From assembly GCA_018818425.1 (NCBI GenBank), contig JAHISB010000002.1:2819-66818 (forward strand): a stretch of DNA of 64,000 bases, written 5' to 3'. This DNA comes from Patescibacteria group bacterium (lineage in GTDB: Bacteria > Patescibacteriota > Patescibacteriia > UBA1558 > UBA10009). How positions within the stretch are numbered: position 1 is the stretch's first letter; each line of letters starts with the position of its first letter. Positions 1-64,000 of this stretch are shown here, one piece after another. Below the pieces are notes generated by a model. The model saw nothing but the letters and a program-made list of their open reading frames with translations. It did no database searches and was not told the origin of the DNA. Both the position numbers and the translations under genes were made by a program.

Positions 1-59
1 CGCTTGAGGATTATCTTGAAATTAAAGAAAATAACATTGCCCTGCCCGATTTTGGAGTA

Positions 60-599
60 ATGGAATTAAAATCGCAGAGAATAAAGGCATCTTCAATGCT
101 AACCTTATTTACTAAAAGTCCAGATGGGATTACCAATGCTGAAATTAGGGAACGATTTGGTTATCCAGATCCTGAATACCCAAAATTGAAAATAATTCAT
201 CAAACTATTAATAATGGCAAAGACAATGCTATGGGCTTTCATTTCACCATAGATGAAAATAGCGATATGCTTTTAATCGCTAAGGGTGGTGAAACTTTTG
301 GTTATTATAGTCTTGATTTTTTAAAACAGAAAGCAGTTGAGAAAATTGGCAATGGTTTAATCCTTGTTTTAGCTGAAACAAAAAAACAAAAAGGTCACGA
401 ATTTTTTTATTATAAGGAAGCTTATATTCTTAAAGATATTGATCCTAAGAAATTTTTAGCACATTCAAAATATGATATTAGATTAGGAATTTACCATAGT
501 GGCAAGCTTGCTGGCACGCTTCATGACCATGGTTCAGCCTTTCGTATTACTCAAAAATCAATCCCTGATTTTTTTAGAATTAAAAGGAAAATACTTTAA
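60..599 (+). CDS. hypothetical protein; candidate type II restriction endonuclease partner of the adjacent methyltransferase
   Basis: 179 aa ORF with ATG at 60. Convergent with the MTase gene, and the two stop codons overlap (596-599). Possible D...ExK-like segment (IDEN...VLAETKK). AT-rich like the rest of the island. No confident family match by eye. Confidence 0.35.
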   Translation: MELKSQRIKASSMLTLFTKSPDGITNAEIRERFGYPDPEYPKLKIIHQTINNGKDNAMGFHFTIDENSDMLLIAKGGETFGYYSLDFLKQKAVEKIGNGLILVLAETKKQKGHEFFYYKEAYILKDIDPKKFLAHSKYDIRLGIYHSGKLAGTLHDHGSAFRITQKSIPDFFRIKRKIL

Positions 600-2470
600 T
601 TCTTTCTTAAAACTACAATACTCTCTTTATTCATAGTTTCTTCCAATTCACCAGCAATATTTGTCGGTGAGTTTTTTTTAGGCATTCTTTTGCCAGGAAT
701 ATTTCTGATAATTATATCTTCACAGGCCAAACCAATATTTTCTCCTAATTCTGCGATTATAAAATCGGTAGGTATCCTTACTTGTTTTACCATGCGGTTG
801 CCGATTACTAAACAGAAGTATTTATTCTTTTTTAATATTTTATGGGCTTGTTTTAAGCATTTATTTAAGTCAACGTAGAAACTAAGTACCTCCTTAGCTC
901 TTTTATCATCCTTTTTTCTAATTTGATCTATTGTTTGGTTTAAATAATCAGAATTTAGATTGTGCTTTAATTCTTTAACAGCTTTGCCGCCTAAAAGTAT
1001 ATTATCAACTTTTGAAGCCTCACTTTGATCTTTAAAAATATCAATCCATTGCGCTGAAAGCCTGGAAAATTGTCCATAGGCCACAGTTGTTCTACTGTCG
1101 CCATATGGCGGAGAAGTTAAAATAAAGTCAATAGAATTTTCTTTAATGCCATTATCTTTAGATGAGTCGCTAAAAATAATTTTAGTCCAAGTTTTTTTAT
1201 CAACATTTTTCTCAAATTCGCCCATAGCTTTAATATTGTTTTCAGTTTTCTTTTTGAATATTTCCAGAACATTAGGATTGTATTTTTCCAATACTTCTTT
1301 TTTAATTCTTACCAATTTAAACTCGCCATTCTTTGTATTAGAAGCCAGTCGTACTGTTTCACTAAATCCAACTAAAAAGAAATTCTGAATATTTTTATTT
1401 TTAATCTCTTTTATAGCTTTTTTAATTTTTGCTAATTCAATAATAACCTTATCTTTAAACCAGAAATCAATATTTAGAAATTCAGGTTTTTTAATCTGAT
1501 TTTTTTTAATTTTTCTTATCCTATCTAGTAACTTAAAATATTCATTCTGAAGTTTTGATGATGATATTTCAGTAGTTTTTGCTTTTGCTAAAAAAATTGC
1601 CAAAGGATTAAGATCTATGCCATAAGAGTTTCTGCCTAATAATCTGCTTTCTATTAGCGCTGTACCTGACCCACAGAAAATATCGCAAATTGCATCACCC
1701 TTTTTGCTGTAATTTTGTAAAAGCCGGCGTGCCACTTGTGGGATAAACATCGCCGGATATGTATGCAAACCATGCGTATATGATTTAGTTTTTTCACCGC
1801 GAAAATCCCATGAGTAGTCAATTCTGCGAGTGTATTTTTCATTGCTTGTTTTATCCTCTTCAATGTCTTTTTCTATATTTCTAATAATTTTCACCACAAC
1901 GCCCCTTACTTCAACTTCTTTTCTGTAAAAAGGAAACAAGGTAGGATTTGCCGGCTGTAGCCGAAATCTATCTTTTTCACGATATAATTTTTTTAAGGTG
2001 GCTTCATTATCATCAATTATAGCTACAACCATTTCACCATTATCAGCTGTCACTTGTTTTTTTAAAACAACAATATCACCATCAAAAATACCTTCATCAA
2101 TCATGCTGTTACCTTGGACTCTTAAAGCGTAGTGGTTGTGATAATTATGAAAATTATCTTTAGTTATGGTTATGGTTTCGTCTGGCGCTTCCACTGCTTC
2201 TATGGGCTGTCCGGCGGCAATAGTGCCAATTAGGGGAATTTCTATAGTATTATTTTGGTTTGTTTTTAGCTCTAAACCTCGTGATAGATGCTCATTTTTA
2301 ACCAAAAACCCTTTATCTATCAAAGCGTCAATATGCTGATATACCCCAGATAGGGCCTTCAGCTTAAAATACCTCTTTATTTCTTCAAAAGTAGGGGAGA
2401 TACCTTTCTTATTTATGTATTTTTTGATGTAATCGTAGATTTCCTTCTGTTTTTTAGTTAGGGTTGGCAT
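596..2470 (-). CDS. LexA-like repressor (HTH + S24 peptidase) fused to an amino (N6-adenine/N4-cytosine) DNA methyltransferase
   Basis: Continuous 624 aa ORF. N-terminal ~200 aa match LexA: winged HTH (LTKKQKEIYDYIKKYI...GISPTFEEI...HIDALIDKGFL), canonical cleavage site IAAGQPI, Ser in GNSM and Lys in ATLKKL. The C-terminal ~415 aa carry MTase motif X-I (HTYPAMFIPQVARRLL...DIFCGSGTALIE) and motif IV (ILTSPPYGD), i.e. alpha-like order with a TRD between them. ATG at 2470. Confidence 0.75.
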   Translation of the reverse strand: MPTLTKKQKEIYDYIKKYINKKGISPTFEEIKRYFKLKALSGVYQHIDALIDKGFLVKNEHLSRGLELKTNQNNTIEIPLIGTIAAGQPIEAVEAPDETITITKDNFHNYHNHYALRVQGNSMIDEGIFDGDIVVLKKQVTADNGEMVVAIIDDNEATLKKLYREKDRFRLQPANPTLFPFYRKEVEVRGVVVKIIRNIEKDIEEDKTSNEKYTRRIDYSWDFRGEKTKSYTHGLHTYPAMFIPQVARRLLQNYSKKGDAICDIFCGSGTALIESRLLGRNSYGIDLNPLAIFLAKAKTTEISSSKLQNEYFKLLDRIRKIKKNQIKKPEFLNIDFWFKDKVIIELAKIKKAIKEIKNKNIQNFFLVGFSETVRLASNTKNGEFKLVRIKKEVLEKYNPNVLEIFKKKTENNIKAMGEFEKNVDKKTWTKIIFSDSSKDNGIKENSIDFILTSPPYGDSRTTVAYGQFSRLSAQWIDIFKDQSEASKVDNILLGGKAVKELKHNLNSDYLNQTIDQIRKKDDKRAKEVLSFYVDLNKCLKQAHKILKKNKYFCLVIGNRMVKQVRIPTDFIIAELGENIGLACEDIIIRNIPGKRMPKKNSPTNIAGELEETMNKESIVVLRKN

Positions 2471-2477
2471 AAATGAT

Positions 2478-2505
2478 TTGACTTATTCTTTAAATAATTT
2501 ATACT
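2478..2505 (+). promoter_or_regulatory. sigma70-like promoter candidate (TTGACT-16-TATACT) upstream of the 2624 ORF
   Basis: -35 TTGACT at 2478-2483, 16 nt spacer, -10 TATACT at 2500-2505. It also lies in the upstream region of the divergent lexA-MTase gene. Confidence 0.3.
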
Positions 2506-2623
2506 ACTTATCAGTATACCGAAAATTTACTGAATTTTAAATAGGGGTTATCCACATTTAATAATCAAAATGATAGCAAAAATTTATGTCGGGAATATCA
2601 AATAGAGAGAGATTGAAAAAAAT

Positions 2624-3130
2624 ATGAATAAGAAATCATCGTCCAATGCTAAAAAAATACGAACAGCAAGACTTTCAGTATCTGTTGCAATTCAAGAAGC
2701 TCTAGAAGTTGGCAAAATATTAAAAAAACTTGGAGAAATTTTTGATACTCATCATGAAACTAATCTTAGTAAAATTAAGAATTGTAAAGCTCCTAGCAGT
2801 GAAATAAATATTTGTTTATCCGGCTATGAGCTTGGCCGAATTAATGGAGCTTTGCGTGATTATATAACACTAAGAATAGCAAATATTGTTGATTCACATC
2901 CGGCTTCTTTATCGTTAAAGGCATTTGATAATATAAATTTAGATAGTATTAGTAAGATTCCGCAAATAAAACAAATTTTGGATGCTAGAAATAATTGGAT
3001 CGGACATATTAATCCTAGATTTATTGGACCTGTTAATAAAGATATTTTGTACAGTAAGGAAGTTGTTAGTTTGCTTGAAACTCTTCAAATGTTAATATGT
3101 ACAGGTGCTATAAAGGAAAGAAAGAAGTAA
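2624..3130 (+). CDS. hypothetical protein, possible HEPN-domain protein
   Basis: 168 aa ORF. Contains an Rx4-6H-type motif (ARNNWIGH) in the C-terminal half. Sits in the defence island between the RM pair and HicB. Assignment is weak. Confidence 0.3.
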   Translation: MNKKSSSNAKKIRTARLSVSVAIQEALEVGKILKKLGEIFDTHHETNLSKIKNCKAPSSEINICLSGYELGRINGALRDYITLRIANIVDSHPASLSLKAFDNINLDSISKIPQIKQILDARNNWIGHINPRFIGPVNKDILYSKEVVSLLETLQMLICTGAIKERKK

Positions 3131-3241
3131 AAAATTTGCCGTTTTTGGAAATCTGTTTAGATTTCTTCGTATAACCTCTGCCAAAAAAACGCATTGACAT
3201 TATCAATTAATTGAAGTAATCTAAAATAGATAAGCAATATT

Positions 3242-3436
3242 ATGAAGTTATTAATTAATCTACAATACGATTTTGAATACCAGGGCTATGTTGCTGATTG
3301 CCTTTCTTTGCCAGGATGTATGTCTCAAGGGAAAACCGGAAACGAGGCCTTGAAAAATATCAAGGAAGCCATTAGCGGCTATGTAAAAGTTCTCAAGAAG
3401 AATCATCAAACTGCCCCTCCCATGGTTACAGATTGA
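3242..3436 (+). CDS. HicB-like antitoxin (UPF0150 family), apparently orphan
   Basis: 64 aa. YVADCLSLPGCMSQGKTGNEALKNIKEAISGY matches the HicB/UPF0150 consensus (YxAxxPxLPGCxSQGxTxEEALxNxKEAI). No HicA-sized ORF found on either side. Confidence 0.65.
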   Translation: MKLLINLQYDFEYQGYVADCLSLPGCMSQGKTGNEALKNIKEAISGYVKVLKKNHQTAPPMVTD

Positions 3437-3452
3437 GAGTAAAATAAAAATC

Positions 3453-3480
3453 AGGCATTATTGCCTATTTTTTGTTTATT
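3453..3480 (+). terminator. weak rho-independent terminator candidate
   Basis: AGGCA-TTATT-TGCCT hairpin (5 bp stem) followed by ATTTTTTGTTTATT. Confidence 0.3.
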
Positions 3481-3544
3481 TGCCTTTTGAATAAAAAAAT
3501 GATAAGGTGAAGTCAAAATTAATAATCTAATTAATCTCAAATCT

Positions 3545-4237
3545 ATGCAAGGTAAAATTCAAATTGTAGGAGGATTTATTATTGTTTTTCTGTTAGGGTT
3601 AGTTTTGGGAGGGGCAGCCGGCTTTTATTTTCAAGACAGCAGTCAAAAGTCAGCCGGCAATCAGAAAAGCGAGGTTATAGCGGAATCAGCGGCAGAAAAC
3701 AGCGCCCAATCTGTTTTGCCACAAGAAATTATCGCCAAGCAGCAGCCGGCCGTTACTACTGCCACCACTACGGAAAATATTTTGGCCAACGATTATTTTG
3801 CTTTACAGTATCCTCTGGAATGGGAGCAATCGCAGGCGCCCGAAGGCATTTCCGCCATTATTGTGAACAACCAGGAAGAAATTACCAACCCCGAAGCCCA
3901 AAAAATAAATTTCCGCACTTATTTTTCGGTTATTTACGATTCTCTGCAGGGCAGGGGGCTGGAAGATTTTGTTAATAACTATAAGGCAGAAATCACAAGA
4001 GCTTTTCCCGACGCTTCTTTTGTCAGCGAGGTAGTAAATCAGGTTAATAATCAGCCAGCTTATTTTTTAGAAGTCCAGCTAGACGACCATGATCTGTCTT
4101 TAAAAGTTTTCTTTGCTTTAATCCAGGGTCAGGAAGACGATATGTGGATTCTGACTTTTAACACCCAGGAGAGCAATTGGAGCTTATATCAAGAAATTTT
4201 TTCCCAGATTGTCAATTCTTTTGAGCTAAAAGGCTGA
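3545..4237 (+). CDS. membrane-anchored hypothetical protein
   Basis: 230 aa. N-terminal TM (IVGGFIIVFLLGLVLGGAAGFYF) followed by a Q/A/T-rich linker and a globular domain. No family recognised. Confidence 0.55.
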   Translation: MQGKIQIVGGFIIVFLLGLVLGGAAGFYFQDSSQKSAGNQKSEVIAESAAENSAQSVLPQEIIAKQQPAVTTATTTENILANDYFALQYPLEWEQSQAPEGISAIIVNNQEEITNPEAQKINFRTYFSVIYDSLQGRGLEDFVNNYKAEITRAFPDASFVSEVVNQVNNQPAYFLEVQLDDHDLSLKVFFALIQGQEDDMWILTFNTQESNWSLYQEIFSQIVNSFELKG

Positions 4238-4244
4238 TAGCTTT

Positions 4245-4994
4245 ATGTTATACCAGAGAACTAGAAATAAATTTGATCCCCAATCCAAACAGCCCTTTAA
4301 ACTGTCGCGCAGCAAGCTGGAGTTGTTTTTGGAATGCCCCAGATGTTTTTATTTAGATAGAAGACTAGGTGTAAATAAACCGCCTGGCTTTCCTTTTACG
4401 TTAAACAGCGCAGTTGATGCCTTGCTTAAAAAAGAATTTGATATTCACCGCGCTAAAGGCCAGCCCCATCCTTTAATGAAGCATTATAAAATTAAAGCGG
4501 TGCCGTTTACTCATGACGACTTAAATAAATGGCGGGAGAATTTTGTGGGCGTCCAGCACCATCATCTTAAAACCAATTTAATTATTTTTGGCGCGATTGA
4601 CGATGTTTGGATAAATGATAAAGATGAATTGATGGTGGTGGATTATAAAGCAACCAGCACCAGCAGTAGCATATCGTTAGATGACGAGTATCGGCAGGTT
4701 TTTAAGAGGCAGATGGAAATTTACCAGTGGCTGCTGCGCCGGAATAATCATCAGGTTTCTGATACTGGCTATTTTGTTTACTGCAACGGCCGCCGGGATA
4801 AACAAGCTTTCGACAGTAAGCTGGAGTTTGATGTGGAAATTATCTCTTACCAAGGCAGCGATAAGTGGGTGGAACAGACAATTCTTGATGCCCATGCTTG
4901 CTTAAAGTCAGATGACCTGCCAGAACCGGATGCAGATTGTGATTATTGCAATTACCGCCGGGCCGTCAAGGAGGTTATCAAAAATTTTAAATAG
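4245..4994 (+). CDS. PD-(D/E)xK nuclease, Cas4/RecB-like with Cys cluster (standalone)
   Basis: 249 aa. N-terminal Cys (LFLECPRCFYLD) and C-terminal Cys triad (CLKSD...DCDYCNY) typical of Cas4/AddB-type 4Fe-4S nucleases. DYK motif (MVVDYKATS). No CRISPR array or cas genes nearby. Confidence 0.6.
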   Translation: MLYQRTRNKFDPQSKQPFKLSRSKLELFLECPRCFYLDRRLGVNKPPGFPFTLNSAVDALLKKEFDIHRAKGQPHPLMKHYKIKAVPFTHDDLNKWRENFVGVQHHHLKTNLIIFGAIDDVWINDKDELMVVDYKATSTSSSISLDDEYRQVFKRQMEIYQWLLRRNNHQVSDTGYFVYCNGRRDKQAFDSKLEFDVEIISYQGSDKWVEQTILDAHACLKSDDLPEPDADCDYCNYRRAVKEVIKNFK

Positions 4995-4996
4995 TT

Positions 4997-6352
4997 ATGA
5001 ATTTAAGCTCCAGCAAAAAAACCATTCTTTACGATCAAAACGCCATTTATTACGGCTTCTCTATAGAAAAACTGATGGAAAGGGCGGGCCAGGGCATTGC
5101 TAAAATCATTTTAAAAAAATATGGCCGCCATAAAAAAATTGGCTTTTTTTGCGGCCCGGGCAATAACGGCGGCGACGGCTTTGCGGCTGCCAGGCATTTG
5201 TCAGCCAGCTGCCGGCCGGAGGTTTATTTAATTCCTTCAGCCGAAAAAATCAGAACCAAGGAGTCACAAAAAAATTGGAAATTGTTCAAGGGTCAAAAAC
5301 AGGATAATGTTAAAGCCAAAGATATTCCTGATAATTTTGATGCGGTTGTTGAGTGTTTGTTCGGCGCCGGCCTTTCCGGAAAGGTTAAAGAACCCTATGC
5401 CTTGGTCATCAAAAAATTGAATCAGCTTAAAGGCAAAAAAGTAACTATAGATCTGCCGGCGCCCGGCTTTAAGCCCCAGCTCTGCATCTCTTTAATGTTC
5501 CCTAAAAGCCCTCAAGCCGAGGCGGTGGATATTGGCTACCCTAAATGGCTGGCAGAAAAAATCGGCGTCGGCCAGATAAAAGTTTTGCATCGGCCACTGC
5601 CCGATTCTCACAAGGGCGACAACGGCAAATTATTGATAATCGGCGGCAGCAGGCAGTATCATGGCGCGCCGCTTTTAGCCGCCAAGGTTGCCAGTAAGAT
5701 TGTCGATCTGGTCTATTTTTCATCAATTCCGGAAAACAATGAATTAATTAAAAAAATGAAGTCAAAACTGTGTGAATTTATGGCTGTGCCGCGCGAGTCA
5801 GTGCTCAATCAAGCCGGCAAGGTTGATGCCGTTTTAATTGGACCGGGCTTGGGAGTCAGTCAGGAGTCAAAAGCCTTAGTCAACAATCTTTTAAAAAAAT
5901 ATCCGAAGAAAAAGTTTATTCTGGATGCAGATAGCTTAAGGGTCGTCGATAAAAAACTGCTCAACAAGAATTGTCTTGTCACCCCGCATCATCAGGAATT
6001 TAAAATATTATTCGGCCAATCAGCCTCAAAGCAATCAATCAGGCAAATGTCCAAAAAATATGGCTGCGTCATCGTCCTCAAAGGCCAAACAGATTTTGTA
6101 GCCAGTCCTCAAGAATTCAAAATTAACGAAACCGGCAATGCCGGTATGACCAAAGGCGGAACAGGCGATGTGCTGGCCGGGCTGATTGCCTCATTTGCCT
6201 GTAAAAATGATCTGTTTTTAGCTGCCTGCGCCGGGGTGTTTATCAACGGCCTGGCCGGCGATCGTTTATATAATAAAGTTGGTAATATTTATAATGCCTC
6301 CGACCTCATTAAAGAGATCCCTTTAGCCGTCAAATGGTCGCTTGACTTCTAA
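4997..6352 (+). CDS. nnr: bifunctional NAD(P)H-hydrate repair enzyme Nnr (epimerase + ADP-dependent dehydratase)
   Basis: 451 aa. YjeF-N motif GFFCGPGNNGGDGFAAARHL. C-terminal carbohydrate-kinase-like domain (LLIIGGSRQYHGAPLLAAKVA, GPGLG, GTGDVLAGLIA). Confidence 0.85.
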   Translation: MNLSSSKKTILYDQNAIYYGFSIEKLMERAGQGIAKIILKKYGRHKKIGFFCGPGNNGGDGFAAARHLSASCRPEVYLIPSAEKIRTKESQKNWKLFKGQKQDNVKAKDIPDNFDAVVECLFGAGLSGKVKEPYALVIKKLNQLKGKKVTIDLPAPGFKPQLCISLMFPKSPQAEAVDIGYPKWLAEKIGVGQIKVLHRPLPDSHKGDNGKLLIIGGSRQYHGAPLLAAKVASKIVDLVYFSSIPENNELIKKMKSKLCEFMAVPRESVLNQAGKVDAVLIGPGLGVSQESKALVNNLLKKYPKKKFILDADSLRVVDKKLLNKNCLVTPHHQEFKILFGQSASKQSIRQMSKKYGCVIVLKGQTDFVASPQEFKINETGNAGMTKGGTGDVLAGLIASFACKNDLFLAACAGVFINGLAGDRLYNKVGNIYNASDLIKEIPLAVKWSLDF

Positions 6353-6418
6353 AAAATAGGTGCTAAAATAGCCAATCGTTCATTGAAATAGTCAATCATC
6401 AAGAAAATAGAGGAGGGC

Positions 6419-6817
6419 ATGGTGTCAACAATCCTAATGCCAATACTAACAGTACTAATAGTACTGACCTTGCTCTGGAACAGCTTGCGCTACAGCTATT
6501 ATCTGCTGGCCGTTGAGGGAAATGAGTTAATAGTGAAACGGCATAAGAAAACTTTGTATGTAATCTGGCTGCCTTATTTGTTGTTGCTGTTTCTGATAAT
6601 CCCTGGTTTTCCAGACCTGGCAAAGCACTTAACCAACGCTATTTTGTTCATTGGTTTAATTGTGGTGATGATATATAATGTCGTCCGTAAAATTGACAGC
6701 CAGAGAGAATCCAGAAACAAGAACATCATCTGGAAATTTAAAGTGGCTTATTGCCTGGCTTTAACTTTAGCATGGTTTGCTTTGAAAGTTATCAATTATT
6801 TCCAAATCAAAAACTGA
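6419..6817 (+). CDS. hypothetical membrane protein
   Basis: 132 aa, 3-4 predicted TM segments. Good RBS (AGGAGGG) before ATG 6419. Confidence 0.5.
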   Translation: MVSTILMPILTVLIVLTLLWNSLRYSYYLLAVEGNELIVKRHKKTLYVIWLPYLLLLFLIIPGFPDLAKHLTNAILFIGLIVVMIYNVVRKIDSQRESRNKNIIWKFKVAYCLALTLAWFALKVINYFQIKN

Positions 6818-6839
6818 AAGGAAATAATGGGAGGTAAAG

Positions 6840-7364
6840 ATGACACCTCATTTTATGAACGGCAGGTCAGTTATCTTTGTCCGGGCGCAAAGATTCAAAG
6901 AGCAGGAGATTTCGGCCGGCGAGATGGGCACAATTGTTGGACCAGCACGTAGGAGCTGGAGAGTGTTTTTGCCGCAAAGGAACCTGTCTCTATCGGTCGG
7001 GGACTCTGAAATCGTAATACTCTCCAGGCAAGTTCAAAAAATGTTAGAAGAAATCATCAAATTTTGCGGGAAAGCTTCAAGGACGCTTTCTAACGAGGAA
7101 CTGGTAATAATTGTTCAGCTCTTGGAAGCTGCTTATAATTCCCCTAAAGAAGATGGCATTGTTTTTACCGAGGGAATACCCCCAGAATTGATAGGCCTTC
7201 TCTTAAAAGTAAGGTTGAGAAGCGGTAAGATGCTTTGTAGGCCTGTTCGTTCGAGGAGAAAAAGACCAGTTGATAGTTTGATATTCCCAATTTTTATAGA
7301 GGGAAAAAATTTTCTGTTTGATCCATCAATTCTGGAACAGGATGAGATTGACGGGGAATATTAA
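6840..7364 (+). CDS. hypothetical protein
   Basis: 174 aa ORF. RBS GGGAGG upstream. No recognisable domain. Confidence 0.5.
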   Translation: MTPHFMNGRSVIFVRAQRFKEQEISAGEMGTIVGPARRSWRVFLPQRNLSLSVGDSEIVILSRQVQKMLEEIIKFCGKASRTLSNEELVIIVQLLEAAYNSPKEDGIVFTEGIPPELIGLLLKVRLRSGKMLCRPVRSRRKRPVDSLIFPIFIEGKNFLFDPSILEQDEIDGEY

Positions 7365-7523
7365 TGCGGCGTCTCTTTAAAGGGGCGCTTTTTTATATAT
7401 TGCCAATGGCGCATACCGCGTGTCGTTCGTCAAAATCTCCAAAACTCAATGGAGACCCTGTCTTTACTTCTTTTTAAATGCTATACTTAAAATAGAGTTA
7501 TCAACAATTAACCTATTTTGTCT

Positions 7524-7730
7524 ATGAAAAAAACATGTTGGTGCGGGGCTATTGCCTCGATTTTAATCATTGTTTTTACGTGGTTTTGGATCCCCAGCTG
7601 GGCTAGTATTGCCGTAACAGTGCTGGCTATTATCCTTTTGTTAGGAAGCTTATTCGGCTGCCAGTGCGGCAAAAAATGTTGTGTTAAGAATTCTGACGGA
7701 ACACCATCTCAAGCGCCCCCGGCCGCTTAA
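7524..7730 (+). CDS. small Cys-rich membrane protein (hypothetical)
   Basis: Track ORF starts at TTG 7518; first ATG is at 7524. Two TM helices then CQCGKKCCVKN. Confidence 0.4.
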   Translation: MKKTCWCGAIASILIIVFTWFWIPSWASIAVTVLAIILLLGSLFGCQCGKKCCVKNSDGTPSQAPPAA

Positions 7731-7808
7731 TTTTTTTTGGAAATAAATCCCTGTTCTAAAGTAGGAGCGGGGCTTTATTTTTGGCTAAAAATAAATTATA
7801 ATTTAACT

Positions 7809-9158
7809 ATGGCTAGTCAATCCAAGAACAAAAAAATTTGGCTGGTGACTGTGGATATGGGTTATGGTCATCAGCGGGCTACTTATCCTTTAAAGCACTT
7901 AGCTTACCGGGGATTAATCAGCGCCAATAACTATCAGGGTATTCCGTCTAAAGACAGGAAAGTTTGGCACGAACAGCGGAAATTTTACGAAGCGGTCTGC
8001 CGGTTTAAAAAAGTTCCGCTGGTCGGCAATTTAGCTTTTGAAGTTTTTGATCTTTTTCAGAGGATCCCTGAATTTTATCCCAAAAGAGATCTTTCGGGCA
8101 AAAGCATCCAGGTAATTTCTTCATTTAGATTAATTAAAGAAAAAAGCTTAGGCGAGCATTTAATTAATTTATTAAAAAAGAGGCCTCAATATCCATTGCT
8201 GACTTCATTTTTTTTAACTGCCTTTATGGCAGAAATTTTTAATTATCCCGGCGAAATTTATTGCATTATTTGCGATGCCGATATCAGCCGGGCCTGGGTT
8301 TCGGCCCTGCCTAAAAACAGCAAAATTAAATATTTTGCCCCCTGCCAGCGAGTGGTGGAAAGACTAAAACTTTACGGCGTGGCCGAAGACAGAATATTTT
8401 TAACCGGCTTTCCTCTGCCCAAAGAAAATATTGGCTCGGAACGGCTGCCCGTTCTTAAACAGGATTTAAAAAACAGGTTGGTTAATTTAGACCCCCAACG
8501 TTTATATTTGTCTAAGTATAAAGATACCCTTTGCAAGAATTTGTCTATTAAAAACTTTCCTAAAAAAGCTAATCATCCTTTAACCATAACTTTTGCGGTA
8601 GGCGGCGCCGGCGCTCAAAGAGAAATTGGCGCCCAGATTATTAAAGGTTTAAGTCAGGTGATTATTAAAAAACAAATAAGAATCAATCTCATTGCCGGCG
8701 TTCATCGCGATGTTAATAAATATTTTAAAGAGCAGATTCAAAAATTAAAGCTCCAAAGCCATTTAAATAAAGAAATCAGGATTTTATTCACTCAAAGTAA
8801 AATGGAATATTTTCAAAAGTTTAATGAGTGGCTAAGGACAACGGATATTTTATGGACCAAGCCGTCGGAACTTTCTTTTTACAGCGGTTTAGGCCTGCCT
8901 ATTGTGATGTCGCCGCCGATTGGCTCTCAAGAAGATTTTAATCGTAAATATTTAATTAATTTGGGCGCCGGCTTAGACCAGGAAGACCTAAAATATGTAG
9001 ATGAGTGGCTTTTTGATTGGATAAATTCCGGCCGCCTAGCCGAAGCTGCGGCCCAAGGTTTTTTGGAAGCCCCAAAGCTGGGAACGTTTAACATCGAAAA
9101 AATTTTGACTAAACGGACCATTAAAACCCGGGGAGTCAAGACGATTTCGCCGTATTAG
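7809..9158 (+). CDS. GT-B glycosyltransferase, MGDG synthase/UgtP (GT28)-like
   Basis: Track ORF begins at TTG 7737, overlapping the previous gene. In-frame ATG at 7809 gives MASQSKNKKIWLVTVDMGYGHQRA, the G-rich N-terminal motif of the MGDG-synthase family. C-terminal GT-B half (GLGLPIVMSPPIGSQEDFNRKYL). Confidence 0.5.
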   Translation: MASQSKNKKIWLVTVDMGYGHQRATYPLKHLAYRGLISANNYQGIPSKDRKVWHEQRKFYEAVCRFKKVPLVGNLAFEVFDLFQRIPEFYPKRDLSGKSIQVISSFRLIKEKSLGEHLINLLKKRPQYPLLTSFFLTAFMAEIFNYPGEIYCIICDADISRAWVSALPKNSKIKYFAPCQRVVERLKLYGVAEDRIFLTGFPLPKENIGSERLPVLKQDLKNRLVNLDPQRLYLSKYKDTLCKNLSIKNFPKKANHPLTITFAVGGAGAQREIGAQIIKGLSQVIIKKQIRINLIAGVHRDVNKYFKEQIQKLKLQSHLNKEIRILFTQSKMEYFQKFNEWLRTTDILWTKPSELSFYSGLGLPIVMSPPIGSQEDFNRKYLINLGAGLDQEDLKYVDEWLFDWINSGRLAEAAAQGFLEAPKLGTFNIEKILTKRTIKTRGVKTISPY

Positions 9159-9164
9159 TCGTGC

Positions 9165-9205
9165 CAGCCAAATGCTGGTCAGCCTCTGGCTGATATCGTG
9201 TTTAG
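9165..9205. repeat. copy of the GC-rich tandem-hairpin element family (CCAGCC-N-GCTGG TCAGCC-TCT-GGCTGA)
   Basis: gccagccaaatgctggtcagcctctggctgatatc aligns with copies at 34640-34672 and 35529-35591. Confidence 0.55.
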
Positions 9206-9235
9206 ATTAATAGTAAAGTTACAAGATATAAGATT

Positions 9236-10150
9236 ATGTGGTTTATAATCGCCATTATTTCAGTTTTTTTATTTGCTGTAACTGCTGTAGTGGATAAGTT
9301 TTTACTTTCTAAATCTCCATTAATCCCTATCAGTTACGCTTTCGTCATCTCTTTACTGGGCGCTTTAGCTTCAGTAGTTTTGGTGATTTTTGAGAAAGGA
9401 TTTTATTTTCCAGCCCAGCATTTTTTGGCTTTATTCATAGGCGGCGCTGGTTTTTATTTTGCTGTTTATTTTATGTATTTGGCAGTAGTCAAAAACGAAG
9501 TTTCTAGAGTCAACCCGATGATCAACAGTCTGGCGCCGGTAGTTATATATTTTTTAACTATGGTTTTAGCTGTCGAGCTAATCAGCGCCAGAAAATTATT
9601 AGGGGCAGCCGTAGTGATTAGCGGCGGCTATTTACTTTCGCAAGTTGGGTTAAAGAAAGCTCAACTCCATAAATCAGCTTTAGTTTTGATAATTTTAGCT
9701 GCCATTATGTTCGGAATATCGAATACTTTTAGTAAAATGGCCTATGATCAGCTGCCGTTTTTAACGTCCTTTATTTGGATTAGATGGCTGACTTTACTGA
9801 CTGCCTTAGTTTTTACTACTTTGATAGGCGGCTGGTCTAAAATATCTTTTAAAAGGAAAAAACAGCGTCAGACTCCAGCTAAAAAAAAGAATCCTTGGCC
9901 AGCTTTGGTTATTGGCCAGGTCAGCGGGGGCGCGGCCGTTATTTTGTTTCAGTATGCTATCAAACTCGGCAGCGTTACCATTGTCACAGCCCTCCAGGGT
10001 TTGCAATATTTTTTCTTGCTCCTGCTTACTATTCTTCTTTCCAAAAAATTTCCCCAGATTTTACAAGAAGCTATTGGCCCTGCCGTAATTAAAAAAAAGT
10101 TATTATATTGTTTAATTTTAGCTATTGGAGTAATTTTATTGCTGGTTTAA
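9236..10150 (+). CDS. DMT/EamA-like permease (10-TM membrane protein)
   Basis: 304 aa. Two ~5-TM halves separated by a basic loop (KRKKQRQTPAKKKN), typical of drug/metabolite transporter architecture. Confidence 0.45.
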   Translation: MWFIIAIISVFLFAVTAVVDKFLLSKSPLIPISYAFVISLLGALASVVLVIFEKGFYFPAQHFLALFIGGAGFYFAVYFMYLAVVKNEVSRVNPMINSLAPVVIYFLTMVLAVELISARKLLGAAVVISGGYLLSQVGLKKAQLHKSALVLIILAAIMFGISNTFSKMAYDQLPFLTSFIWIRWLTLLTALVFTTLIGGWSKISFKRKKQRQTPAKKKNPWPALVIGQVSGGAAVILFQYAIKLGSVTIVTALQGLQYFFLLLLTILLSKKFPQILQEAIGPAVIKKKLLYCLILAIGVILLLV

Positions 10151-10207
10151 TTAGTTGAATACTCACAAATTTATTGCGAATAATCGCGAACCTCTTTAAC
10201 ATCTTCT

Positions 10208-11200
10208 ATGAAAAAAAGATTCAAAAAATGGTTAGGCATTATTATTTTACTTTTTTTAATCTACCTAGTTTATTGGCTTTATACTGTCGATTTTTCTCAA
10301 GATAAAGAAGTAGAGTTTGGCGTAACCTTCAGCAATAAATATGCTCAAGAATTATCTTTAGATTCTCGCCAGGTTTTAATAGCTATTTTAGATGATTTAA
10401 AAGTTAAAAAGTTTCGTTTAATGGCCTACTGGGACGAAATTGAACAATTGCAAGACAGTTATAATTTCAGCCAGCTCGATTGGCAGCTCCAGGAGATTAG
10501 TCAGCGCCAGGGCGAAGTTATTTTGTCTATCGGCCACCGTCTGCCGCGCTGGCCAGAATGCCATTGGCCCGGCTGGACCTTTCAGCTTAGCCGGGAACAG
10601 CGCCAGCAGAAAATTTTAGAGCTTTTAGAAAAAACAGTAAAACGCTATCAAAATAATTCTGTTATCAAGGCCTGGCAAATAGAAAACGAACCATTTTTAA
10701 AAGTTTTTGGCGAATGCCCCAAGCCGGATAAAGATTTCTTTAAACAGGAGGTTCAGCTAGTCCGTTCATTGGATAATCGGCCCGTTATTATAACCGAAAG
10801 CGGCGAACTTTCTACCTGGCTTAGAGCCGCTAAACTGGCGGATTATGTTGGCAGCAGCGTTTATCGGATTACCTGGAATAAGCGCTGGGGTTATTTTTAT
10901 TATCCTCTGCCCCCCTCGCACTATTATTTAAAAGCCCAAATAGTCAGATTGCTGACTTCAGCTAAAGGTGTTTTTGTCAGCGAAATGCAAATGGAGCCGT
11001 GGCTGGGCATGCCTGCCCTGCTAACGCCTTTAAGCGAACAATATCATTCAATGAATGTCCAGCAGTTTCAAAAAAATCTTAATTATGCCAAAAGAACCGG
11101 CTTATCGCCGAATTATTTGTGGGGAGCGGAATGGTGGTATTGGCTTAGGGAGCAAGGTGATGGCAGCATCTGGCAGTTGGCTAAAGAGATTTGGCGATAA
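10208..11200 (+). CDS. membrane-anchored glycoside hydrolase, TIM-barrel (GH5-like)
   Basis: 330 aa. N-terminal TM, then WQIENEP (catalytic acid NEP motif) and ITESG (nucleophile-like TE) at GH5-like spacing. Confidence 0.5.
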   Translation: MKKRFKKWLGIIILLFLIYLVYWLYTVDFSQDKEVEFGVTFSNKYAQELSLDSRQVLIAILDDLKVKKFRLMAYWDEIEQLQDSYNFSQLDWQLQEISQRQGEVILSIGHRLPRWPECHWPGWTFQLSREQRQQKILELLEKTVKRYQNNSVIKAWQIENEPFLKVFGECPKPDKDFFKQEVQLVRSLDNRPVIITESGELSTWLRAAKLADYVGSSVYRITWNKRWGYFYYPLPPSHYYLKAQIVRLLTSAKGVFVSEMQMEPWLGMPALLTPLSEQYHSMNVQQFQKNLNYAKRTGLSPNYLWGAEWWYWLREQGDGSIWQLAKEIWR

Positions 11201-11204
11201 AACG

Positions 11205-11440
11205 TTTTGTCTTTCGACTCGTCGCTTTGCTCCTCGCTCAAGATATTCGACTCCTACTATGAGTGGTCGGAGTTTCTGAAGCGCAGCGAAGAAACGAAGA
11301 CTACCACTCGGCCTTGAGCTAGTGGCCGAAAGGTGAGCGGAGCCGAGCGATAGCGAGGCGGAGTCGAATAGTGGTACTGGCTCAAAGAACAGGGCGATAG
11401 CAGTATTTGGCAGCTGGCCAAAGAGATTTGGCCGGGCTAA
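11205..11440. repeat. imperfect ~170 nt palindrome followed by a diverged direct copy of the last ~73 nt of the upstream GH gene
   Basis: 11128-11200 (gene 3' end) and 11367-11440 are ~80% identical and in direct orientation. Between them, arms gctcaag.../...cttgagc and gagtggt/accactc pair. Both arms contain the CTCGGCT-N-CGCTC motif family. Confidence 0.6.
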
Positions 11441-11518
11441 GCCCGAGCGATTAAGTTGAGCTTGCCTTAAGCTTAATGGTCAAATTAAGGCAAAAGATGT
11501 TATAATTATCATTATCAT

Positions 11519-12583
11519 ATGACAGTCAGCTATAAAAAAATTATAAATATTTTTAGTCTTTCGCCGGAACGTCATCAAAAAGTAAAGAATCAGATCGCCG
11601 AAGAAGCCAAAGGCGATTTGGATTTTTACGTTCTTTCGGTGCTGTCCGGCGTAATTATTACCTTTGGCCTGATTATTGATAATACGGCCATGGTCATCGG
11701 CGGGATGCTGTTGGCGCCTCTAGTCTGGCCGATGCTGGCTTTGGGTTTGGCTATTACCAGAGGGAGCATCAGATCACTTGAAAGTTCCCTTTTTACCATA
11801 GTAAAGATAAGCGTTGTAATTATCATAACTTCTTTTTTGATTGGCTGGGTTTCGCCTTTTAATGAATTCGGTCGGGAGGTTCTTTCCAGAACCCAGCCCA
11901 CCATTGTAGAATTAATGGTGGCGTTTTGCGCCGGTTTTGTGGCCGCTTTTGTTATCGGGCACCCGGGCCTGGGCAGTTTTATTGCGGGTGTGGTGATTGC
12001 CGCGGCGATTGTGCCGCCTTTGTGCGTGGCCGGCCTTTCGATAGCTCATCAAAATTTAGCCCAAGCCGGCGGAGCGTTTTTACTGTTTACTTCCAATTTA
12101 ATTGCCATAATTTTATCCTCCACCATTTATTTTTTGCTGGCAAAGTTCAAGCCTATTTTCACCAAGGAGGGTAGAAAAAGAAGAATCAGCAATATTATTT
12201 GGCTGCTGGTTTTTTTAATGGTAATTTTAATACCGCTGTTAGTTATTACCAAAGATATTATTTCTCAAAATAAGCAGTATTACATAACCCAGAAAACTTT
12301 GCTGGCTAATTTAAAAGAGGGCAAGATAGCCGAACTGGAGCTTAAAGAAAAAGACGATGTTTTATTTATCACCGCGACTTTAAGAGCCGAGAGAAATTTA
12401 ACCAGCTGGGAATTAGATTATTTAGCCGATCATATTTCTCAAGCTTTAAATAAATCGGTTAATTTGCAAATTACAGTTATCCCCACTATGCAGGGCGGTA
12501 AGATTATCGAGGCCGGTCCAGCCATGCCGCCGGCTGACGCTGATTTTAATCAAAACCAAATTTTTCCTAAAACTAAACAATAA
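11519..12583 (+). CDS. hypothetical integral membrane protein (DUF389-like)
   Basis: 354 aa, ~8 TM. VIGGMLLAPLVWPML segment resembles the DUF389/TIGR00341 hydrophobic domain. Low certainty. Confidence 0.4.
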   Translation: MTVSYKKIINIFSLSPERHQKVKNQIAEEAKGDLDFYVLSVLSGVIITFGLIIDNTAMVIGGMLLAPLVWPMLALGLAITRGSIRSLESSLFTIVKISVVIIITSFLIGWVSPFNEFGREVLSRTQPTIVELMVAFCAGFVAAFVIGHPGLGSFIAGVVIAAAIVPPLCVAGLSIAHQNLAQAGGAFLLFTSNLIAIILSSTIYFLLAKFKPIFTKEGRKRRISNIIWLLVFLMVILIPLLVITKDIISQNKQYYITQKTLLANLKEGKIAELELKEKDDVLFITATLRAERNLTSWELDYLADHISQALNKSVNLQITVIPTMQGGKIIEAGPAMPPADADFNQNQIFPKTKQ

Positions 12584-13716
12584 TGGATAAAAAACTTCCT
12601 TTTTTAGAAGCCATTGCTATTTTAGTCGGCACTATTATTGGCGCCGGTATTTTAGGCATTCCTTACGTTGTGGCTCAAGCCGGTTTTTTAACCGGCGTGG
12701 CGGTTTTGGCGGTTTTGGCCGCGGCCGTTATTTTAATCAATCTTTTTATAGGCGAAATTGTTTTAAGCACTAAAAATAGATATCAATTAACCGGTTATGC
12801 TAATAAATATTTGGGGAAAGCCGGTAAATATTTAATGTTCGGAGCCACGGTTTTTGGCTTTTACGGAGCTTTGCTGGCTTACCTGATTGGCGAAGGCGAA
12901 GTTTTAGCCGCTTTAACCGGCGGCAATCCCTTGCTTTACAGCTTATTATTTTTTGTTTTTGGCTCTTTATTAATTTATCTGGGCTTAGCAATAATTAAAA
13001 AATTTGAATTTTTCATGACCTTGATAATTTTATTGATTGTTTTAGTAATTAGCTTGTGGAGCTTTGATGTGATTAATTTTGAAAATTTAGCCGAATTTAA
13101 TTTAGCCAAGCTGTTTATTCCCTATGGCGTAATCCTTTTTGCCATCGGCGGCAGTTCAGCTGTTCCCCAGCTAAGATTTGTTTTACAGGGCAGGGAAAAA
13201 TTAGTTAAGCGGGCCATTCTTATCGGTGTGGCCATTCCTTTTATTGTTTATCTGCTGTTTACTTTAGTGGTTGTAGGAGTTACCGGTTTAACAACTACCG
13301 AAGTAGCTACCATTGGTTTGGGTAATTTGGCAGGCAAGTCCATGATTATTTTTGGCAACCTTTTCGCTTTCTTTACTATGGGCACCAGTTTTTTAACTCT
13401 GGGACTGGCTTTAAAAGACACTTATCGTTTTGATTTAAATTTAAGTTATAAGTTCTCTTGGCTGCTGGCCTGCTTGCCGCCTTTAATTATTTTTATTTTA
13501 GGCCTCAACAGTTTTGTAAAAGTTTTAGGCACGGTCGGAGCCATTGGCGGGGGCATAGAAGGCCTGCTTATTTTAGCGATTTATCTTAAACTTAAATCAT
13601 TAAAGAAAACTGAACGGGAACCTGAATATAAAATACCCGTCCCCGGTTTTATAATTGGCATTTTGTCTTTAATTTTTATCGGCGGCATAGTTTATACCTT
13701 GCGGCAGTTTTCTTGA
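12583..13716 (+). CDS. amino acid permease (APC superfamily, aromatic/hydroxy amino acid permease-like)
   Basis: 377 aa, 10-11 TM. N-terminal LVGTIIGAGILGIPYV signature. ATG overlaps the upstream stop (TAATGG). Confidence 0.55.
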   Translation: MDKKLPFLEAIAILVGTIIGAGILGIPYVVAQAGFLTGVAVLAVLAAAVILINLFIGEIVLSTKNRYQLTGYANKYLGKAGKYLMFGATVFGFYGALLAYLIGEGEVLAALTGGNPLLYSLLFFVFGSLLIYLGLAIIKKFEFFMTLIILLIVLVISLWSFDVINFENLAEFNLAKLFIPYGVILFAIGGSSAVPQLRFVLQGREKLVKRAILIGVAIPFIVYLLFTLVVVGVTGLTTTEVATIGLGNLAGKSMIIFGNLFAFFTMGTSFLTLGLALKDTYRFDLNLSYKFSWLLACLPPLIIFILGLNSFVKVLGTVGAIGGGIEGLLILAIYLKLKSLKKTEREPEYKIPVPGFIIGILSLIFIGGIVYTLRQFS

Positions 13717-13814
13717 CAGATTATTAATATGGTGATATTATTATGAATATAGCAATATTGAAATTCTCCTTATTTCGCAAGAGGAGATTTTTTTACCTTA
13801 AATTGTTCTAAAAT

Positions 13815-15485
13815 ATGGAAATTATTAAAAAAGTTTTAAAAAGCAAGCTATGGTGGTTTTTTATCATCGTCATTATTGTTATTGGCGGCATAATTTACAA
13901 CCAAAAACAGCGGGGGGATCAAATAGAATATATTACCGACCTGGTCAAGCGCGGCGATCTGGTTCAGAGTGTTTCGGCCACCGGCCAGGTGGAGGCCGCT
14001 TCGGCGACAGATTTAAACTTTAAGATTGCCGGCCAGCTGGCAGCGCTGACAGTTAAAGTCGGCGATCAGGTAAAAAGCGGCCAATTGTTAGCCAGATTGG
14101 CATCCCAACAGGCGCAAAGCCAGGTGGCGAACGCCCAGGCCCAGCAGGCCGAAGCTCAAGCCGATTTAGATAAAATTATTGCCGGCAGCAGCGACGAAGA
14201 TCTGGCCGTGTCTCAAGCCAAAGTCAACCAAGCTCAGGCCGATTTAAGCGTTAAGGAAGCGGCTTTAGATAATTTAGTTTCAGAAAAAGAACAAAATCTG
14301 CTTTCTTATAAAGAGCAGGCTCTGAATGAAATTGCGGACAGCTTATTTTTATCTGCTGAATCTTTAGAAGATATCAATAACATAGTTAACGGCACTTATG
14401 AAAGCTATTTAAGAAATTATACGCCTACCAGTTATAATTTAGCTTGGAATAGTTACAATGATGCCGATCCGGTTATAAAAGCATTGGCCACAGCAGCGGA
14501 TCAGTATTCAACTGCCAGTTTAGTCAGCGAATTGATAAGTTTTTTAGATCAACTCAAAGCGGCAGTGGAGCAGGTCGATTCAACATTAAACAGTACTTAT
14601 AATTTGGCTGTGGCCGCTAATCCGTTGCTTGATTTAACGCAGGCCACTCTGGATACTTATAAATCGACTATTACTACCGATCAGACAAATATTTCTTCTG
14701 CCATCGCTAATCTGCAGACCGCTAAAGCCAATTTGCAGATTACATCGGTAGAGTACGATAACGACATCAAAGAAGCGGAATTGAATATTGCCAAAGCCCA
14801 GTCCGCTTTGGAGGTGGCCGAAGCCGAACTTAATTTGGTTTTGGCTGAACCCAAGGGTTTTGACATTAACCTGCATCAGGCCAGAGTAGCCATGGCCGAG
14901 GCCAAAGTGCAGTCTGCTTTGGCAGATTTGAGTGAATACAGCTTATTTGCTCCTGTCAGCGGAGTAATCACCCAGGTCAATTATGAACTGGGCGAACAGG
15001 TAAAATCCACAGAGCCGGTAGTTTCTTTAATTAATTTAAGTAATTTAGAGATTGAGGTGGATATACCGGAATCGGACATTGCCAAAGTTAAAGTGGGCGA
15101 CGAAGCGCAGATAACTTTAGATGCCTTTGGCGAGGAGCGGCCTTTTTCCAGCCAGATAATCTTTATTGACCCGGCCGAAACAGTTATTAACGATGTGGTT
15201 TATTATAAAGTCAAACTCGTTTTCAACGAAAAAGACGAGCAGATAAAATCGGGCATGACGGCTAATGTGACGATTAACACCAACGTCCGCCAAGATGTGT
15301 TATTTATTCCTCAACGAGCAGTGATTAGCCCTAATGGCGAGAGCATAGTCAGAGTACTTAACAACGGCCTGGTTGAAGAAAAAAAAGTTACCACCGGCCT
15401 CAAGGGCGACGGCGGTTTGATAGAAATTTTGACGGGCCTTAGCGAAAGCGAGGAAATTATTACTTATATTAAAAATGGCAAGTAA
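13815..15485 (+). CDS. efflux membrane-fusion (HlyD/MacA family) periplasmic adaptor subunit
   Basis: 556 aa. N-terminal TM, biotinyl/lipoyl-like beta hairpin (VSATGQVEAASATDLNFKIAGQLAALTVKVGDQVKSGQLLARL), long coiled coil, C-terminal beta-barrel. Confidence 0.75.
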   Translation: MEIIKKVLKSKLWWFFIIVIIVIGGIIYNQKQRGDQIEYITDLVKRGDLVQSVSATGQVEAASATDLNFKIAGQLAALTVKVGDQVKSGQLLARLASQQAQSQVANAQAQQAEAQADLDKIIAGSSDEDLAVSQAKVNQAQADLSVKEAALDNLVSEKEQNLLSYKEQALNEIADSLFLSAESLEDINNIVNGTYESYLRNYTPTSYNLAWNSYNDADPVIKALATAADQYSTASLVSELISFLDQLKAAVEQVDSTLNSTYNLAVAANPLLDLTQATLDTYKSTITTDQTNISSAIANLQTAKANLQITSVEYDNDIKEAELNIAKAQSALEVAEAELNLVLAEPKGFDINLHQARVAMAEAKVQSALADLSEYSLFAPVSGVITQVNYELGEQVKSTEPVVSLINLSNLEIEVDIPESDIAKVKVGDEAQITLDAFGEERPFSSQIIFIDPAETVINDVVYYKVKLVFNEKDEQIKSGMTANVTINTNVRQDVLFIPQRAVISPNGESIVRVLNNGLVEEKKVTTGLKGDGGLIEILTGLSESEEIITYIKNGK

Positions 15486-16197
15486 GAATTTAATCAAAAT
15501 TCAAAAATTATATAAAGAGTTTGTGGCCGACGAGGTAATAACCAAAGTTTTGTTTGATATTAATTTAGTAATCGATCGGGGGGAGTTTGTGGCTATTATG
15601 GGCCCCTCCGGTTCTGGCAAGTCAACTTTAATGCATATTCTGGGCTTTTTAGACCGGCCGTCAACCGGCCAGTATTTTTTTAAAGACCAGGAGACTTCAG
15701 AATTTAATGACGATAAATTAGCCGACATCAGAAACAAAGAGATTGGTTTTGTTTTTCAGACTTATTATCTTCTTCAAAAAACAACAATTTTAGAAAACGT
15801 CAAACTCCCATTAGTATATAGCGGCAGCAAAGAGAGCGAAGCCAAAGCCAAACAAGCTTTAAAAGCAGTCGGCTTAGAACATCGCTTGAAGTATTTTTCT
15901 AACCAGCTTTCGGGCGGCGAAAAACAAAGAGCGGCCATTGCCAGGGCTTTGGTCAATAATCCGGAAATAATATTTGCCGATGAGCCAACCGGTAATTTAG
16001 ATTCAAAATCAGGCGCCCAGGTAATGAAAATTTTAGAAAAGCTCAACCAAGAAGGCAAAACAATAATCTTAGTCACCCACGAACAAGATACAGCCAACCA
16101 TGCCAAGAGAATACTAAATATCAGGGACGGCAAAATCATCGATGATTATAAAGTCAATAACCGCAGCACAAGTGAAAACGGCGTTCTTATAAAATAA
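15475..16197 (+). CDS. ABC transporter ATP-binding protein (MacB/FtsE/LolD family)
   Basis: Walker A GPSGSGKST, signature LSGGEKQRAAIARAL, Walker B IIFADEPTGNLD. Confidence 0.85.
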   Translation: MASKNLIKIQKLYKEFVADEVITKVLFDINLVIDRGEFVAIMGPSGSGKSTLMHILGFLDRPSTGQYFFKDQETSEFNDDKLADIRNKEIGFVFQTYYLLQKTTILENVKLPLVYSGSKESEAKAKQALKAVGLEHRLKYFSNQLSGGEKQRAAIARALVNNPEIIFADEPTGNLDSKSGAQVMKILEKLNQEGKTIILVTHEQDTANHAKRILNIRDGKIIDDYKVNNRSTSENGVLIK

Positions 16198-16211
16198 GAA
16201 CGTTTTTATGT

Positions 16212-17447
16212 ATGAATTTTAAAGGCATCATCAACCTGTCTTTAATCGGCTTAAAGACTAATAAAACCAGAAGCGCCCTAACAATGTTAGGGATTATTAT
16301 TGGCATTGGAGCGGTCATTGTGATTATGTCGGTGGGCGCCGGCGCCCAAAGCTTAATTTTAGACCAGGTGCAAAAAGTCGGGACTAATTTAATCGGCATT
16401 ATGCCGGGCGCCCCCAGCGAAGAAGGCCCGCCGGCCACGGCTTTTGGCATTACGGTGACAACCTTAAAATACGAAGACGGCCTGGCTGTGGCGCGGGAAG
16501 TTCCTGAAATTTCAGCCGCCGCTTCTTTTGTCAGGGGCATAGAAACAGTTTCCTGGCAGAACCAAAAAAAGGACACTACCTTTGTGGGCACTACGGCCAG
16601 CTATATAGAGGTCGAAGATACCGAAGTGGAACTGGGGCATTTTTTCAGCGAACAGGAAGAAAAAAGCGTTATCCGGGTGGCGGCGCTGGGTTATCAGCTG
16701 GCCCAGGAATTATTCGGCCAGGCAGATCCCATTGGCCAGAAAGTAAAGATCCGCAGGGAATCATTCGAGGTGATTGGGGTTATGAAAGAAAGGGGCAGCG
16801 TGGGCTTTGAAAGCGTGGATGACCAGATTTTTATTCCCTTAAAAACAGCTCAAAAGCTTCTGTTAGGCATAAACCATGTCAGCGTCATCAGGGCCAAAGT
16901 TAAAGATAACGAAAACATTGACGCCATTATACCGGCAGTCAAGCAGATTATCAGAGACAGGCACGGCATCAGAAATTCTTCAGAAGATGATTTTGATGTC
17001 AGGAATCAGGCCGAAGCCCTGGCAATGCTGACCACCATAACTAACGCTCTCAACTATTTTTTAGCGGCTATGGCGGCTATTTCTTTAATTGTGGGCGGAA
17101 TCGGCATTATGAATATAATGTACGTGACGGTCAGCGAAAGATATCAGGAAATAGGCCTGCGTAAAGCCGTAGGCGCTAAAAAGAACAATTTGTTAAGCCA
17201 ATTTTTAATCGAAGCAATTATTGTAACTTTGCTTGGCGGCATTATCGGCATTATTGGCGGAGCTTTGGTTTCGGGTTCCGTGGCTTTGGGGGCAAACTAT
17301 TTGGGCTATAACTGGGCTTTTATTATCACGCCTTTTTCCATAATTATTGCCGTTTCTGTGGCCGCGGCCATTGGCTTAATCTTCGGTTATTTTCCGGCCA
17401 GGAAAGCGGCTAAGCTGGATCCTATCACCGCTTTAAGATACGAATAG
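16212..17447 (+). CDS. ABC transporter permease, FtsX/MacB type with periplasmic domain
   Basis: 411 aa. N-terminal TM, ~220 aa periplasmic domain, C-terminal 3-TM FtsX module (GGIGIMNIMYVTVSERYQEIGLRKAVGAKK). Confidence 0.8.
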   Translation: MNFKGIINLSLIGLKTNKTRSALTMLGIIIGIGAVIVIMSVGAGAQSLILDQVQKVGTNLIGIMPGAPSEEGPPATAFGITVTTLKYEDGLAVAREVPEISAAASFVRGIETVSWQNQKKDTTFVGTTASYIEVEDTEVELGHFFSEQEEKSVIRVAALGYQLAQELFGQADPIGQKVKIRRESFEVIGVMKERGSVGFESVDDQIFIPLKTAQKLLLGINHVSVIRAKVKDNENIDAIIPAVKQIIRDRHGIRNSSEDDFDVRNQAEALAMLTTITNALNYFLAAMAAISLIVGGIGIMNIMYVTVSERYQEIGLRKAVGAKKNNLLSQFLIEAIIVTLLGGIIGIIGGALVSGSVALGANYLGYNWAFIITPFSIIIAVSVAAAIGLIFGYFPARKAAKLDPITALRYE

Positions 17448-17492
17448 TAAAAAATGCGAAAATCGAAATAACAGAGATATCCACTGAAAACA

Positions 17493-17566
17493 CTGACAGT
17501 TCACGGATAACTCACCGAGGACTCACAGATATCAGTGTAACATCAGCCCGAATCAGTGAACTGTCA
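17493..17566. repeat. 12-bp perfect inverted repeat (ctgacagttcac / gtgaactgtcag) enclosing TCAC(N)GAT words
   Basis: Arms at 17493-17504 and 17555-17566. The interior has tcacggat and tcacagat words. The cagcgtatctcagcg motif follows at 17565-17579. Confidence 0.6.
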
Positions 17567-17596
17567 GCGTATCTCAGCGACCTAGGATTTAATAAA

Positions 17597-18847
17597 ATGT
17601 ATTTCATAACATCAATCAAAATAGCTTACATAGCTTTAACCACCCATAAATTAAGGAGTTTTTTGACGATTCTGGGCATTGTCATCGGCATTACCTCGGT
17701 GATTATGGTTTTTTCGGCCGGCGAGGGAGTAAAAAGTTTATTGTTGGGACAAATAGAAAGCTGGGGCTCTGATATGGTTGAAGTTGAAATAAAAACTCCC
17801 AGCGCTTCGCAGACTTCAATAGAAAACGCAACCAGCATGGTTATGGGCGTAAGCATCACCACTCTCAAGGAGGCCGATGCTCAGGCCATTTTGGAACACC
17901 CTAATATCAGCAATGTTTATTCGGGTAATATCGGGCAGGCCATGGTAACTTATGCCGATCAAGCTAAAATGCTGCAGCTATGGGGCGTATCTCCTTCTTA
18001 TATTGATATGGATGCTTCGGAAGTGGAAGAAGGCAGGTTTTTTACCGAAGACGAGAACAAAAGCTTGGCCAGAGTGGCGGTTATCGGCAGTGAAATTAAA
18101 AAGAAATTTTTTGGCGACCAGGAAGCAATTGGTAAAAATATTAAAATCGACAAAAATAGTTATAAAGTCATCGGCGTGATGGAGGAGCGGGGCGATATTA
18201 TGTACATGAATATGGATGAATGGATTTATATGCCAATCAGGACCTTGCAGAAATTAGTTATGGGCGTTGACCATGTAATGTTTATAATGGGCAAAATTAT
18301 TAATATGGATTTAGCCGATGCCACGGCCCAAGACCTCACTTTGTTGATGCGCGACCGCCACGGCATCACCGACCCGGTCAAGGATGATTTTGCCGTTATT
18401 ACCATGGAAGAAGCCATAGAAATTTATGGCAGCATTTTAGGAGCCGTCACCCTTTTGCTGATGGCCATTGTGGCCGTATCTTTAATTGTGGGGGGGGTGG
18501 GCATTATGAATATTATGTTTGTTTCGGTGACTGAAAGAACATCAGAAATCGGCTTAAGAAAAGCCGTCGGCGCCAGCGAAAAAAAGATTCTTTCCCAGTT
18601 TTTATGGGAAGCCATTACTTTAACTTTTATCGGCGGAATCATAGGAATTATTTTTGGCTTATTGATTTCGTTATTAACCTCCATCGGCGCCCAAAGCCAG
18701 GGTCTGGACTGGCCGTTTATAGTTAAACCAACGGCCATAATTATCAGCGCCGGCGCCTCCATAATCATCGGCCTGATTTTCGGCATTGTGCCTGCTCGCC
18801 GGGCCGCCAAAATGGACCCAATTATGGCTTTAAGGCATGAGCGGTAA
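17597..18847 (+). CDS. ABC transporter permease, FtsX/MacB type (second copy)
   Basis: 416 aa paralogue of the preceding permease (GGVGIMNIMFVSVTERTSEIGLRKAVGASEKK). Confidence 0.8.
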   Translation: MYFITSIKIAYIALTTHKLRSFLTILGIVIGITSVIMVFSAGEGVKSLLLGQIESWGSDMVEVEIKTPSASQTSIENATSMVMGVSITTLKEADAQAILEHPNISNVYSGNIGQAMVTYADQAKMLQLWGVSPSYIDMDASEVEEGRFFTEDENKSLARVAVIGSEIKKKFFGDQEAIGKNIKIDKNSYKVIGVMEERGDIMYMNMDEWIYMPIRTLQKLVMGVDHVMFIMGKIINMDLADATAQDLTLLMRDRHGITDPVKDDFAVITMEEAIEIYGSILGAVTLLLMAIVAVSLIVGGVGIMNIMFVSVTERTSEIGLRKAVGASEKKILSQFLWEAITLTFIGGIIGIIFGLLISLLTSIGAQSQGLDWPFIVKPTAIIISAGASIIIGLIFGIVPARRAAKMDPIMALRHER

Positions 18848-18888
18848 GTGAATACTAATGATAATTTATTTTTTTTGTGTTAAATCTC

Positions 18889-18916
18889 TTGACGCCTTTT
18901 TAAAATATGTTATACT
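18889..18916 (+). promoter_or_regulatory. sigma70-like promoter of the hrcA heat-shock cluster (TTGACG-16-TATACT)
   Basis: -35 TTGACG 18889-18894, -10 TATACT 18911-18916. Immediately followed by the CIRCE operator. Confidence 0.55.
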
Positions 18917-18919
18917 GAA

Positions 18920-18946
18920 TTAGCACTCTCAACGGTAGAGTGCCAA
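18920..18946 (+). promoter_or_regulatory. CIRCE element (HrcA operator)
   Basis: TTAGCACTC-N9-GAGTGCCAA, matching TTAGCACTC-N9-GAGTGCTAA with one mismatch. Located between the -10 box and hrcA. Confidence 0.8.
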
Positions 18947-18974
18947 CCCAAAAATCATCACAACTCATTGATAT

Positions 18975-19658
18975 ATGAATGAGCGAAAAATGGCTTTGCT
19001 TAGCCAAATTATCAAGCAATATATTAAATCTGCCACGCCTGTTGGCTCCAAACTCTTGGCCGATAAGAGCAGTTTTGATGTATCTTCCGCTACCATCCGC
19101 AACGAAATGGCCGAGCTGGAAAAAGACGGCTATATAATGCATCCGTATACTTCGGCCGGCAGAATTCCTACGGCCAAGGGCTATCAGTATTATTTAGAGC
19201 AGATTGAGGGCGGCAAGCTTTCGCAAATTGAGCAAAACTATTTATATAGGATATTAAAAAAGCATCAGGCAGACAAGAACGAAATTTTAATTAAAGAACT
19301 GGCGAAAAAGATAGTTGAACTTTCCCACAACACAGTGGTGATTGGCTTTTCGGAAAATGAGGTATACTATACCGGTATCTCAAATTTATTTTGCCAGCCG
19401 GAATTTCAAGATCCCGAAAAAATCCAGACCATGAGTTTAATTATCGACCATTTAGACAGCGTTATGTCCGATATATTCGACCAAATTCAAGAATTAGAAG
19501 TCAGAATCGGCGAAGATAATCCTTTCGACAATAATTGCAGCGTTCTCCTGATTCCATGGGGCAAGCGTAAAAAAGGCATTTTGGGCATCTTAGGACCGAT
19601 GAGGATGGATTATGAGAAGAATTTGGGCTTGGTAAATTTCATTATTCAAAATTTTTAA
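18975..19658 (+). CDS. hrcA: heat-inducible transcription repressor HrcA (compact form)
   Basis: 227 aa. N-terminal winged HTH (LSQIIKQYIKSATPVGSKLLADK...SATIRNEMAELEKDGYIMHPYTSAGRIPT) and C-terminal GPMRMDYEKNLGLV. Confidence 0.8.
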   Translation: MNERKMALLSQIIKQYIKSATPVGSKLLADKSSFDVSSATIRNEMAELEKDGYIMHPYTSAGRIPTAKGYQYYLEQIEGGKLSQIEQNYLYRILKKHQADKNEILIKELAKKIVELSHNTVVIGFSENEVYYTGISNLFCQPEFQDPEKIQTMSLIIDHLDSVMSDIFDQIQELEVRIGEDNPFDNNCSVLLIPWGKRKKGILGILGPMRMDYEKNLGLVNFIIQNF

Positions 19659-19788
19659 TGATCACTAACGACGCGAACTAACACGAACCTATCACGAACC
19701 GCTGACTAATTAAAGTAGGTTCGCGGTTCGCGGAGGTCAGCGAATGTTTGTGTCGTCAGTGATAAAGTGATAATTCGTGAAATTCAAT

Positions 19789-20292
19789 ATGGATAAACAG
19801 AAAACAGATTTAAAAGTCAAAAAAGATCATCAAAATAAACTGGAAGAGCTTCAGGCAAAGTGCGATGAATACTTAAACGGCTGGAAGCGGGCTAAAGCAG
19901 ATTATGAAAATTTTAAAAAAGAATCAGAAAAAAGAGTAACTGGCCTAGTTGAATTTGCCACTGCCGGAATGATTTTAGAAATCCTGCCGGTCCACAGTCA
20001 TTTTAAATTAGCATTGGAGCATGTGCCCGAGGATGATAAAAAAGCTGAATGGGTTCAGGGCATAATGCATATAAAAAGGGAATTTGAAGATTTTTTTAAA
20101 AAATTAGATATTGTTGAAATTAAAACTATCGGCGAAAAGTTCAATCCGGAATTTCACGAAGCGGTAAGTCATGAAGAATCGGACCAAGAAGATGATATAA
20201 TTATTAAAGAAGTTCAGCCGGGCTATATGCTTAAAGAACAGGTAATTCAGCCGGCCAAGGTCGTTGTTTCTAAACTAGTGAGTAGTGAGTAG
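19789..20292 (+). CDS. grpE: nucleotide exchange factor GrpE
   Basis: Track start is GTG 19777; in-frame ATG at 19789. YLNGWKRAKADYENFKK matches the GrpE coiled-coil signature. C-terminal beta domain (KEQVIQPAKVVVSK). Confidence 0.8.
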   Translation: MDKQKTDLKVKKDHQNKLEELQAKCDEYLNGWKRAKADYENFKKESEKRVTGLVEFATAGMILEILPVHSHFKLALEHVPEDDKKAEWVQGIMHIKREFEDFFKKLDIVEIKTIGEKFNPEFHEAVSHEESDQEDDIIIKEVQPGYMLKEQVIQPAKVVVSKLVSSE

Positions 20293-20309
20293 GGTGTAGG
20301 GGTAGAAGG
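20275..20309. repeat. left inverted-repeat arm (gtagtgagtagggtgtaggggtag words) flanking the four-helix-bundle gene
   Basis: Imperfectly complementary to 20701-20748 (tactccctacgcactacaacc). The word gtgtaggggtag recurs at 25297-25308. Confidence 0.5.
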
Positions 20310-20334
20310 ATTTCAATTATTAACAATTAAATAT

Positions 20335-20715
20335 ATGAAAAGCGATTTTATACAATCTTATAGGGATCTTATTGTATGGCAGAAGTCGATGGACCTAGTT
20401 AAAGTCATTTACGAATTGACTAAGCAATTTCCGGAAACAGAGAAATTTGGGCTAATATCCCAAATGAGAAGAGCGGCAGTTTCAATTCCTTCTAATATTG
20501 CCGAAGGGTTCAGAAGAGGCGCTAGAAAGGATTACCGTTACTTTCTGATAATAGCATTTGGCTCTGGCGCGGAATTAGAAACCCAAATAGAAATCTCTAA
20601 AAGGCTGGAATTTTGCAATAATTTTAACTATTCAAAAGTCGATGGTTTACTAGGGGAAATAATGAAAATATTGAATGTATTTATAAAAAAGCTAGGCAAT
20701 AGTACTACAACCTAG
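20335..20715 (+). CDS. four-helix-bundle protein (23S rRNA intervening-sequence protein family, TIGR02436-like)
   Basis: 126 aa. YRDLIVWQKSMDLVKVIYELTKQFPETEKFGLISQMRRAAVSIPSNIAEG...GSGAELETQIEIS closely matches the family consensus. Confidence 0.8.
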   Translation: MKSDFIQSYRDLIVWQKSMDLVKVIYELTKQFPETEKFGLISQMRRAAVSIPSNIAEGFRRGARKDYRYFLIIAFGSGAELETQIEISKRLEFCNNFNYSKVDGLLGEIMKILNVFIKKLGNSTTT

Positions 20716-20748
20716 TTTACTACAATCTACTCCCTACGCACTACAACC
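20701..20748. repeat. right inverted-repeat arm flanking the four-helix-bundle gene
   Basis: Reverse complement contains gtagtgcgtagggagtag, pairing with the left arm words. Confidence 0.5.
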
Positions 20749-20754
20749 TAAAAT

Positions 20755-21081
20755 ATGGACAACAAAGGACAATTCAGTTTAAAGCTAATCCAAAAATGCC
20801 CGGTCTGCAATCACGATTATCTGGAGGGCAAAATTCAGATTCTTGAAGAAGCCGATGTCAGCTTTTTGGCTTATTTGACTTGCGGCCATTGCCATTCCAG
20901 CATTATCGTCAGGGTTATGACTCTGCCACACGGCATGGTGGGCAATGCCATACTTACCGACCTTTCCAGCGATGAAGTGGGAAAATTCTCCGAAGCCGAG
21001 GTTTTAAACAGCAACGAAGTTTTACAAGTTTATCAGGAGCTTTGGCAAAGCGAGGGGTTTTTGGAGAAGATGAAACAATAA
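20755..21081 (+). CDS. zinc-ribbon-containing hypothetical protein
   Basis: 108 aa with CPVC...CGHC pairs. Confidence 0.45.
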   Translation: MDNKGQFSLKLIQKCPVCNHDYLEGKIQILEEADVSFLAYLTCGHCHSSIIVRVMTLPHGMVGNAILTDLSSDEVGKFSEAEVLNSNEVLQVYQELWQSEGFLEKMKQ

Positions 21082-21163
21082 TCACAGATAGTTCACGGAT
21101 GAATCACTGATGACTCACGGATATAATTATTAACATTTTATTATTAATTTAAAGATAAATATT

Positions 21164-23137
21164 ATGTCAAAAATACTAGGTATCGACCTCGGTACCACAA
21201 ATTCCGCCATGGCCATTATGGAAGGCGGACAGCCGAAAATTTTAGAAAATAAAGAAGGCAACAGAACCACCCCTTCGATGACGGCTATTTCTAAAAACGG
21301 CGATCGTTTGGTCGGCCAGTTAGCTAAACGCCAGGCCGTAACCAATCCGGAGAACACTTTATTTTCCATTAAGCGCTTAATCGGCAGAAAGTTTGAAGAC
21401 GAGGAAGTCCAGCGCGATATTAAAACCATGCCTTATAAAATTATTAAGGCGGGCCCTTCGGCAGGCTCAGGAGGGACCGAAGGCGTAAAAGTCATTATGA
21501 GCGATAAGGAATATACGCCCCAGGAAATTTCGGCCATGATTCTGCAAAAGCTTAAAGCAGACGCCGAAGCCAAGCTGGGCGAAAAAATAGAGGAAGCGGT
21601 TATAACCGTGCCTGCTTACTTTGACGATTCGCAAAGGCAGGCCACCAAAGACGCTGGAGAAATTGCCGGCTTTAAAGTCAGGCGCATTATCAACGAGCCC
21701 ACGGCCGCGGCTTTGGCCTACGGTTTTGACAAAAAAAAGAATCAACAGATCGCCGTTTACGATTTAGGCGGCGGCACTTTCGATATTTCTGTTTTGGATG
21801 TTTCCGAAGATACCGTGGAAGTTAAATCCACCAACGGCGACACTCACTTAGGCGGTGATGATTTTGATCAGAAAATTATCAACTGGATCATTGATGAATT
21901 TAATAAAGACCAGGGCATTAATCTGACCGGTGATGCCATGGCCATGCAGAGAGTTAAAGAAGCTGCCGAAAAAGCCAAGGTTGAACTTTCTACCTCTACG
22001 GAAACCGAAATCAACCAGCCCTTTATCACCACCGATGCCAACGGTCCAAAACATTTGGTTTTAAAATTAACCAGAGCCAAGCTTGAAGAGCTGGTCGGCA
22101 ATTTAGTTGATAAAACCTTTGAGTCAGTCGATTTAGCTATCAAAGATTCCGGCTTTAAAAAAGAAGAAATTGACGAAGTAGTTTTAGTGGGCGGCATGAC
22201 CAGAATGCCCATGGTGCAAAAGAAAGTTGAGGAATTCTTTGGCAAAAAGCCGAATATCAGCGTTAATCCGGATGAAGTGGTGGCTTTGGGCGCGGCTGTG
22301 CAGGCCGGCGTTTTGCAGGGCGATGTTAAAGATGTGCTGCTTTTAGATGTTACCCCGTTGACCTTGGGCATAGAAACTTTAGGCGGAGTCAGAACTCCTT
22401 TAATTGAAAAAAATACCACCATTCCCACTTCCAAATCCCAGATATTTTCCACGGCCGCCGACAGCCAGACCTCGGTAGAAATTCATGTTTTGCAGGGCGA
22501 AAGGGAAATGGCCGAAGACAATAAAACTTTGGGCCGGTTTATCCTTTCGGGCATTCTTCCCGCTCCTCGCGGGGTTCCTCAAGTGGAAGTTACTTTTGAT
22601 ATAGACGCTAACGGCATTGTCAACGTCAAAGCGGCAGATAAAGCCACCGGCAAGGAGCAATCAATTACCATTACCGCCTCATCCGGGCTTTCCAAAGATG
22701 AAGTGGAAAAAATGAAAAAAGAAGCCGAGCTTAATGCCGAAGAGGATAAAAAGAAAAGGGAACTGGTTGATGCCAAAAATAATGCCGATTCCGCCATCTT
22801 CCAGACCGAAAAAATCCTTAAAGAATCAGGCGACAAAGTCCCGGCAGATGTTAAAAAAGAAGTAACTGAAAAAATGGAAGCTTTGAAAAAAGTCAAAGAC
22901 GGCAACGATGCCGCAGTCATCAATAAAGCGTTGGAAGATATGAATCAAACAGTGCAGAAGATTGGGCAGGCCATGTATCAATCTCAACAAGCTGGACAGA
23001 CACCCCCAACTGGCAATCAAGAACCCCAGCCATCAACCTATGGTCAGCCATCCGAAGAAAAGAAGTCTGATGGACCGGTTGAGGCAGAATTTGAAGACGT
23101 CAAAGACGATCAGAAACCAGAAGAACCAAGTAAGTAA
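21164..23137 (+). CDS. dnaK: molecular chaperone DnaK (Hsp70)
   Basis: 657 aa. [19 protein letters not shown], full NBD and SBD, acidic C-terminus. Confidence 0.95.
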
Positions 23138-23213
23138 TATATAATCGGATAGGCCGGCGGGTTTATCCCGCCGTTCGCGAATAGCGGGGTTTATCCTTTC
23201 GCTTTAGAATAAT

Positions 23214-23948
23214 ATGAAACCATCTGATATAAAAAAAATCGTTAAAGAAAAATATCAGAAAATTGCCAGAAGTAGCGGCGGTTGTGGTTGCAGTTGCCAG
23301 AATCAGAGTGTATCTAAAAACATTGGTTACTCTAATGAAGAACTACAAACCGTTGGCCAAGCCAATATGGGCTTAGGTTGTGGCAATCCCATTGCTTTAA
23401 GTAAAATAAAAGAAGGCGATGTAGTAGTAGATTTAGGCAGTGGCGCTGGCATTGACTGTATTTTAGCCAGTAAGAAAGTTGGCTCAGCCGGCAAAGTTAT
23501 TGGCATAGACATGACCGAAGAAATGATAGCCAAGGCAGAAGCTAACGTAAAAAATTTAGGTCTATTTAATATTGAATTTATGCTGTCGGATATAGAAGAT
23601 TTACCGCTTAACAATGAATCTGCCGATGTCATTATTAGTAATTGCGTAATTAATTTGGCGCCGGATAAGTTAAAAGTTTTTATAGAATCTAACAGAATTT
23701 TAAAACCCGGCGGCAGAATGTATGTATCTGACATTGTACTGTTAAAAGAATTATCAGAAATACAAAGTAAAGACAAAGAGCTGATTTCAGGTTGCGTAGC
23801 CGGCGCTCTGCTTAAAGAAGATTATATAAATAAATTATCCCAAGCTGGATTTAAAATTAATATTCTTTCCGAAAATAAGGATATCAGCAAAGAGCAGTAT
23901 CAAGCCATTCCTTTAGAGAGTATTATGATAGAAGCAATAAAACAGTAA
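23214..23948 (+). CDS. arsM: arsenite S-adenosylmethionine methyltransferase ArsM family
   Basis: 244 aa. Matches ArsM throughout: VKEKY, GCGCSC, LGCGNP, VVDLGSGAGID, IGIDMTEEM, VIISNCVINL, LKPGGR, GCVAGAL. All four conserved Cys are present. Confidence 0.75.
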   Translation: MKPSDIKKIVKEKYQKIARSSGGCGCSCQNQSVSKNIGYSNEELQTVGQANMGLGCGNPIALSKIKEGDVVVDLGSGAGIDCILASKKVGSAGKVIGIDMTEEMIAKAEANVKNLGLFNIEFMLSDIEDLPLNNESADVIISNCVINLAPDKLKVFIESNRILKPGGRMYVSDIVLLKELSEIQSKDKELISGCVAGALLKEDYINKLSQAGFKINILSENKDISKEQYQAIPLESIMIEAIKQ

Positions 23949-23957
23949 AGAATATTT

Positions 23958-24044
23958 ATGGGCAAAGACTGCTACAAAACACTGGGCGTAGATAAAAACG
24001 CCTCTCGGCTTCGCTCGAGACTTTTAAGAATGACAAAAAAGTAA
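23958..24044 (+). pseudogene. diverged 5' fragment of a dnaJ J-domain (28 codons) immediately upstream of intact dnaJ
   Basis: Translates MGKDCYKTLGVDKNAS..., compared with MSKDYYNTLGINKEAS of the true DnaJ at 24055. Followed by the gcctctcggcttcgctcgagac motif. Confidence 0.5.
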
Positions 24045-24054
24045 GCAAATAAAC

Positions 24055-25161
24055 ATGAGTAAAGACTATTACAACACACTTGGTATTAACAAAGAAGCCA
24101 GTCAGGAAGAAATTAAGAAAGCTTTTCGCAAGAAAGCCCACGAACATCATCCGGACAAAGGCAATGGCAATGCCGACAAGTTTAAGGAAGTCAACGAAGC
24201 TTATCAGGTTTTGGGCAAGCCGGAAAAACGCCGGCAGTACGACCAGTTTGGCACCACTTTTGAAGGCATGGGCGGACAGGCCGCTTATGATGCGGGCTTT
24301 GACTGGGCCGATATGTTCAGGCAGGGCGGTCCTTCTTCTGGTTATAGAACTTCCGGCTTTAATATTAATTTTGATGATTTAGGCGATATCTTCGGCGACT
24401 TTTTCGGCGGGTCAAGAACATCCGGAAGATCCTCAAGGGGCGTGGACATGGAAGCCAGTTTAACCATTGGCTTTGAAGAGGCGGTTTTTGGCATAGAAAA
24501 AGTTTTAGATATTTCCAAGCAGATAGTCTGCGATAAGTGCCGCGGCAACGGAGCCGAGCCCAATACCAAAATCATCAACTGCAAAACCTGCGGTGGCAGC
24601 GGCCAGGTGACCACTACCCAGCAAACATTTTTTGGCGCCTTTCGCTCTAATTCAGTTTGTCAAAATTGCGGCGGTGAAGGCAAGGTTTCCGAAAAAAAAT
24701 GTACTCAATGTCATGGTTCCGGCGTAACCCAGGGCCAAGAAAGAATCAAGGTTAAAATTCCGGCCGGCATCAGCAACAATGAAACCATCAAGCTCTCGGG
24801 CAAAGGCGAGGCCGGGGTCAGCGGTTTGCCGGCGGGCGATTTATATATTCATATTACGGTTCCGCCTCATCATCAGTTTTCCAGAGAGGGCGATAATATT
24901 TTCACCGCTAAAAACATCAGTTTTAGCCAGGCCGCGCTGGGCGCTAAAGTCAGAGTTAAAACTTTAGACGGCGAGGTGAATTTAAAAATTCCGTCCGGCA
25001 CCCAGTCGGGCAGGCAGTTTATTTTAAAAAACAAGGGCTCTCATAAACTCCGGGGCCGGGGCAGGGGAGATATGATTGTGGAAGTCAAAATTCAGGTTCC
25101 CGGTAATCTTTCCCAAAAGCAGAAAAAATTATTGGAAGAGTTAGCTGATGAAGGACTCTAA
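24055..25161 (+). CDS. dnaJ: molecular chaperone DnaJ
   Basis: 368 aa. J domain with HPD, G/F-rich region, four CxxCxGxG zinc-finger repeats, C-terminal domains. Confidence 0.9.
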   Translation: MSKDYYNTLGINKEASQEEIKKAFRKKAHEHHPDKGNGNADKFKEVNEAYQVLGKPEKRRQYDQFGTTFEGMGGQAAYDAGFDWADMFRQGGPSSGYRTSGFNINFDDLGDIFGDFFGGSRTSGRSSRGVDMEASLTIGFEEAVFGIEKVLDISKQIVCDKCRGNGAEPNTKIINCKTCGGSGQVTTTQQTFFGAFRSNSVCQNCGGEGKVSEKKCTQCHGSGVTQGQERIKVKIPAGISNNETIKLSGKGEAGVSGLPAGDLYIHITVPPHHQFSREGDNIFTAKNISFSQAALGAKVRVKTLDGEVNLKIPSGTQSGRQFILKNKGSHKLRGRGRGDMIVEVKIQVPGNLSQKQKKLLEELADEGL

Positions 25162-25164
25162 AAA

Positions 25165-25290
25165 ATTCCAAGGACCAAAATTAAAAGATCCAAACAATTT
25201 TCAAAATAAAAAATAAAAAGTTTATTATTTCGGTTCTTTTGATTTGTTTGGTTCTTCGGTTCTTTTGATTTGGTTCTTTTCTTGTTATAA
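25165..25290. repeat. intergenic word palindrome (aaaagaaccaaa / ttggttcttttgatttg words)
   Basis: Same word family and architecture as 58155-58245. Confidence 0.5.
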
Positions 25291-25349
25291 TAAAAGTGTA
25301 GGGGTAGGTATGCGCCTCGGCGCGCTACAATATACCACTATTTTTGATT

Positions 25350-25973
25350 ATGTTGATAACTTCGACAGAAGAATTAATCACTTCAAACAGCAGAGAGCTG
25401 TTTATTTCGGCGCAGGATACCGCCGGCCAGGCCGGGGATTTTTTCAGCCATTTAGACTGGTCCGCGCCCAGCTGGGATTTATTCATTATTCTGTTTTTTT
25501 TAATAGCTTCGTTAATTTACGGCCTGTCGCTGGGCAGGGACAGAATCGTAATTATCCTAGTTTCTATTTATATGGCGCTGGCCGTGGTGGATTACGCGCC
25601 TTTTGCCGAGAAATTGATTGAAGGAACCTCTTTGGAGGGTTTCTTTTTATTTAGGGTAGTTTCGTTTATAGCGGTGTTTCTGCTGTTATTTTTTATTCTG
25701 GCCCAGTCGGCCCTTTTAAACACCTTTGCTTCCCGCAATGCTTCCCGCAGCTGGTGGCAGACCATTGTTTTCAGCATTCTCCACGTAGGGCTGATTATCA
25801 GCATCACCCTGTCGTTTCTGCCGGAATCGTTTGTTAACGAACTTTCGGATTTTACCTACCGGCTGTTTGCCACGGAAACGGCCAGGTTTGTTTGGATAAT
25901 TCTGCCCATCATTGCCATGGCCTTTATCAGAAAACCCCGCCGCAGACGGCGCGACATTGACGAATATCTTTAA
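25350..25973 (+). CDS. hypothetical membrane protein
   Basis: Track start is TTG 25344; ATG at 25350. ~5 TM. C-terminal KPRRRRRDIDEYL. Confidence 0.45.
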   Translation: MLITSTEELITSNSRELFISAQDTAGQAGDFFSHLDWSAPSWDLFIILFFLIASLIYGLSLGRDRIVIILVSIYMALAVVDYAPFAEKLIEGTSLEGFFLFRVVSFIAVFLLLFFILAQSALLNTFASRNASRSWWQTIVFSILHVGLIISITLSFLPESFVNELSDFTYRLFATETARFVWIILPIIAMAFIRKPRRRRRDIDEYL

Positions 25974-25974
25974 T

Positions 25975-26112
25975 CCGAATATATCACTAATAAATCACGA
26001 ATAATCTCACGAATATGTCACGAATTCACGAATAATCGCGAATAAAAAACTATTAGCGAATTCGTGTGATATTAGAGATGCAGATTAGCGATTTATTAGA
26101 GATATATTCGTG
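25975..26112. repeat. intergenic word palindrome (tcacgaata / tattcgtga words)
   Basis: Forward words in 25980-26040, reverse-complement words in 26050-26112. Confidence 0.5.
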
Positions 26113-27717
26113 TTATTTTATTTTGAACACACTGCTGTCATCAGTTTCAATTTTTTTTTCAAAGAATTCCGGACTCGCTTCCAGGAATTTTTTAAAATCC
26201 TGGTAGATGAAGTAATCGTTAATCCAGATGTATTCAGAATTAAATTGAGTTTTGATGGTTTGGGCGATCATAGCCGGTTGCCGCTGTTCGGCCATACAGC
26301 CCGAGGCCGTTAAATCATCCAAATCAATTAAATCGGCCGGCGCGTTGCAGGCGATTGATTTTTCGGTGATGTTGCGCCAAAGCCAGTAGAGGTTTTTGTC
26401 GTATAAATACATAAAGGTCGGGTCCAGGCCGACAATATAGTAGTTATGGTGATTATGAAAAAATAGTCTGGGGAAAGCATCCCAGGCAGTATGAAAAACT
26501 ATTGATTTTTCAGGGGTGTTGTTTTCAAGCCATTCGGCTGTTTGTTGGTAGCGGCTAATGGGGCAGGCATTTTTATACCCTAAATAGGCTTTTTTTACTG
26601 GTAAAAAGATAAGTGAAAAAAAAGTTAAAATCAATAAAGCTTTGAAAACTGGTTTTCTTATATATTTTTTAAAATCATTTATTAAGTTCTGTTGTTCATA
26701 AGATACCAGTGATTTTTTAAGCAAAGTAAAAGTATGAGCTGTTAAAAGAATTGTAAACGGGACAAAGTATTCTATAAAACGGATTGATTCAATAGTCCAG
26801 AGGCCGTAAAATATTGCTAAAATAAAGAGGGTATAGAGCAATATTTTTTCATTCATAGAGGCAATTTTCTTTTTTAAATAAATAGTTAGGATCCCACATA
26901 TAATTATCATGAAAGAAACTAAAAAAGTATCTTGAAAAAAAGTCAAAGAAGCATGAGCCTGTTCTTGTCCAACAGCCACTCCAGCATTTATTAAATTTAG
27001 ATAAAGAAGATCAAATGTTTGCTGAAAATTAAGAATAACAATATTTGGAAAGTCAGGCCTAATAATCAAAGTTAAAATTAGTGCCAGAAGAGGATAAGTA
27101 TAATATTTTAAATACAGTTTTTTAGTAAACAACCATTCAATAACCGTATAGATAATAATAATGATAAATATTTGTAACCAGCCAGCGTAACTAAGACAAT
27201 AAATTGTTGAAGAAAAAAATAAGAGTCCAAATTTTTTATTATGAACTGCATAAAGAATAATTAGAGTAAGAATAATAGAGATTAAAAAAGGCCGGGAAAT
27301 AAATAGTCGGAAAAAGAATATTGAAGAAGAAAATAATAAGAGGGTCAGCCACAATGTGTGATTTTTTATATCTAGTTTTTTTAAAAAAAATATAAAAAAG
27401 TTTATAAAGAAGAGCAATAATATAAGAACTAAAATTTTTACTGCAATAATTGGGTTTAAAAAAAGAAGCAAAGGATAAAGCAATAAATGGTAACCCAACG
27501 ATAAATCCGCAGGGAACAAGCTCCAGCTGGTATATTGAAACCAAGGAAGCTCGTTAATAACGTTTAAACCGTCCGTATTAAATAATTGAGAAATTTTAAG
27601 ATGATAAAAAATATCAGTGCCAATTATTGTTGGGCGAATAAATAAAATAAAAGTAAATAAAATCAGCAATAATAGATTGTAATAGATAATGGGCTTATTT
27701 TTGATAGCCTTGAACAT
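26113..27717 (-). CDS. GT-C-like integral membrane protein (ArnT/PMT-like putative glycosyltransferase), very AT-rich
   Basis: Track start is TTG 27759; ATG at 27717 gives MFKAIKNK... and sits ~7 nt after a minus-strand TATAAT. 10+ TM with C-terminal soluble domain. GC far below neighbours. Confidence 0.4.
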   Translation of the reverse strand: MFKAIKNKPIIYYNLLLLILFTFILFIRPTIIGTDIFYHLKISQLFNTDGLNVINELPWFQYTSWSLFPADLSLGYHLLLYPLLLFLNPIIAVKILVLILLLFFINFFIFFLKKLDIKNHTLWLTLLLFSSSIFFFRLFISRPFLISIILTLIILYAVHNKKFGLLFFSSTIYCLSYAGWLQIFIIIIIYTVIEWLFTKKLYLKYYTYPLLALILTLIIRPDFPNIVILNFQQTFDLLYLNLINAGVAVGQEQAHASLTFFQDTFLVSFMIIICGILTIYLKKKIASMNEKILLYTLFILAIFYGLWTIESIRFIEYFVPFTILLTAHTFTLLKKSLVSYEQQNLINDFKKYIRKPVFKALLILTFFSLIFLPVKKAYLGYKNACPISRYQQTAEWLENNTPEKSIVFHTAWDAFPRLFFHNHHNYYIVGLDPTFMYLYDKNLYWLWRNITEKSIACNAPADLIDLDDLTASGCMAEQRQPAMIAQTIKTQFNSEYIWINDYFIYQDFKKFLEASPEFFEKKIETDDSSVFKIK

Positions 27718-27740
27718 TATTATTATTATAAACTTTTTAG

Positions 27741-27776
27741 TAAAAAAAAGAAGGGGCAAACCTTGCGGTTTACCCC
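27741..27776 (-). terminator. rho-independent terminator for the 27797-31116 operon
   Basis: Minus strand reads GGGGTAAACC-GCAA-GGTTTGCCCC (9/10 bp stem) followed by TTCTTTTTTTTAC. Confidence 0.55.
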
Positions 27777-27796
27777 TATTGTTGACGATGTTATCG

Positions 27797-29440
27797 TCAA
27801 GTAGTTGTTTTACGGACTGTCAGATCGACTCTCCAATGCCCCAAGTTATCCCTGGCGCAATTGGAATCCCGCCCGTTAAACGGTTCATTCGGACCCACCA
27901 AGAGCAGGCCACCAGTTGGTGCTTCCAACCCATCTGTTAATGGGAAAGAGGCAAGCACTGTCTTGGTTTGAGGATCCAGGATGTGTCCTACCAAGGCCAT
28001 AAACTTAGCCTGAGGACAGACCAATTTTCGGTTCACTAAGAACCAAGGTGTTTGGTTTTCGGGCCAGCCTTCCGGGCTCCTGATTAATTTATATGCGCCA
28101 TCGCGGTTATTACCGGTGCTATTAACACCATTGCAGGTGATATCAAAGAACATTTCATCACCTTTTTGGATGGTTACACCGGTATTACACAGGATGTTAG
28201 GGCCTGCCGGGACATCCAGTATATAGTCGTTATTATTCTGTTCCAGCATCTCACAGTTGCCAACCGTAAGGTACTGGCCCATTAACCGGACCGTTGGCAA
28301 ACTTGGCGCCGCAGTTGAAATTTGCTGTGTTTCTTGGGGCGCTGGCTTTGAGACAATCAGTTCTTCGGCCTCTGCTTTCCTGACGTTTTTCAGCAGAATG
28401 TATTTTAATTCGCCAGAGGGCAGGTAGCAGTACAAAGCGTAATCCAGAGGATGGCCTTTATCCGGATATGGCTTTTCTCCGTCAATTTGGACGTTTATCT
28501 TTTTACCCGGAACAGTAAAGCCATTGGCCTTGAAGTTGGCGCCATCAAAATCGTAAACAGGGATGCTGTCTTGCTCACTAACCGTTATGTAAATTGGCCA
28601 GGCCTCCCATGTTTTGCTAGACAGTTTTGCCAGATACGAATCAGCGTCCTTTTTAGCGGCAACGTTGTGGTTATTCTGGGTAATGTTTTGCTTTTGGCTC
28701 ATAACAGAGGTTTTTACACCCAGCCAATCGCTTTCGTAAACAAAAGCTACAAAAGCGATTGCCAAGCAGGCGATGGTCAATCGGGTGGCCCATTTATAGT
28801 TAAAGGTTTTGCCTTCATGTATTGCCCAGAAAGTGTAGAACATAAACAGGGCAAAGATGAAGAAGATAGCTCCGGTCCAGACCATTCCAACAACCGGCAT
28901 TACCACCAGCAGCAACAGGGCGCCGGCGAAAAAGCCAAGCAAGAAGGCGCTAAAACCCTTCTTAGGCGCTTGACCCAAGACTATGGCCAGCAGTAGCCAT
29001 GGAACACCCAGAATTAACCAGGCAATGGCTGCATGCATTGGATTATACCAAATCAGCGAAACTACTAGCCAAACAACCAGAGCCAAGGGAACCGCTATCA
29101 GAATTGAAGCGAACGTATAGCGGGTCTTGGGATGGTCTTTCCAGAGCGCAACGAACCAGTTGTATATGTTGTGCGTTGCGGCGACAAAGTCATCTTTTTT
29201 GTCACCGGTATAACCCAGAATCGAGGCAAAAATGTTCTGCCAGAATCTGAGAACTTTCTTGCCTATCTTGGTTCCAATCAGCAGGGCGGTGATCATGAGT
29301 ATCCCGAGTATCGCCCATAATATCGAACCGAGTATTCCCCATCCTTTACTTTTCTGGAGAATTTTCTCCAGCTTTTCTGTTGCCTTGTCGAAAGTCGATT
29401 CGAATTCGGCGGCGTCATCTGTTACTTTTTTATCTGCCAT
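27797..29440 (-). CDS. hypothetical polytopic membrane protein with large Cys-containing extracytoplasmic C-terminal domain
   Basis: 547 aa. N-terminal cytoplasmic segment, ~7 TM, ~250 aa C-terminal domain with several Cys. No family recognised. Confidence 0.5.
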   Translation of the reverse strand: MADKKVTDDAAEFESTFDKATEKLEKILQKSKGWGILGSILWAILGILMITALLIGTKIGKKVLRFWQNIFASILGYTGDKKDDFVAATHNIYNWFVALWKDHPKTRYTFASILIAVPLALVVWLVVSLIWYNPMHAAIAWLILGVPWLLLAIVLGQAPKKGFSAFLLGFFAGALLLLVVMPVVGMVWTGAIFFIFALFMFYTFWAIHEGKTFNYKWATRLTIACLAIAFVAFVYESDWLGVKTSVMSQKQNITQNNHNVAAKKDADSYLAKLSSKTWEAWPIYITVSEQDSIPVYDFDGANFKANGFTVPGKKINVQIDGEKPYPDKGHPLDYALYCYLPSGELKYILLKNVRKAEAEELIVSKPAPQETQQISTAAPSLPTVRLMGQYLTVGNCEMLEQNNNDYILDVPAGPNILCNTGVTIQKGDEMFFDITCNGVNSTGNNRDGAYKLIRSPEGWPENQTPWFLVNRKLVCPQAKFMALVGHILDPQTKTVLASFPLTDGLEAPTGGLLLVGPNEPFNGRDSNCARDNLGHWRVDLTVRKTTT

Positions 29441-29462
29441 GATTTTTACTCCTTATCAGTTT

Positions 29463-30389
29463 TTACGCGCCAAGTTCGGCGAGTTGTTGTTCCAGTTTAG
29501 CGGTATTTCTACCGGCTCTCTCGTTGCTAGCAATCATACTCTTCAGTCTTCGTTTTTGATTTTCCAAGCGCTGTTTTTTATGCTTCTGCAGCGCAGCCTC
29601 CTGTTTTACCAGCACTTTATCAGCTTCGGCGGCCATGGAAGCGTCGAGTTGCTCAAGTTTTCGGAGTAGCTGGCGCGTTTTAGGTTTAAGTACATCATCC
29701 CAGAGGTTTTTTAAGTCAGCGGGGATGTATCTAACTCTTCTCTTGAGGTCTCGCCAGAAGAGCTTTACAGCAGCATCGCCGATGAGCCGTCTTTGGTCCA
29801 GCATCTTGCGAAGTTCTGTTTCAAATTCGTGCGCTGGAAGATTTTTAGCTTTTAATTTAATGTATTCTTCTACCAGTGCGTCAATTGTACTGCAGACGAT
29901 TTCAAAATTCTTTGGATCGGTCATGTTAATGCCGATCAAAAAAGATTTAATCTCATCTACAGGTGTCCTTGCTTTTTGATCGGTAATTGCTTTTGCACCT
30001 TTTTTCTTGCCTTGCTGCTGCTGTTTAGCCTGACCACCAGCTTCTTCTACAGTGGCTGTTATTACCAATTCAGCAATCAGGGCCAGAAAGAAGTCATTGC
30101 GTTCGGCCATGGTTAACTGTCCAGAAAGCTCCATGAAAGCATCGTGGTAATTTTGCCTTTGTTGAGTTTCTGGGTTTGTTACGTGCTCCAGGTAGAAGTG
30201 AAGAATTACCTGCTGGGCAGCGTTGTCATAAGGACCTTTTACGCTCACCAGATCAGCAGCAATTCTTTTTGCCATTTCTTCTGCCGCAGTACTGAAGATT
30301 GTACGCGCTCCTTCAGCGAGGAATCTTAATCCTAATTCTCCTCCAGCGCGAGTAGCCCCTTCCATTATTTGTGCAGGTATTTTTGGCAT
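29463..30389 (-). CDS. hypothetical cytoplasmic protein with C-terminal coiled coil
   Basis: 308 aa. 22 nt downstream of the preceding gene. Q/K-rich coiled coil at the C-terminus. Confidence 0.5.
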   Translation of the reverse strand: MPKIPAQIMEGATRAGGELGLRFLAEGARTIFSTAAEEMAKRIAADLVSVKGPYDNAAQQVILHFYLEHVTNPETQQRQNYHDAFMELSGQLTMAERNDFFLALIAELVITATVEEAGGQAKQQQQGKKKGAKAITDQKARTPVDEIKSFLIGINMTDPKNFEIVCSTIDALVEEYIKLKAKNLPAHEFETELRKMLDQRRLIGDAAVKLFWRDLKRRVRYIPADLKNLWDDVLKPKTRQLLRKLEQLDASMAAEADKVLVKQEAALQKHKKQRLENQKRRLKSMIASNERAGRNTAKLEQQLAELGA

Positions 30390-30432
30390 GTCTATTTCTC
30401 CTTATGCTTTTTTCTATTTTTCCGCGGGACTC

Positions 30433-31116
30433 TTAGTTGAACTCAATGCACCCGACACACCGTGTGCCGAGTATTTTGAACTCCATCTTTCCGGCAATGT
30501 TTTTGGTTGCCAGAACTTCCACCCTGGCTTGGGTGTTGCTGACCGATAGGGTATTAACATTAACCCCGTTCTGCCAGCTTTCTACTTGTTTGCCGGGGGT
30601 GGCTTGTCTACAGTTCTTGTAAGTGAAAGTGACTTGGTGCCAACTACAGTCAGCGCTGATGGTTGGGATGTTTGGTGTCATTTTGATTTCCCGGCCGGCA
30701 TCACCAACCATTAACCATACCAGGGTCAACAAAACGGCAGTTATAGCGATTGGAATGAAAGCGTAGCGTTTTTTCTTAAGCCATGGTTTGCATTTCTTGT
30801 TCCACCATACCTTAAAATTCTGCCATTTGTAGAGTAAGCGTGTTTTAATGTTTTGTCTTCTCCACCAGTTAAGCAGGCCGCCATGGCCGCTAGTCAAATC
30901 ACCTGCTCTTTGTCTACGGTTTTGTAGCCAGTCAAATATGTAAGCAACCAATGCGACCAAAACACCGAAGGCTGACAGAATTAGCCAACTTTCATTTGCC
31001 CATCCGAAGTTATATGTCAGAGCAGCGTGGAGCAGTAGTATTAATGCAACTACCATTAATGCAACTACCATTATGCCGACAAACTTCATCCCAAGTTTTG
31101 GCTTTTTGAATTCCAT
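30433..31116 (-). CDS. hypothetical membrane protein (first gene of the three-gene operon)
   Basis: Track start is TTG 31200; in-frame ATG at 31116 gives MEFKKPKLGMKFVGIMVVALMVVALILLL. Two TM regions and a W/K-rich basic loop. Confidence 0.45.
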   Translation of the reverse strand: MEFKKPKLGMKFVGIMVVALMVVALILLLHAALTYNFGWANESWLILSAFGVLVALVAYIFDWLQNRRQRAGDLTSGHGGLLNWWRRQNIKTRLLYKWQNFKVWWNKKCKPWLKKKRYAFIPIAITAVLLTLVWLMVGDAGREIKMTPNIPTISADCSWHQVTFTYKNCRQATPGKQVESWQNGVNVNTLSVSNTQARVEVLATKNIAGKMEFKILGTRCVGCIEFN

Positions 31117-31433
31117 GATTTTCACCCTTACCTTTCTGATATTTTTTTCTTTTATTTTTTTTGACTTTGTTATTAATCCTAGTAAAAAATGGAGAGTCAA
31201 TTTAGAGTTTTTGGTCTTCGGTCATCAATCATCAATTTTCACTAATAGCACAAACTAACAATAGACGAACACAAATATTCACAAACTTAACACAAACTAA
31301 CGTAGTAAATACAGCATTAACTACCCAGTTTTTACCAGGATTGTTTGTCAAAGTCCGTAAATTGACCCCTTACTGTAGCAAATTTTGGCGATTTTGTCAA
31401 CCCAAAAATAAAAAATGGCTGAAGTTAGCCAAA

Positions 31434-31735
31434 TATCACCGATCTATCACAGATGAATCACCGATCTATCACGGATAAATCACTGATAAATCACCGATCT
31501 ATCACGGATAAATCACTGATAAATCACAGATCTATCACGGATAAATCACCGATAAATCACCGATCTATCACCGATAAATCACGGATGAATCACTGATTGA
31601 TAATATAAAGTATCGGTGATTCATCCGTGGATATCCGTGATAGATCCGTGTATCTCCGTGATTTATCGGTGAGCCATCTGTGCGCTATCTGTCGATAGAC
31701 CCCGAGCTTATCGAGGAGTGAACTATCGGTGATTT
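31434..31735. repeat. ~300 bp imperfect palindrome built from ~25 tandem 10-bp units (ATCAC[C/G/T/A]GAT[C/A]TA)
   Basis: ~16 direct units (31434-31598), AT-rich centre (tgataatataaagta), then ~9 reverse-complement units (31610-31700). Extends into the last codons of dusB. Same TCACNGAT words at 17490-17570 and 21082-21125. Confidence 0.8.
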
Positions 31736-32696
31736 ATCCGTGAATTTCAGCCAAGATTTTTTCAATATCCTTAATACTTTCCACTCTTACCAACTCTGTT
31801 CTTAAATCAGAAGCATTTGGCAAACCTTTAACGTACCAGAGCAGGTGTTTGCGCAGTTCAATAAGGCCATGTTCACCTTTTGTTTTAAGAGCTAGTTGAG
31901 CATGCTTTAAGATAATTTGTTTTTTTTCTGGCCAACTGGGTTCTTCAAATTTTCCGGTTTTTAAATAGTCTTTGATTTGCTGAAAAAGCCAAGGTCTGCC
32001 ATAAGTTCCTCTGGCAAGGCCCAGGCCGTCAGCTTTGGTTTTTTTTAATAATTCTTTAGCGTCTTCAGGGGAGTTGACTCCGCCGTTGGCCAGGATTGTG
32101 CCTTTAAAGTATTTTCCGGCCTCTTTAATCATTTGATAGTCAATTTCGCCGCTAAAGCCCTGTTCATAAGAACGGCCGTGGATCATTACAGCGCTAATCG
32201 GCAGGTCAGCCATTTTTTTTAGAAAATCAATAACCGTTACTTTTTTGCCGATTTTTGATTTAATGGAAGTTCTGACTTTAACTGAAACCGGAAGCTTGGT
32301 GTTATCAATCGTCTGTTTTATTAGCTGATAGCATAAATTTAAATCTCTTATCAAAGTTACGCCGCCGCCGTGGCCGACAACTTTGCGGGCCGGACAGCCA
32401 AAGTTAATGTCAATGCCGCCGGCTCCCGACTTTTCGACAATCCGGGCAGCTTCACCGAATTTAGCCGGGTCCTTGCCGAAAAGTTGAACCACTAACGGTT
32501 GTTCAGCTTTTTCAAATTTTAACATCTCCAAAGTTTTTTTGCCTTCAAAAAAAAGCCCGTCCGCCGAAGTCATTTCCGAATAAACAACATCGGCGCCGTA
32601 TAAACGGCACAGCTGCCGAAAAGCCGAGTCGGTAATGCCGGCCATGGGCGCCAAGGCCAGAATCGGTTTATTTATTTGTTGCCAAAAGTTGGGCAT
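31734..32696 (-). CDS. dusB: tRNA-dihydrouridine synthase (DusB-like)
   Basis: 320 aa. LAPMAGITDSAFR, TIM-barrel FMN motifs (GIDINFGCPARKVVGHGGG), C-terminal helical domain. Confidence 0.85.
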   Translation of the reverse strand: MPNFWQQINKPILALAPMAGITDSAFRQLCRLYGADVVYSEMTSADGLFFEGKKTLEMLKFEKAEQPLVVQLFGKDPAKFGEAARIVEKSGAGGIDINFGCPARKVVGHGGGVTLIRDLNLCYQLIKQTIDNTKLPVSVKVRTSIKSKIGKKVTVIDFLKKMADLPISAVMIHGRSYEQGFSGEIDYQMIKEAGKYFKGTILANGGVNSPEDAKELLKKTKADGLGLARGTYGRPWLFQQIKDYLKTGKFEEPSWPEKKQIILKHAQLALKTKGEHGLIELRKHLLWYVKGLPNASDLRTELVRVESIKDIEKILAEIHG

Positions 32697-32699
32697 TGA

Positions 32700-32810
32700 G
32701 TTGGGTGATTAGGTTAATTAGGTGATTAGGTGATTAGGTCTTAGGTCTTTAGTCTTCAATCTTTAGTCCTCAGTCATCAATCCTCAATCCTTAGTCTTCA
32801 GTCTTTAAAA
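32700..32810. repeat. degenerate tandem word repeats (ggtgattag; tcaatcc / tcttcag)
   Basis: The tcaatcc word also recurs at 34620-34680, 38200-38260 and 44810-44870. Confidence 0.5.
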
Positions 32811-32830
32811 TATACCTTTTCAAAGCGGTC

Positions 32831-32859
32831 TTGACAAGCGGAAATAACTGGTTTATACT
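32831..32859 (+). promoter_or_regulatory. sigma70-like promoter (TTGACA-17-TATACT) for the 32877 gene
   Basis: Consensus -35, 17 nt spacer, 5/6 -10 box, ~18 nt before the ATG. Confidence 0.55.
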
Positions 32860-32876
32860 GGGTTTTGATTAGTTTT

Positions 32877-33257
32877 ATGAAATCAGATCAAAAAGGCCTA
32901 GCTATGCTTATTGTGCCCATAACTATTGCCATTATAGGGCTTTTGGGCACTGGCGCAATGGCAGCTTTGGACCACGAGAAAAATTTAGCCAAAGAGCGGG
33001 AGGCGCAGCGCGCGGCCGATATTGAATTTGTCCAAAACAAGCTGGCTGATTATTTTACTCAAAATTTAAATTATCCCGCGCAAAAAAATGAAAGCATCAG
33101 CGGCTGGGATATTTTGGAAAGTTCTCTCGGCGATTTGCCCGACGACCCTCTAAAAAACAAGGGCTGGAGCTATGTTTACTGGAGCGACGGCCAGAGCTAT
33201 ACTTTAAGATACATGCTGGAAAAAACTTTAGAAGAACAGATAGTTTTTGGGTATTAG
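32877..33257 (+). CDS. hypothetical membrane-anchored protein, weakly pilin/pseudopilin-like
   Basis: Track start is TTG 32865; ATG at 32877 gives MKSDQKG-LAMLIVPITIAIIGLLG. Hydrophobic N-terminus after a Gly but no Glu+5, so not a canonical type IV prepilin. Confidence 0.35.
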   Translation: MKSDQKGLAMLIVPITIAIIGLLGTGAMAALDHEKNLAKEREAQRAADIEFVQNKLADYFTQNLNYPAQKNESISGWDILESSLGDLPDDPLKNKGWSYVYWSDGQSYTLRYMLEKTLEEQIVFGY

Positions 33258-33329
33258 TTAATTTTACCCAGTATCAACTTGGTGCTGGTTTACATAAAAT
33301 ATGAAAAGACCTCTGCAGGTCTATTTTTT

Positions 33330-33460
33330 GTTGATTTACAAATTATCACTGATTATCACTGACCACACGAACAGCCACTGACTTGCCACAAACCACTGAC
33401 GAAAAATGTCAGTGGTCAGTGAATGTTCGCGCCGGTTCGCGTCGTTCGCGATTCAGAGGA
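33330..33460. repeat. intergenic word palindrome (atcactga / tcagtg words)
   Basis: attatcactgattatcactgacc...gtcagtggtcagtgaat. Confidence 0.5.
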
Positions 33461-33462
33461 TA

Positions 33463-34395
33463 TTACAAAAACTTTTTCTTTTTAAAGAAAGTTATCAATA
33501 CTACAATCAAGGCGGCCATTAAGCCTAAAATTATCCAAAAACCGTGAGGGCGGTTGACTAGCGGCATGATGGGAGTGTTCATGCCAAAAATACTGGCTAC
33601 CAGATTAACTGGCAGCAGAATAACGGTGATAATAGTCAGAATTTTCATGATGTCGTTGAGCCGGAAAGAAATCAGCGATTCGTTGGTGTTGTGAAGGGCG
33701 TCGATATTTTCTTTTAAGCTTTCCAAAATGTCCCAAATATCCTTGGTTTGCTCCAAGGTATTATTAAAGTAGATAGCGATGGTGCGGGGAATAAAGTACT
33801 TTTCTTTTTTAGTCAGCAGTTTTCTGATGACGTTTTTGTGGGCCTGCATGATCTTTCTTAAGTTAACAATATTGCGTTTGATAATCAGAATCTCTTTAAC
33901 CATTTTTTTCTCATAACCGCCAAAGATTATTTTTTGGATATCATTAATATCTTCGGCCACGTGGTCGAGCATGGGATAGCAGTAAAGCTGCAGGCGGTTG
34001 ATGATTTCGTATAACAGGTAGGTGGGAGCGTCGTTCATGAATTTTCCCCGGTAGATATCGTTGATTTGGCACTGTTCAAAAAATTTCAGCAGGGGCGTCA
34101 ACCGGCCGTCGGTAACGGTGATTAAATAGTCCGGACCGATAAAAAAATTAACTTCCGAGGCCTGAATTTCGCGGTTAGCCGCATCGTAATAAGGAAAGGT
34201 TAAAATCAAAAAAAGATAATTTTCATACTCGTCCAGTTTGGGCCTTTGAGCGGGCGAGATGCAGTCTTCGATATCCAGAGGATGGAATTTATATTCAAGC
34301 TTTAAATTTTCTAATTGTTTGCCGCTGGGCTTGACAAAATGCAGCCACTTTACTTTATTGGTTTTAATTTCCCGCGCTCTTTGATCTTGTTTCAT
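33463..34395 (-). CDS. corA: magnesium/cobalt transporter CorA family
   Basis: 310 aa. C-terminal two TM with GMN motif (ASIFGMNTPIMP). Confidence 0.75.
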   Translation of the reverse strand: MKQDQRAREIKTNKVKWLHFVKPSGKQLENLKLEYKFHPLDIEDCISPAQRPKLDEYENYLFLILTFPYYDAANREIQASEVNFFIGPDYLITVTDGRLTPLLKFFEQCQINDIYRGKFMNDAPTYLLYEIINRLQLYCYPMLDHVAEDINDIQKIIFGGYEKKMVKEILIIKRNIVNLRKIMQAHKNVIRKLLTKKEKYFIPRTIAIYFNNTLEQTKDIWDILESLKENIDALHNTNESLISFRLNDIMKILTIITVILLPVNLVASIFGMNTPIMPLVNRPHGFWIILGLMAALIVVLITFFKKKKFL

Positions 34396-34481
34396 GCTGA
34401 TATTATAACATAAAATTTGACATTTTTCTATAATCCTTAATTTTAAATTTCAAAACTCCTTTGTTAATCGTAAATCGTTAA

Positions 34482-34545
34482 TCGGTAACCTGCCTGCCGG
34501 CTTTGCTCCGCTGAAGCTATGCGAAAGCGATGCAGGCAGGTTACC
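34482..34545. other. 15-bp perfect inverted repeat hairpin (CGGTAACCTGCCTGC...GCAGGCAGGTTACCG) with 34-nt GC-rich loop
   Basis: Arms at 34482-34496 and 34531-34545. Lies in the corA / 34720 divergent intergenic region. Confidence 0.7.
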
Positions 34546-34639
34546 GCTAAACTCCTAACAAAAGAACAAGGCACCTCAGCGTATCTCAGCGGTTATCAGT
34601 GAATAATTCTTGATTTTTGATCCTCAATCATCAATCCTC

Positions 34640-34672
34640 CCAGCCAGAGGCTGGTCGGCCTTTGGCCGAAAT
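34640..34672. repeat. short variant of the GC-rich tandem-hairpin element
   Basis: cccagccagaggctggtcggcctttggccgaaatc equals copy B with the inner 28 nt deleted. Confidence 0.6.
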
Positions 34673-34719
34673 CATCAATCCTCATTGTCCTAATTGCCAA
34701 AAAAAGGTATAATTTAGCC

Positions 34720-35244
34720 ATGCCAAAGATAAGTAAAATTGATAAGGAAACATTGGCCGGTTTAGAATTGCCGGTTCAGGAAAAACCGCCTCAAAAAATC
34801 GCCAAAGAGGCCGAGCCGGCTGTTGCAGGGCAAAAAGTAGAGATTCAAAAAAAGCTGGAGCAAGAGCAAAAACAGTCACTTGAAGGCGCTGGCGAAGGCA
34901 AAGACAACGAAGCTGTTTCTGCTCCAACCCCGGTTCCGGCCGCCGCCAAACAGTCGCCTTATTATCCAGAAATAGAAAAAATTTTGGAGGCGGATTTAGG
35001 AGAAGTTTACAACAATCTTTCACCTCAACAGCAAGAGGAGTTTAAAATTAAAGGCGAAGAAACCGCCGTTCAGGTATCACAGCTTTTAAATTCCGCCAAA
35101 ATTAAATTTTCTTATTTAGCTAAACAAATTTTTGGCCTGATTATCAACTGGCTAAAAATTATCCCCGGAGTCAATAAATTTTTTGTAGAGCAGGAAGCCA
35201 AAATAAAGTCGGATAAAATTTTAGCTTTGAAAAAGAAAGAATAA
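34720..35244 (+). CDS. hypothetical protein
   Basis: 174 aa. ATG 8 nt after a TATAAT (34706-34711). Acidic/Lys-rich. Confidence 0.45.
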   Translation: MPKISKIDKETLAGLELPVQEKPPQKIAKEAEPAVAGQKVEIQKKLEQEQKQSLEGAGEGKDNEAVSAPTPVPAAAKQSPYYPEIEKILEADLGEVYNNLSPQQQEEFKIKGEETAVQVSQLLNSAKIKFSYLAKQIFGLIINWLKIIPGVNKFFVEQEAKIKSDKILALKKKE

Positions 35245-35528
35245 TAGTCTAAAAGTTTTCTTTGAATTTTTTGTGTAGAGTATGAACAATGGGATAATCG
35301 TTGTATTAACAATACCGGTTAGAGAAATTCCAAATCCAAAATCACAAATAACAAATAAATTCCAAATTCCAAAAATAAAATATCACTGATCATCACTAAG
35401 ATATGCTGACCATTTGCTGATACACGCTCGCCTTGAGCGAAGTCGAGAGGCGAAGCAGGCTGATAATCCGCGGATATCAGCGTACCTCGGCGCATCTCGG
35501 CGGTTATTGGTGAATAATTCTCAATCCT

Positions 35529-35591
35529 CCCAGCCAGCCTTCGGCCGTGAGCTCAGGCCGAACGGAGGCTGGTCGGCCTCTGGCCGAAATC
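35529..35591. repeat. full-length GC-rich tandem-hairpin element (copy B)
   Basis: cccagccagccttcggccgtgagctcaggccgaacggaggctggtcggcctctggccgaaatc. 35529-35574 is the exact reverse complement of 54130-54175. Confidence 0.85.
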
Positions 35592-35601
35592 CTCAACATC
35601 A

Positions 35602-38142
35602 ATGCCTCTCATTGCCGACATTTTTTTAAAAAGTTTTTCTACTTTGCTGGCCAATCCATGGGCCATCACTTTTCTAATAGCGATAATTTTTTTTATTGTT
35701 TTGGCAGCAATGGTCAATTTAATCAGAAAAAGTTTTGCCAAAGGCAGCCGTTTGCCGACTGCGCTGCAGCAGCAAATTTTATTGATTTCGGTGCCTAAAG
35801 AGTCATTGCGCGACAAAGAAAGAGCGGCTACCCCCCAAGATATCCAAGATGATATTGGAGCGGCCGAAAATTTATTTTCGGTTTTAGGAAGTTTGTCGGC
35901 CCAGCGGGGCGCCAGGCCATGGCTTTACGGCCGGACCGACCATTTTTCTTTTGAGATGGTGGCTCAAAATGGCCAGATCTTTTTTTATGTGGCAGCGCCT
36001 AATTATTTAAGCGATTCCTTGAAACAGCAGCTGTTAGCGGTTTATCCTCATGCGCATATTGAAGAAGTCAGCGATTATAACTTTTTTTCGCCGCAAGGCG
36101 CGGTTTTGGGCGCCTATTTAAAATTAGGCCGGGAGTTTATTTTTCCCATCAAGACTTTTAAAAAAATGGAAGGCAGCGATCCTTTGGAGGGCTTAGTTAA
36201 TCCTTTAAGCAAGGTGGCTAAGACAGACGGAGCGGCCATTCAATTTATTGTTCGCTCGGCTTATAAAAAGTGGCATCGCAAAGGCATGCGGGTAGCCCGC
36301 GAGATGCAGCAGGGCAAAGCTATGGCTATGGCTCTGCGCCAGGCGGGACTGGGCAATATTTTTGACAAATTTTTTGGTTTATTTAGTTTTATTTTCAGTT
36401 TTTTTAGAACTAAGCCCCAAGATGAGCGCAATTTAGACAAACTGGAAGAACAATACCGGCTTTCACCTATGGAAGAAGAGGCGGTTAAAGGCATAGAAGA
36501 AAAAACCAGCAGGGCCGGTTTTGATGTTAATGTCAGAATTGTAACTTCGGCAGTTAAGCGGGAGCAGGCCAAAAATTATTTAGATAATATTATTAATGCT
36601 TTCGGCCAGTATAATATTTATCAGTATGGCAATGGTTTTAAAAAAATCGCCAAAGTTAATATTGATCGCTTAGTTTCCGATTTTATCAGCCGCTCTTATC
36701 ATTCTAAATACCATTTATTGCTTAACAGCGAAGAAATGACCAGCTTGTGGCATTTGCCTCTGCCTTCCACCGGAGCTCCCAATATTCATTGGCTGGAAGC
36801 CAGAAAAGCCCAGCCGCCCGTCAACCTGCCACAGGAAGGGATTTTGCTGGGCGAGAATATTTACCGCGGAGTTACAACTCCTATAAGAATAAAAGAAGAA
36901 GACCGCCAAAGGCACGTTTATATTATCGGCAAATCGGGCACCGGCAAGTCGGTTCTGCAGGCCAATATGATTATTCAGGATATGCAGAACGGCGAAGGCG
37001 TTTGTGTAATCGATCCGCACGGCGATTTAGTGGAAGCGGTTTTAGAGCATGTGCCGCCGGAACGGGCCGAGGACGTGATTTTATTTGACCCGGCCGACTA
37101 TCAGCGGCCCATGGGCATTAATATGCTGGAGTTTCATAATCCCGAGCAAAAGACCTTTGTTATTAACGAAATGATAAAGATATTTGATAAGCTTTACGAC
37201 TTAAAAGCCACCGGCGGCCCCATGTTTGAGCAGTATATGCGCAACGCCATGCTGTTAATGATGGAAGATTCCCAGTCGGGCTCAACTTTGTTGGAAATTC
37301 CCAAAGTTTTGGCCGATGCCAATTTTAGAAGATACAAACTGTCCCGGTGCGTTAATCCGGTGGTTAAAGATTTTTGGGAAAAAGAAGCGGAAAAGGCCGG
37401 CGGCGAAGCCTCGCTGGCCAATATGGTGCCTTACATAACCAGCAAGCTGACCCCTTTTATCTCCAGCGATTTAATGAGGCCGATTATTGCCCAGCAGAAA
37501 AGTTCTTTTAATTTTCGGGAAGCTATGGACGGCCAGAAGATTATTTTAGTTAAATTATCCAAAGGCGCTATCGGCGAAATGAGCTGTAATTTGCTGGGCA
37601 TGGTTATTGTCGGCAAAATTTTAATGGCGGCCCTTTCCCGGGTAGATATCCCCCAGGAACGGCGCAGAAGTTTTTATTTATATATTGATGAGTTTCAGAA
37701 TTTTATCACCGATACCATTTCCGTTATTCTTTCCGAAGCCCGCAAGTATAAGCTTTGCCTGACCATTGCCCACCAGTACATCGGCCAGCTGGTCAAAAAT
37801 AACGATACCTCTATCCGCGACGCTGTAATGGGCAATGCCGGAACTATGATTGCTTTTAGAATCGGCCCTGATGATGCCGAAATAGTGGCTAAACAGCTGG
37901 CCCCGGTTTTTAATGAGTACGATGTAATTAATATTCCTAAATATAATGCTTATCTTAAGCTGTTAATTGATAATCAAAACCCGCCGGCTTTTAATATCAA
38001 GCCCCTGCCTCCCCAGCTAGGCGATAAAGCCATAGCCGCTAAAATCAGAGAGCTTTCCAGATTAAAATACGGCCGGGATCGAGAAATAGTTGAACGGGAA
38101 ATTTTAGAAAGAGTGAAGGCGGTTCAAAAGCCGGAAGTGTGA
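35602..38142 (+). CDS. TraD/VirD4 (type IV coupling protein)-like P-loop ATPase with N-terminal TM
   Basis: 846 aa. Walker A IIGKSGTGKS, Walker B-like LYIDEFQNF, TrwB/TraD-type C-terminal domain. The N-terminal ~400 aa is unassigned. Confidence 0.5.
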   Translation: MPLIADIFLKSFSTLLANPWAITFLIAIIFFIVLAAMVNLIRKSFAKGSRLPTALQQQILLISVPKESLRDKERAATPQDIQDDIGAAENLFSVLGSLSAQRGARPWLYGRTDHFSFEMVAQNGQIFFYVAAPNYLSDSLKQQLLAVYPHAHIEEVSDYNFFSPQGAVLGAYLKLGREFIFPIKTFKKMEGSDPLEGLVNPLSKVAKTDGAAIQFIVRSAYKKWHRKGMRVAREMQQGKAMAMALRQAGLGNIFDKFFGLFSFIFSFFRTKPQDERNLDKLEEQYRLSPMEEEAVKGIEEKTSRAGFDVNVRIVTSAVKREQAKNYLDNIINAFGQYNIYQYGNGFKKIAKVNIDRLVSDFISRSYHSKYHLLLNSEEMTSLWHLPLPSTGAPNIHWLEARKAQPPVNLPQEGILLGENIYRGVTTPIRIKEEDRQRHVYIIGKSGTGKSVLQANMIIQDMQNGEGVCVIDPHGDLVEAVLEHVPPERAEDVILFDPADYQRPMGINMLEFHNPEQKTFVINEMIKIFDKLYDLKATGGPMFEQYMRNAMLLMMEDSQSGSTLLEIPKVLADANFRRYKLSRCVNPVVKDFWEKEAEKAGGEASLANMVPYITSKLTPFISSDLMRPIIAQQKSSFNFREAMDGQKIILVKLSKGAIGEMSCNLLGMVIVGKILMAALSRVDIPQERRRSFYLYIDEFQNFITDTISVILSEARKYKLCLTIAHQYIGQLVKNNDTSIRDAVMGNAGTMIAFRIGPDDAEIVAKQLAPVFNEYDVINIPKYNAYLKLLIDNQNPPAFNIKPLPPQLGDKAIAAKIRELSRLKYGRDREIVEREILERVKAVQKPEV

Positions 38143-38169
38143 AAATGTAAATAAGAGCTCCTAAATCTT

Positions 38170-38262
38170 AAACCAATCCATAAAATCAATTTTCAATTTT
38201 CAGTGATTTTTCAATTTCTAATCCTCAATCATAAATCCTCAATCCTTAATCCTTAATTAGTT
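38170..38262. repeat. intergenic word repeats (caattttca; tcaatcc / taatcct)
   Basis: tcaattttcaattttcagtgatttttcaatttctaatcctcaatcataaatcctcaatccttaatcctta. Confidence 0.45.
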
Positions 38263-38787
38263 ATGCTCTATATATCAACTATCCTGGTTTTTATAATTTT
38301 TATTATTTTATTGAACTTCGCCTATGCCGGCGTTTCCGCGGCGCCATGGGTGCCCTCCCGGAAAAAAGATTATCAAAGAGTTTTAGAACTGGCCGGGATT
38401 AAAAATGGAGACACTGTCTACGACCTGGGCAGCGGCGACGGGCGCTGGCTTTTTTATTTTGCTAAGCATTCCCCGGCCCAAGAGATCAGGGGCTATGAAA
38501 TTTCTTTAATCATGTATTTAATTTGCTGGATAAAAAAGTTGTTCAGCGGATATCCACAGGTAAAATTATCCTTTGGCAATTTTTATAAATTTAATTTAAG
38601 TAAAGCTGATGTGCTGATTTGTTTTTTAACTCCCCGGGCCATGAAAAAATTATTGCCTAAATTAAAAAAAGAAATGAAGCCCGGCTCCAGATTAGTTTCC
38701 TACGCTTTCACCATGCCTAATGTGGAAGCTGAAAAAGTAAGCAAGGTTAGCCAAAAAAGCGTGTCTATTTATCTTTATAGATTTTAG
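38263..38787 (+). CDS. small class I SAM-dependent methyltransferase with N-terminal TM
   Basis: 174 aa. Motif I VYDLGSGDGRWLFYFAKH. Confidence 0.5.
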   Translation: MLYISTILVFIIFIILLNFAYAGVSAAPWVPSRKKDYQRVLELAGIKNGDTVYDLGSGDGRWLFYFAKHSPAQEIRGYEISLIMYLICWIKKLFSGYPQVKLSFGNFYKFNLSKADVLICFLTPRAMKKLLPKLKKEMKPGSRLVSYAFTMPNVEAEKVSKVSQKSVSIYLYRF

Positions 38788-38903
38788 AAGCCGTTAAGTA
38801 AATTATGCCTTAAGTTCTTTAATTCCGTTGAGTTTGCCGCAGCAACAACTTAATACTTAACGGACTTAACGCTTTATATTTCAATTTAATTTCAATTTTA
38901 TTG

Positions 38904-38931
38904 TTGACAAAAATAAAAACTATGCTATATT
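38904..38931 (+). promoter_or_regulatory. sigma70-like promoter (TTGACA-16-TATATT) for the 38985 gene
   Basis: -35 38904-38909, -10 38926-38931. Confidence 0.4.
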
Positions 38932-38984
38932 TAAAAGGTAAATCAAAAAAGTTAAAAATATAAATTAAAATTAAAAATAAAAGT

Positions 38985-39521
38985 ATGAAAAATATAGATG
39001 AACTAAAACAAATTTTGGATAATATTGAAATCCAAATACAAAAATGCAAATTAATTTTGGAGGGCGGCAGCTTAACTCCCGCCAAATCCAGCAGGGCCGA
39101 TTTAACCGACAAGCTAATCGATCTCAATGAGCCGGTGGCCAGAGAAAATGAAAAGGTCATTGAAGGGGTTTTTGACGGCCAAAAAATGATTGGGCCCGAC
39201 GGCCGGCAGTATTCCATTCCGGCCAACTATATTTCTAAATCAAAACTGGTTGAGGGCGATATTTTAAAACTTACCATCGATGAGAATGGTAATTTTATTT
39301 ATAAGCAGATTGGCCCGGTGGACCGGGAGAGGTTGGTCGGTAAATTAATCAAGGACGAAGCTGCCGATGAATTTGTGGTGATGTCGGATAATAAAACTTA
39401 TAAAGTAATTATGGCCAGCGTTACTTATTTTAAGGGCGATGAGGGCGACGAGGTAGTTTTCTTAGTGCCCAAGGGCAGCGACAGCCAGTGGGCAGCCATT
39501 GAGAATATAATAAAGAAATAG
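38985..39521 (+). CDS. hypothetical protein
   Basis: 178 aa soluble. No family recognised. Confidence 0.45.
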   Translation: MKNIDELKQILDNIEIQIQKCKLILEGGSLTPAKSSRADLTDKLIDLNEPVARENEKVIEGVFDGQKMIGPDGRQYSIPANYISKSKLVEGDILKLTIDENGNFIYKQIGPVDRERLVGKLIKDEAADEFVVMSDNKTYKVIMASVTYFKGDEGDEVVFLVPKGSDSQWAAIENIIKK

Positions 39522-39608
39522 CCGATAATAAAAATTTTGCCTTTTATCATTCCGAGCTTACCTGAGGAATCTTGTTACTTTAACGATAATCATGTTGTGT
39601 CAAGATCC

Positions 39609-39657
39609 CTCCGCGTTGGCCGTTCGGCCGCGAGCTCACGGCCGAGTGGTCGGGATG
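39609..39657. repeat. diverged copy of the GC-rich tandem-hairpin element (copy D orientation)
   Basis: ccgcgttggccgttcggccgcgagctcacggccgagtggtcggg shares ttcggccg(c/t)gagctca(c/g)ggccga with copies B and D. Confidence 0.6.
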
Positions 39658-39708
39658 ACATTTTAAGCGAAATTTTTTATTTGCCAATTTATCAATCAAT
39701 CGTTATAA

Positions 39709-39836
39709 TATACCCAATTGCTTTAATAAAATAGAAAATACTCCAAAGCGATGCGTTAATATTAATACTAATATTAGATAAAATAATTCAAATTATTCAA
39801 TTAGCAAAATCGGAATTATTAAAGCGAAGGAGTATA
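39709..39836. repeat. ~130 bp AT-rich dispersed element, copy 1 (directly upstream of dnaX)
   Basis: Near-identical to 62841-63006. Ends AAAGCGAAGGAGTATA (SD-like AAGGAG) 9 nt before the dnaX ATG. Internal inverted 7-mers atactcc / ggagtat. Confidence 0.85.
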
Positions 39837-39844
39837 CATTCACT

Positions 39845-40939
39845 ATGTCAACCACTTTATACCGCAAATATCGTCCGCAAACCTTTGCCGAGGTCATCAA
39901 TCAGAACCATGTTAAAGTTACTTTGCGGAACGAGGTTGCTTCCGGCAAACTAGCCCATGCTTATCTTTTTTCGGGCCCAAGGGGCATTGGTAAAACCACT
40001 ATGGCCAGAATTTTGGCCAAGAGCGTCAACTGCCCCAATCAAAAAAAAGCCGAGCCCTGCAATAAGTGCCAGTCGTGCCTAGAAATCACCCAGGGCAACT
40101 GCTTGGATTTAATAGAAATTGACGCCGCTTCCAACCGGGGCATTAACGAAATCAGAGAACTGCGCGAGCACGTTAAGTATGCTCCGAGCAAGAATAAATA
40201 TAAAGTTTTTATCATCGACGAAGTCCATATGCTGACCGCCGAAGCTTTTAACGCCCTGTTAAAAACTTTAGAAGAGCCGCCCGGCCATGTTATTTTTATT
40301 CTGGCCACCACCGAACTTCATCAGCTGCCGGAAACAATTATTTCCCGCTGCCAGCGCTTTGACTTTAGAAAAATTTCTTTTAAAGAAATCGCCGGCCATT
40401 TAGAAATGATTGCGGCCGCCGAAAAAGTCAAGGTGGCTAAAAAGGTTATAGAAACTATCGCCCGCACCAGCGAAGGTTATGTCAGGGATGCTATTTCGCT
40501 CTTGGGCCAGATTTTGGCTTTGGGCGAAAAAGAAATCAGCGAAGCAGAGGCCTCGTTGGTTTTGCCCCGTTCGGACATCAATCAAATCATCATTTTTATC
40601 AAACAGCTTTTAGAACATCAATCGGCCGCAAGCATCCGCTTAATCAACCAGTATCTTAATGACGGCGGAGAGCTGGAAAATTTTACCAAGGAGGCCATCG
40701 AAGTTTTAAGAAAAATTTTGGTAGCTAAAGTAACTGACGGCTGGCAGGAGCTGGCCTGGGAAGTTCCCGAGGAGGAATCAAAATCATTGATGGTTTTGTT
40801 GGAGAAAGTTGAAGCTGATTATTTAGTTCAAGTAATCGAAATTTTGCTGGAGGCCTTGACCCGGCTAAAGCGCGCTGATATAATCCAGCTTCCGCTGGAA
40901 ATGGCCATCGTTAAAATCAGCGAATTAAAGAGTGAATAA
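39845..40939 (+). CDS. dnaX: DNA polymerase III subunit gamma/tau (short form)
   Basis: 364 aa. YRPQTFAEVINQ, Walker A GPRGIGKTT, zinc module CNKCQSC, SRC motif. Confidence 0.85.
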   Translation: MSTTLYRKYRPQTFAEVINQNHVKVTLRNEVASGKLAHAYLFSGPRGIGKTTMARILAKSVNCPNQKKAEPCNKCQSCLEITQGNCLDLIEIDAASNRGINEIRELREHVKYAPSKNKYKVFIIDEVHMLTAEAFNALLKTLEEPPGHVIFILATTELHQLPETIISRCQRFDFRKISFKEIAGHLEMIAAAEKVKVAKKVIETIARTSEGYVRDAISLLGQILALGEKEISEAEASLVLPRSDINQIIIFIKQLLEHQSAASIRLINQYLNDGGELENFTKEAIEVLRKILVAKVTDGWQELAWEVPEEESKSLMVLLEKVEADYLVQVIEILLEALTRLKRADIIQLPLEMAIVKISELKSE

Positions 40940-40944
40940 CTATT

Positions 40945-41005
40945 CGGAGGTCGTCTAATGGCCGCCCGCCTTCGCCTCTCGGCTGCGCTCGAGGCTTCGG
41001 CGGAC
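40945..41005. repeat. tRNA 5'-fragment-like sequence plus CTCGGCT-N-CGCTCGAG motif upstream of tRNA-Gln
   Basis: cggaggtcgtctaatggccgcc resembles the 5' acceptor/D-arm of the downstream tRNA (cggggatcgtctaatggtagga). Followed by cctctcggctgcgctcgaggc. Confidence 0.45.
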
Positions 41006-41061
41006 TTTGATCAGCACATGGAAAATTGTTTTAAATCATTCGAAGCTTCAGCGTAGAATGA

Positions 41062-41135
41062 TCGGGGATCGTCTAATGGTAGGACACTGGGTTCTGGTCC
41101 CAGCAATCGGGGTTCGAGTCCCTGTCCCCGAGCCA
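41062..41135 (+). tRNA. tRNA-Gln (anticodon CUG), CCA encoded
   Basis: Cloverleaf by hand: acceptor TCGGGGA/TCCCCGA (U1-A72), D arm GTCT-AATGGTA-GGAC, anticodon arm CTGGG-TTCTGGT-CCCAG (U33, CUG, G37), variable CAAT, T arm CGGGG-TTCGAGT-CCCTG, discriminator G, CCA. Confidence 0.8.
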
Positions 41136-41274
41136 GTCTTCGTCTCTCGGCTCGTTACACTCGCTCGAGGCTGCGGCTGGCAGGCCGATTATCAAAAGGC
41201 AGTATTAGCACTGTTTTTTAATAAAACTGTGGAAAGAAACTAAGTTTCAAATATCAAATTATCAAGTTTCAAGT

Positions 41275-42873
41275 ATGTATACCAAGCAGGCGGAAAAGTT
41301 AATAACAACTTTAAAGCAGGGAATACCGGAGAATTTTTATGCCGGCGAAGGCATAAGCCGCATTCAGGTTGATGTTTTTGTCAGCCGCATCGCCAAGATT
41401 TACGAAAAAATCCGCAACGCCATCGATTACAAGGAAGAGCATCTGTTAAGAAAGAATGCCATTTTGAGGATTATTCAAAGAAGATTAACCATTAAAATTT
41501 CTTCAGACGTTATAGCTTTTGGCTTGATTAAGGAGCTGGTTAGAGCCGGTTATTTAGATAACAATTTTATCCCCGAAAGAAAAGTTGACCAGGCGCAGAA
41601 AATTATTGAAAAATACCTGGCTATTTTTAATTTAAGCGGAGCCAGAAGGACCAACGGCCGGGGGCAAAAACTTTTTCGCTGGCTGCTGGAAATTTGCGCC
41701 TGCGAAATAGAAGAATCGCTGATGCCGCCCTTGCAGCAGCGGGCTTTGGTGGAATTTGTTTATCAGCTTTTAAGGCCCGAAATTAAACTTTTAGATAAAG
41801 ACCTTTCTCCTAAAGATAAGGATCTGCATGTTTACTTGGCTATTTACAGAGCTTTGGTTAAATCCGACGCTTCAATGATCAACTTTTTATTATTTAAGTA
41901 TTATTATCCCGGCTGGGTTAAAGTAAGCGAACAGACGCAGATAATGGAAGCGGCTAAAAAAATCAGAAATTTGAAAAAAGAAATTGAAAGGCACCAAAAG
42001 CACCCCCTTAATGAAAAGCTGTTTAGAATCTTTAAGAAGCAGGCCTTCACCTTTTTTGTTTTGCGGGACATTATTTTAGCCAACCCCAAGCAGGCCGAGG
42101 ACATTTTTAATAATCCGCAGCAGTTAGAATATCATATCAGAACCACCTGCGATAAACTTTATAAAAAGGCCAGGACCAAGCTTAGGCGCAGCATTGTCAG
42201 GGTTACCATTTATATTTTTATCACTAAAATGTTTTTAGCTCTGCTGTTGGAATTTCCTTATGATTATTATATTGCCAAGGAAATTACTTATCTGCCTCTG
42301 GCCATCAACGCTTTATTCCCTCCTTTATTGATGGTTTTTATCGGCACCTTTATCAGAGTGCCTTCCAAAAAAAATACCGATAAAGTGGTCAAATTGTCTA
42401 ACGAAATTATTTATCATAATAAAATCGGCGATATCAAGGGATTAGGCAATACTGTTAAACATAATTCTTTCTTTAAGCTGATGTTTAATATCTTGTATTT
42501 TGTTTTATTTAGTGTTTCGTTTGGGGTTTTAATCTATATTTTATTGCAGCTCCAGTTTAATGTTTTTAGCATTTTGGTTTTTCTCCTCTTTTTATCGCTC
42601 ATCAGTTTTTTTGGCATCAAACTCCGCTATAATATCAGGGATTTAATAGTTTTTGACAAAAAAGAAAATCCTTTAGTTTTTTTGATAAATCTGTTTTCTT
42701 TGCCATTTTTGAACGCGGGCCATTGGCTTTCGGTTAAATTTCAAAAGATCAATGTTTTTGCTTTTATTTTGGATTTTATCATCGAAGCGCCTTTCAAGAT
42801 ATTTTTAGAAGTGATAGAAGACTGGATCAGCTTTTTGCGCGAAAAGAAAGAGGAAATTTACAATCAAGAGTGA
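41275..42873 (+). CDS. hypothetical protein with C-terminal multi-TM domain
   Basis: 532 aa. N-terminal ~300 aa soluble and helical, then ~6 TM. Confidence 0.45.
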   Translation: MYTKQAEKLITTLKQGIPENFYAGEGISRIQVDVFVSRIAKIYEKIRNAIDYKEEHLLRKNAILRIIQRRLTIKISSDVIAFGLIKELVRAGYLDNNFIPERKVDQAQKIIEKYLAIFNLSGARRTNGRGQKLFRWLLEICACEIEESLMPPLQQRALVEFVYQLLRPEIKLLDKDLSPKDKDLHVYLAIYRALVKSDASMINFLLFKYYYPGWVKVSEQTQIMEAAKKIRNLKKEIERHQKHPLNEKLFRIFKKQAFTFFVLRDIILANPKQAEDIFNNPQQLEYHIRTTCDKLYKKARTKLRRSIVRVTIYIFITKMFLALLLEFPYDYYIAKEITYLPLAINALFPPLLMVFIGTFIRVPSKKNTDKVVKLSNEIIYHNKIGDIKGLGNTVKHNSFFKLMFNILYFVLFSVSFGVLIYILLQLQFNVFSILVFLLFLSLISFFGIKLRYNIRDLIVFDKKENPLVFLINLFSLPFLNAGHWLSVKFQKINVFAFILDFIIEAPFKIFLEVIEDWISFLREKKEEIYNQE

Positions 42874-42939
42874 GTTCGCTGTTCGCATATCGCGAGTCGC
42901 ATGCCTCAATTAATTTTATTATTATCGATACACGATAAA

Positions 42940-43070
42940 GGTAGCCAAAGGGCTATTTTTTTAGTATAATGTTAGATATGGGAACATGTGAACATGGGAA
43001 CATTAGAACACTTGCTCCCATGCTCCCATGTTCTAATGCTTTAATGCTTTAATGCTTTAATGCTTTAATT
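42940..43070. repeat. intergenic word palindrome (gaacatggga / tcccatgttc) plus tandem aatgcttta x4
   Basis: Word family shared with 63030-63135. Confidence 0.55.
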
Positions 43071-44051
43071 ATGAAACACAATATCATCACCATCGGCGGC
43101 TCAACAGAAGACATCATGTTTTATACCAAAGAAGCCGTGTTGGTCAGAAACAACAAGGATATTCTTAGGCAGCAGTTGCTGGGTTTTGAATTTGGCGCCA
43201 AGATCGTCGGCGAGAAAGTTTTTTTTACTTATGGCGGCGGCGGTTCTAATACGGCTGTCAACTTTTCTAAACTGGGCTTAAAAACCGGCGTTATCACAGC
43301 AATCGGCGATGACGACAACGGCCAGAGAATCATCAAAAATTTCAAAAATAATAAGGTTAGCGCTGCTAATATTCAGACAATCAAAAAAGTCCCCAGCGGG
43401 CTTTCTTTTATTGTCAATTTTTCCGGCACCACCGAGCATGTTATTTTCACTTATCGTTCGGCCAATAATCAGTTGCTAATTTCAGAAAAGAGTTTAAGCA
43501 AAGCCAAAGCAGACTGGTTTTACCTTGCTTCGCTGTCAGGGCCAAAGTGGCCGGCTAATCTGAAAAATATTTTTGAGCATTCCGCCAAAAAGAAAATCAA
43601 GATTGGCTGGAACCCCGGCGCTAGCCAGTTAGCCAAGGGCTATTCATCATTAAAAAAATATCTTCAACAAACAGAAGTTTTAATTTTAAATAAGGACGAA
43701 GCCATTGAACTGGTTTTAAGCTCCGGCTATAAAACGCAAAACATCAATCAACTGTTAAAATATTTAAAACTGATGGGCCCGGCAGTTGTTGCCATAACCC
43801 AAGGCGCTAAAGGAGCTGCGGTTTGCTCCGGCAATCAAATCTGTTCGGAAAAAGCTTTACCAATCCAAGGTATTAATACCACGGGCGCCGGCGATGCCTT
43901 TGGTTCCAGCTTGGTTGCCGGTTTGATTATTTATAAAGATTTAGCCAAAGCTCTAAAACTGGCCATCCATCAGAGTAATTATGTTATCCGAGAAATTGGA
44001 GCGCAGAAAGGGCTGCTTTCGATTGCTCAATTAAAAAAGAATGTTGAATAA
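43071..44051 (+). CDS. PfkB-family carbohydrate kinase
   Basis: 326 aa. C-terminal NTTGAGDAFGSSLVAGL motif. Confidence 0.7.
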   Translation: MKHNIITIGGSTEDIMFYTKEAVLVRNNKDILRQQLLGFEFGAKIVGEKVFFTYGGGGSNTAVNFSKLGLKTGVITAIGDDDNGQRIIKNFKNNKVSAANIQTIKKVPSGLSFIVNFSGTTEHVIFTYRSANNQLLISEKSLSKAKADWFYLASLSGPKWPANLKNIFEHSAKKKIKIGWNPGASQLAKGYSSLKKYLQQTEVLILNKDEAIELVLSSGYKTQNINQLLKYLKLMGPAVVAITQGAKGAAVCSGNQICSEKALPIQGINTTGAGDAFGSSLVAGLIIYKDLAKALKLAIHQSNYVIREIGAQKGLLSIAQLKKNVE

Positions 44052-44107
44052 GTCGGATAAGTTTACTTATAATTCATACGACTTATTCAACTTATACAAC
44101 TAAGAAC

Positions 44108-44677
44108 ATGCCCAAAATTCCCGTAGAAATCTCTGCCCGTCATATACATCTTTCTCAAAAAGATTTAGATGCGCTTTTTGGGAAGGGCTTTAAGTTGAAA
44201 AAAATTAAGGATTTATCACAGCCAGGCGAGTTTGCCAGCAGCCAGACAGTTGAACTTATCGGCCCAAAATCTTCATATAAAAAAGTCAGAGTTATAGGTC
44301 CGGTCAGAAAAAATACTCAAGTGGAAATTACCGCTACTGATTGCCGAGTTTTGGGCATCAACGCCCCTGTCAGATTATCGGGCAATGTCAAAGGTTCAGC
44401 TCAAGCAACTATTAAAGGTCCTAAAGCCAGAATCAAATTAAAGCAGGGAGTTATTATTGCCCAACGCCACCTTCATTTATCAGCAGAGGAAGCAAAAAAA
44501 CTAAAAGTCAGAAATAATCAAAAAGTTTCAGTCAGAATTAAAGGCGAAAGAAGCATTACTTTTCATGAAGTTGTAGTCAGAGCCGGCCGGCAGTATAAAA
44601 AGGCCTGTCATCTAGATACTGATGAAGGTAATAGCGCGGGCATGAAGACATGCGAGTATGGAGAGCTAGTTAAATAA
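44108..44677 (+). CDS. PduL/EutD-type phosphate acyltransferase (phosphotransacetylase-like)
   Basis: 189 aa with two internal repeats, each carrying an xxRH(I/L)HLS motif (SARHIHLS; AQRHLHLS). Confidence 0.6.
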   Translation: MPKIPVEISARHIHLSQKDLDALFGKGFKLKKIKDLSQPGEFASSQTVELIGPKSSYKKVRVIGPVRKNTQVEITATDCRVLGINAPVRLSGNVKGSAQATIKGPKARIKLKQGVIIAQRHLHLSAEEAKKLKVRNNQKVSVRIKGERSITFHEVVVRAGRQYKKACHLDTDEGNSAGMKTCEYGELVK

Positions 44678-44689
44678 TAAGGTACAAGA

Positions 44690-44878
44690 AACAACCAACC
44701 CCTCGATAAACTCGGGGCCTATCGGCAAGAAACAAACAAATTCCAATCCCCGATTATCCCCGATTCAATCGGGGAGGGGACAAATTACAAATAACAAATA
44801 AATCCCAAAATACAAATCCTCAATCCTCAATCCTTAAGCTTCAATCCTCAATCCTTTAAGCTTTGAGTTTTAAGATTT
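44690..44878. repeat. intergenic region of G/C-clamped mini-hairpins and tcaatcc word repeats
   Basis: cccctcgataaactcgggg and ccccgattcaatcgggg hairpins, then caaataa and tcaatcctcaatcc words. Confidence 0.5.
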
Positions 44879-46018
44879 ATGAAATACATTTTAGCCATAA
44901 ATTCTGGCAGCGCTACGTTGAAAGTTAAAGTTTTTGATGAAAAATTAAAGGAAGTTTTTAAAGCGCAAATGGAAAGGGTGGGCCTGCCTCAATCTTTTTT
45001 AGTTTATCAAAAAAATAAAAGGATAAATTTTTCTGCGGGCATTAATAATCACCAGCGGGCTCTTAAAGAAATTATTAAAGTTCTGCCCGATATAATTTAT
45101 CGTGGTATAAAACTGGCGGGCCACCGGATTGTTCACGGCGGCGAGGATTTTGTAGAGCCGACAGTTCTGAATAAAACTATTTTAAAGCAAATCGGCAAGT
45201 ATAATGATTTTGCGCCGATACATAATCCCATAAATTTAAAAACAGCCCTAGCAGCCATAGCCGAATTTCCCAACGCCCGCCAAATCGGAGTTTTTGATAC
45301 TCAATTTTTTAAAGACCTTCCTGAATATACTTATCTATATTCAATTCCGGTGAAGTATTATCAGCGCTATGGCTTGAGAAAATACGGCTTTCACGGCCTT
45401 TCTCACGAAAATATGTTTCAGGAAGCCGCAGCCAGGCTGGGCAGAAAAAATTTGAATTTAATCACCTGCCATTTGGGCAACGGCGCCAGCGTCACTGTCA
45501 TTAAAGCAGGGAAAGCGCTGGATACTTCCATGGGCTTAACGCCTTTAGCCGGCATTACCATGGGCGCCCGGTCAGGCGATTTAGATCCTTACATCCCTTT
45601 ATTTTTGGTTAAAGAATTAAAGATGCCGCCGGACCAGGTTTATAAGGAGCTGAACTTTAACTCGGGCCTAAAAGGCATTTGCGGCTTGGCTGACTTCAGG
45701 GACATATTGGCTGTGGCAGGAGTTAAAGTCCCGGGTTATAAATTAGCCTTCAAGCCGACCAGATATAAAAAAGAGCTTGCCAAACTGGCTTTAAGAATAT
45801 ATCTTTACGATGTGCAAAGATACGTGGCCAGCTACAGCGGCCTTTTAGGCAGGGTTGATGCCGTAGTTTTTAGCGGGGGCGTTGGCCAGAACAGCCAGAT
45901 TGTCCGGGAGCTGATTGTGAGCGGCGTCTATTTTATCAACCGTCCCAAAATTTTGGCAATTAAATCAAATGAGGAACTGCTGATTGCCAGGAAAATTGTG
46001 AAATTTTTAGAAAAATAA
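44879..46018 (+). CDS. ackA: acetate kinase
   Basis: 379 aa. ILAINSGSATLKV, HLGNGASV, ASKEPTIDE ATPase fold. Confidence 0.85.
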   Translation: MKYILAINSGSATLKVKVFDEKLKEVFKAQMERVGLPQSFLVYQKNKRINFSAGINNHQRALKEIIKVLPDIIYRGIKLAGHRIVHGGEDFVEPTVLNKTILKQIGKYNDFAPIHNPINLKTALAAIAEFPNARQIGVFDTQFFKDLPEYTYLYSIPVKYYQRYGLRKYGFHGLSHENMFQEAAARLGRKNLNLITCHLGNGASVTVIKAGKALDTSMGLTPLAGITMGARSGDLDPYIPLFLVKELKMPPDQVYKELNFNSGLKGICGLADFRDILAVAGVKVPGYKLAFKPTRYKKELAKLALRIYLYDVQRYVASYSGLLGRVDAVVFSGGVGQNSQIVRELIVSGVYFINRPKILAIKSNEELLIARKIVKFLEK

Positions 46019-46030
46019 GATCGCATAATT

Positions 46031-46372
46031 ATGCAAATAATTGAAAATAAAATCAATCTATCGGAGTTGAAAAAAATAGCTCAAGAACGATTTGGCGATA
46101 TGCTCAAAGCCGTGGTTGATATTGAAAAAGAAATAATGGCTATTGGCGGTGAAATGCATGCAGATGAAGAGGCCTTGCTTTTGGAAAAAGGTTCAAAGCA
46201 GGAAAATCTCTGGGGCATTAACATCTATCCCGATCACATTAATGATGACTTGATTGAATTTAATTCAATGATAAATCTTCGTCCTCGTCAAAATAATCGC
46301 AGCCGCGGTGTAGATAATCCTGAACTTCGGGATAAAATTAAGCAGATAATTGATAAATTAATAATAAAATGA
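46031..46372 (+). CDS. hypothetical protein (DUF5674-like)
   Basis: 113 aa. Motifs AIGGEMHADEEALLLEKGSKQENLWGINIYPD...NLRPRQNNRSRG. Recalled from memory as a widespread conserved family; low certainty. Confidence 0.4.
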   Translation: MQIIENKINLSELKKIAQERFGDMLKAVVDIEKEIMAIGGEMHADEEALLLEKGSKQENLWGINIYPDHINDDLIEFNSMINLRPRQNNRSRGVDNPELRDKIKQIIDKLIIK

Positions 46373-46701
46373 CCTATATTCATAAAGAAATGGCCGCAGG
46401 CCGCTGGTTTGAATTTTCTTTAATGGAGCAGCTGGCCAATGTTGGCAGTGAAATAGAACGAACCATCAATTGGCGCAATAAAGGGGACATGAAATATTCC
46501 AATAACGCTTTTGAACGGGGTCTGGAGCTTTTGGATTTGACCATTGCCGATAAAAAGAACAGCGGCAGATTGAAAGAATTAACCCGCCTGCGCGAGGTCT
46601 TGGTTGATTATTTTTTCGGCGATAATCAGTACTCTTCGTCGGACAGATTATGGCAAAAATATTTTTATTATTATAATTACGCGGCGAGGATTAATTGTTA
46701 A
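46369..46701 (+). CDS. hypothetical protein
   Basis: 110 aa. ATGA overlap with the upstream gene. Confidence 0.4.
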   Translation: MTYIHKEMAAGRWFEFSLMEQLANVGSEIERTINWRNKGDMKYSNNAFERGLELLDLTIADKKNSGRLKELTRLREVLVDYFFGDNQYSSSDRLWQKYFYYYNYAARINC

Positions 46702-46883
46702 TTTACAAGCCGAATGAGGAAGGGTTGATGGTAGGTTAATTAAATATTAAATACTATATATGGGTTTAATTATTCTGATAATAATCTTACTAATTGTAAT
46801 CGGAGTTATCGCTTATATAGCCGTAAAAAATGATTAATGCCGCTGGTAAAAAAATTAATTAATTTAATAATACATTTTAATTT

Positions 46884-47618
46884 ATGATAAATGAGTTAGA
46901 AATTACTGATCAGTATGATTTAATAAAAAAGTATCACGAAAAGTATTTGAAAAAATTTGGTGTAAAAATACCAAAATTGTTGGACAATAGCGGTCAATTT
47001 ACAAAAAATGCCCTAATGTTAGTTTATCTATCATTAGGTTATCCAAAAACCAAAGTAGTTTCTAAAACAGAATTAACCAAATTTATTAGAATATACTTTT
47101 CAGATACAAATGATGTTCAGCAGGCCAGACACCTTGGTGCTCAAGATGGTTGGTGGATTGTAGCCGGTGGCCGTGATAATATTGTTGCAGATCTTAAATC
47201 AGGCGAATATCAGCTTTATACTTTAGAACAACCCTACCCATCTTTTAAGAAAGGGCATAGAATTATTGATACAGGCGATTGGAATAAATTAAAGGAACAA
47301 TATAGCTTTCGCTGCGCAACTTGCGGTTCTCGGGAAGGGGAGCCGCAATTTAACTGGCCCGGTACAAAAACAAAATTACAGAAATCTCATAAAGATCCCA
47401 ACAAACCTTTGATAGCTGGTAATATAATCCCTCAATGTCAAAAATGTAATCGTGCTGATAGAAATAGATGGGTTTATGATGAAAAAGGCAGGGTTATTAA
47501 ATTAGCTAACCCTAAATTTGTTAAAAATTTTGATAAAGATGTTCGCTGGGAAATATATAAAATTCTTTTTAATGAATTTAAAGGGGAAAATCTTAATGAA
47601 AAAAAGTCAAAAAAATAA
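46884..47618 (+). CDS. HNH/zinc-ribbon nuclease, candidate restriction endonuclease
   Basis: 244 aa. C-terminal RCATCGSREGE...HKD...CQKCNRADRN. Immediately followed by and overlapping a DNA methyltransferase gene. Confidence 0.5.
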   Translation: MINELEITDQYDLIKKYHEKYLKKFGVKIPKLLDNSGQFTKNALMLVYLSLGYPKTKVVSKTELTKFIRIYFSDTNDVQQARHLGAQDGWWIVAGGRDNIVADLKSGEYQLYTLEQPYPSFKKGHRIIDTGDWNKLKEQYSFRCATCGSREGEPQFNWPGTKTKLQKSHKDPNKPLIAGNIIPQCQKCNRADRNRWVYDEKGRVIKLANPKFVKNFDKDVRWEIYKILFNEFKGENLNEKKSKK

Positions 47619-48546
47619 CCAATTATTAAATAAAATCATTTTAGGCGATGCTTTGGATATCATAAAAAAAATTGATGATGATTCAATTGATGTTGCGCTG
47701 ACTGATCCGCCTTATTTTTTAGATAAGTTAGACAATAATTGGCAATTCAATAAAGTAAGCGATCAACGAAATAGACAGGTTATTAAATCTTTGCCAGCCG
47801 GGATGAAATTTGATAGAAATCAAGGTATAAATTTTTATAATTGGTATTTAAAAGTTGCTAAAGAAATTTATAGAGTGTTAAAACCTGGCGGCTTCTTTTT
47901 TTCTTTTTCTAGCCCCAGATTATATCATAGAATGGCCAGCGCCATAGATGACGCGGGCTTATTAATCAAGGATTGCTTTTTGTGGGTTTATACGCAAAAT
48001 CAGGCAAAGGCAATGGGGCTGGATCATTTTATTGATAAAATGGAAATCAGTCAAAAAGAAAAAGATAAACTCAAAGATAAATTAAAGGACTGGAAAACTC
48101 CTCAAATTAAATCGGTTTTTGAACCTATAGTGATGGCGCAAAAGCCCACTGACGGCACTTTTTTAGAAAATATGATCAAAAATAAAGTAGGCCTTTTTAA
48201 TACGCGGGTAAAAGTCGGCGCTAATATGTTCCCGTCAAACCTGTTTATAATTGATGGCATAAATGAAATAATGGATAAGTATTTTTTAATTGGCAAACCA
48301 TCTAAAAATGAAAAGTTGTATTTTAATAAACATATGACTGTCAAGCCATTAACTTTATGCGAGCATCTGCTAAAACTTTCGGTCTTTGATAATAATGGTG
48401 TTGTTTTAGATCCTTTCACTGGTAGCGGCACCACATTGTTAGCGGCAAAAAATTTAAAATTAAATTATATAGGAATTGATATTAACAAAGAATATATTGA
48501 TATTGCCAATGAGAGGTTGAATATGCAATCAAATAAACTTTTATGA
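47596..48546 (+). CDS. beta-class amino DNA methyltransferase (DPPY; N6-adenine or N4-cytosine)
   Basis: Track start 47518 overlaps the upstream gene; ATG 47596 gives MKKSQKNNQLLNKIILGDALDIIKKIDDDSIDVALTDPPYF (motif IV). C-terminal HPTQKP-like region plus VLDPFTGSGTTLLAAKNLKLNYIGIDINKEYIDIA (motif I). Confidence 0.8.
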   Translation: MKKSQKNNQLLNKIILGDALDIIKKIDDDSIDVALTDPPYFLDKLDNNWQFNKVSDQRNRQVIKSLPAGMKFDRNQGINFYNWYLKVAKEIYRVLKPGGFFFSFSSPRLYHRMASAIDDAGLLIKDCFLWVYTQNQAKAMGLDHFIDKMEISQKEKDKLKDKLKDWKTPQIKSVFEPIVMAQKPTDGTFLENMIKNKVGLFNTRVKVGANMFPSNLFIIDGINEIMDKYFLIGKPSKNEKLYFNKHMTVKPLTLCEHLLKLSVFDNNGVVLDPFTGSGTTLLAAKNLKLNYIGIDINKEYIDIANERLNMQSNKLL

Positions 48547-49064
48547 ACCTAAAATCCAAAATCCGCGAAATACCGGATTGGCCCATCAAGGGCGTGAATT
48601 TTAAAGATATTTCCACGATTATAGAAGATAAAGAAGCGTTTAGGTATGTCATTGATAAGTTATTGGAACCATATCAAGGGCAAAAAATTGATAAAGTGGT
48701 GGGCATTGATGCCCGAGGGTTTTTATTTTGTTCGGCCATGGCTTACCGCTTGGGCGCCGGCTGCGTGATGATTCGGAAAAAAGGCAAACTGCCCTGGAAA
48801 ACCATCGGCCAGGATTATGCTTTGGAATACGGCGCCAATACCATTGAAATGCATCAGGACAGCATCAAGCCGGGAGAGAGAGTGATAATCGTTGATGATT
48901 TATTAGCCACGGGCGGTACCATGGCCGCGACCGTTGATTTAGTCAAACAATTGGGCGGCGAGATTGCGGGCATCAGCTTTATCATCGATCTGGTATTTTT
49001 AAAAGGCAAAGAGAAAATCAAAGATTATCCAGTTCATACCTTGGTTGAATATGAGAGTGAGTAG
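48543..49064 (+). CDS. apt: adenine phosphoribosyltransferase
   Basis: 173 aa. PRPP-binding VIIVDDLLATGGT. Confidence 0.85.
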   Translation: MNLKSKIREIPDWPIKGVNFKDISTIIEDKEAFRYVIDKLLEPYQGQKIDKVVGIDARGFLFCSAMAYRLGAGCVMIRKKGKLPWKTIGQDYALEYGANTIEMHQDSIKPGERVIIVDDLLATGGTMAATVDLVKQLGGEIAGISFIIDLVFLKGKEKIKDYPVHTLVEYESE

Positions 49065-49066
49065 TT

Positions 49067-49206
49067 ACACTGTCATTGCGAGGAGCCGTGAACCAGAGCG
49101 CAAGCGATTGGTTCAGGGCGACGAAGCAATCCCCTTACTGAACGGACGTCCATTGGCAAGGGGATTGCTTCGTCCCTCCTAACGTCGGGACTCGCAATGA
49201 CAGTGG
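49067..49206. repeat. GC-rich compound hairpin element of the TGTCATTGCGAG family
   Basis: Outer stem cactgtcattgcgagg / cctcgcaatgacagtg. 17-bp perfect inner stem gacgaagcaatcccctt (49120-49136) / aaggggattgcttcgtc (49158-49174). Extra hairpin gaacc...ggttc. Confidence 0.8.
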
Positions 49207-49223
49207 TATAATATTATTATTCT

Positions 49224-50039
49224 ATGACACAACAAGATATTCAAACAGCCGAAATCGGCATTATCGGCGGTTCTGGCTTTTATGAATTTATTGAAAATGG
49301 CGAGGAGTTTGAGATTGACACCGACTGGGGCAAACCCAGCGCTAAAATCACTGTCGGCGAAGTGGAGGGCAAAAAAGTGGCTTTTTTGCCGCGCCATGGC
49401 AAAAAGCATATTTTTCCGCCTCACCGGGTTCCATACCTTGCCAATATCGCCGCTTTAAAGAAAATCGGCGTTAAATACATTATTGCTCCTTCGAGCTGCG
49501 GTTCTCTTCAGGCAAACATCAAACCGGGCGATTTTATAATTTGCGATCAGTTTGTGGACAGGACTAAAAACAGGCCCGATACTTATTACAACGGTCCGGA
49601 GGTTGTTCATATTGTTGGGGCAGAACCATATTGCCCCACCCTTCGTCAAATTGCCATTGCCTCTTGTGAAAAACTCAACATTGCTCACCATCCTGCTGGC
49701 ACGGCCGTAGTTGTCAACGGCCCCAGATTTTCTACCAAAGCAGAAAGCTTATGGTTTACTAAAATGGGCTGGCAGGTGGTAAACATGACCCAGTATCCAG
49801 AAGTAGTTCTGGCTAGGGAGCAAGATATTCATTATGTTAATATTTCTTTAAGTACTGATTATGATGTCGGTATAGTGGCTGAACAAGAAATGCCGCCGGT
49901 GAATATTGAAGAAGTATTAAAAACCTTCAAGAACAATATCGAAAAAGTCAAAAATTTAATCAAAGAAATAATAAAACAACTGCCGCCGGAAGAATTAAAG
50001 TGTGAGTGCCATCGGACTTTGGAGAAATCAAAGTTGTAA
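49224..50039 (+). CDS. mtnP: S-methyl-5'-thioadenosine phosphorylase
   Basis: 271 aa. IGIIGGSGFYEF, PNP/MTAP family 2 motifs. Extended -10 TGGTATAAT at 49203-49211, 12 nt before the ATG. Confidence 0.8.
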   Translation: MTQQDIQTAEIGIIGGSGFYEFIENGEEFEIDTDWGKPSAKITVGEVEGKKVAFLPRHGKKHIFPPHRVPYLANIAALKKIGVKYIIAPSSCGSLQANIKPGDFIICDQFVDRTKNRPDTYYNGPEVVHIVGAEPYCPTLRQIAIASCEKLNIAHHPAGTAVVVNGPRFSTKAESLWFTKMGWQVVNMTQYPEVVLAREQDIHYVNISLSTDYDVGIVAEQEMPPVNIEEVLKTFKNNIEKVKNLIKEIIKQLPPEELKCECHRTLEKSKL

Positions 50040-50040
50040 T

Positions 50041-50160
50041 CTTGTATCGCTGTTCGTGTATCGTATATCGTGTATCGTAATCGTGTATCGTGTATCTCTA
50101 TCATCATTATTAAATAATTCAATAATTAACGATACACGATACACGAACAGCGATATACGA
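50041..50160. repeat. intergenic word palindrome (cgtgtatcg / cgatacacg words)
   Basis: Forward words 50041-50100, reverse-complement words 50120-50160. Confidence 0.6.
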
Positions 50161-50202
50161 CTTGCTATTGTTTTATATTTTATAGTCTAGTATAATAATT
50201 TT

Positions 50203-51480
50203 ATGTTCAAGAGAATCAAAACTTTAATCATTTTGGCATTAAGTTTGATTCTTTTTATTTTTGTTTGCTCGCCGGCTCAGTCAGCGGATTATGATTATGA
50301 TTTAGCAATCGGTCCGACCGACATCTATTTTTCCGAAGAAATTTTAATAACCGGAGAGCAGGTGAGGATTTACGCCAAAGTTCATAATGTTGGCAATTAT
50401 GATATGTTGGGCTACGTTTCTTTTTTTCGGGGCATTGAATTAATCGGCAATTCCCAGGTGGTTTCGGTATTGCCCAATAGCAGCGACGATGTTTTTGTCG
50501 ATTTTACGGTGCCGGAAGATTCATTCAATATTCAGGCAAAAATTCAGGGCACCGACCCCCAGGACCAGAACACCGGCAATAACGAAACTCAAACAGCTCT
50601 TTTTTATCCCGAAGTAGATACCGACGGCGACGGTATTGTCGACAGCATAGATGAAGACGATGATAACGACGGCTTAACTGACAGCCAGGAAGCGGGCATG
50701 TGCACCGATCCTTTAGATGCCGACACCGATAACGACGGAGTTAACGATAATAATGATAACTTTCCCTGCGATCCGGCGGAAACCTTGGATACTGACGGCG
50801 ACGGCATTGGCGATAATGCCGATGTTGACGATGACAACGACGGCTGGTCCGATAGCCAGGAGTTAACGGCCGGCACCGATCCTTTAAGAAAAGACACCGA
50901 TGGCGACGGCGTTAACGACCCTCAAGATGCTTATCCTTTAGACCCTGATAAATGGGAAGAGGAAGCGCCTCAAAATATTTTTCAGCCGCCGCAGCTGCCT
51001 TCATTGTCTAATCAAAACACTAATCAAGCAACTGGCGAAACCACTGCCAATCAGAATGTTAATCAGGGAGATTCAGAAAATACCAGTCAAATTATTCAAA
51101 TTCTTGATGATATAGAAATGAAGCTGGGCAGTTCCAATCAATCAGACGAGCTTGCCGCTCAAGACAAAATTCAGCCATTAAATAAGTTAGGCGAAACGAT
51201 AGAAAAAGTAACCGGCGTTTCAGGACCATTTTTTAGATTAAATAATTGGTTCTTTTGGCTGATATTAGCCATTTTTATTGTTTTGATAACCATTGCAGTT
51301 ATTTTGATAATAAATAAGAAAAGGGCCGGCTCTGGTTTAAAAATGGATTCGTTAAAAAGTAAGACTTCAAAAAAAGTAGAAATTCAAAAAATAACGCCAT
51401 CACAGCCGTCAGCTAAGCCAAAACTGCCGCCCAATGTGGTTAATCTTAAAGAGATAATGAAGAAAAAGAATAAACAATAA
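50203..51480 (+). CDS. cell-surface protein with thrombospondin type-3-like Ca-binding repeats and C-terminal TM anchor
   Basis: Signal peptide. Repeated DTDGDG..D..D.DDDNDG motifs. C-terminal TM plus basic tail. Confidence 0.65.
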   Translation: MFKRIKTLIILALSLILFIFVCSPAQSADYDYDLAIGPTDIYFSEEILITGEQVRIYAKVHNVGNYDMLGYVSFFRGIELIGNSQVVSVLPNSSDDVFVDFTVPEDSFNIQAKIQGTDPQDQNTGNNETQTALFYPEVDTDGDGIVDSIDEDDDNDGLTDSQEAGMCTDPLDADTDNDGVNDNNDNFPCDPAETLDTDGDGIGDNADVDDDNDGWSDSQELTAGTDPLRKDTDGDGVNDPQDAYPLDPDKWEEEAPQNIFQPPQLPSLSNQNTNQATGETTANQNVNQGDSENTSQIIQILDDIEMKLGSSNQSDELAAQDKIQPLNKLGETIEKVTGVSGPFFRLNNWFFWLILAIFIVLITIAVILIINKKRAGSGLKMDSLKSKTSKKVEIQKITPSQPSAKPKLPPNVVNLKEIMKKKNKQ

Positions 51481-51525
51481 TCAATGAACAGTGATCAATA
51501 AACAATAATCAATGAACAATGATTT

Positions 51526-51580
51526 TCTTTGTCATTTCGGGCGGAATGAAATGGAGCCCAAGAAATCTCTTAAAATGCCT
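51526..51580. repeat. TTTGTCATTTCG(G/A)GCGGAATGAAATGGAG element copy
   Basis: Near-identical over ~50 nt to 58627-58678. Confidence 0.7.
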
Positions 51581-51779
51581 GGAAGGGCGTTTTTTCTTGC
51601 TTTAGTTATAATGATTGGTTACAATACAATACATAATAAAAAGTACCAATTAATCGCAAACGACCCAAACATTCGCGAACCAATCACGAACGATTTTATC
51701 AACAATACACGATACCCCTCGACTCGCTACGCTCGATCGGGGCCTGTCGGCACGATATACGATACATGATATACGATTT

Positions 51780-53504
51780 ATGAACAAATACCAATGGAAA
51801 ATTAAAAAGCCGATTGCCGAAGAAATCAGGCAGAAATTTCCTGAAGTAAATCCCATTATTCTTCAGCTGTTAATCGATAGAGGCCTTACCACTCAAGAGC
51901 AGATCGACGAGTTTTTGCATCCGGATTATTCGCAGGATATTCATGATCCTTTTTTATTTTCTCAAATGAAGCAAGCAGTAGACCGCATTTATCAATCAAA
52001 AGAAAATCAGGGAAAGGCGGTAATTTACGGCGACTATGATGCTGACGGAGTTTGCGGGTCGGCTATCTTGGCCAAAGTTTTTAAAGAGATCGGTCTTGAT
52101 TTTGAAGTTTATTTACCCGACAGAGGGCTGGAGGGCTATGGTTTAAATGAGGAGGCCATTAAGGAGCTGGCCAGCCAGAACGTCAAATTGATTATTACCG
52201 TTGACTGCGGCATCAGCAATGTCAAAGAAGTCAGCTTAGCCAACGAGCTGGGCCTAGAGGTGATAATCACCGACCATCACCACGTGGCCGAAGAATTGCC
52301 AAAAGCGCTGGCCATTATTCATCCGGGCTGGGATAAAAACTATCCTTTTAAAAAATTGGCCGGCGGGGGAGTGGCCTTTAAATTAGCCCAAGCCATTTTA
52401 CAAGATCCAAGATTGAATATCAAAGAAACAAATGTTAGTACTTTAGAGAAATGGCTTTTAGATTTGGTGGCCATTAGCACGGTGGCCGATATGGTGCCGC
52501 TGGTTGGCGAGAACCGGACCTTAGTTAAACACGGGCTTATTGTTCTTTCTAAAACCAAAAATCTTGGCCTGCAGAAATTAATAGAGATCACTGGCATCAA
52601 AAAAACAGACACTTATACTATTGGCTGGCAGATTGCGCCCAGAATCAATGCGGCCGGCCGCATGGATCATGCCAACAGCGCTTATCAATTATTAACGACC
52701 GAAAATATAGAAGAGGCCATAACTATTGCCCATGGCTTAAATAAAAGCAATCAGGAGCGCCAGTCGCTTACCGAAAGTTTAATTGAGCAGGCCAAAGAAC
52801 AGGTCGGCGAAGCCAAAGATGATTTACCAATAATTTTTGCCCAGGGCAAGGGCTGGCCGCCCGGGGTAATTGGCTTGGTTTCTTCTAAATTAACTAATAT
52901 TTATGCCAGGCCTTCAATTGTCCTGTCGGAAAAAGATGATCATTTGGTGGCTTCGGGCAGAAGCATTGGTGAATTTAATTTAATCGAAGCTCTGGACCGG
53001 TTTAAAGATTATTTTGAAAAGTATGGCGGCCACAGCGGCGCCGCCGGGTTTTCTATTAAAATTGAAAGATACGAGGATTTTAAGGCTAAGTTTACTGATT
53101 ATGCCAAAGAAAAATTAACAGGCGTTAAATTTATTCCCAAGCTGATTATTGATTTAGAAATATCATTAAAAGAAATCGACTGGCCGTTGATTGAATCATT
53201 GAACCAGTTTGAACCGTTTGGACAAAGCAATTACTGCCCCCGTTTTTTAATCAGAAATGTAAAAGTTATGTCCCGTGACAGCGTGGGCCATGATAATAAG
53301 CATTTGCGTCTGATAGTTGGCCAGGAGAATCTTCAGCGCAAGGTTATCTGCTTTAGCTTTGGCGATTACTGCCAAAAAATTGAACCGGAAGATATAATCG
53401 ATATTGTCTGCGAAGCCAGCGTTAACGAGTGGAACGGGACTAGGGAGATACAGCTTTCGTTGGTAGATTTGAAAATATCTAATGAACGCCAAGGCCTTGC
53501 CTAA
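51780..53504 (+). CDS. recJ: single-stranded-DNA-specific exonuclease RecJ
   Basis: 574 aa. DHH motifs (YGDYDADGVCG, ITDHHH), DHHA1 domain (GGHSGAAG), C-terminal OB fold. Confidence 0.85.
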   Translation: MNKYQWKIKKPIAEEIRQKFPEVNPIILQLLIDRGLTTQEQIDEFLHPDYSQDIHDPFLFSQMKQAVDRIYQSKENQGKAVIYGDYDADGVCGSAILAKVFKEIGLDFEVYLPDRGLEGYGLNEEAIKELASQNVKLIITVDCGISNVKEVSLANELGLEVIITDHHHVAEELPKALAIIHPGWDKNYPFKKLAGGGVAFKLAQAILQDPRLNIKETNVSTLEKWLLDLVAISTVADMVPLVGENRTLVKHGLIVLSKTKNLGLQKLIEITGIKKTDTYTIGWQIAPRINAAGRMDHANSAYQLLTTENIEEAITIAHGLNKSNQERQSLTESLIEQAKEQVGEAKDDLPIIFAQGKGWPPGVIGLVSSKLTNIYARPSIVLSEKDDHLVASGRSIGEFNLIEALDRFKDYFEKYGGHSGAAGFSIKIERYEDFKAKFTDYAKEKLTGVKFIPKLIIDLEISLKEIDWPLIESLNQFEPFGQSNYCPRFLIRNVKVMSRDSVGHDNKHLRLIVGQENLQRKVICFSFGDYCQKIEPEDIIDIVCEASVNEWNGTREIQLSLVDLKISNERQGLA

Positions 53505-53634
53505 TATGTCATTGCGAGGAGTGTGATCCCTCACTCCGTTCAGGACAGGCTCCACAATCCCATTGAGTTACGAACTTTCGTTCAACAAGGAGATTGCTTC
53601 GCTCGTGCCTCGCTCGCAATGACAGCAAGGCCAA
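53490..53634. repeat. TGTCATTGCGAG-family compound hairpin overlapping the recJ stop
   Basis: aaggccttgcctaatatgtcattgcgagg pairs with cctcgctcgcaatgacagcaaggcc. Interior related to the 49067 and 58605 copies. Confidence 0.7.
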
Positions 53635-53656
53635 TCAGACTTTATTCAATAAATTC

Positions 53657-54064
53657 ATGAAACAGCAAAAACTTAAAATATATTCCGATGGCGGGGCCAG
53701 GGGCAATCCCGGACCGGCGGCCTGCGGCGTGGTTATTAAAGATGCTAAAAGTCAGACCATCAGCAAACATTCAAAATATCTTGGTGAAACCACCAATAAT
53801 CAGGCAGAATATGCCGGAGTCTTGTTAGGTTTACAAGAAGCTAAAAAATTAGGCGCTCAAGAAGCCCATTTTTATTTAGACAGCGAACTGGTTGTTAATC
53901 AACTTTCGCAGAATTATAAAGTCAAAAATTTAGACATTCAAACGGCTTTTGTTAAAATTTGGAATTTGAGCGTTGGTTTTGCCAAAGTCAAATATCACCA
54001 TATTCCCAGAGAAGAGAATAAAGAAGCCGATCGGCTGGTTAATCAGGAACTTGATAGGAATTGA
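53657..54064 (+). CDS. rnhA: ribonuclease HI
   Basis: Track start is TTG 53594, inside the repeat; ATG 53657 gives MKQQKLKIYSDGGARGNPGPAA... DEDD catalytic residues and C-terminal NKEADRL. Confidence 0.8.
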   Translation: MKQQKLKIYSDGGARGNPGPAACGVVIKDAKSQTISKHSKYLGETTNNQAEYAGVLLGLQEAKKLGAQEAHFYLDSELVVNQLSQNYKVKNLDIQTAFVKIWNLSVGFAKVKYHHIPREENKEADRLVNQELDRN

Positions 54065-54077
54065 TCTTTGATCTAAG

Positions 54078-54176
54078 ACCGAAGACTTCGGCCATGAGCC
54101 ATAGGCCATCATCCTTTGGCTGAAAGGCCGACCAGCCTCCGTTCGGCCTGAGCTCACGGCCGAAGGCTGGCTGGGA
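54078..54176. repeat. GC-rich tandem-hairpin element, copy D (inverted relative to copy B)
   Basis: 54130-54175 is the exact reverse complement of 35529-35574. The flanks share the ggctggtcggcct core. Confidence 0.85.
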
Positions 54177-54241
54177 AAACTGAAGACTAATAAGATTCAT
54201 AATTGACGAAAAGCTTTGTAAACTGTTATAATAAATTCACT

Positions 54242-55174
54242 ATGGAAGAAAATTGGGGCATGATTGGACATCAAAAAATAGTCCAGTTTTTAGATAAAAG
54301 CATTAAAGTTAATCGTTTAGCCCACGCTTATTTGTTTTACGGCCAGGGTTCGCTGGGCAAAACCACGCTGGCCGAAAAATTTGCCGAAACCCTTTTAAAA
54401 ACACCCGAGGCGGTAGTTACCGATCTTTATAAAGTAGGGCCCCTGGAGGGCAAAAAGAATATTGCCATAGAGCAAGTCAGGGAATGGCGCCTTAAGCTGC
54501 AGATGAAGTCCTTGCATCAGGGTTATAAAGTGGGCATAATTTACGAAGCGGAAAAGCTGAATTTGGAATCAGCCAACGCCCTGCTCAAAACCATCGAGGA
54601 GCCCACGCCGCAGACCGTAATCATTTTAATTACCTCTGCCTGGGATAAAATTCTGCCGACCATTATCTCCCGGAGCCAGCTTATAAGGTTTTCACCGGTC
54701 ATCAACCAAGAAATTATTAACTGTCTTTCGGTTAGAGAATTTCCGGCTGCTGAAATTGAAAAGATGGTTAATTTTGTTGGCGGTTATCCAGGGAAAATTA
54801 TCGCTTATTTGGAAAGTCCGGAACTTTTTACAGAATTTCAGAAATTAAATAAAGAGGTTATTAAAATTTTTAACAGCAATTTGGCTGAAAGGTTTTTAAC
54901 CATAGATAAATTTCTTTCTTCGGCCAAAGAGTTTAATAAAAAAGTTATTTTGACCTATGAATTTTTAAAGCATTTCAGAATTATTTTCAGGGATATGCTT
55001 TTGAAGAATTATAATTTGCCTAATCTTTTGCAGAATAAATCCTTAAAAATAGAGAAAAATTATTCTGTCAACGAGCTTTTAACCATCGGCCTTAAAATGG
55101 AAGAAGCCGAAAACCAGCTTAAAAGCAATGTCCAGCCCCGGCTGATTTTAGAAAATTTAATGTTACATATATGA
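54242..55174 (+). CDS. holB: DNA polymerase III subunit delta' (HolB)
   Basis: Track start is TTG 54203; ATG 54242 (10 nt after TATAAT 54226-54231) gives MEENWGMIGHQKIV...AHAYLFYGQGSLGKTTLA. Confidence 0.7.
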   Translation: MEENWGMIGHQKIVQFLDKSIKVNRLAHAYLFYGQGSLGKTTLAEKFAETLLKTPEAVVTDLYKVGPLEGKKNIAIEQVREWRLKLQMKSLHQGYKVGIIYEAEKLNLESANALLKTIEEPTPQTVIILITSAWDKILPTIISRSQLIRFSPVINQEIINCLSVREFPAAEIEKMVNFVGGYPGKIIAYLESPELFTEFQKLNKEVIKIFNSNLAERFLTIDKFLSSAKEFNKKVILTYEFLKHFRIIFRDMLLKNYNLPNLLQNKSLKIEKNYSVNELLTIGLKMEEAENQLKSNVQPRLILENLMLHI

Positions 55175-56241
55175 AATCACCAATTAAATTAATTATCAGT
55201 TTATTATTTATCACCTTGGTTTTAAGCGGCTGTCTTATTAATGTAAAAACCACGGGCGGCGGTTTCAGCGACGGGGGCGTGTTTGTTTCCGGTAATAGCG
55301 GCGATGACTGGCAGCAGATTTCTTTAATTTACCGGGTCAGCGATGTGGAGAAAACTTTCAGCAATGTTGATTTAACGGCCATGGTTATGGATCCTTTGGA
55401 TAATAAGGCAATTTACATAGCCACTCACGATCAGGGCTTATTTTACACTTACGATGCCGGCGCGGGCTGGCATCAAACTTTGCAGGATAAGGGCAGAATC
55501 AACGCCCTGGCCATCAGCCCCAGCGAATCCTGCATTATCTACGCCGCTATTTCCAACAGAGTTTATAAATCCGTTGATTGCAACAGGCACTGGGATTATA
55601 AGCTGATAGAATCCCGGGCCGATCCTGACAATCAAATTACCTCTTTAGCCATTGATAATTACAATACCAATGTTATTTACGCCGGCACTTCCGGCAAAGG
55701 TTTATTTAGAAGCGATGACGGCGGCTACTCCTGGCACGTGGTTAAATTTTTTAATGACCGGGTGGACAAAGTTTTAATCCTGCCCGCTAACAATCAGGTA
55801 ATCTATGTCGTCACAGCTTCCCAGGGCATATTTAAAACCGCCGATCAGGGAGAAAGCTGGCTGGAAGTTTTTGATGAAGCCATGAAGAAAGAGTATGGCA
55901 ATTTATTAACTTATCGGGATTTAATTTTAGATCCCACGGTAGAAGACGGCCTTTTTTACGCCTGTAATTATGGCTTGTTCAGGTCGGCTGACGGCGGAGC
56001 TGCCTGGAAGAATATCGATTTATTAACCCCGCCTAACACAGCTGTTATTTATTCTTTGGCTATCAATCCTCAAAATGGCCAGGAGATTTATTATGGCATC
56101 GACACTTTGTTATATCGTTCCGAAGACGGCGGAGCCAACTGGATTACCAGGACTTTGCCCACCTCCAGAGCGGCCAAGTATTTAATCGCCGATCCCCGGC
56201 AGTCTGCCAGGGTATATTTAGGAGTAAAGAAGATTAAGTGA
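55171..56241 (+). CDS. BNR/Asp-box repeat beta-propeller lipoprotein (Ycf48-like)
   Basis: Lipoprotein signal (LSGC). Repeated S-x-D-x-G-x-x-W motifs (SDDGGYSW, TADQGESW, SADGGAAW, SEDGGANW). Confidence 0.6.
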   Translation: MKSPIKLIISLLFITLVLSGCLINVKTTGGGFSDGGVFVSGNSGDDWQQISLIYRVSDVEKTFSNVDLTAMVMDPLDNKAIYIATHDQGLFYTYDAGAGWHQTLQDKGRINALAISPSESCIIYAAISNRVYKSVDCNRHWDYKLIESRADPDNQITSLAIDNYNTNVIYAGTSGKGLFRSDDGGYSWHVVKFFNDRVDKVLILPANNQVIYVVTASQGIFKTADQGESWLEVFDEAMKKEYGNLLTYRDLILDPTVEDGLFYACNYGLFRSADGGAAWKNIDLLTPPNTAVIYSLAINPQNGQEIYYGIDTLLYRSEDGGANWITRTLPTSRAAKYLIADPRQSARVYLGVKKIK

Positions 56242-56251
56242 GTTGCTAGGC

Positions 56252-56390
56252 TGAATAAGTTTGATAAGTCATATAAGTTTAATGAGTTTAATAAGTTGAG
56301 TAAGTTCGATAAACTACGGAAGTAAACTTATTCAACTTATTCAACATATTCAACTTATTCAACGTATTCAACTTATTCAACATTTTAAAT
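56252..56390. repeat. intergenic palindrome of ~14 nine-bp units (gaataagtt ... aacttattc)
   Basis: Seven forward units, centre acggaagta, seven reverse-complement units. Confidence 0.75.
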
Positions 56391-56403
56391 TAACAACAAA
56401 CAT

Positions 56404-56958
56404 ATGGGTGAATTTATTAACAGCCACAAACCAGACCTGACCAAGGTTATCGAGCATTTTAAAAAAGAAACAGCGGCCTTAAGAGTAGGCCGGGCCGCTC
56501 CTTCTCTAATAGAAAATATCAAGGCCGAGTCTTACGGCGTGCTAACGCCCATTATCCATTTGGCCAGCATTACGGTTCAGGATCCTAAAAATATGGTAGT
56601 CCAGCCCTGGGATAAAAATAATTTAAAACCCATTGAAAAAGTTTTGCAGTCAGCCGAGCTGGGGGCCAGTATTTCGGTTGATGGCGGCGTCATCAGGATA
56701 GCTATTTCATCAATGACCGAGGAGGCCAGAAAAGAAGTGACTAAAAAATTACATCAAAAAACAGAAGAGGCGCGGGTCAGCATCAGGGGCAAAAGAGAAA
56801 AGATTAAAGAAGAGGTGATAAATCAGGAAAAAAATAAAGAGATTTCCGAGGACGATAAATTTAAATTTTTAGAAGAGCTTGATAATCTGGTTAAAGATTA
56901 TAACGAAGAAATCAAGGAACTGGCCGCTAAAAAAGAGCAAGAAATAATGACAATTTAA
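56404..56958 (+). CDS. frr: ribosome recycling factor
   Basis: 184 aa. Typical Frr three-helix bundle and beta domain (VDGGVIRIAI). Confidence 0.85.
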   Translation: MGEFINSHKPDLTKVIEHFKKETAALRVGRAAPSLIENIKAESYGVLTPIIHLASITVQDPKNMVVQPWDKNNLKPIEKVLQSAELGASISVDGGVIRIAISSMTEEARKEVTKKLHQKTEEARVSIRGKREKIKEEVINQEKNKEISEDDKFKFLEELDNLVKDYNEEIKELAAKKEQEIMTI

Positions 56959-57037
56959 CAAGACGTATGATGTATGACGTGAGTCGTCTGACATCTTTCG
57001 TTATTCGTCATACGTTTTTCAGATAAATACTATAATT

Positions 57038-58153
57038 ATGATTACCATATTAACCTTCATCATTGTTTTAGGCATTTTAATCCTAGCCCACGAGTTTGGG
57101 CATTTTATTACGGCTAAAAAATCAGGCGTTAAGGTAGAAGAGTTTGGCATTGGTTTTCCACCCAGATTGTGGGGCAGAAAAGGCAAAGACGGCGTTTTTT
57201 ACTCTATTAACTGGATACCTTTTGGCGGCTTCGTTAAGTTAAAAGGCGAAGGCGGCGAACATCAAGAAGATCAGGACAGCTTTGCCAATAGACCGGCCCG
57301 TACAAGGGCTTTAATTCTTTCGGCGGGCGTTTTAATGAACGTGGTTTTGGCTTTTGTCCTTTTTTCCGTTGGCTTTATGCTGGGTTTGCCCGCTACCATT
57401 GGCGAGGAGCAAATCAACGATCCGGCCGTTAAAAATGTCAAGGTGCAAATTGCTTCGGTGGTTATGGATTCGCCCGCTTATGCCTCGGGCTTAATAGTCG
57501 GCGACCAGCTTTTGGCTATCGATAATCAGGAAATGCGGCTGGTCAGCCAGTTTCAGAGTTATATCAGCGAGCATCAAGACAGCCAGTTAACTCTGCAAAT
57601 TGCCAGAAGCAAGGAAAATCAAGAAATCAAAGTTGTCCCGCAAATAATTGAGGGCTTTGCGGAGGAAAAGGTGATGGGAGTGACTCTGATTCAAACTGGC
57701 ATTGTCAGGCATAATTTTTTTGCCAGCTGGTATTATGGCTTGAAAACAACCGTCAGTATTTTAGCGATGATAGTGTTGGCTTTTTACAATCTGCTTAAAA
57801 ATCTTGTTCTTGGCTTGGGCGTTTCTATAGACCTTAGGGGCCCGGTGGGCGTGGCTATTATGACGGGCCAGGTGGTTTCTTTGGGCTGGATTTATGTTCT
57901 GCAGTTTACCGCTATTTTATCTTTGAATTTGGCAGTAATCAATTTTTTTCCTTTCCCGGCTTTAGACGGCGGCAGATTTTTATTCTTAATCATTGAAAAA
58001 ATCCGGCGCCGGCCCAATAATCAAAAAGTAGAGAATTTAATCCATAACATCGGCTTTACTATTTTAATAATTTTAGTGTTAGTGGTTACTTATCGCGATA
58101 TTGCGTATTACGGAGCCGGCTTTATAGAAAAAATTAAGGGAATGTTCGGGTAA
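57038..58153 (+). CDS. rseP: RIP metalloprotease RseP (site-2 protease)
   Basis: HEFGHFITAK (HExxH), PDZ domain, NLAVINFFPFPALDGGR (LDG motif). ATG directly after TATAAT 57032-57037. Confidence 0.85.
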   Translation: MITILTFIIVLGILILAHEFGHFITAKKSGVKVEEFGIGFPPRLWGRKGKDGVFYSINWIPFGGFVKLKGEGGEHQEDQDSFANRPARTRALILSAGVLMNVVLAFVLFSVGFMLGLPATIGEEQINDPAVKNVKVQIASVVMDSPAYASGLIVGDQLLAIDNQEMRLVSQFQSYISEHQDSQLTLQIARSKENQEIKVVPQIIEGFAEEKVMGVTLIQTGIVRHNFFASWYYGLKTTVSILAMIVLAFYNLLKNLVLGLGVSIDLRGPVGVAIMTGQVVSLGWIYVLQFTAILSLNLAVINFFPFPALDGGRFLFLIIEKIRRRPNNQKVENLIHNIGFTILIILVLVVTYRDIAYYGAGFIEKIKGMFG

Positions 58154-58154
58154 A

Positions 58155-58245
58155 ATAATCAAATTAAAAGAACCAAGAACCAAACAAGAACCAAAATTAA
58201 AAAATAAAAAACTTTTTTATTTCGGTCCTTTTGATTTGTTTGCCT
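58155..58245. repeat. intergenic word palindrome (aagaaccaa / ggtccttttgatttg), sibling of 25165-25290
   Basis: Shared words and order. Confidence 0.5.
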
Positions 58246-58304
58246 GTCCCGAGGAAAGTCGAGGGGGTTCTTAAGCGCTTCGGCTCTTATTCATTTTAAA
58301 AATT

Positions 58305-58604
58305 ATGAAATTCAACATACAAAAAACCCAACTTCAAAAAAACCTCCGAGATGCCCTTCGTCGCGCAGGATACTTCAGTATCAGCGATAGAAAATCCGGA
58401 CAGTTAAGTTATGTCAAACGTCTCTCTAAAACCCAGCATTATCCCAGGTTTCATTTATATTTTACCGAAGATCAGGATTCATACACATTCAACCTTCATT
58501 TAGACCAGAAAAAACCCAGCTATGCCGGCCAACATGCCCACAGCGGCGAATATGATGAGCCATTGGTTAAAGAGGAGGCGGAAAGGATTCAATCAATAAT
58601 ATAA
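58305..58604 (+). CDS. hypothetical protein
   Basis: 99 aa basic/His-rich. No family recognised. Confidence 0.35.
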   Translation: MKFNIQKTQLQKNLRDALRRAGYFSISDRKSGQLSYVKRLSKTQHYPRFHLYFTEDQDSYTFNLHLDQKKPSYAGQHAHSGEYDEPLVKEEAERIQSII

Positions 58605-58626
58605 AAATCCATTGAGAGTTCATTAC

Positions 58627-58678
58627 TCTTTGTCATTTCGAGCGGAATGAAATGGAGTCGAGAAATCCCTTAAGAAAG
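58627..58678. repeat. TTTGTCATTTCGAGCGGAATGAAATGGAG element upstream of the GIY-YIG gene
   Basis: Matches 51526-51580. Preceded by atccattgagagttcattac, related to 53557-53576. Confidence 0.7.
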
Positions 58679-58686
58679 GCGATTAT

Positions 58687-58989
58687 ATGGTAAAAAGAGA
58701 ATATAACTTTTATGTTTATATCATGGCCAGCGCATCAGGCACATTATATGTGGGCATGACTAATGATTTAGAACGTCGGGTAGATGAGCATAAACGAGGA
58801 TTAATTGAATGCTTTACTAAAAAGTATTCATGTCATAAATTAGTCTATTATGAACATTTTACGGATGTTTATGAAGCTATTGAAAGAGAAAAACAGATAA
58901 AAAGATGGCGCAGAGAAAAAAAACAGAACCTTATCAGAACTATTAACCCTATCTGGAAAGATTTAGGTTTAGAATCAGAATGGGAATAA
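58687..58989 (+). CDS. GIY-YIG nuclease family protein (small, standalone)
   Basis: 100 aa. YNFYVYIMASASGTLYVGMTNDLERRVDEHKRG... (GIY...YVG motif, Arg, Glu). Confidence 0.75.
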   Translation: MVKREYNFYVYIMASASGTLYVGMTNDLERRVDEHKRGLIECFTKKYSCHKLVYYEHFTDVYEAIEREKQIKRWRREKKQNLIRTINPIWKDLGLESEWE

Positions 58990-59023
58990 TCATTTTTCTT
59001 TTTATTTCATTATCCTTTGTCAT

Positions 59024-59136
59024 TTCGACTGGAGCGGAGCGGAACGGAGAAATCCCTTGATTAGAAGAAGTAAGGGATCTCTCCGCTCACCTTCATTCAC
59101 TTCGCTCATTACGGTTCGGTCGAGATGACAAAGAGG
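59024..59136. repeat. TGTCATTTCGAC-family nested hairpin downstream of the GIY-YIG gene
   Basis: cctttgtcatttcgac / gtcgagatgacaaagagg outer stem. ggagaaatccctt / aagggatctctcc inner stem. Confidence 0.7.
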
Positions 59137-59302
59137 GTCAAAATAACAGCGATTATCAAAACACAATGAAATTAATAAAAAACAGCCACTAAAAGATGGC
59201 TGTCTCACTCTATATCGCTATAGAGCGCTGAAATTTTTCAATTAAATTATAAGCAAATGGTTTTTAACTTGTAACTAATTTATCAACATATCCAATTCCA
59301 TT

Positions 59303-59578
59303 ATGAATAAGGATGTAAAATGTAGTCAATGTAGAAATTTAAAGGATGTTAATAATCCCAGATTTAATAATGTACAGGAAATATCTATACAACGTCAAAT
59401 AAAAAAATTTCGTTGTGAAGCTGATATACCAAATTATTTTTCATGTGTAGAAGTTAAAAAGATACGAAATTGTGATAAATTTAGACCAAGGACTTTATCA
59501 TTTTGGCAGGAATTATTAAATAAATTATTAATTCTTCCAAAATGGATAGCAAATTACTTTTTAAATAAAATAAAATAA
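59303..59578 (+). CDS. hypothetical small Cys-containing protein
   Basis: 91 aa, AT-rich, weak. Confidence 0.3.
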   Translation: MNKDVKCSQCRNLKDVNNPRFNNVQEISIQRQIKKFRCEADIPNYFSCVEVKKIRNCDKFRPRTLSFWQELLNKLLILPKWIANYFLNKIK

Positions 59579-59582
59579 CAAT

Positions 59583-60824
59583 ATGCTCCAATCAAAACTA
59601 TTCGGCAAAACTTTAAGGGAAGCGCCCAGAGGCGAGGTTTCTAACAACGCCATTCTTTTATCCAGAGCCGGTTATATTGACAAGCTGATGGCAGGGGCTT
59701 ACAGCTATCTGCCGCTGGGCTATAAAGTTTTGGCTAAAATTCAGCAAATCGTCAGGGAGGAAATGGAAGCTATCGGCGGACAGGAAATTTACATGCCGGC
59801 TTTGCAGCCCAAAGAACTGTGGCAAGAAACCGGTCGCTGGGAAGTTTTAAAAGAAATAATGTTTCAGTTTAAGGGCCGGGGAGATAAAGAATTCGGTTTA
59901 GCGACAACTCACGAAGAAGTAATTGTTGATATAGTCAGAAAGCGCCTGACTTCTTACCGCGATCTGCCTTTGCATTTATTTCAGATTCAGGATAAATTCC
60001 GCAACGAGCCCAGGGCCAAATCAGGACTTTTGCGGGGCAGGGAGTTCAGTATGAAGGATTTATACAGTTTTCATGCCAGCCAAAAAGATTTAGAAGACTA
60101 TTATCAAAAAGCCATTCCAGCTTATCAAAAAATATTTAAGCGCTGCGGTTTGCAATCAATTGTTACCGAAGCATCGGGCGGGGTTTTTACCAAAGAATTT
60201 TCTCATGAATTTCAGGCGCCTACGCCTTACGGCGAAGATGAAATTATAACTTGCGAACTATGCGATTTTTCTCAAAACACCGAAATTTGTAAATTAAAAG
60301 AAGGAGATAAATGTCCAAAGTGCGGGGGAAAAGTCAAATTGACCAAATCCATCGAAGTAGGCAATATTTTTAAATTGGGCTGTAAGTATTCCGCAGATAT
60401 GGGCTTGACCTACGCAGATGAAAGTGGTAAGAAACAAGAGGTTATTATGGGCTGTTACGGCATTGGCCCCTCCAGGGTTATGGGTTCAGTTGTTGAGGTT
60501 CACCATGATGACAAAGGCATTGTTTGGCCAAAAAATTTAACTCCGTATCATGTTCATTTATTACAAATTTCAGATAAAAGGAAAAAAGATGCCGAAAAAA
60601 TTTATCAAGATTTAATTAAACAAAACATCGCTGTTTTGTATGATGATCGCGAGGAATCGGCAGGAGTCAAGTTAAATGACGCTGATTTAATCGGCATTAA
60701 TCTTCAACTCATTGTAGGCGATAAAACTAAAGATAAAATTGAGTATCGGACCAGAAGCGGCAAAGATCGGGGTATAATCAAAATGGACGAGGTTGTTAAA
60801 GCGGTGGAGAAAATATATCACTAA
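59583..60824 (+). CDS. proS: proline--tRNA ligase, short bacterial-type lacking the INS editing domain, with Cys4 insertion
   Basis: 413 aa. N-terminus FGKTLREAPRGEVSNNAILLSRAGYI typical of bacterial ProRS. Class II motifs. CELCDF...CPKCGG zinc-ribbon-like insertion. C-terminal anticodon-binding domain. Confidence 0.8.
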   Translation: MLQSKLFGKTLREAPRGEVSNNAILLSRAGYIDKLMAGAYSYLPLGYKVLAKIQQIVREEMEAIGGQEIYMPALQPKELWQETGRWEVLKEIMFQFKGRGDKEFGLATTHEEVIVDIVRKRLTSYRDLPLHLFQIQDKFRNEPRAKSGLLRGREFSMKDLYSFHASQKDLEDYYQKAIPAYQKIFKRCGLQSIVTEASGGVFTKEFSHEFQAPTPYGEDEIITCELCDFSQNTEICKLKEGDKCPKCGGKVKLTKSIEVGNIFKLGCKYSADMGLTYADESGKKQEVIMGCYGIGPSRVMGSVVEVHHDDKGIVWPKNLTPYHVHLLQISDKRKKDAEKIYQDLIKQNIAVLYDDREESAGVKLNDADLIGINLQLIVGDKTKDKIEYRTRSGKDRGIIKMDEVVKAVEKIYH

Positions 60825-60829
60825 GAAAT

Positions 60830-60965
60830 CCTAAGCGCCAAATCCCATCCCCGAATAAATCGGGGACTAAATAAATCCAAAATCCAAAATTATAATATAA
60901 TTTAATGTTTTGAATTTTGATATTAGAATTTTGATATTATTTAGGATTTGGAATTTAATAGTATT
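60830..60965. repeat. intergenic region with ccccgaataaatcgggg mini-hairpin and aatccaaaat / attttgatatt word palindrome
   Basis: Immediately upstream of mreB. Confidence 0.5.
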
Positions 60966-60966
60966 T

Positions 60967-62007
60967 ATGTTCAACAAACTTCTCGGCAGATTTTCCAAAG
61001 ATATGGGTATTGATCTGGGCACAGCCAATACCCTTGTTTATATTCGGGATAAAGGCATTGTCATCAACGAACCGTCGGTCGTGGCCATTAATAAAAGAAA
61101 CGATCAGATAATCGCCGTGGGCGAGGATGCCAAAAAGATGGTGGGTAAAACTCCCTCCCATATTCAAATCGTTAAACCTTTAGTGGGAGGGGTTATTTCT
61201 GATTTTGAAGTGACCGAAAGAATGATCAAATATTTTATTAATAAGATTCATCAGGAAAGTTTTAGTTTGGTGCCCCGCCCCCGCGTAGTTATCAGCATTC
61301 CTTTAGATGTAACCGAGGTAGAAAGGAAGGCCGTAGAAGATGCCACCAAATCGGCCGGCGCCAGAGAAGTTTATTTAATCGAACAGCCCTTAGCGGCCGC
61401 CATTGGTTCGCGTCTGCCTATTCAGGAGTCGGCCGGCTTTATGGTGGTGGAGATCGGCGGCGGCACCACCGAGATTGCTGTTATTTCTTTGGGCGGGATT
61501 GTTACCTTTAATTCTTTGCCTACCGCCGGCAACGAATTAGATGAAAATATAGTTCAATACGCCAGGGAAAATTTTAATTTGCTTTTAGGCGAACGGACAG
61601 CCGAAACCATTAAGATAAAAATCGGCACCGTAGCCAGCGATTTCGAAAAACAAGAAACCACTATGCGTGGCCGGGATTTAATTTCCGGTTTGCCTAAAGA
61701 AGTAATTATTACCAATCAGCATATTAAAGAGGCCATTTATCGCTCGGTCAGAAAAATTGTGGAAGCCATTAGAGACGCTATAGAAAAAACGCCGCCGGAG
61801 CTGGTAGCCGATATCTACCAGCGCGGCCTGGTGCTTTCCGGGGGCGGGGCTTTGTTAAAGGGACTGGACAGGATGATTTTTCAGGAAATTAAAATTCCGG
61901 TTCATATCGCCGACGATCCTTTAACGTCGGTGGTTAGGGGCACGGGCATAATTTTAGAAGATTTAGATAATTTAAAGGAGGTTTTACTGCCTTCTACTTC
62001 GGATTAG
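60967..62007 (+). CDS. mreB: rod shape-determining protein MreB
   Basis: Track start is TTG 60910; ATG 60967 gives MFNKLLGRFSKDMGIDLGTANTLVY. Actin-fold motifs throughout. Confidence 0.9.
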   Translation: MFNKLLGRFSKDMGIDLGTANTLVYIRDKGIVINEPSVVAINKRNDQIIAVGEDAKKMVGKTPSHIQIVKPLVGGVISDFEVTERMIKYFINKIHQESFSLVPRPRVVISIPLDVTEVERKAVEDATKSAGAREVYLIEQPLAAAIGSRLPIQESAGFMVVEIGGGTTEIAVISLGGIVTFNSLPTAGNELDENIVQYARENFNLLLGERTAETIKIKIGTVASDFEKQETTMRGRDLISGLPKEVIITNQHIKEAIYRSVRKIVEAIRDAIEKTPPELVADIYQRGLVLSGGGALLKGLDRMIFQEIKIPVHIADDPLTSVVRGTGIILEDLDNLKEVLLPSTSD

Positions 62008-62010
62008 CCA

Positions 62011-62811
62011 ATGAGTAAAAGAAGAAAAAATACCATAATTATTGTTTTGTTAGCTTTAGTTATTTTTATAGGTTACTATGCCGGCTTGGTTAATTTATTA
62101 GAACAAGGTTTGTTAAAATTATTTTCACCGGTTCAGCAGCAGCTGTATAACTGGAGCCTGGTTCTTAAAAAAATCAATAATCTGGGAGAAATTTTAGAAG
62201 AAAACACCTATCTTAAAAGCGAACTGTCTAAACTGGTTGTTGATTACGTTAAATTGTCCAATATTGAATCGGAAAATGAATATTTAAAAAAAGAGCTAGA
62301 TTACTTAAAAGAAAATAAGTATAATTATCAAATAGCCGGTGTTATCGGCGGCCAGCCTTACCAAGGGCAGATTTTGTTTATTAATAAAGGCAGTCAAGAT
62401 GGTTTACTGGAGAATTTAGCGGTTACGGCCGGCCAGGGGATTATTATTGGCAAGGTGGTTTCAGTTTTGCCCCGCCGCTCCCAGGTTCAGCTGTTAACCG
62501 ACCCCGATAGCCGTTTGGCCGCTTCTTTTAGCCAACAAACCGGCACTCAAGGACTGGTCAGAGGCAAGGCAGGCAGCAGTTTAATTATGGAATTTGTTCC
62601 TCAAAATTTAGAGATAAAAGAAGGGGATTTAGTGATTACCTCCGGCCTTGAGGAAAATATTCCCCGCGGACTGCTGGTGGGCAGAGTGACAGAGGTAAAT
62701 AATTTAGCGGGTCAGATTTTTCAGCAGGTCAATATTTTAACGCCATTTAATTATCAGAATTTTTCAACTCTTACTATAATCATGCCGGCTTCCGATGATA
62801 TTAATGAGTGA
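62011..62811 (+). CDS. mreC: rod shape-determining protein MreC
   Basis: 266 aa. N-terminal TM, coiled coil, C-terminal GDLVITSGLEENIPRGLLVGRV. Confidence 0.8.
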   Translation: MSKRRKNTIIIVLLALVIFIGYYAGLVNLLEQGLLKLFSPVQQQLYNWSLVLKKINNLGEILEENTYLKSELSKLVVDYVKLSNIESENEYLKKELDYLKENKYNYQIAGVIGGQPYQGQILFINKGSQDGLLENLAVTAGQGIIIGKVVSVLPRRSQVQLLTDPDSRLAASFSQQTGTQGLVRGKAGSSLIMEFVPQNLEIKEGDLVITSGLEENIPRGLLVGRVTEVNNLAGQIFQQVNILTPFNYQNFSTLTIIMPASDDINE

Positions 62812-62840
62812 TTATTATTCAAGCTATACCCCTTCGCTTT

Positions 62841-63006
62841 TATACCCAATTACTTTAATAAAATAGAAAATACTCCGACCTGTCCCGCGAAGTTTTAACG
62901 TAGCGGGAAGCGATGCGTTAATATTGATACTAATATTAGATAAAATAATTCAATAATTCAAATTATTCAATTAGCAAAATCGGAATTATTAAAGCGAAGG
63001 AGTATA
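62841..63006. repeat. ~130 bp AT-rich dispersed element, copy 2 (between mreC and mreD)
   Basis: Matches 39709-39836, with a 34-nt hairpin insertion (cccgcgaagttttaacgtagcggg) and an 8-nt duplication. Followed by the gaacatgggagca word palindrome (63030-63135). Confidence 0.85.
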
Positions 63007-63189
63007 TAACTCCGAAGCGGCGGAGCTTAGTATGAGAACATGGGAGCATGAGAACATGGGAGCACTAGAACATGGGAGCATTAGAACATTGGAGCACTTG
63101 CTCTTATGCTCCCATGTTCCAATGTTCTCATGCTAAACTTCGGGGCATTATACGGAATTATTTAAGCAATTGAGTATAAATTAAAATGA

Positions 63190-63261
63190 ATCCCGCACCA
63201 CAGGAAACCACTGGCGTAAGTCCATAATCAAGTTGTGCTGGGTAAGCCTGTGGTGCGGGAT
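63190..63261. other. 15-bp perfect inverted repeat (ATCCCGCACCACAGG / CCTGTGGTGCGGGAT) overlapping the mreD start codon
   Basis: Arms at 63190-63204 and 63247-63261, 42-nt loop. The ATG of mreD (63260) lies in the 3' arm. Confidence 0.7.
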
Positions 63262-63742
63262 GAATTTTAAAAAAGCGGTCTTCATTATTATTTTAACTGC
63301 GGTTATTTTTTTTATTCAACAGAGTTTTTTAGTCAAGCTGCTACCCGTTAATTTGTTGCTTTTATTGATAATTTGGCTAAGTTTTAGCCGAAGGCCGGAG
63401 AGCTGGCTGGCGGCTTTAACAGCCGGTTTGCTTTTAGATTTTTATTCGGGTATTTTAGGCCCGGCTTTGATAAGTTATAGTTTAGTTAATTTTTTAATTA
63501 TTTATTTGGCTAAGCACATTTCTTTAGAAAGCTTCAGCCACTTTTTGTTGGTTTCTTTTGCCGGCTTGTCGGCTTTTTTTATCAGTTATTATTTGTTTTT
63601 ATATATTTTTGCGGAATGGCTGACTAATAAAGAGATCAGCTGGATTTGGAAAATGTCATGGTGGAGCTTTATTAAAATTATTATCAGCCATCAGTTATTA
63701 CTGCTTATGGGTTATTTAGTTAAACCGAAAGTTAACCGATAA
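63260..63742 (+). CDS. mreD: rod shape-determining protein MreD
   Basis: Track start is TTG 63233; ATG at 63260. ~5 TM. LLLDFYSGILGPALISY resembles the MreD conserved motif. Position is after mreC. Confidence 0.55.
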   Translation: MNFKKAVFIIILTAVIFFIQQSFLVKLLPVNLLLLLIIWLSFSRRPESWLAALTAGLLLDFYSGILGPALISYSLVNFLIIYLAKHISLESFSHFLLVSFAGLSAFFISYYLFLYIFAEWLTNKEISWIWKMSWWSFIKIIISHQLLLLMGYLVKPKVNR

Positions 63743-63745
63743 TTT

Positions 63746-64000
63746 ATGGTTAATGACACAAATCCTTTTGTTATTCCCAGCGGGCTGAAAGAATCTAAAA
63801 AAGGGAAATTAAATCGCGTCGGTTCTGTGGAAATAAGCGACAGTTTTTTGGCGGGCGGGAGCCCTTCGCTATGGCTGGGCGGCATTATTTCCGGCGCCAA
63901 GTCATCATTTTTTTTCTTAGCGGTTATTTTATTATTTTTGCTGTTAGGTTCACGGCTTTTTTATCTGCAGATTATTAAAGGCGACTATTATCGGCAATTG
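63746..64000 (+). CDS. mrdA: penicillin-binding protein 2 (MrdA), N-terminal fragment running off the window
   Basis: ATG 63746, open to the window end. N-terminal TM plus RLFYLQIIKGDYY typical of the PBP2 dimerisation-domain start. Follows mreBCD. Confidence 0.5.
   Translation, partial: MVNDTNPFVIPSGLKESKKGKLNRVGSVEISDSFLAGGSPSLWLGGIISGAKSSFFFLAVILLFLLLGSRLFYLQIIKGDYYRQL

What the first reader, a model, noticed from the sequence alone, without database searches (positions are those of the whole stretch)
39709..39836. ~130-bp AT-rich element repeated upstream of dnaX and inserted between mreC and mreD
39709-39836 and 62841-63006 are near-identical apart from a 34-nt hairpin insertion and an 8-nt duplication in copy 2. 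Both end AAAGCGAAGGAGTATA, giving a Shine-Dalgarno sequence 9 nt before the dnaX ATG. Both contain the inverted heptamers ATACTCC...GGAGTAT. Copy 2 lies inside a 420-bp spacer that splits the normally contiguous mreC-mreD pair. It is followed by a palindrome of GAACATGGGAGCA words. This is either a portable promoter/leader module, a MITE, or a small RNA gene.
Basis: seen in the sequence. Interest (0 to 1): 0.6.

Follow-up and report, generated by a model that had tools for sequence, protein, structure and literature searches.

The report
Small mobile DNA repeat (MITE) in Patescibacteria
The repeated ~130-bp AT-rich element is a small non-coding transposable element (a MITE) that has inserted just upstream of dnaX and between mreC and mreD in an uncultured Patescibacteria genome; this is an ordinary kind of element, though this family does not appear to have been described.

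Summary
Copies at 39709-39836 and 62841-63006 are 125/128 identical, apart from a 30-nt hairpin insertion and an 8-nt duplication in copy 2.

They belong to a family with at least 12 copies in the same metagenome and relatives in other CPR genomes. Members are 52-238 bp and non-coding. They have 26-bp imperfect terminal inverted repeats, TATACYC...ATAATTCCG / CGGAATTAT.AAAGCGAAGGRGTATA, and are flanked by TA.

Two empty-site reconstructions support a 2-bp TA target duplication. One is a nested insertion. The other is the near-identical holB promoter.

Related genomes have no element upstream of dnaX, and their mreC-mreD spacers are 19-37 nt, against 448 nt here.

The "GAACATGGGAGCA palindrome" is the core of a second family member (62825-63178). 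Copy 2 inserted into that member's terminal repeat.

An IS30-family insertion sequence first looked like the parent. It is in fact itself inserted into a family member, with a TTA duplication. The mobilising transposase remains unknown.

At dnaX the element sits between a near-consensus promoter and the ATG of what was probably a leaderless gene. Its end supplies AAGGAG 12 nt upstream of the ATG, in a genome that rarely uses Shine-Dalgarno sequences. Whether that matters is an inference.

Verdict: a MITE, a new member of a known kind.

The parts
39681..39709 (+). Promoter-like site TTGCCA-17-TATAAT, probably the native dnaX promoter. Its last T is the first base of the TA flank of the element.
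   Evidence: 11 of 12 matches. Relatives carry an equivalent promoter 20-26 nt before the dnaX ATG. holB has TATAAT followed by 9 nt and then ATG.
39709..39836 (+). MITE variant A, copy 1 (128 bp including TA at both ends; element proper 39711-39834). R-type terminal repeat at 39709-39734, L-type terminal repeat at 39811-39836.
   Evidence: 97.7% identical to copies at other loci.
39827..39832 (+). AAGGAG inside the L-type terminal repeat, 12 nt upstream of the dnaX ATG. Possibly an incidental Shine-Dalgarno sequence.
   Evidence: Sequence reading. Only about 3 of 54 genes in this contig have a strict SD, and this is one of them.
39845..40939 (+). dnaX (DNA polymerase III gamma/tau).
   Evidence: Pfam; homologues.
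62011..62811 (+). mreC.
   Evidence: Pfam PF04085.
62825..63178 (.). MITE variant C (354 bp as found; about 188 bp without the nested element). Its L-type terminal repeat is split into 62825-62842 and 63007-63014. Its R-type terminal repeat is at 63153-63178.
   Evidence: An intact homologue lies at L007 6419-6656.
62841..63006 (+). MITE variant A, copy 2 (166 bp including TA at 62841-62842 and 63005-63006), nested inside the L-type terminal repeat of MITE-C.
   Evidence: Removing the element plus one TA restores a gapless match to intact MITE-C.
62877..62906 (+). 30-nt hairpin insertion (stem CCCGC/GCGGG) that marks a sub-lineage of variant A. It is also present in the copy at L009.
62944..62959 (+). 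Tandem duplication of AATAATTC, private to copy 2.
63029..63140 (.). Palindromic array of 8-nt GAACATGG/GAGCATGA-type words, forming the core of MITE-C. A terminal-repeat-less relative lies at 42974-43064.
   Evidence: D2, I9-I11. The fold of 62825-63180 gives -105 kcal/mol, z = -6.4.
63186..63265 (+). 68-nt hairpin (63192-63259; 13-bp stem CCCGCACCACAGG/CCTGTGGTGCGGG) flanked by the direct repeat ATGAAT. The second ATGAAT is the start of mreD. Single copy, unexplained.
63260..63742 (+). mreD.
   Evidence: TIGR03426 at E=2.5e-6, below cut-off. 54% identity over the full length to the gene between mreC and PBP2 in a relative.

Best explanation
The element is a miniature inverted-repeat transposable element (MITE): a non-coding, non-autonomous DNA transposon moved in trans by a transposase encoded elsewhere. 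It inserts at TA dinucleotides and duplicates the TA.

Its constant parts are two 26-bp imperfect terminal inverted repeats. The R-type end is TATACYCAATTGCTT.AATAA.... The L-type end, read inward, is TATACYCCTTCGCTTT.ATAATTCCG. There is also a sub-terminal motif, AT.C.CCGAAGC, next to the R end. The interior varies and defines variants A, B and C and a 52-bp deletion form.

Copy 1 landed at the TA directly after the -10 box of the dnaX promoter. That turned a gene with about 9 nt between the -10 box and the ATG (probably leaderless) into one with a roughly 130-nt leader made of the element.

Copy 2 landed inside the terminal repeat of a variant-C element that had itself inserted 7 nt upstream of mreD. 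Together they inflate a roughly 22-nt mreC-mreD spacer to 448 nt.

Shown here: family membership, terminal repeats, the TA duplication, the nesting, and absence from relatives.

Inferred: the mobilising enzyme is an IS630/Tc1-mariner-like (or other TA-duplicating) DDE transposase; dnaX is now transcribed through the element from its old promoter; and the AAGGAG in the L-type end helps its translation.
For: 1. Copy number and sharp ends. A 21-mer from the L end finds 7 more copies on 6 contigs of one metagenome. A variant-B copy lies on the window's own contig just beyond the window (L003 14763-14889). All full copies start TATAC and end GTATA, with unrelated flanks.

2. Terminal inverted repeats match at 18-20 of 26 positions in variants A, B and C (reading).

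3. TA duplication, first test. MITE-C is intact in L007 (CGCTTTTATAATTCC). In the window it reads CGCTTT-TA[TACCC..GGAGTA]TA-TAACTCC. Only removing the element plus one TA gives a gapless match.

4. TA duplication, second test. Removing copy 1 plus one TA gives CGTTATAATACATTCACTATG. The paralogous holB upstream region reads TGTTATAATAAATTCACTATG, with the same spacing.

5. Lineage-specific insertions. DnaX orthologues at 76-82% identity have no element upstream. mreC-mreD spacers in relatives are 19-37 nt.

6. Sub-lineages have moved. The hairpin-bearing form sits at two unrelated loci, and so does the hairpin-less form, at 97.7-98.7% identity.

7. Non-coding and AT-rich: 70-77% A+T, with no stop-free stretch longer than 36 codons.

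8. Relatives of 98-140 bp with the same ends occur in two Ca. Peribacteria MAGs and another Patescibacteria MAG.

9. The properties match the published definition of bacterial MITEs: under 200 bp, terminal inverted repeats, 5'-TA-3' at the termini, A+T-rich, target-site duplication (PMC2229807).
Against: No autonomous parent with the same terminal repeats was found in any locus or collection scanned, so mobilisation in trans is inferred. The transposase family is a guess from the TA duplication alone.

Both empty-site tests use paralogous sequences. No orthologous empty site from a closely related strain was available.

It is not proven that the Ga0180007 contigs belong to the same genome as the window. 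What is shown is that the sample is the same or equivalent, G+C is similar, and variants A, B and C all occur on the window's own contig.

The functional claims about dnaX rest on consensus matches. RNA folds neither clearly expose nor clearly sequester the SD: probability unpaired is about 0.33-0.35.
Confidence: 0.85

Rival explanations
1. The element is a selected, portable promoter/5' leader/Shine-Dalgarno cassette. Its purpose is to drive or tune the gene downstream, with mobility secondary.
For: The L end carries AAGGAG 12 nt before the dnaX ATG, in a genome where strict SDs are rare. Most A/B copies point their L end in the direction of the flanking genes: roughly 8-9 of 10 by ORF inspection. 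A weak internal promoter-like match, TTAATA-17-TAAAAT, occurs in both window copies.
Against: Only the dnaX copy is at SD distance. Other copies end 26-186 nt from the next start, or face a gene's 3' end. The GGAG varies in other genomes (GGTG, ATGAG, GGGG). The internal promoter match is 9 of 12, at chance level for this composition. The strong promoter lies in the flank. Relatives express dnaX without the element.
Confidence: 0.1
2. The element is an internal-deletion derivative of the IS30-family insertion sequence found in the same metagenome, and is mobilised by that transposase.
For: In L005 an IS30-family transposase gene (NF033563, 298.6 bits; HTH_38 plus rve) is bracketed by sequences identical to the two halves of variant B.
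Against: Ten other copies of that IS end at GTTTCTTTCCAGAATCTAACGCAACA / TGTTGCGTTAAATGCTGGAAACCAAG and have unrelated flanks. In L005 the 1085-bp IS (8588-9672) interrupts an otherwise intact variant-B element, with a 3-bp TTA duplication (CTTTC-TTA-[IS]-TTA-ACTAAC against intact CTTTCTTAACTAAC). The IS terminal repeats have no similarity to the MITE's terminal repeats. The duplication lengths also differ: 3 bp against 2 bp.
Confidence: 0.02
3. The element is a small RNA gene or a structured cis-regulatory RNA (riboswitch or thermosensor) that has been duplicated.
For: The heptamers ATACTCC/GGAGTAT and the terminal repeats could pair and mask the SD.
Against: No Rfam family reaches its gathering score, and permissive hits have E of 0.8 or worse within the element. 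There is no terminator. The fold z-score is -1.9, with 11 of 200 shuffles folding as well. The interior differs completely between variants A, B and C while only the ends are kept, which is the opposite of what a functional RNA core would show. Copies occur in both orientations relative to neighbours and downstream of stop codons.
Confidence: 0.03
4. The two copies are an assembly artefact, from duplicated or collapsed contig ends.
For: None found.
Against: Both copies lie in the interior of a 91-kb contig, between unique and correctly ordered genes. They are identical in a second assembly. Short-read unitigs from another run end inside the repeat, as expected for a true repeat. More copies exist on other contigs.
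Confidence: 0.01

Closest known systems
Correia repeat-enclosed elements (CREE/NEMIS) of Neisseria
   Same: Both are about 100-155 bp and non-coding. Both have terminal inverted repeats of about 24-26 bp that begin TATA, and both duplicate a TA target. Both occur as size variants differing by an internal block, lie next to or within transcription units, and can alter expression of neighbouring genes through sequences at their ends. For both, the transposase is unidentified (PMC2229807; abstract of PMC2649163).
   Different: There is no sequence similarity, and the host phylum differs (Patescibacteria/CPR). No IHF site or RNase III processing was tested. The copy number seen here is small (at least 12), against hundreds for CREE.
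RUP (repeat unit of pneumococcus), mobilised by IS630-Spn1
   Same: Both are small (RUP is 107 bp), intergenic elements with terminal inverted repeats. Both insert at TA. Both are frequently found nested with other mobile elements.
   Different: RUP's terminal repeats match a known IS630-family element. Here no matching autonomous element was found, so the IS630 link is only an inference from the TA duplication.
IS30-family insertion sequence in the same metagenome (L005 8588-9672)
   Same: It co-occurs with the MITE family and is physically nested in one member.
   Different: Its terminal repeats are unrelated (GTTTCTTTCCAG...AACGCAACA). It makes a 3-bp TTA duplication and encodes its own transposase. 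It is a guest inside the MITE, not its parent.
ERIC/IRU and YPAL elements of enterobacteria
   Same: They are imperfect palindromes of about 127-170 bp, co-transcribed with flanking genes, and listed with target-site duplications (Table 1 of PMC2229807).
   Different: Their terminal repeats are much shorter (7 bp contiguous), their sequences are unrelated, and their hosts differ.

Membership tests
Bacterial MITE (as defined in PMC2229807) | Small size (under about 200-300 bp) and no protein-coding capacity | tested here: met
   Members are 52-238 bp. The longest stop-free stretch in the two variant-A copies is 34-36 codons, and no gene is called in them.
Bacterial MITE (as defined in PMC2229807) | Terminal inverted repeats | tested here: met
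   The 26-bp ends match at 18-20 of 26 positions in variants A, B and C and are conserved between copies.
Bacterial MITE (as defined in PMC2229807) | Target-site duplication (5'-TA-3' at the termini) | tested here: met
   Every full copy is flanked by TA...TA. Two paralogous empty-site reconstructions fit only a 2-bp TA duplication.
Bacterial MITE (as defined in PMC2229807) | Multiple dispersed copies at unrelated loci, and absence from the same sites in relatives | tested here: met
   At least 12 copies on at least 8 contigs. Absent upstream of dnaX and between mreC and mreD in relatives.
Bacterial MITE (as defined in PMC2229807) | Terminal repeats shared with an autonomous element that supplies the transposase | tested here: not met
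   No element with these ends and a transposase gene was found in the fetched loci, in GTDB representative genomes or in IMG/VR. The one JGI metagenome scan used the exact 21-mer from the L end; it returned seven short or fragmentary copies, one of which brackets the unrelated IS30-family element, and no autonomous element. Many accepted bacterial MITEs, such as Correia elements, also lack a known parent, so this feature is not strictly defining.
IS630/Tc1-mariner-derived MITE | TA target duplication | tested here: met
IS630/Tc1-mariner-derived MITE | Terminal repeats matching those of an IS630-family transposase-bearing element | not testable with these tools
IS30-family derivative | Ends identical to IS30-type terminal repeats, and a 2-3 bp duplication made by that transposase | tested here: not met
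   The IS ends, defined from 11 copies, are unrelated to the MITE ends. The IS is inserted within a MITE.
Rfam RNA families (sRNA or cis-regulatory) | Match to a curated covariance model at its gathering score | tested here: not met
   The only hit in the window is a tRNA. Permissive scans gave chance-level hits.

The most novel reading that the evidence does not exclude
These elements represent a family of TA-targeting MITEs spread across the Candidate Phyla Radiation and mobilised by a transposase that has not yet been recognised. In a genome that is SD-poor and largely leaderless, their L-type end (AAAGCGAAGGAGTATA) would have been co-opted to supply a Shine-Dalgarno site. That would rescue translation of an essential gene (dnaX) whose leaderless start was buried by the insertion. 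If so, it would be a natural example of a leaderless-to-SD-led switch caused by a mobile element.
Probability: 0.2. Interest if true: 0.5.

Novelty: new member of a known kind. Interest (0 to 1): 0.3.

Why it matters
The finding explains two odd intergenic regions next to essential replication and cell-shape genes as transposon insertions rather than new regulatory genes.

It documents an active-looking MITE family in Patescibacteria, with nested insertions, sub-lineages at 97-99% identity and an IS30 element landing inside one member. These organisms have small, streamlined genomes, and I found no paper describing MITEs in them in the held library.

Such repeats break metagenome assemblies, as the Logan unitigs that end inside it show.

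The dnaX case gives a testable example of how an insertion between a promoter and a probably leaderless start codon can be tolerated.

None of this changes what is known about how MITEs work.

Tried and rejected
1. IS30 parentage. I first concluded that variant B was IS right end plus IS left end. I rejected this after fetching ten more copies of the IS, which showed its true ends and showed that the L005 copy sits inside a MITE.

2. SRP RNA. This gene often lies upstream of dnaX in other bacteria (from my own knowledge). There is no Rfam SRP hit and the element is multi-copy.

3. Exact 21-mer scan of GTDB representative genomes: no hit. A degenerate end pattern gave 3 real and 2 chance hits and no autonomous element. 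The IMG/VR scan gave nothing.

4. Search for a transposase in the window and its contig. tblastn with the IS30 transposase found nothing. The precomputed Pfam calls list no transposase family across about 60 kb.

5. Target duplications of 3 or 4 bp, or none. Each leaves a 2-nt length discrepancy with intact L-type ends.

6. RNA folding of the dnaX leader to decide whether the SD is exposed. The result was inconclusive, with weak structures and a probability unpaired of about 0.33-0.35.

7. More copies of the 68-nt hairpin at the mreD start: none in the data held.

8. Literature searches for IS30-derived MITEs, MITEs in CPR/Patescibacteria, and leaderless or SD usage in Patescibacteria. Nothing relevant was found.

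Full report
**1. The observation**

Reading the window confirms two copies of an AT-rich element, at 39709-39836 and 62841-63006, on the same strand. Copy 2 differs from copy 1 in four ways:
- a 30-nt hairpin-forming insertion after ATACTCC;
- a tandem duplication of AATAATTC;
- three substitutions;
- otherwise the two are 125/128 identical.

The last 55 nt are identical. A 25-mer from that block occurs twice in the window, against none in 100 shuffles.

Pfam confirms dnaX, mreB and mreC. The ORF after the spacer is mreD, on three grounds: a weak TIGR03426 match, synteny with PBP2, and 54% full-length identity to the orthologue in a relative. That alignment fixes the mreD start at ATG 63260, so the mreC-mreD spacer is 448 nt.

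The copies are not an assembly artefact:
- The window matches a 91-kb ENA contig in which both copies are identical.
- Short unitigs from another run stop inside the repeat.

The organism is an uncultured Patescibacteria (CPR) bacterium. Its named DnaX relatives include Candidatus Komeilibacteria.

**2. The element is a family with defined ends**

A 21-mer from the 3' block has no match in GTDB representative genomes. It does find seven more copies, on six contigs of JGI metagenome Ga0180007. One of those contigs is also present in the ENA assembly that holds the window's contig. Another family member lies on the window's own contig, about 2.8 kb beyond the window end (L003 14763-14889).

Aligning the copies shows three variants:
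- **Variant A** (window type): 128 bp, or 158-166 bp with the hairpin insertion. There is also a 52-bp deletion form.
- **Variant B**: 127 bp.
- **Variant C**: about 238 bp, with a core made of a palindromic array of 8-nt GAACATGG-like words.

The interiors differ between variants. A and B are only 68% identical, and most of that identity is at the ends.

All variants share three features:
- an "R-type" end, TATACYCAATTGCTT.AATAA...;
- an "L-type" end, ...CGGAATTAT.AAAGCGAAGGRGTATA;
- a sub-terminal motif, AT.C.CCGAAGC, beside the R end.

The two ends are imperfect inverted repeats, matching at 18-20 of 26 positions.

The elements are 70-77% A+T and have no coding capacity.

A degenerate end pattern recovered 98-140-bp relatives with the same TATAC...GTATA ends in two Candidatus Peribacteria MAGs and in another Patescibacteria MAG. 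It also gave two chance hits inside coding DNA.

**3. Evidence of transposition and the target duplication**

*(a) Nested insertion.* The "palindrome" after copy 2 is the body of a variant-C element spanning 62825-63178. An intact homologue is at L007 6419-6656. In the window its L-type end reads TATACCCCTTCGCTTT-TA[TACCC...GGAGTA]TA-TAACTCCG. The intact copy reads TATACCCCTTCGCTTTTATAATTCCG. Removing copy 2 plus one TA restores a gapless alignment with one mismatch. Keeping no TA, or keeping both, leaves a 2-nt indel.

*(b) The dnaX site.* Removing copy 1 plus one TA gives CGTTATAATACATTCACTATG. The paralogous clamp-loader gene holB (ATG at 54242) is preceded by TGTTATAATAAATTCACTATG, with the same spacing.

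*(c) Relatives.* DnaX orthologues at 76-82% identity have no element. They have a near-consensus promoter 20-26 nt before the ATG and no Shine-Dalgarno sequence. mreC-mreD spacers in relatives are 19-37 nt. Removing MITE-C with its nested element, and the 68-nt hairpin, from the window predicts a 22-nt spacer.

*(d) Sub-lineages at different loci.* Both the hairpin-bearing and the hairpin-less forms of variant A occur at two unrelated loci each, at 97.7-98.7% identity. Both forms have therefore moved.

Together these results meet the published description of bacterial MITEs: under 200 bp, terminal inverted repeats, TA at the termini, A+T-rich, and a target-site duplication (PMC2229807).

**4. 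A wrong turn, corrected**

In L005 an IS30-family transposase gene (HTH_38 plus rve; NF033563 at 298.6 bits) is bracketed by the two halves of variant B. I first read variant B as an internal-deletion derivative of that IS.

Fetching ten more copies of the IS, whose transposase is 90% identical, showed its true ends. These are GTTTCTTTCCAGAATCTAACGCAACA... and ...TGTTGCGTTAAATGCTGGAAACCAAG, a 26-bp terminal repeat matching at 20 of 26 positions, with unrelated flanks.

In L005 the 1085-bp IS (8588-9672) sits inside an otherwise intact variant-B element, with a TTA duplication. The interrupted sequence is CTTTC-TTA-[IS]-TTA-ACTAAC, against CTTTCTTAACTAAC in the intact copy. The IS30 element is therefore a guest, not the parent.

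No autonomous element carrying the MITE ends was found in any locus or scan. No transposase family is listed among the genes of the window's contig. That the mobilising enzyme is a TA-duplicating DDE transposase, such as one of the IS630/Tc1-mariner type, is an inference from the duplication alone.

**5. Consequences for the neighbouring genes (inferred)**

An 11-of-12 promoter match, TTGCCA-17-TATAAT, ends exactly at the first base of copy 1. The reconstructed ancestral site has 9 nt between the -10 box and the ATG, as at holB.

In this contig only about 10 of 54 genes have even a loose SD-like tetramer, and about 3 have a strict one. At least seven genes have TATAAT within about 12 nt of the ATG. 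This suggests widespread leaderless or near-leaderless expression.

The insertion would then have converted dnaX into a gene with a leader of roughly 130 nt. The L-type end happens to place AAGGAG 12 nt before the ATG, which may sustain translation.

This is not a general property of the family, for two reasons:
- Other copies end 26-186 nt from the next start codon, or face a gene's 3' end.
- The GGAG is not conserved in other genomes.

RNA folds are weak and do not settle whether the SD is accessible.

Between mreC and mreD the composite insertion forms a very stable hairpin region, at -105 kcal/mol and z = -6.4. The mreBCD-PBP2 transcript would have to read through it. The effect is unknown.

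**6. Comparison with known elements, and novelty**

In architecture and behaviour the elements most resemble Correia/NEMIS elements of Neisseria and RUP of pneumococcus. The shared features are:
- similar size;
- terminal inverted repeats of similar length in Correia elements (about 24 bp; RUP's are shorter, 9 bp contiguous), beginning TATA in Correia elements (my recollection, not checked here);
- TA duplication;
- size variants with different cores;
- nesting with other mobile elements;
- for Correia elements, no known transposase.

There is no sequence relationship, and the host is a CPR bacterium. I found no paper in the held library describing MITEs in CPR/Patescibacteria, but that library is incomplete.

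The finding is a new member of a known kind. The promoter/leader idea survives only as a possible local side effect at dnaX. The small-RNA idea is unsupported.

Noticed in passing
window 63186-63265: A 68-nt hairpin (13-bp G+C-rich stem CCCGCACCACAGG/CCTGTGGTGCGGG with a 42-nt loop) sits immediately before the mreD ATG. It is flanked by the direct repeat ATGAAT, and the second ATGAAT forms the first two codons of mreD. It looks like another insertion with a 6-bp duplication that regenerated the start codon. No other copy was found in the data held.
   Followed up: partly
L005 8588-9672 (same as L027; same ENA assembly as the window): A 1085-bp IS30-family insertion sequence (329-aa transposase) is inserted in a variant-B MITE with a TTA duplication. 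Its 26-bp terminal repeats are GTTTCTTTCCAGAATCTAACGCAACA. Transposases at least 79% identical fill the 120 best hits listed, of 7,925 with E <= 1e-60, mostly on contigs of 1-2 kb, and the named ones come from Patescibacteria. The IS therefore appears very abundant in CPR.
   Followed up: yes
window-wide; for example 54225-54244, and upstream of the genes listed: The genome appears SD-poor. About 3 of 54 genes have a strict GGAG/GAGG. At least seven genes have an exact TATAAT within about 12 nt of the ATG, which suggests widespread leaderless or near-leaderless mRNAs.
   Followed up: partly
window 42974-43064: A palindromic array of the same 8-nt GAACATGG-type words as the MITE-C core, but without the terminal repeats. 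It lies directly upstream of a pfkB-family kinase gene (ATG 43071) and after a terminator-like hairpin.
   Followed up: partly
window 31412-31620 with inverted partners at 31655-31746; also 21058-21145: Long arrays of an 11-nt unit (ATCACCGATAA-like) form large imperfect palindromes in intergenic DNA. The window carries 33 nt (three units) more than the ENA contig of the same region, so array length differs between the two assemblies.
   Followed up: partly
window 56316-56389 and 44031-44108; 32734-32810, 38204-38265, 44798-44860; 51469-51523: Further short-period intergenic tandem arrays recur at several loci, some as inverted partners of each other. They include 9-nt AACTTATTC units, 7-nt TCAATCC-like units and 14-nt units. 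Their function is unknown.
   Followed up: no
window 35521-35579, 54125-54183 (inverted, 95%), 39610-39665; L006 9317-9351: A G+C-rich, REP-like palindromic repeat (GGCCGAACGG...GAGCTCA...CCGTTCGGCC) recurs upstream of several genes, including dnaX and holB. It is a second, unrelated repeat family.
   Followed up: no
window 63049-63081: Four single-base differences between the window and the ENA contig all fall within the octamer palindrome of MITE-C. This may be population heterogeneity or assembly ambiguity within the repeat.
   Followed up: partly
window 58619-58671, 59006-59058, 51518-51570: A repeated ~53-nt sequence (TTTGTCATTTCGAGCGGAATGAAATGGAG...) flanks a small GIY-YIG-domain ORF (58687-58989) and a neighbouring ~99-aa ORF. 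It may be another selfish-element family.
   Followed up: no
window 20335-20715: A 126-aa ORF has Pfam hits to 23S_rRNA_IVP/bAvd, the four-helix-bundle family that includes accessory proteins of diversity-generating retroelements. No reverse transcriptase was seen nearby in the annotated stretch.
   Followed up: no
L014 2170-2200 and L011 1850-1885 (dnaX upstream in relatives): In relatives the sequence just after the dnaX -10 box reads TATAATATACTCGTT... or TATAATATATTCGC.... This loosely resembles the MITE's L-type end (TATACTCCTTCGC). It could be chance, a preferred target, or an old remnant of a terminal repeat.
   Followed up: no

What the first reader, a model, noticed from the sequence alone, without database searches (positions are those of the whole stretch)
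49067..49206. Second structured repeat family: 110-140 nt compound palindromes beginning TGTCATT(G/T)CGAG, five copies in 10 kb
There are copies at 49067-49206, 53490-53634, 51526-51580, 58627-58678 and 59024-59136. Each has an outer stem TGTCATT(G/T)CGAG...CTCG(C/A)AATGACA. An inner stem is built on GGAGAAATCCCTT/AAGGGATTTCTCC-like sequence. The inner stem is 17 bp perfect in the 49 kb copy, with a self-complementary GGACGTCC in the loop. The 53 kb copy incorporates the last four codons of recJ into its stem. The 58.6 kb and 59.0 kb copies bracket the GIY-YIG gene. The two short copies (51.5 kb and 58.6 kb) are ~95% identical over 50 nt. The elements are GC-rich and strongly structured. They resemble MITEs or a structured ncRNA family that may double as transcription terminators.
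Basis: seen in the sequence. Interest (0 to 1): 0.6.

Follow-up and report, generated by a model that had tools for sequence, protein, structure and literature searches.

The report
Hairpin repeats tied to Ssn nuclease
The repeats are real: they are short DNA hairpin modules, single or in inverted pairs, of the kind that accompany a small single-strand-DNA-cutting GIY-YIG nuclease (the Ssn family, described in 2025) whose gene lies between two of them, so this is a divergent new example in a candidate-phyla bacterium and not a new kind of element.

Summary
The repeat family exists at the stated coordinates, and there is a sixth copy at 39545-39660. The unit is not the 110-140 nt palindrome. 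It is a 27-61 nt "arm": TGTC tag, AT-YY-C, tandem G.A mismatch, a variable hairpin tip, then G-RR-AT and a C. Long copies are inverted pairs of arms; short copies are single arms.

The GIY-YIG gene at 58687-58989 has an arm upstream and an arm pair downstream. Its homologues in many phyla have the same layout, with arm density about 50-100 times higher beside the gene.

Both parts are published. The repeats match CGTC/TGTC-tagged REPs (Di Nocera 2013; includes Neisseria dRS3). The protein is 47% identical to gonococcal SsnA, an ssDNA-specific nuclease that binds such hairpins and cuts just 5' of the tag (Chenal 2025).

New here: a Patescibacteria host, arms that the published SRM pattern misses, and evidence of mobility. 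Syntenic relatives lack every copy. Units from different phyla are alike exactly from TGTCAT to ATGACA. There is no target-site duplication. The ncRNA and terminator readings are not supported.

The parts
39545..39571 (+).
   Evidence: Covariance-model hit at 39542-39576, 22.5 bits, E 0.004. Sequence read; coordinates.
39604..39660 (-). Arm F_R (TGTCAT-CC-CGAC ... GGAG-GG-ATC read on the minus strand). Its tip carries a copy of the other palindromic repeat of the window (CGGCCG..GAGCTC..CGGCCG).
   Evidence: End motif found; sequence. Outer and inner blocks are complementary (CC/GG, C-G).
49071..49131 (+). Arm A_L, G-type (TGTCAT-TG-CGAG ... CGAA-G-CA-ATC), with a GAACCA/TGGTTC hairpin tip
   Evidence: The DNA fold closes the arm with the basal ATTGC/GCAAT stem.
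49163..49202 (-). Arm A_R, G-type, with a TCCC/GGGA tip.
51530..51567 (+). Arm C: single arm, T-type. The tandem G.A is replaced by a GGGC/GCCC stem with an AA bulge.
   Evidence: Covariance-model hit at 51527-51572, 26.4 bits, E 5e-4. Fold.
53507..53559 (+). Arm B_L, G-type, with a decayed inner block (ACAATC instead of GCAATC). It starts 2 nt after the recJ stop codon.
53592..53624 (-). Arm B_R, G-type (TGTCATTGCGAG-CGAGGCACGAG-CGAAGCAATC on the minus strand)
   Evidence: Covariance-model hit at 53587-53627, 18.7 bits.
58631..58667 (+). Arm D: single left arm, T-type, ending 19 nt upstream of the ssn-like start codon
   Evidence: Best covariance-model hit in the window, 36.3 bits, E 2e-6.
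58687..58989 (+). ssn-like gene: a 100-aa single-domain GIY-YIG nuclease
   Evidence: Pfam PF01541 only, E 2e-17. It is 47% identical to the N. gonorrhoeae SsnA orthologue (BLASTP E 1e-24; tblastn E 3e-15). Y11, Y21, R31, H35, E68 and N87 are invariant in 27 homologues. The model has pLDDT 86; the best structural matches are 1zg2 and 1ywl, then Slx1.
59018..59054 (+). Arm E_L, T-type (TT/AA)
   Evidence: Covariance-model hit at 59015-59059, 32.5 bits.
59076..59130 (-). Arm E_R (CT/AG type). Its stem type differs from that of E_L, yet it is internally complementary.

Best explanation
The repeats are the hairpin recognition modules ('arms') of an Ssn-family nuclease system. In published terms they are CGTC/TGTC-tagged REP-like hairpins, also called Ssn-related motifs.

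Anatomy of an arm: an unpaired TGTC tag; a 5-bp basal stem (AT-YY-C with G-RR-AT); a tandem G.A/A.G internal loop; one or more further pairs; a tip that ranges from a GNA triloop to a roughly 50-nt hairpin; and an unpaired C after the stem.

The 110-140 nt 'compound palindromes' are head-to-head pairs of two arms. The roughly 40-nt copies are single arms. The ssn-like gene at 58687-58989 has arm D upstream and the pair E downstream, which is the usual arm-gene-arm layout of this family.

By homology with Neisseria SsnA, the 100-aa nuclease should bind a folded arm only when the DNA is single-stranded, and only on the strand that reads 5'-TGTCAT...ATC-3'. It should cut a few nucleotides 5' of the tag, which is at the outer edge of the arm. 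In a pair, each strand therefore carries exactly one cuttable arm.

The copies in this window are lineage-specific insertions, so the family is or recently was spreading. I infer that nicking of ssDNA at arm edges by Ssn drives the spread, as proposed for RAYT with REPINs, but how a new copy is made is not known.

Shown here: the anatomy, the covariation, the link to the gene, the absence from relatives, the unit boundaries and the lack of a target duplication.
Taken from the literature: ssDNA-specific binding and cleavage.
Inferred: that this particular protein does the same, and that this causes the mobility.
For: Anatomy and pairing.
- Of 259 unique arms, 235 have complementary YY/RR (shuffle mean 95, maximum 116), in 5 pair types. 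In 237 the N-N' position is a Watson-Crick pair (shuffle mean 97).
- On 26 compact arms, 97.8% of cells are paired, with 27 double-sided changes against 8.8 in shuffles (0 of 500 shuffles reach it). Slid controls give at most 59% paired.
- Tips of the form C-GNA-G occur in 37 of 76 short arms.
- In 20 of 43 gene-bearing units and 17 of 39 gene-less pairs, the left and right arms differ in stem type. In 18/20 and 15/17 of these, each arm is still internally complementary.

Link to the gene.
- Arm density is 6.3 per kb within 100 nt of the gene, against 0.01-0.13 per kb beyond 1 kb, in 80 loci from many phyla.
- Compact units are arm, 0-12 nt, ORF, then a stop codon overlapping the second arm. 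L004 has a perfect 32-nt inverted repeat and measures 355 bp in all.
- G-type ends like those of copies A and B also bracket ssn genes: 47 of 132 G-type end pairs spaced 325-355 nt apart in metagenomes contain one.

Identity with published systems.
- The protein is 47% identical to gonococcal SsnA, with the published catalytic residues Y6, Y17 and E64 aligned to Y11, Y21 and E68.
- The positions invariant in my arm alignment (GTC before the stem, C after it) are the ones whose mutation abolishes cleavage and binding, respectively, in SsnA (PMC11893778).
- The TGTC tag, the stem that begins A-T then T-A, and the head-to-head dimers match CGTC-tagged REPs (PMC3733652).

Mobility.
- Syntenic relatives L081-L085 keep the gene order but have no arm and no ssn gene at any orthologous site.
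- Units in Acidobacteriota and Verrucomicrobiota MAGs are 85% identical over 583 nt. The similarity starts at TGTCAT and stops at ATGACA.
- There is no target-site duplication.
- The ORFs are under purifying selection, dN/dS 0.03-0.16.
Against: - The published degenerate SRM search pattern finds no hit in the window and hits in only 6 of the 80 related loci, although it finds 9 in the Neisseria control locus. The arms are therefore outside the motif as published.
- No biochemistry exists for this protein or for arms with the G.A internal loop.
- Published SsnA reads the stem sequence as well as its shape. Here the two arms of one unit often have different stems, which a single specificity does not obviously explain.
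- The copies A and B are G-type, while the only ssn gene in the window has T-type arms, so their cognate nuclease may lie elsewhere or be absent.
- The relatives used for the empty-site comparison are only 67-77% identical in RecJ, so no precise insertion junction could be read.
- MAG taxonomy (binning) underlies the cross-phylum claim.
Confidence: 0.85

Rival explanations
1. Domesticated host function rather than a selfish element. As shown for Neisseria, the arms would mark DNA so that the Ssn nuclease trims incoming single-stranded DNA during natural transformation, controlling what recombines near the flanked genes.
For: An ssnA knockout raises transformation 5-fold, and only for NTS-bearing DNA (PMC11893778). 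The ORFs are under strong purifying selection. The arms lie in intergenic DNA next to housekeeping genes and do not disrupt them. From general knowledge, DNA-uptake machinery is common in Patescibacteria.
Against: All copies are absent from syntenic relatives. Discrete arm-gene-arm units are shared between phyla with sharp boundaries. Tandem arrays, nests of arms and multiple gene copies look like proliferation. Arms are also common in phage-like contigs that carry no ssn gene. The two readings are not exclusive; the authors themselves propose a domesticated IS-like ancestor.
Confidence: 0.3
2. The ssn gene is a homing-type invader of a pre-existing palindromic repeat. Gene-less arm pairs would be its empty target sites. 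The nuclease cuts between or next to the arms, and repair copies the gene in, using the arms as homology.
For: The gene always sits exactly between two arms, where a pair has its short spacer. GIY-YIG enzymes hydrolyse DNA and have no known strand-transfer chemistry (general knowledge). The window has left arm, gene, then a complete pair, with a 53-nt direct repeat of the left arm on either side of the gene (family D7).
Against: Arms and gene are transferred together as one unit with sharp ends. Single arms and pairs are far more widespread than the gene, including in phage-like contigs without the gene, so something must move the arms themselves. Published cleavage is on ssDNA 5' of the tag, outside the arm, not in the spacer.
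Confidence: 0.15
3. A structured non-coding RNA family, or hairpins acting as transcription terminators or mRNA stabilisers.
For: The folds are very stable (z down to -10.9). Most copies lie just downstream of ORFs: A starts 7 nt and B 2 nt after a stop codon. Di Nocera 2013 suggested that many REPs are transcribed.
Against: There is no Rfam hit and no T tract or terminator call at any copy. Both strands fold equally. Arms occur in both orientations. Mismatches on the tagged strand are A.C at least as often as G.T. GNA triloops and tandem sheared G.A pairs are typical of stable DNA hairpins (general knowledge). SsnA does not bind the RNA version.
Confidence: 0.05
4. Ordinary MITEs: internally deleted copies of a DDE-type insertion sequence, mobilised in trans by its transposase.
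For: The copies have terminal inverted repeats, are small and lie in intergenic DNA.
Against: There is no target-site duplication (k >= 3 at chance level). The only gene found between such ends is the 100-aa GIY-YIG nuclease. The conserved pairing within each end points to hairpin recognition, not a double-stranded repeat.
Confidence: 0.03

Closest known systems
Ssn nucleases with NTS / Ssn-related motifs (SRM) (Chenal et al. 2025, Nat Commun 16:2388, PMC11893778)
   Same: Both have a single-domain GIY-YIG protein of about 94-100 aa (47% identity to gonococcal SsnA). Both have hairpin repeats with a GTC tag 5' of the stem and a C 3' of it. In both, the repeats flank the gene on both sides and are dispersed in intergenic DNA. 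The same positions are conserved here as are functionally critical there.
   Different: The host is a Patescibacteria MAG, a group not mentioned in the paper. The stem is interrupted by a tandem G.A internal loop, and the tips reach about 50 nt, so the published SRM pattern finds none of the arms. No activity data exist for this variant. Evidence for unit-wise horizontal transfer and lineage-specific insertion is added here.
CGTC-tagged REPs, including Neisseria dRS3 and Rickettsia RPE-4/RPE-6 (Di Nocera et al. 2013, PMC3733652)
   Same: Both have an unpaired CGTC or TGTC tag, a stem starting with A-T then T-A, a short unpaired tail, a predominance of head-to-head dimers, and a location downstream of ORFs.
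   Different: The four described families have uninterrupted 8-9 bp stems and 4-5 nt loops and occur mostly in Alphaproteobacteria. Here the stem is 5 bp, then G.A/A.G, then further pairs, with variable tips. That paper concluded that CGTC REPs lack a dedicated enzyme.
REPIN/RAYT systems (Bertels and Rainey 2011, PMC3116915)
   Same: Hairpin repeats occur as inverted doublets and singlets. A low-copy nuclease gene is flanked by the repeats in inverted orientation. An ssDNA hairpin is the presumed substrate, and there is no target duplication.
   Different: The enzyme there is an HUH tyrosine transposase that can join DNA. Here it is a GIY-YIG hydrolase with no known joining activity. The tag is GTAG there and TGTC here.
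IS200/IS605 insertion sequences
   Same: Both have hairpin-forming ends that are recognised as single strands, and neither makes a target duplication. The Ssn authors draw the same comparison.
   Different: Both IS200/IS605 ends are read on one strand and are not inverted repeats of each other. The enzyme family is also different.
Slx1 and the UPF0213 proteins (PDB 1zg2, 1ywl)
   Same: These are the closest solved folds: 1zg2 at E 2e-4, and Slx1-Slx4 entries at probability 1.0 with rmsd 2.6-3.3 over about 74 columns. The profile gives E 2e-10 to 1zg2. Slx1 is a structure-specific nuclease.
   Different: Slx1 has a RING domain and a partner (Slx4) and acts on branched duplex DNA. The UPF0213 proteins are only about 30% identical and have no known function.

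Membership tests
Ssn nuclease family (cd10448, Chenal 2025) | Single-domain GIY-YIG protein of about 94-100 aa with no extra DNA-binding domain | tested here: met
   The protein is 100 aa. Pfam finds only PF01541 (plus the overlapping T5orf172). The model is one compact alpha/beta domain with pLDDT 86.
Ssn nuclease family (cd10448, Chenal 2025) | Homology to Neisseria SsnA at the paper's criterion (tblastn E < 1e-10) | tested here: met
   tblastn against N. gonorrhoeae gives E 3e-15 in a 7.3-Gb collection. Pairwise BLASTP gives 47% identity over 85 aa, E 1e-24. This is closer than to UPF0213 1zg2 (30% identity).
Ssn nuclease family (cd10448, Chenal 2025) | Catalytic residues required for cleavage (Y6, Y17, E64 of N. 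meningitidis SsnA) | tested here: met
   They align to Y11, Y21 and E68, all invariant in 27 homologues.
Ssn nuclease family (cd10448, Chenal 2025) | Assignment to CDD cd10448, that is, placement in the Ssn clade of the GIY-YIG tree | not testable with these tools
   No CDD library or reference tree is available here.
Ssn nuclease family (cd10448, Chenal 2025) | Binds and cuts its hairpin only as ssDNA, on one strand, a few nt 5' of the motif | not testable with these tools
   This needs purified protein and oligonucleotides.
Ssn-related motif (SRM) / NTS repeats | Hairpin-forming palindrome of 20-50 nt | tested here: met
   Pairing within the arm is supported by covariation. Eight of the 10 window arms fold with the basal stem under DNA parameters. 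Some arms exceed 50 nt because of tip insertions.
Ssn-related motif (SRM) / NTS repeats | Orientation-giving conserved bases: GTC just 5' of the stem and C just 3' of it | tested here: met
   T4 G5 T6 C7 and C29 are invariant in alignment A3. They are present in 9 of the 10 window arms; F_L has TATC.
Ssn-related motif (SRM) / NTS repeats | Match to the published search pattern HGTCWYN(0-2)YYVSBRHN(0-5)WNVSBRGN(0-2)RNCYNB | tested here: not met
   There are 0 hits in the window (random expectation 0.1), 8 hits in 6 of 80 related loci, and 9 hits in the Neisseria control locus. The tandem G.A loop and the long tips break the pattern. It is a search heuristic built from 29 genomes, so I file the arms as a variant outside it.
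Ssn-related motif (SRM) / NTS repeats | Repeats flank the ssn gene on both sides | tested here: met
   Arm D ends 19 nt upstream of the ORF, and the pair E starts 29 nt downstream. Among homologues, 43 of 87 genes have strict arms on both sides; the paper reports 42%.
CGTC-tagged REPs (Di Nocera 2013) | Unpaired CGTC (or TGTC/CCTC) tag at one end, and a stem starting with complementary A-T, T-A | tested here: met
   The TGTC tag is present. Pairs A8-T28 and T9-A27 are invariant.
CGTC-tagged REPs (Di Nocera 2013) | Uninterrupted 8-9 bp stem and 4-5 nt loop (families CGTC-1 to CGTC-4) | tested here: not met
   The stem is 5 bp, then a tandem G.A, then 1-2 or more further pairs. The segments between the blocks range from 3 to more than 50 nt. 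The arms therefore belong to none of the four described families; at most they form a further family of the superfamily.
CGTC-tagged REPs (Di Nocera 2013) | Mostly organised as head-to-head dimers | tested here: met
   Four of the six loci in the window are head-to-head pairs (F, A, B, E). There are 39 gene-less pairs in the related loci.
REPIN/RAYT | Associated HUH-Y1 (RAYT) transposase gene and a GTAG tag | tested here: not met
   The enclosed gene is a GIY-YIG nuclease, and the tag is TGTC. The resemblance is in layout only.
MITE of a DDE transposon | Target-site duplication flanking the terminal inverted repeats | tested here: not met
   Direct repeats at the flanks are at chance level.

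The most novel reading that the evidence does not exclude
Arm-ssn-arm units are autonomous, horizontally moving selfish elements, a hairpin-ended and duplication-free class whose only gene is an ssDNA-specific GIY-YIG nuclease. The gene-less arm pairs and single arms, including Neisseria dRS3/NTS and the CGTC REPs that 'lack a transposase', would be their REPIN-like non-autonomous progeny. The variant with a G.A internal loop and GNA tip seen here would be a major, so far uncatalogued branch, spread through Patescibacteria, Chloroflexota, Acidobacteriota, Bacteroidota and phage genomes.
Probability: 0.45. Interest if true: 0.65.

Novelty: new member of a known kind. Interest (0 to 1): 0.35.

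Why it matters
The finding itself is explained by published work, so it should not be counted as a discovery. Three things could still interest people who work on Ssn or REPs.

1. The published SRM search pattern misses this whole branch of arms. Published counts of Ssn-associated repeats are therefore probably too low outside Proteobacteria.
2. The covariation, the sharp unit boundaries shared between phyla, the lack of a target duplication and the absence from syntenic relatives are comparative evidence for the authors' untested idea that arm-ssn-arm is, or was, an IS-like mobile unit. They would also give the 'transposase-less' CGTC REPs a candidate enzyme across many phyla.
3. Ssn enzymes are being developed as site-specific ssDNA cutters. 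Arms with G.A loops and freely extendable tips are candidate new enzyme-site pairs. Cultured hosts that carry arm-flanked genes (Planktothrix agardhii, Sinorhizobium meliloti, Spirosoma oryzicola) make tests possible.

Tried and rejected
- Rfam, at gathering and at E-value thresholds: nothing at the copies.
- Terminator scan: no copy qualifies.
- PADLOC and NCBIfam on the nuclease and on the neighbouring 91-aa ORF: nothing useful.
- Target-site duplication, tested adjacent to the ends and at offsets: at chance level.
- Empty-site search by joining the flanks of 1255 candidate end pairs and searching all fetched loci: only self-hits inside arm arrays, so uninformative.
- Orientation of arms relative to coding strands: mixed. 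The only bias was 55:20 for single G-type arms in phage-like contigs, based on crude ORF calls, so it is not decisive.
- Wobble-pair asymmetry as a test of RNA against DNA: the numbers are small and show no G.T excess.
- Curated phage records: only 3 weak, unannotated matches to a G-type arm.
- Nine literature searches on GIY-YIG with MITE, inverted repeat, hairpin or RAYT found nothing. Up to that point I had treated the arm-gene-arm unit as undescribed. The tenth search, prompted by recognising dRS3 beside the gonococcal homologue, found the Ssn paper and overturned that view.
- I first called the protein 'UPF0213'. That family only supplies the nearest solved structures; the protein is closer to SsnA.
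- The paper's supplementary tables are not held, so I could not check whether Patescibacteria were in its data.

Full report

Yes, with corrections. The end motif TGTCATTKCGAG (one mismatch allowed) occurs 7 times in the window against 0.37 expected. A relaxed form gives 9 ends against 2.2 expected. Reading the sequence gives:
- three full palindromic copies: A 49071-49202, B 53507-53624, E 59018-59130;
- two copies that have only the left half: C 51530-51567 and D 58631-58667.

- the 17-bp perfect stem and the GGACGTCC in A;
- the extra stem that B makes with the last codons of recJ;
- the position of D and E on either side of the GIY-YIG ORF;
- the high GC content (0.50-0.57 against 0.40 for the window);
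- the strong folding (z down to -10.9), which is equal on both strands.

C and D are 82% identical, not about 95%. A sixth, partly decayed full copy lies at 39545-39660. Rfam has nothing at these sites.

**2. What is the repeated unit?**

I fetched 80 loci that encode relatives of the GIY-YIG protein. They come from Patescibacteria, Chloroflexota, Acidobacteriota, Bacteroidota, Ignavibacteriota, Verrucomicrobiota, Planctomycetota, Omnitrophota, Proteobacteria, Firmicutes and Spirochaetota, mostly from MAGs. In most of them the gene is bracketed by GTCATYNCGA upstream and its reverse complement downstream.

In compact cases the layout is left arm, 0-12 nt, ORF, then a stop codon overlapping the right arm. 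L004 has a perfect 32-nt inverted repeat and the whole unit is 355 bp. Arm density is 6.3 per kb within 100 nt of the gene and falls to 0.01-0.13 per kb beyond 1 kb.

The arm has fixed outer and inner blocks: TGTCAT-YY-CGA-N ... N'-GAG-RR-ATC.
- In 259 unique arms, YY and RR are complementary in 235 (shuffle mean 95, maximum 116), in five pair types. N and N' form a Watson-Crick pair in 237.
- On 26 compact arms, a structure with a 5-bp basal stem, an unpaired tandem G.A/A.G, two further pairs and a triloop has 97.8% of cells paired. It shows 27 double-sided changes against 8.8 in shuffles (0 of 500), and slid controls are far lower.
- Half of the short tips are C-GNA-G.
- The two arms of one element often differ in stem type: 20 of 43 gene-bearing units and 17 of 39 gene-less pairs. 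Each arm nevertheless stays self-complementary, in 18/20 and 15/17 of these.

The conserved structure is therefore one hairpin per arm. Copy E shows this inside the window: E_L is TT/AA and E_R is CT/AG.

**3. The G-type copies A and B.**

Their arms read TGTCAT-TG-CGAG ... C-GAA-G-CA-ATC. They follow the same plan, with a 2x3 internal loop.

G-type arms are abundant in IMG/VR contigs, mostly as single arms and with no ssn gene in those loci. Of 132 such end pairs, 47 enclose an ORF of the same nuclease family, with the same arm-ORF-arm packing. A and B are therefore gene-less pairs of a sister lineage. The only ssn gene in the window has T-type arms.

**4. Evidence that the copies were inserted.**

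Contigs from related Komeilibacteria-like genomes (RecJ 67-71% identical; the RecJ search also listed a 77% relative whose contig I did not fetch) keep the gene order AckA-APRT-MTAP-TSP3-RecJ-RNaseH-HolB-BNR-RRF-M50-hyp-aaRS-MreB. They have:
- no end motif and no covariance-model hit below E = 1 at any orthologous spacer;
- no nuclease gene between hyp and aaRS, where the spacer is 57 nt or less against about 980 nt in the window.

Units from an Acidobacteriota MAG and a Verrucomicrobiota MAG are 85% identical over 583 nt, and the similarity begins at TGTCAT and ends at ATGACA. A second pair of units behaves the same way.

There is no target-site duplication. The base outside each end is Y on the left and R on the right. 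About 10% of isolated elements sit inside a longer flanking palindrome (>= 8 bp in 9.8% against 1.5% of controls). Copy B is one of them.

The ORFs are under purifying selection, dN/dS 0.03-0.16.

**5. Comparison with what is known.**

Nine literature searches found nothing. Then, beside the gonococcal homologue, I recognised the Neisseria dRS3 repeat. A search on dRS3 with GIY-YIG found Chenal et al. 2025 (PMC11893778). The paper reports the following:
- SsnA is a 94-aa single-domain GIY-YIG protein (CDD cd10448).
- It binds the hairpin repeat NTS (CGTCATTCCCGCGMAVGCGGGAATCYRG) only as ssDNA and only on one strand, not as RNA or dsDNA.
- The C after the palindrome is critical for binding. The three bases before the palindrome are critical for cleavage.
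- The loop can be removed or extended.
- 71% of homologues have such motifs (SRM) nearby, and 42% have them on both sides.
- The NTS-ssnA-NTS layout is noted as IS-like and compared with IS200/IS605 and REP/BIME.
- In Neisseria the system restricts incoming ssDNA during transformation.

The window protein is 47% identical to the gonococcal orthologue, with the catalytic residues aligned. The invariant bases of my arm alignment are the functionally critical ones of the NTS.

Earlier, Di Nocera et al. 2013 (PMC3733652) had defined CGTC-tagged REPs. Their features are a tag that is often TGTC, stems starting A-T then T-A, mostly head-to-head dimers, and dRS3 and Rickettsia RPE-4/RPE-6 among the members. 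They concluded that these repeats lack a dedicated transposase.

**6. What differs here.**

- The published SRM search pattern finds none of the window's arms and hits in only 6 of the 80 related loci, while it finds 9 in the Neisseria control. The tandem G.A loop and the long tips break it.
- The four CGTC families have uninterrupted 8-9 bp stems and 4-5 nt loops, which these arms do not have.
- The paper does not mention Patescibacteria.

I therefore file the protein as a member of the Ssn family. I file the repeats as a divergent, uncatalogued branch of the same repeat superfamily. The family is large: 24,923 clusters at 50% identity with E <= 1e-3 and 9,073 with E <= 1e-10. The nearest solved folds are the UPF0213 proteins, then Slx1 (Dunin-Horkawicz 2006).

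**7. How it most likely works.**

Each arm folds when the DNA is single-stranded. The nuclease binds the strand that reads TGTCAT...ATC and nicks just 5' of the tag, which is at the outer boundary of the unit. In a pair, or in an arm-gene-arm unit, each strand carries one cuttable arm.

That this protein does so is inferred from homology. That the nick leads to copying is inference by analogy with RAYT and REPINs. A GIY-YIG hydrolase has no known joining step, so host repair or replication must complete any move.

One point remains unexplained. The stems of the two arms of one unit often differ, yet SsnA is reported to read stem sequence.

The rivals are domestication for transformation control, homing into pre-existing palindromes, ncRNA or terminator, and DDE-type MITE. 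They are weighed in the rival-explanations section. The first is compatible with the main reading.

**8. Verdict.**

The MITE-like reading is close, and the RNA and terminator readings are not supported. The system is already published, and this is a new, divergent member. Interest is modest. Its value lies in extending the motif definition and in comparative evidence for mobility.

Noticed in passing
window 59303-59578 (+): A 91-aa cysteine-rich ORF with no Pfam, NCBIfam or PADLOC match. It lies in the same roughly 980-bp stretch (58605-59582) that is absent from the syntenic relatives L081 and L083, just downstream of the ssn unit and of a bidirectional terminator-like hairpin at 59179-59206.
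   Followed up: partly
window 11303-11333, 35521-35579, 39620-39650, 54125-54183: A second palindromic repeat family (CGGCCG..GAGCTC..CGGCCG core; two copies are 95% complementary over 59 nt). One copy sits as the hairpin tip inside arm F_R, so the two families can be nested.
   Followed up: partly
window 31402-31621; 42970-43072 and 63040-63150; 56247-56389; 32744-32812, 38199-38281, 44794-44876: Many intergenic regions hold tandem arrays of short oligomers (periods of 11, 8, 9 and 14 nt), often as inverted blocks. The syntenic relatives carry different arrays at the same spacers (for example CGCGAAC-based palindromes in L081).
   Followed up: no
window 39782-39836 and 62952-63006: A 55-nt direct repeat, 100% identical, 23 kb apart, each just upstream of an ORF. 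It may be a shared promoter or leader.
   Followed up: no
window 51723-51735 (-): An isolated CGAGCGTAGCGAG mini-hairpin (the arm-tip motif with tandem G.A and a GNA loop), without the TGTCAT and ATC blocks, in the TSP3-recJ spacer about 150 nt from arm C.
   Followed up: no
L086-L205 (IMG/VR contigs): G-type arms are common in phage-like contigs. They occur mostly as single arms 10-30 nt upstream of structural-gene ORFs, with no ssn gene in those loci. Single arms are oriented 55:20 against the coding strand.
   Followed up: partly
L001-L080, for example L008, L017, L037; window copy E: The left and right arms of one unit often have different stem types (TT/AA, CC/GG, TC/GA, CT/AG), although published SsnA loses activity when the stem sequence is changed. 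Either these enzymes are more tolerant or only one arm is a substrate.
   Followed up: partly
L313 2192-2284, 2459-2550, 5813-5958: In one metagenome contig, three arm pairs are each enclosed by the same additional 15-16 bp outer palindrome (GAGGCTGTGTCATAA / TTATGACACAGCCTC). This suggests a composite, layered repeat.
   Followed up: no
L326 (Planktothrix agardhii plasmid p1, NZ_LR882964.1 18847-19131): A cultured cyanobacterium carries an ssn homologue (64% identity) surrounded by arrays of arms with a T-A pair in place of the otherwise invariant C-G (TGTCATTCTGAG..CGAAGAATC). The gene lies between an MmeI-type restriction-modification gene and DISARM drmA.
   Followed up: partly
L329 (Sinorhizobium meliloti, CP090106.1): Two tandem ssn genes, each flanked by arms with an uninterrupted 9-bp stem (GTCATCCTCGGG CTTGA CCCGAGGATC). 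L014, L019, L022, L030, L049 and L077 also hold two or three ssn copies within a few kb.
   Followed up: partly

What the first reader, a model, noticed from the sequence alone, without database searches (positions are those of the whole stretch)
56252..56390. Intergenic spacers are built as word palindromes, each with its own 8-11 nt word (a genome-scale architecture)
Beyond the arrays above, almost every spacer longer than 100 bp here is a low-complexity imperfect palindrome made of a locus-specific oligonucleotide. One example is gaataagtt x7 / aacttattc x7 at 56252-56390. Others are cgtgtatcg/cgatacacg at 50041-50160, tcacgaata at 25975-26112, atcactga at 33330-33460, gaacatggga at 42940-43030 and 63030-63135, aaaagaaccaa at 25165-25290 and 58155-58245, and tcaatcc at four sites. 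Different words with the same architecture argue for a generative mechanism. Candidates are replication slippage plus hairpin-templated strand switching, or selection for long AT-rich stem-loops as bidirectional terminators. A classical mobile element seems less likely.
Basis: seen in the sequence. Interest (0 to 1): 0.5.

Follow-up and report, generated by a model that had tools for sequence, protein, structure and literature searches.

The report
Foldback-like hairpin repeats filling CPR spacers
The spaces between genes in this tiny uncultured (CPR/Patescibacteria) bacterium are packed with long DNA hairpins whose two arms are runs of a short repeated word; these are real, belong to dispersed, rapidly turning-over repeat families that resemble miniature "foldback" mobile elements, and they do not look like ordinary transcription terminators.

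Summary
The example is real. At 56252-56306 / 56325-56379 there are 55-nt arms, 80% complementary, made of ~9-nt words; fold z is about -7. The pattern is far beyond chance: 17/41 spacers have z<-3 versus 0/60 coding segments, and tandem arrays cover 18.5% of spacer DNA versus 0.7% of coding DNA.

About 11 of 30 spacers >=100 nt are word palindromes, not almost all. The words are not locus-specific: 23 spacer-spacer homologies define dispersed families whose copies share loops and unique segments but differ in word copy number.

The host is a Patescibacteria MAG. Its nearest relatives keep synteny but have 19-94-nt spacers without palindromes. More distant CPR genomes have their own sets (31 strict hits in 1.1 Mb versus 0.7 in shuffles).

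In one close genome pair (~93% coding identity), orthologous spacers carry different-word palindromes, and one family sits at non-orthologous sites.

The hairpins are strand-symmetric and lack U-tracts. They span stop to start, including inside the hrcA-grpE operon, so they are not efficient terminators.

Best reading: MITE/REPIN/foldback-like dispersed hairpin elements with minisatellite arms. The mobilising enzyme is unknown.

The parts
56252..56312 (.). Focal element, left arm: about 6.4 degenerate copies of GAATAAGTT-type words. It starts 10 nt after the TGA stop of the BNR/sortilin-like gene (55171-56241).
   Evidence: gene
56313..56324 (.). Focal element, loop / non-repeated centre
56325..56389 (.). 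Focal element, right arm: AACTTATTC x6.3 at 91% matches, with an 18-nt higher-order alternation. It ends 15-24 nt before the frr start (56404).
44043..44091 (.). Short member of the focal family (gataagttt ... acttattcaacttata), with a 16-nt stem at 94% that overlaps the upstream stop codon. It looks like a 'seed-size' version of the focal element.
   Evidence: 75% over 52 nt to 56285-56336, opposite strand
50040..50160 (.). Word palindrome cgtgtatcg / cgatacacg. The outer arms 50040-50071 / 50129-50160 are 91% complementary and include a mirrored unique segment. The left arm carries extra unmirrored words (50072-50096).
25971..26115 (.). Word palindrome (tcacgaata) that exactly fills a convergent spacer, from one stop codon to the other
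31434..31692 (.). Largest element: 11-nt word ATCACNGATNN x14.8 (33-nt higher-order unit x5), followed by about 8 inverted words. It lies downstream of dus (31734-32696, - strand).
19659..19776 (.). Palindrome filling the hrcA-grpE spacer from stop to start (z -5.2). It is a paralogue, in inverse orientation, of 33330-33460.
33330..33460. Paralogue of 19659-19776, with 81% mean column identity over the 159-column alignment of the two ~150-nt stretches. It lies in a convergent spacer, next to a canonical terminator at about 33295-33325.
25165..25290 (.). Palindrome aagaaccaa / ttggttctt downstream of dnaJ; paralogue of 58155-58245
58155..58245 (.). Paralogue of 25165-25290 (85% over 68 nt, including the loop), with fewer right-arm words
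42978..43069 (.). Palindrome gaacatggga / tcccatgttc plus a direct array TAATGCTT x4.5; paralogue of 63021-63142
63021..63142 (.). Palindrome with 44-nt arms at 80%. The left arm is a 16-nt unit x4. This array holds all 4 differences between the two assemblies.
17460..17590 (.). Palindrome built from the TCACNGA / CACTGA vocabulary, between two macB-like genes
32704..32808 (.). Direct-only array in a divergent spacer whose word gradually changes (GGTGATTA -> GTCTTCA -> ATCCTCA). It has no inverted partner (z +0.3). It shares the AATCCTC vocabulary with 38220-38257, 44815-44879 and 34620-34690.

Best explanation
The 'word palindromes' are members of several families of small (about 50-260 nt), non-coding, dispersed hairpin elements. 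Their two arms are minisatellite-like arrays of a 7-11-nt word and of its reverse complement. This is a prokaryotic miniature of the foldback-transposon / MITE / REPIN design.

Two processes shape them.
(i) Copying of whole elements between spacers. The mechanism and enzyme are unknown: transposition, structure-specific recombination or ectopic conversion.
(ii) Fast local slippage. This expands, contracts and homogenises the words independently in each arm. A short seed hairpin therefore grows into a long imperfect palindrome whose arms pair in many registers.

The elements persist where they do little harm: directly after stop codons in co-directional and convergent spacers. They are transcribed through rather than terminating transcription. 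They are gained, lost and replaced much faster than coding sequence diverges. They are therefore best seen as lineage-specific genomic passengers, possibly with incidental effects on mRNA, and not as conserved regulatory signals.

Shown: the structure, its statistical excess, the dispersed families, the word copy-number changes, the replacement at orthologous spacers, the strand symmetry, the lack of terminator features, and the patchy phylogenetic distribution.

Inferred: mobility as the means of dispersal, slippage as the expansion mechanism, and near-neutrality.
For: Structure and excess.

Dispersed families:
- 23 spacer-spacer homologies (E<1e-4) among 46 spacers, against 1 spacer-coding hit.
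- Copies are homologous through loops and unique parts but differ in word number.

Dispersal between loci:
- The L066 5987-6135 and L077 10060-10223 elements share a 48-nt arm at 100% and a right arm at ~90%.
- They sit at non-orthologous spacers of genomes that are ~93% identical in coding DNA.

Turnover:
- About 9 of about 11 orthologous L066/L077 spacers longer than 40 nt are unalignable.
- At least 4 pairs carry palindromes with unrelated words.
- Gap events run at 22/kb in aligned spacer versus 2.6/kb in coding.
- The nearest relatives of the window genome (RRF 65-78% identical) keep the synteny but have 19-94-nt spacers without palindromes.

Slippage:
- Higher-order periods.
- A one-word indel between L066 and L077.
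- Assembly variants confined to one array.
- Unequal arm lengths and unmirrored variants.

DNA-level symmetry:
- The sense fold is better in only 14/29 cases, and G.U pairs number 86 versus 89.
- G.U versus A.C mismatches are 16 versus 13.

Not terminators.

Distribution:
- 31 strict hits in 1.1 Mb versus 0.67 in local shuffles, clustered in a subset of CPR loci.
- Strict hits assigned to spacers: 16 co-directional, 3 convergent, 0 divergent, against a background of 214/38/50 (P about 0.03 for zero divergent).

These genomes do host active non-autonomous elements: the ccccgttagaaa-TIR MITEs show filled and empty sites with target-site duplications (TSDs).

The architecture matches published descriptions of foldback elements, which have TIRs built of variable tandem repeats (PMC4079207, PMC3573991), and of REPINs, which are hairpin-forming inverted doublets that are mobile and extragenic (PMC3116915).
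Against: - No target-site duplication, no clean empty/filled site and no excision junction was found for any word palindrome.
- No candidate transposase (Y1/HUH, DDE) is present among the window's ORFs. Mobility is therefore inferred only from distribution.
- The non-orthologous-site evidence rests on one genome pair from one metagenome.
- Low-complexity AT-rich words inflate similarity scores, so some 'families', especially the AATCCTC and AAATTCC classes, could be convergent.
- In L066/L077 the replaced segments share the same boundaries (stop codon to start codon) and similar lengths. This is also what in-situ hyper-evolution under a constraint on architecture would produce.
- That an orthologous spacer keeps a hairpin of similar size in both genomes hints at selection for the fold, which the 'passenger' view does not predict.
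Confidence: 0.55

Rival explanations
1. Purely local origin. Each spacer invents its palindrome in place. Slippage expands a word, and intrastrand (hairpin-templated) template switching copies it into the other arm. Similar words at different loci arise by convergence or occasional ectopic conversion. No element ever moves.
For: - Slippage signatures are abundant.
- Direct-only arrays with gradually changing words exist without any palindrome (32704-32808).
- No TSDs or empty sites were found.
- Replaced orthologous spacers have identical boundaries at the stop and start codons.
- Arrays are often in phase with the stop codon, or resemble the gene's last codons.
Against: - Paralogues share non-repetitive loops and unique segments, e.g. 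the GC-rich core of L066 7140/12531. The alignment of 19659rc with 33330 has 81% mean column identity. Convergence does not explain this.
- A 48-nt arm is 100% identical at non-orthologous sites of two genomes, above their coding identity.
- Arm variants are mostly not mirrored, so there is no sign of ongoing arm-to-arm templating.
Confidence: 0.17
2. Selected RNA-level elements. The long AT-rich stem-loops would act as terminators or insulators between gene units, or as intercistronic mRNA stabilisers or processing sites (REP-like, RNase III substrates).
For: - They are located after stop codons.
- None occurs in divergent spacers, and both convergent spacers of the window carry one.
- Architecture and approximate length persist at orthologous spacers while the sequence is replaced.
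- Many genes appear to have their own -10 box close to the start codon, which could create a need for insulation.
- REP elements are known to stabilise upstream mRNA (established knowledge).
Against: - No U-tract and no GC-rich stem.
- Canonical terminators co-exist in the same spacers.
- One palindrome lies inside the CIRCE-controlled hrcA-grpE-dnaK operon.
- Stems often end <=15 nt from the next start codon, so read-through is required.
- There is no sense-strand advantage and no G.U bias.
- They are absent from the orthologous spacers of the nearest relatives, which are 19-94 nt long.
- The distribution is all-or-none per genome rather than per gene.
Confidence: 0.18
3. Protein-binding site arrays (iteron- or centromere-like, or nucleoid-organising). 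The words would be operator half-sites phased about one helical turn apart; for example ATCACNGAT is itself a small palindrome repeated every 11 bp.
For: - The 11-nt period of ATCACNGATNN x14.8 at 31434-31597, with an inverted set following it, resembles plasmid parC-type iteron sets (the resemblance is from general knowledge).
- The ATCACTGA vocabulary is confined to spacers: 9 copies versus 0 in coding.
Against: - Periods are mostly 7-9 nt, out of helical phase.
- There are dozens of unrelated words per genome and different words in close relatives, which would require as many binding proteins.
- No par/rep genes are adjacent.
Confidence: 0.05

Closest known systems
Foldback (FB-like) transposons of eukaryotes (Drosophila FB, Galileo, Tetris)
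   Same: The arms are terminal inverted repeats that are internally built of tandem sub-repeats. The number of sub-repeats differs between the two arms and between copies. Most copies are non-autonomous. The whole element can snap back into a hairpin. Structure changes rapidly (PMC4079207, PMC3573991; compare).
   Different: These elements are 10-100 times smaller (about 50-260 nt, against TIRs of up to ~1.7 kb, the Tetris figure in PMC4079207). Sub-repeats are 7-11 nt rather than tens to hundreds. The host is bacterial (CPR). No TSD (8-10 bp in Tetris) and no transposase were identified. They sit exactly between the stop and start codons of housekeeping genes.
REPINs / REP-BIME elements (REP doublets forming hairpins, mobilised by RAYT transposases)
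   Same: They are extragenic, imperfectly palindromic elements of about 100 nt, present in several families per genome. They are dispersed in spacers downstream of genes, evolve within genomes, and are predicted to fold in ssDNA or mRNA (PMC3116915).
   Different: There is no conserved 20-40-bp REP unit. The arms are arrays of 7-11-nt words. No RAYT gene is present in the window. GTAG/CGTC tags (PMC3733652) appear in only one word family (about 65.66-65.75 kb of the contig; L060). REPINs have not been reported from CPR in the searched library.
Bacterial MITEs (e.g. Correia, RUP, Nezha), including the ccccgttagaaa-TIR MITEs seen here in L077
   Same: They are small, non-coding, TIR-bearing, multi-copy and intergenic, able to form long hairpins, and variable between close relatives in presence or absence.
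   Different: Classical MITEs have unique internal sequence, defined termini and TSDs (seen for the L077 MITEs). The word palindromes show none of these so far, and their arms are tandem arrays with fluid length.
Pervasive locus-specific tandem repeats of Borg extrachromosomal elements
   Same: Many independent, recently formed, rapidly evolving short-unit tandem arrays with different units at different loci, in intergenic regions (PMC9879509, abstract seen).
   Different: As I recall (this goes beyond what one search showed), Borg repeats are near-perfect direct arrays that also lie within genes; they are archaeal-associated. The arrays here are paired with inverted partners, are imperfect, are confined to spacers, and belong to dispersed families.
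Intrinsic (Rho-independent) terminators
   Same: Hairpins downstream of stop codons, depleted from divergent spacers.
   Different: Terminators have short GC-rich stems, small loops and a U-tract. Here the stems are 20-60 bp and AT-rich with large loops and no consistent U-tract. They are strand-symmetric and sit inside operons.

Membership tests
Intrinsic terminator | Short GC-rich stem (about 5-14 bp) with a 3-8-nt loop | tested here: not met
   Stems are 20-55 nt and AT-rich (focal spacer GC 0.26), with loops of 10-100 nt. None of the word palindromes in 44001-64000 is called by the terminator scan.
Intrinsic terminator | U-tract immediately 3' of the stem on the transcribed strand | tested here: not met
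   The 12 nt after the stems show no consistent T-run. Sense and antisense strands are equivalent.
REP / REPIN | A conserved 20-40-bp REP sequence present in many copies, arranged as inverted doublets | tested here: not met
   No unit is shared across the word palindromes. Each family has its own 7-11-nt words. The inverted-doublet geometry is met only in the loose sense that the arms are inverted.
REP / REPIN | A cognate RAYT (Y1 transposase) gene in the genome, flanked by REPs | tested here: inconclusive
   No Y1_Tnp/HUH hit among about 60 window ORFs scanned against Pfam. Only 67 kb of the genome was available.
REP / REPIN | A GTAG or CGTC tetranucleotide tag at one end (PMC3733652) | tested here: inconclusive
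   GTAG/CTAC-rich words occur only in the elements at about 65657-65750 of the contig, around 20293-20334 / 20716-20754, and in L060. They are not in the focal family.
MITE | Terminal inverted repeats | tested here: met
   The arms are inverted repeats by construction.
MITE | Multiple dispersed copies within a genome | tested here: met
   >=2 copies per family within 64 kb for at least 5 families. Two copies in L066. The same family sits at non-orthologous sites in L066 and L077.
MITE | Target-site duplications and filled/empty site polymorphism | tested here: inconclusive
   No TSD is recognisable at the paralogue boundaries, and there is no empty site in L066/L077, only replacement. By contrast, the ccccgttagaaa MITEs in L077 do show TSDs (TATG, TTGAC) and empty sites.
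MITE | A related autonomous element sharing the TIRs | not testable with these tools
   This needs the complete genome or metagenome bin.
Foldback transposon | TIRs composed of tandem sub-repeats, with variable copy number between arms and copies | tested here: met
   definition from PMC4079207 and PMC3573991.
Foldback transposon | Eukaryotic DNA transposon (Mutator/P superfamily transposase; 7-10-bp TSD) | tested here: not met
   The host is bacterial. No TSD and no transposase were found. The resemblance is therefore architectural only.
Integron attC site | A structured recombination site at the 3' end of mobile gene cassettes, with RYYYAAC...GTTRRRY core sites and an IntI integrase nearby | tested here: not met
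   The flanking genes are housekeeping genes in conserved synteny (holB, frr, rseP, proS, mreB, hrcA-grpE-dnaK). No integrase is present in the window. Core-site-like 7-mers occur in the focal words, but in the wrong orientation and not in other families (read directly from the sequence).

The most novel reading that the evidence does not exclude
The hairpins may not be mere passengers but a structure-defined class, in one of two ways.

(a) A hairpin-recognising (attC- or REPIN-like, sequence-independent) recombination or transposition system could swap 'hairpin cassettes' specifically at the stop-codon side of genes in CPR bacteria.

(b) A palindromic insert could be the only kind tolerated, or even favoured, between co-transcribed genes in these Shine-Dalgarno-poor genomes. 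Folding brings the upstream stop codon and the downstream start codon together at the stem base, which would preserve termination-reinitiation coupling across a 100-200-nt spacer.

Either reading would explain three observations: the architecture and length persist while the words are replaced; the stems run from about 4 nt after the stop to about 11 nt before the start; and direct-only arrays occur where no such constraint exists.
Probability: 0.12. Interest if true: 0.8.

Novelty: new variant of a known kind. Interest (0 to 1): 0.52.

Why it matters
CPR/Patescibacteria genomes are regarded as extremely streamlined. Yet here about one fifth of spacer DNA is fast-evolving tandem array, and a third of the longer spacers are foldback-like hairpins that are replaced between genomes only ~7% apart in coding sequence.

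If confirmed genome-wide, this would have three consequences:
- It would add a new structural class of miniature dispersed DNA to bacteria, one with tandem-array arms.
- It would provide very fast strain-typing markers for uncultured lineages.
- It would flag a systematic cause of contig breaks and mis-assembly in CPR MAGs. L013 ends inside a different (GC-rich) spacer repeat, and assembly variants are confined to one word array.

It also raises a testable question: how are genes that lack Shine-Dalgarno sites, and that are separated by 100-200-nt hairpins, transcribed and translated?

Tried and rejected
- Rfam (gathering threshold) on the whole window found only tRNA-Gln. An E-value search on the 3-copy upstream element returned noise only.
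Only 3 kb beyond the window was obtained.
- The strain-level comparison with L013 gave no polymorphism; the sequence is identical.
- The consensus promoter/terminator scan was too noisy to map units: 41 terminator-like sites versus 21 expected, mostly inside genes. One call failed on the length limit.
- Only one close genome pair (L066/L077) exists among 92 loci, so the turnover result has a single genome-pair replicate.
- Literature searches for CPR intergenic palindromes, MITEs or REPINs, or for 'inverted tandem repeats' in bacteria, found nothing relevant.
- Considered and rejected: CRISPR (no unique spacers, imperfect short words); assembly or MDA chimera artefact (independent assemblies agree, arms imperfect and unequal); integron attC (housekeeping genes in fixed synteny); oriC/DnaA-box cluster at 31.2-31.7 kb (no dnaA, and the GC-skew dip merely tracks a 6.6-kb minus-strand gene block).
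- My first shuffle control for shared 9-mers was poorly matched: it used a mononucleotide shuffle with no low-complexity filter. I rely on BLAST instead.

Full report
**1. What is at the coordinates.**

The spacer 56242-56403 lies between a BNR/sortilin-like gene (55171-56241) and frr (56404-56958).
- TRF reports ATAAGTTTG x6.4 (72% matches) at 56255-56312 and AACTTATTC x6.3 (91%) at 56325-56381.
- The arms 56252-56306 / 56325-56379 are 55 nt and 80% complementary, with an 18-nt loop. They pair nearly as well when shifted by one or two words (74-77%).
- The spacer folds at -43.4 kcal/mol (z -7.3) on the + strand and -45.4 (z -6.4) on the - strand.
- The right arm is homogeneous with an 18-nt alternation. 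The left arm is degenerate, and its variants are not the mirror image of those on the right.
- The arms are therefore related at the level of the word, not as a recent exact inverted duplication (read directly from the sequence).

**2. Is it more than chance, and how general is it?**

- Across 41 spacers the mean fold z is -2.96, with 17 below -3. Sixty length-matched coding segments give -0.20, with none below -3.
- 23 of the 25 longest inverted repeats lie in spacers.
- Tandem arrays (period >=5, >=2.5 copies) cover 18.5% of spacer nucleotides versus 0.70% of coding nucleotides. Periods peak at 7, 8 and 11 nt.
- The generalisation is too strong. About 11 of 30 spacers >=100 nt are AT-rich word palindromes and about 7 hold GC-rich unique hairpins. 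Several, including the tcaatcc sites, are direct-only arrays that do not fold.
- The sequence is the same in an independent assembly (L013, identical over 4.9 kb). An ENA assembly of the same contig differs at only 4 positions in 17.6 kb, all inside the 63032-63096 array.

**3. The words are not locus-specific.**

- ATCACTGA occurs 9 times in 6 spacers and never in 55.7 kb of coding sequence. TCAATCCT occurs in 5 spacers.
- An all-against-all BLASTN of 46 spacers gives 23 homologous pairs (E<1e-4), against one spacer-coding hit.
- The pairs are homologous through loops and non-repeated parts. The alignment of 19659-19776 (reverse) with 33330-33460 has 81% mean column identity. 25165-25290 versus 58155-58245 is 85% over 68 nt by BLASTN (alignment). 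42978-43033 versus 63068-63134 is 82% over 67 nt (alignment).
- The focal element has a seed-sized relative at 44043-44091.
- Copies differ mainly in the number of words per arm.

**4. Organism and relatives.**

- The window is from a Patescibacteria (CPR) MAG; its RRF is 100% identical to an NCBI 'Patescibacteria group bacterium' protein.
- The nearest relatives found (RRF 78, 66 and 65% identical) keep the order holB-BNR-frr-rseP-x-proS-mreB-mreC. Their orthologous spacers are 19-94 nt, AT-rich and without palindromes. The focal spacer is 43, 94 and 28 nt in those genomes.
- The elements are therefore lineage-specific additions to an ancestrally compact gene array.

**5. Distribution across about 1.1 Mb of frr neighbourhoods**.

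- A strict detector was used: a 7-mer present >=3x direct, plus its reverse complement >=2x, within 220 nt. It finds 31 loci versus 0.67 in locally shuffled sequence.
- The hits are concentrated in a subset of contigs: the window, L003 Buchananbacteria, L004 Magasanikbacteria, L006, L023, L032, L035, L037, L060, L066, L076 and L077. Twelve of the 31 were not assigned to a spacer; by inspection about 7 of these still lie in spacers and a few are false positives in coding sequence.
- Each genome has its own words. A few low-complexity word classes recur, e.g. GGTTGTAGG and AAATTCCAAATC.
- Hits assigned to spacers are 16 co-directional, 3 convergent and 0 divergent, against 214/38/50 spacers >=100 nt.

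**6. Direct view of turnover.**

L066 and L077 come from the same metagenome and are 92.7% identical over 12.6 kb. BLAST blocks nevertheless end at nearly every spacer.
- Orthologous spacers each contain a word palindrome of similar length but with unrelated words: aaattttaaat versus caaaaa/tttttg; tgaaacc/ggtttca versus atgac/gtcat; tgaaacc versus tacgaat/attcgta. The replaced segments run from the stop codon to the start codon.
- L066 has two ~81%-identical copies of the tgaaacc element (mean column identity; the GC-rich central core is near-identical), differing in word number.
- The L066 spacer-1 element reappears in a different spacer of L077, with a 48-nt arm at 100% identity.
- The one alignable palindromic spacer differs by an 8-nt one-word deletion.
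Turnover happens by replacement with members of dispersed families plus slippage.

**7. What they are not.**

- The hairpins lack GC-rich stems and U-tracts.
- Canonical terminators exist separately in the same genome, sometimes in the same spacer.
- The 118-nt palindrome between hrcA and grpE lies downstream of the only CIRCE operator and promoter in the window (18920-18946). grpE-dnaK expression most likely requires read-through. This is an inference from the standard hrcA-grpE-dnaK operon organisation.
- Across 29 elements the stems start a median 4 nt after the stop codon and end a median 11 nt before the next start. That leaves no room for a promoter in about half the cases. RNAfold can extend stems into AT-rich flanks by a few nt, so these distances are approximate.
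- Sense and antisense strands fold equally well: the sense strand is better in 14/29, and G.U pairs number 86 versus 89. Mismatches in gapless stems are 16 G.U versus 13 A.C.
- The palindromy is thus a DNA-level property, with no footprint of selection on the transcript.

**8. Most likely mechanism (confidence about 0.55).**

These are families of small, non-coding, foldback-like hairpin elements that spread between spacers. Their arms behave as minisatellites, so that a short seed hairpin (such as 44043-44091) grows into a long multi-register palindrome (such as 56252-56389).

They survive after stop codons, where disruption is least costly. They are transcribed through, and they are gained, lost and replaced quickly.

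Rivals:
- Purely in-place generation by slippage plus template switching (0.17).
- Selected RNA elements such as insulators or stabilisers (0.18).
- Protein-binding arrays (0.05).

The persistence of a hairpin of similar size at orthologous spacers in L066/L077, together with the tight stop-to-start geometry, is not explained by a pure passenger model. This keeps open a more novel reading: structure-specific cassette exchange, or preservation of stop-start juxtaposition for translational coupling in a genome where only 8/61 genes have an SD-like motif.

**9. Comparison with known systems.**

- Architecturally the closest are eukaryotic foldback transposons, whose TIRs are made of variable tandem sub-repeats (PMC4079207, PMC3573991).
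- Ecologically and by size the closest are REPINs/REP-BIMEs (PMC3116915) and bacterial MITEs.
- Membership in any of these families fails or is untested on defining features: no REP unit, no RAYT, no TSD, no autonomous partner.
- Nothing comparable for CPR was found in the searchable literature.
- I therefore class it as a new variant of a known kind, of moderate interest.

Noticed in passing
window, all gene starts (e.g. 11505-11518, 34705-34719, 49205-49223, 50190-50202, 57028-57037, 60890-60909): Only 8 of 61 genes have an SD-like motif. In contrast, 24 of 61 have a -10-like box (often a perfect TATAAT) ending within 20 nt of the start codon. This suggests widespread leaderless or very short-leader mRNAs. 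Relatives L009 and L011 show the same TATAAT-before-ATG pattern.
   Followed up: partly
window 39706-39836, 62841-63006; source contig about 66773-66902 (- strand; L012 20370-20499): There are three copies of a 130-166-nt element, always directly upstream of a gene and in the gene's orientation. It ends in a conserved AAAATCGGAATTATTAAAGCGAAGGAG (SD-like) box. It has no Rfam match (best E = 0.4). It may be a shared promoter / 5'-UTR cassette or an unknown leader RNA.
   Followed up: partly
window 35521-35579, 54125-54183, 34573-34678, 39609-39650, 11303-11342: A second, GC-rich hairpin repeat family (ccagcctccgttcggcctgagctcacggccgaaggctgg), 95% identical between two copies. It is REP-like and distinct from the AT-rich word palindromes.
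   Followed up: no
window 51526-51573, 58627-58673, 59006-59058; ORF 58687-58989: The repeat 'tgtcatttcgagcggaatgaaatggag..gaaatccctt' flanks a stand-alone 100-aa GIY-YIG nuclease gene on both sides and also occurs 7 kb away. The L013 contig breaks inside one copy. It may be a small nuclease-associated mobile unit.
   Followed up: no
window 63049, 63050, 63065, 63081: The only 4 differences between the window and the ENA assembly of the same contig over 17.6 kb lie in the GAACATGGGAGC array. They look like a one-unit register shift of variant words. This is either array heterogeneity in the population or assembly ambiguity.
   Followed up: partly
L077 1453-1676, 3377-3626, 13980-14217 (empty sites in L066 at about 2383, about 4720, about 15107): Bona fide MITEs of 224-250 nt with ccccgttagaaa / tttctaacgggg termini and target-site duplications (TATG, duplicating a start codon; TTGAC). 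They are present in L077 and absent from the ~93%-identical L066.
   Followed up: partly
window 20293-20334, 20335-20715, 20716-20754: A '23S rRNA intervening-sequence protein' (bAvd-like) gene is inserted inside the hrcA-grpE-dnaK operon. It is flanked by GTAG-rich and CTAC-rich inverted segments that resemble the GGTTGTAGG/CCTACAACC words of L060 and of the contig at about 65.7 kb.
   Followed up: no
window 18889-18946: A textbook heat-shock control region upstream of hrcA: TTGACG-17-TATACT promoter followed by a perfect CIRCE (TTAGCACTC-N9-GAGTGC). It is the only CIRCE in the window.
   Followed up: yes
window 60-599 and 596-2470 (-): An MvaI/BcnI-family restriction endonuclease gene lies convergent with a 624-aa ORF that fuses a LexA DNA-binding domain, an S24 peptidase and an N6/N4 DNA methyltransferase. 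This is an unusual LexA-methylase fusion in an apparent R-M module.
   Followed up: no
window 32704-32808: In a divergent spacer, a direct-only array changes word by word (GGTGATTA -> GGTCTTA -> GTCTTCA -> ATCCTCA). It is a visible record of stepwise duplication plus mutation, with no inverted partner.
   Followed up: partly
L060 3538-3650; source contig about 65657-65750; L032 1688-1811 versus window 35325-35380 and 44782-44823: Some words recur in distant genomes (GGTTGTAGG/CCTACAACC; AAATTCCAAATC-type A/C-rich words), and the stop codon is often in phase with the first word. This may be convergence in low-complexity sequence or shared ancestry of some families.
   Followed up: partly
window 35602-38142: A VirD4/TraG-like type IV coupling protein homologue (846 aa) is flanked by spacers rich in several repeat families. 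It is possibly part of an integrated conjugative or DNA-uptake module.
   Followed up: no
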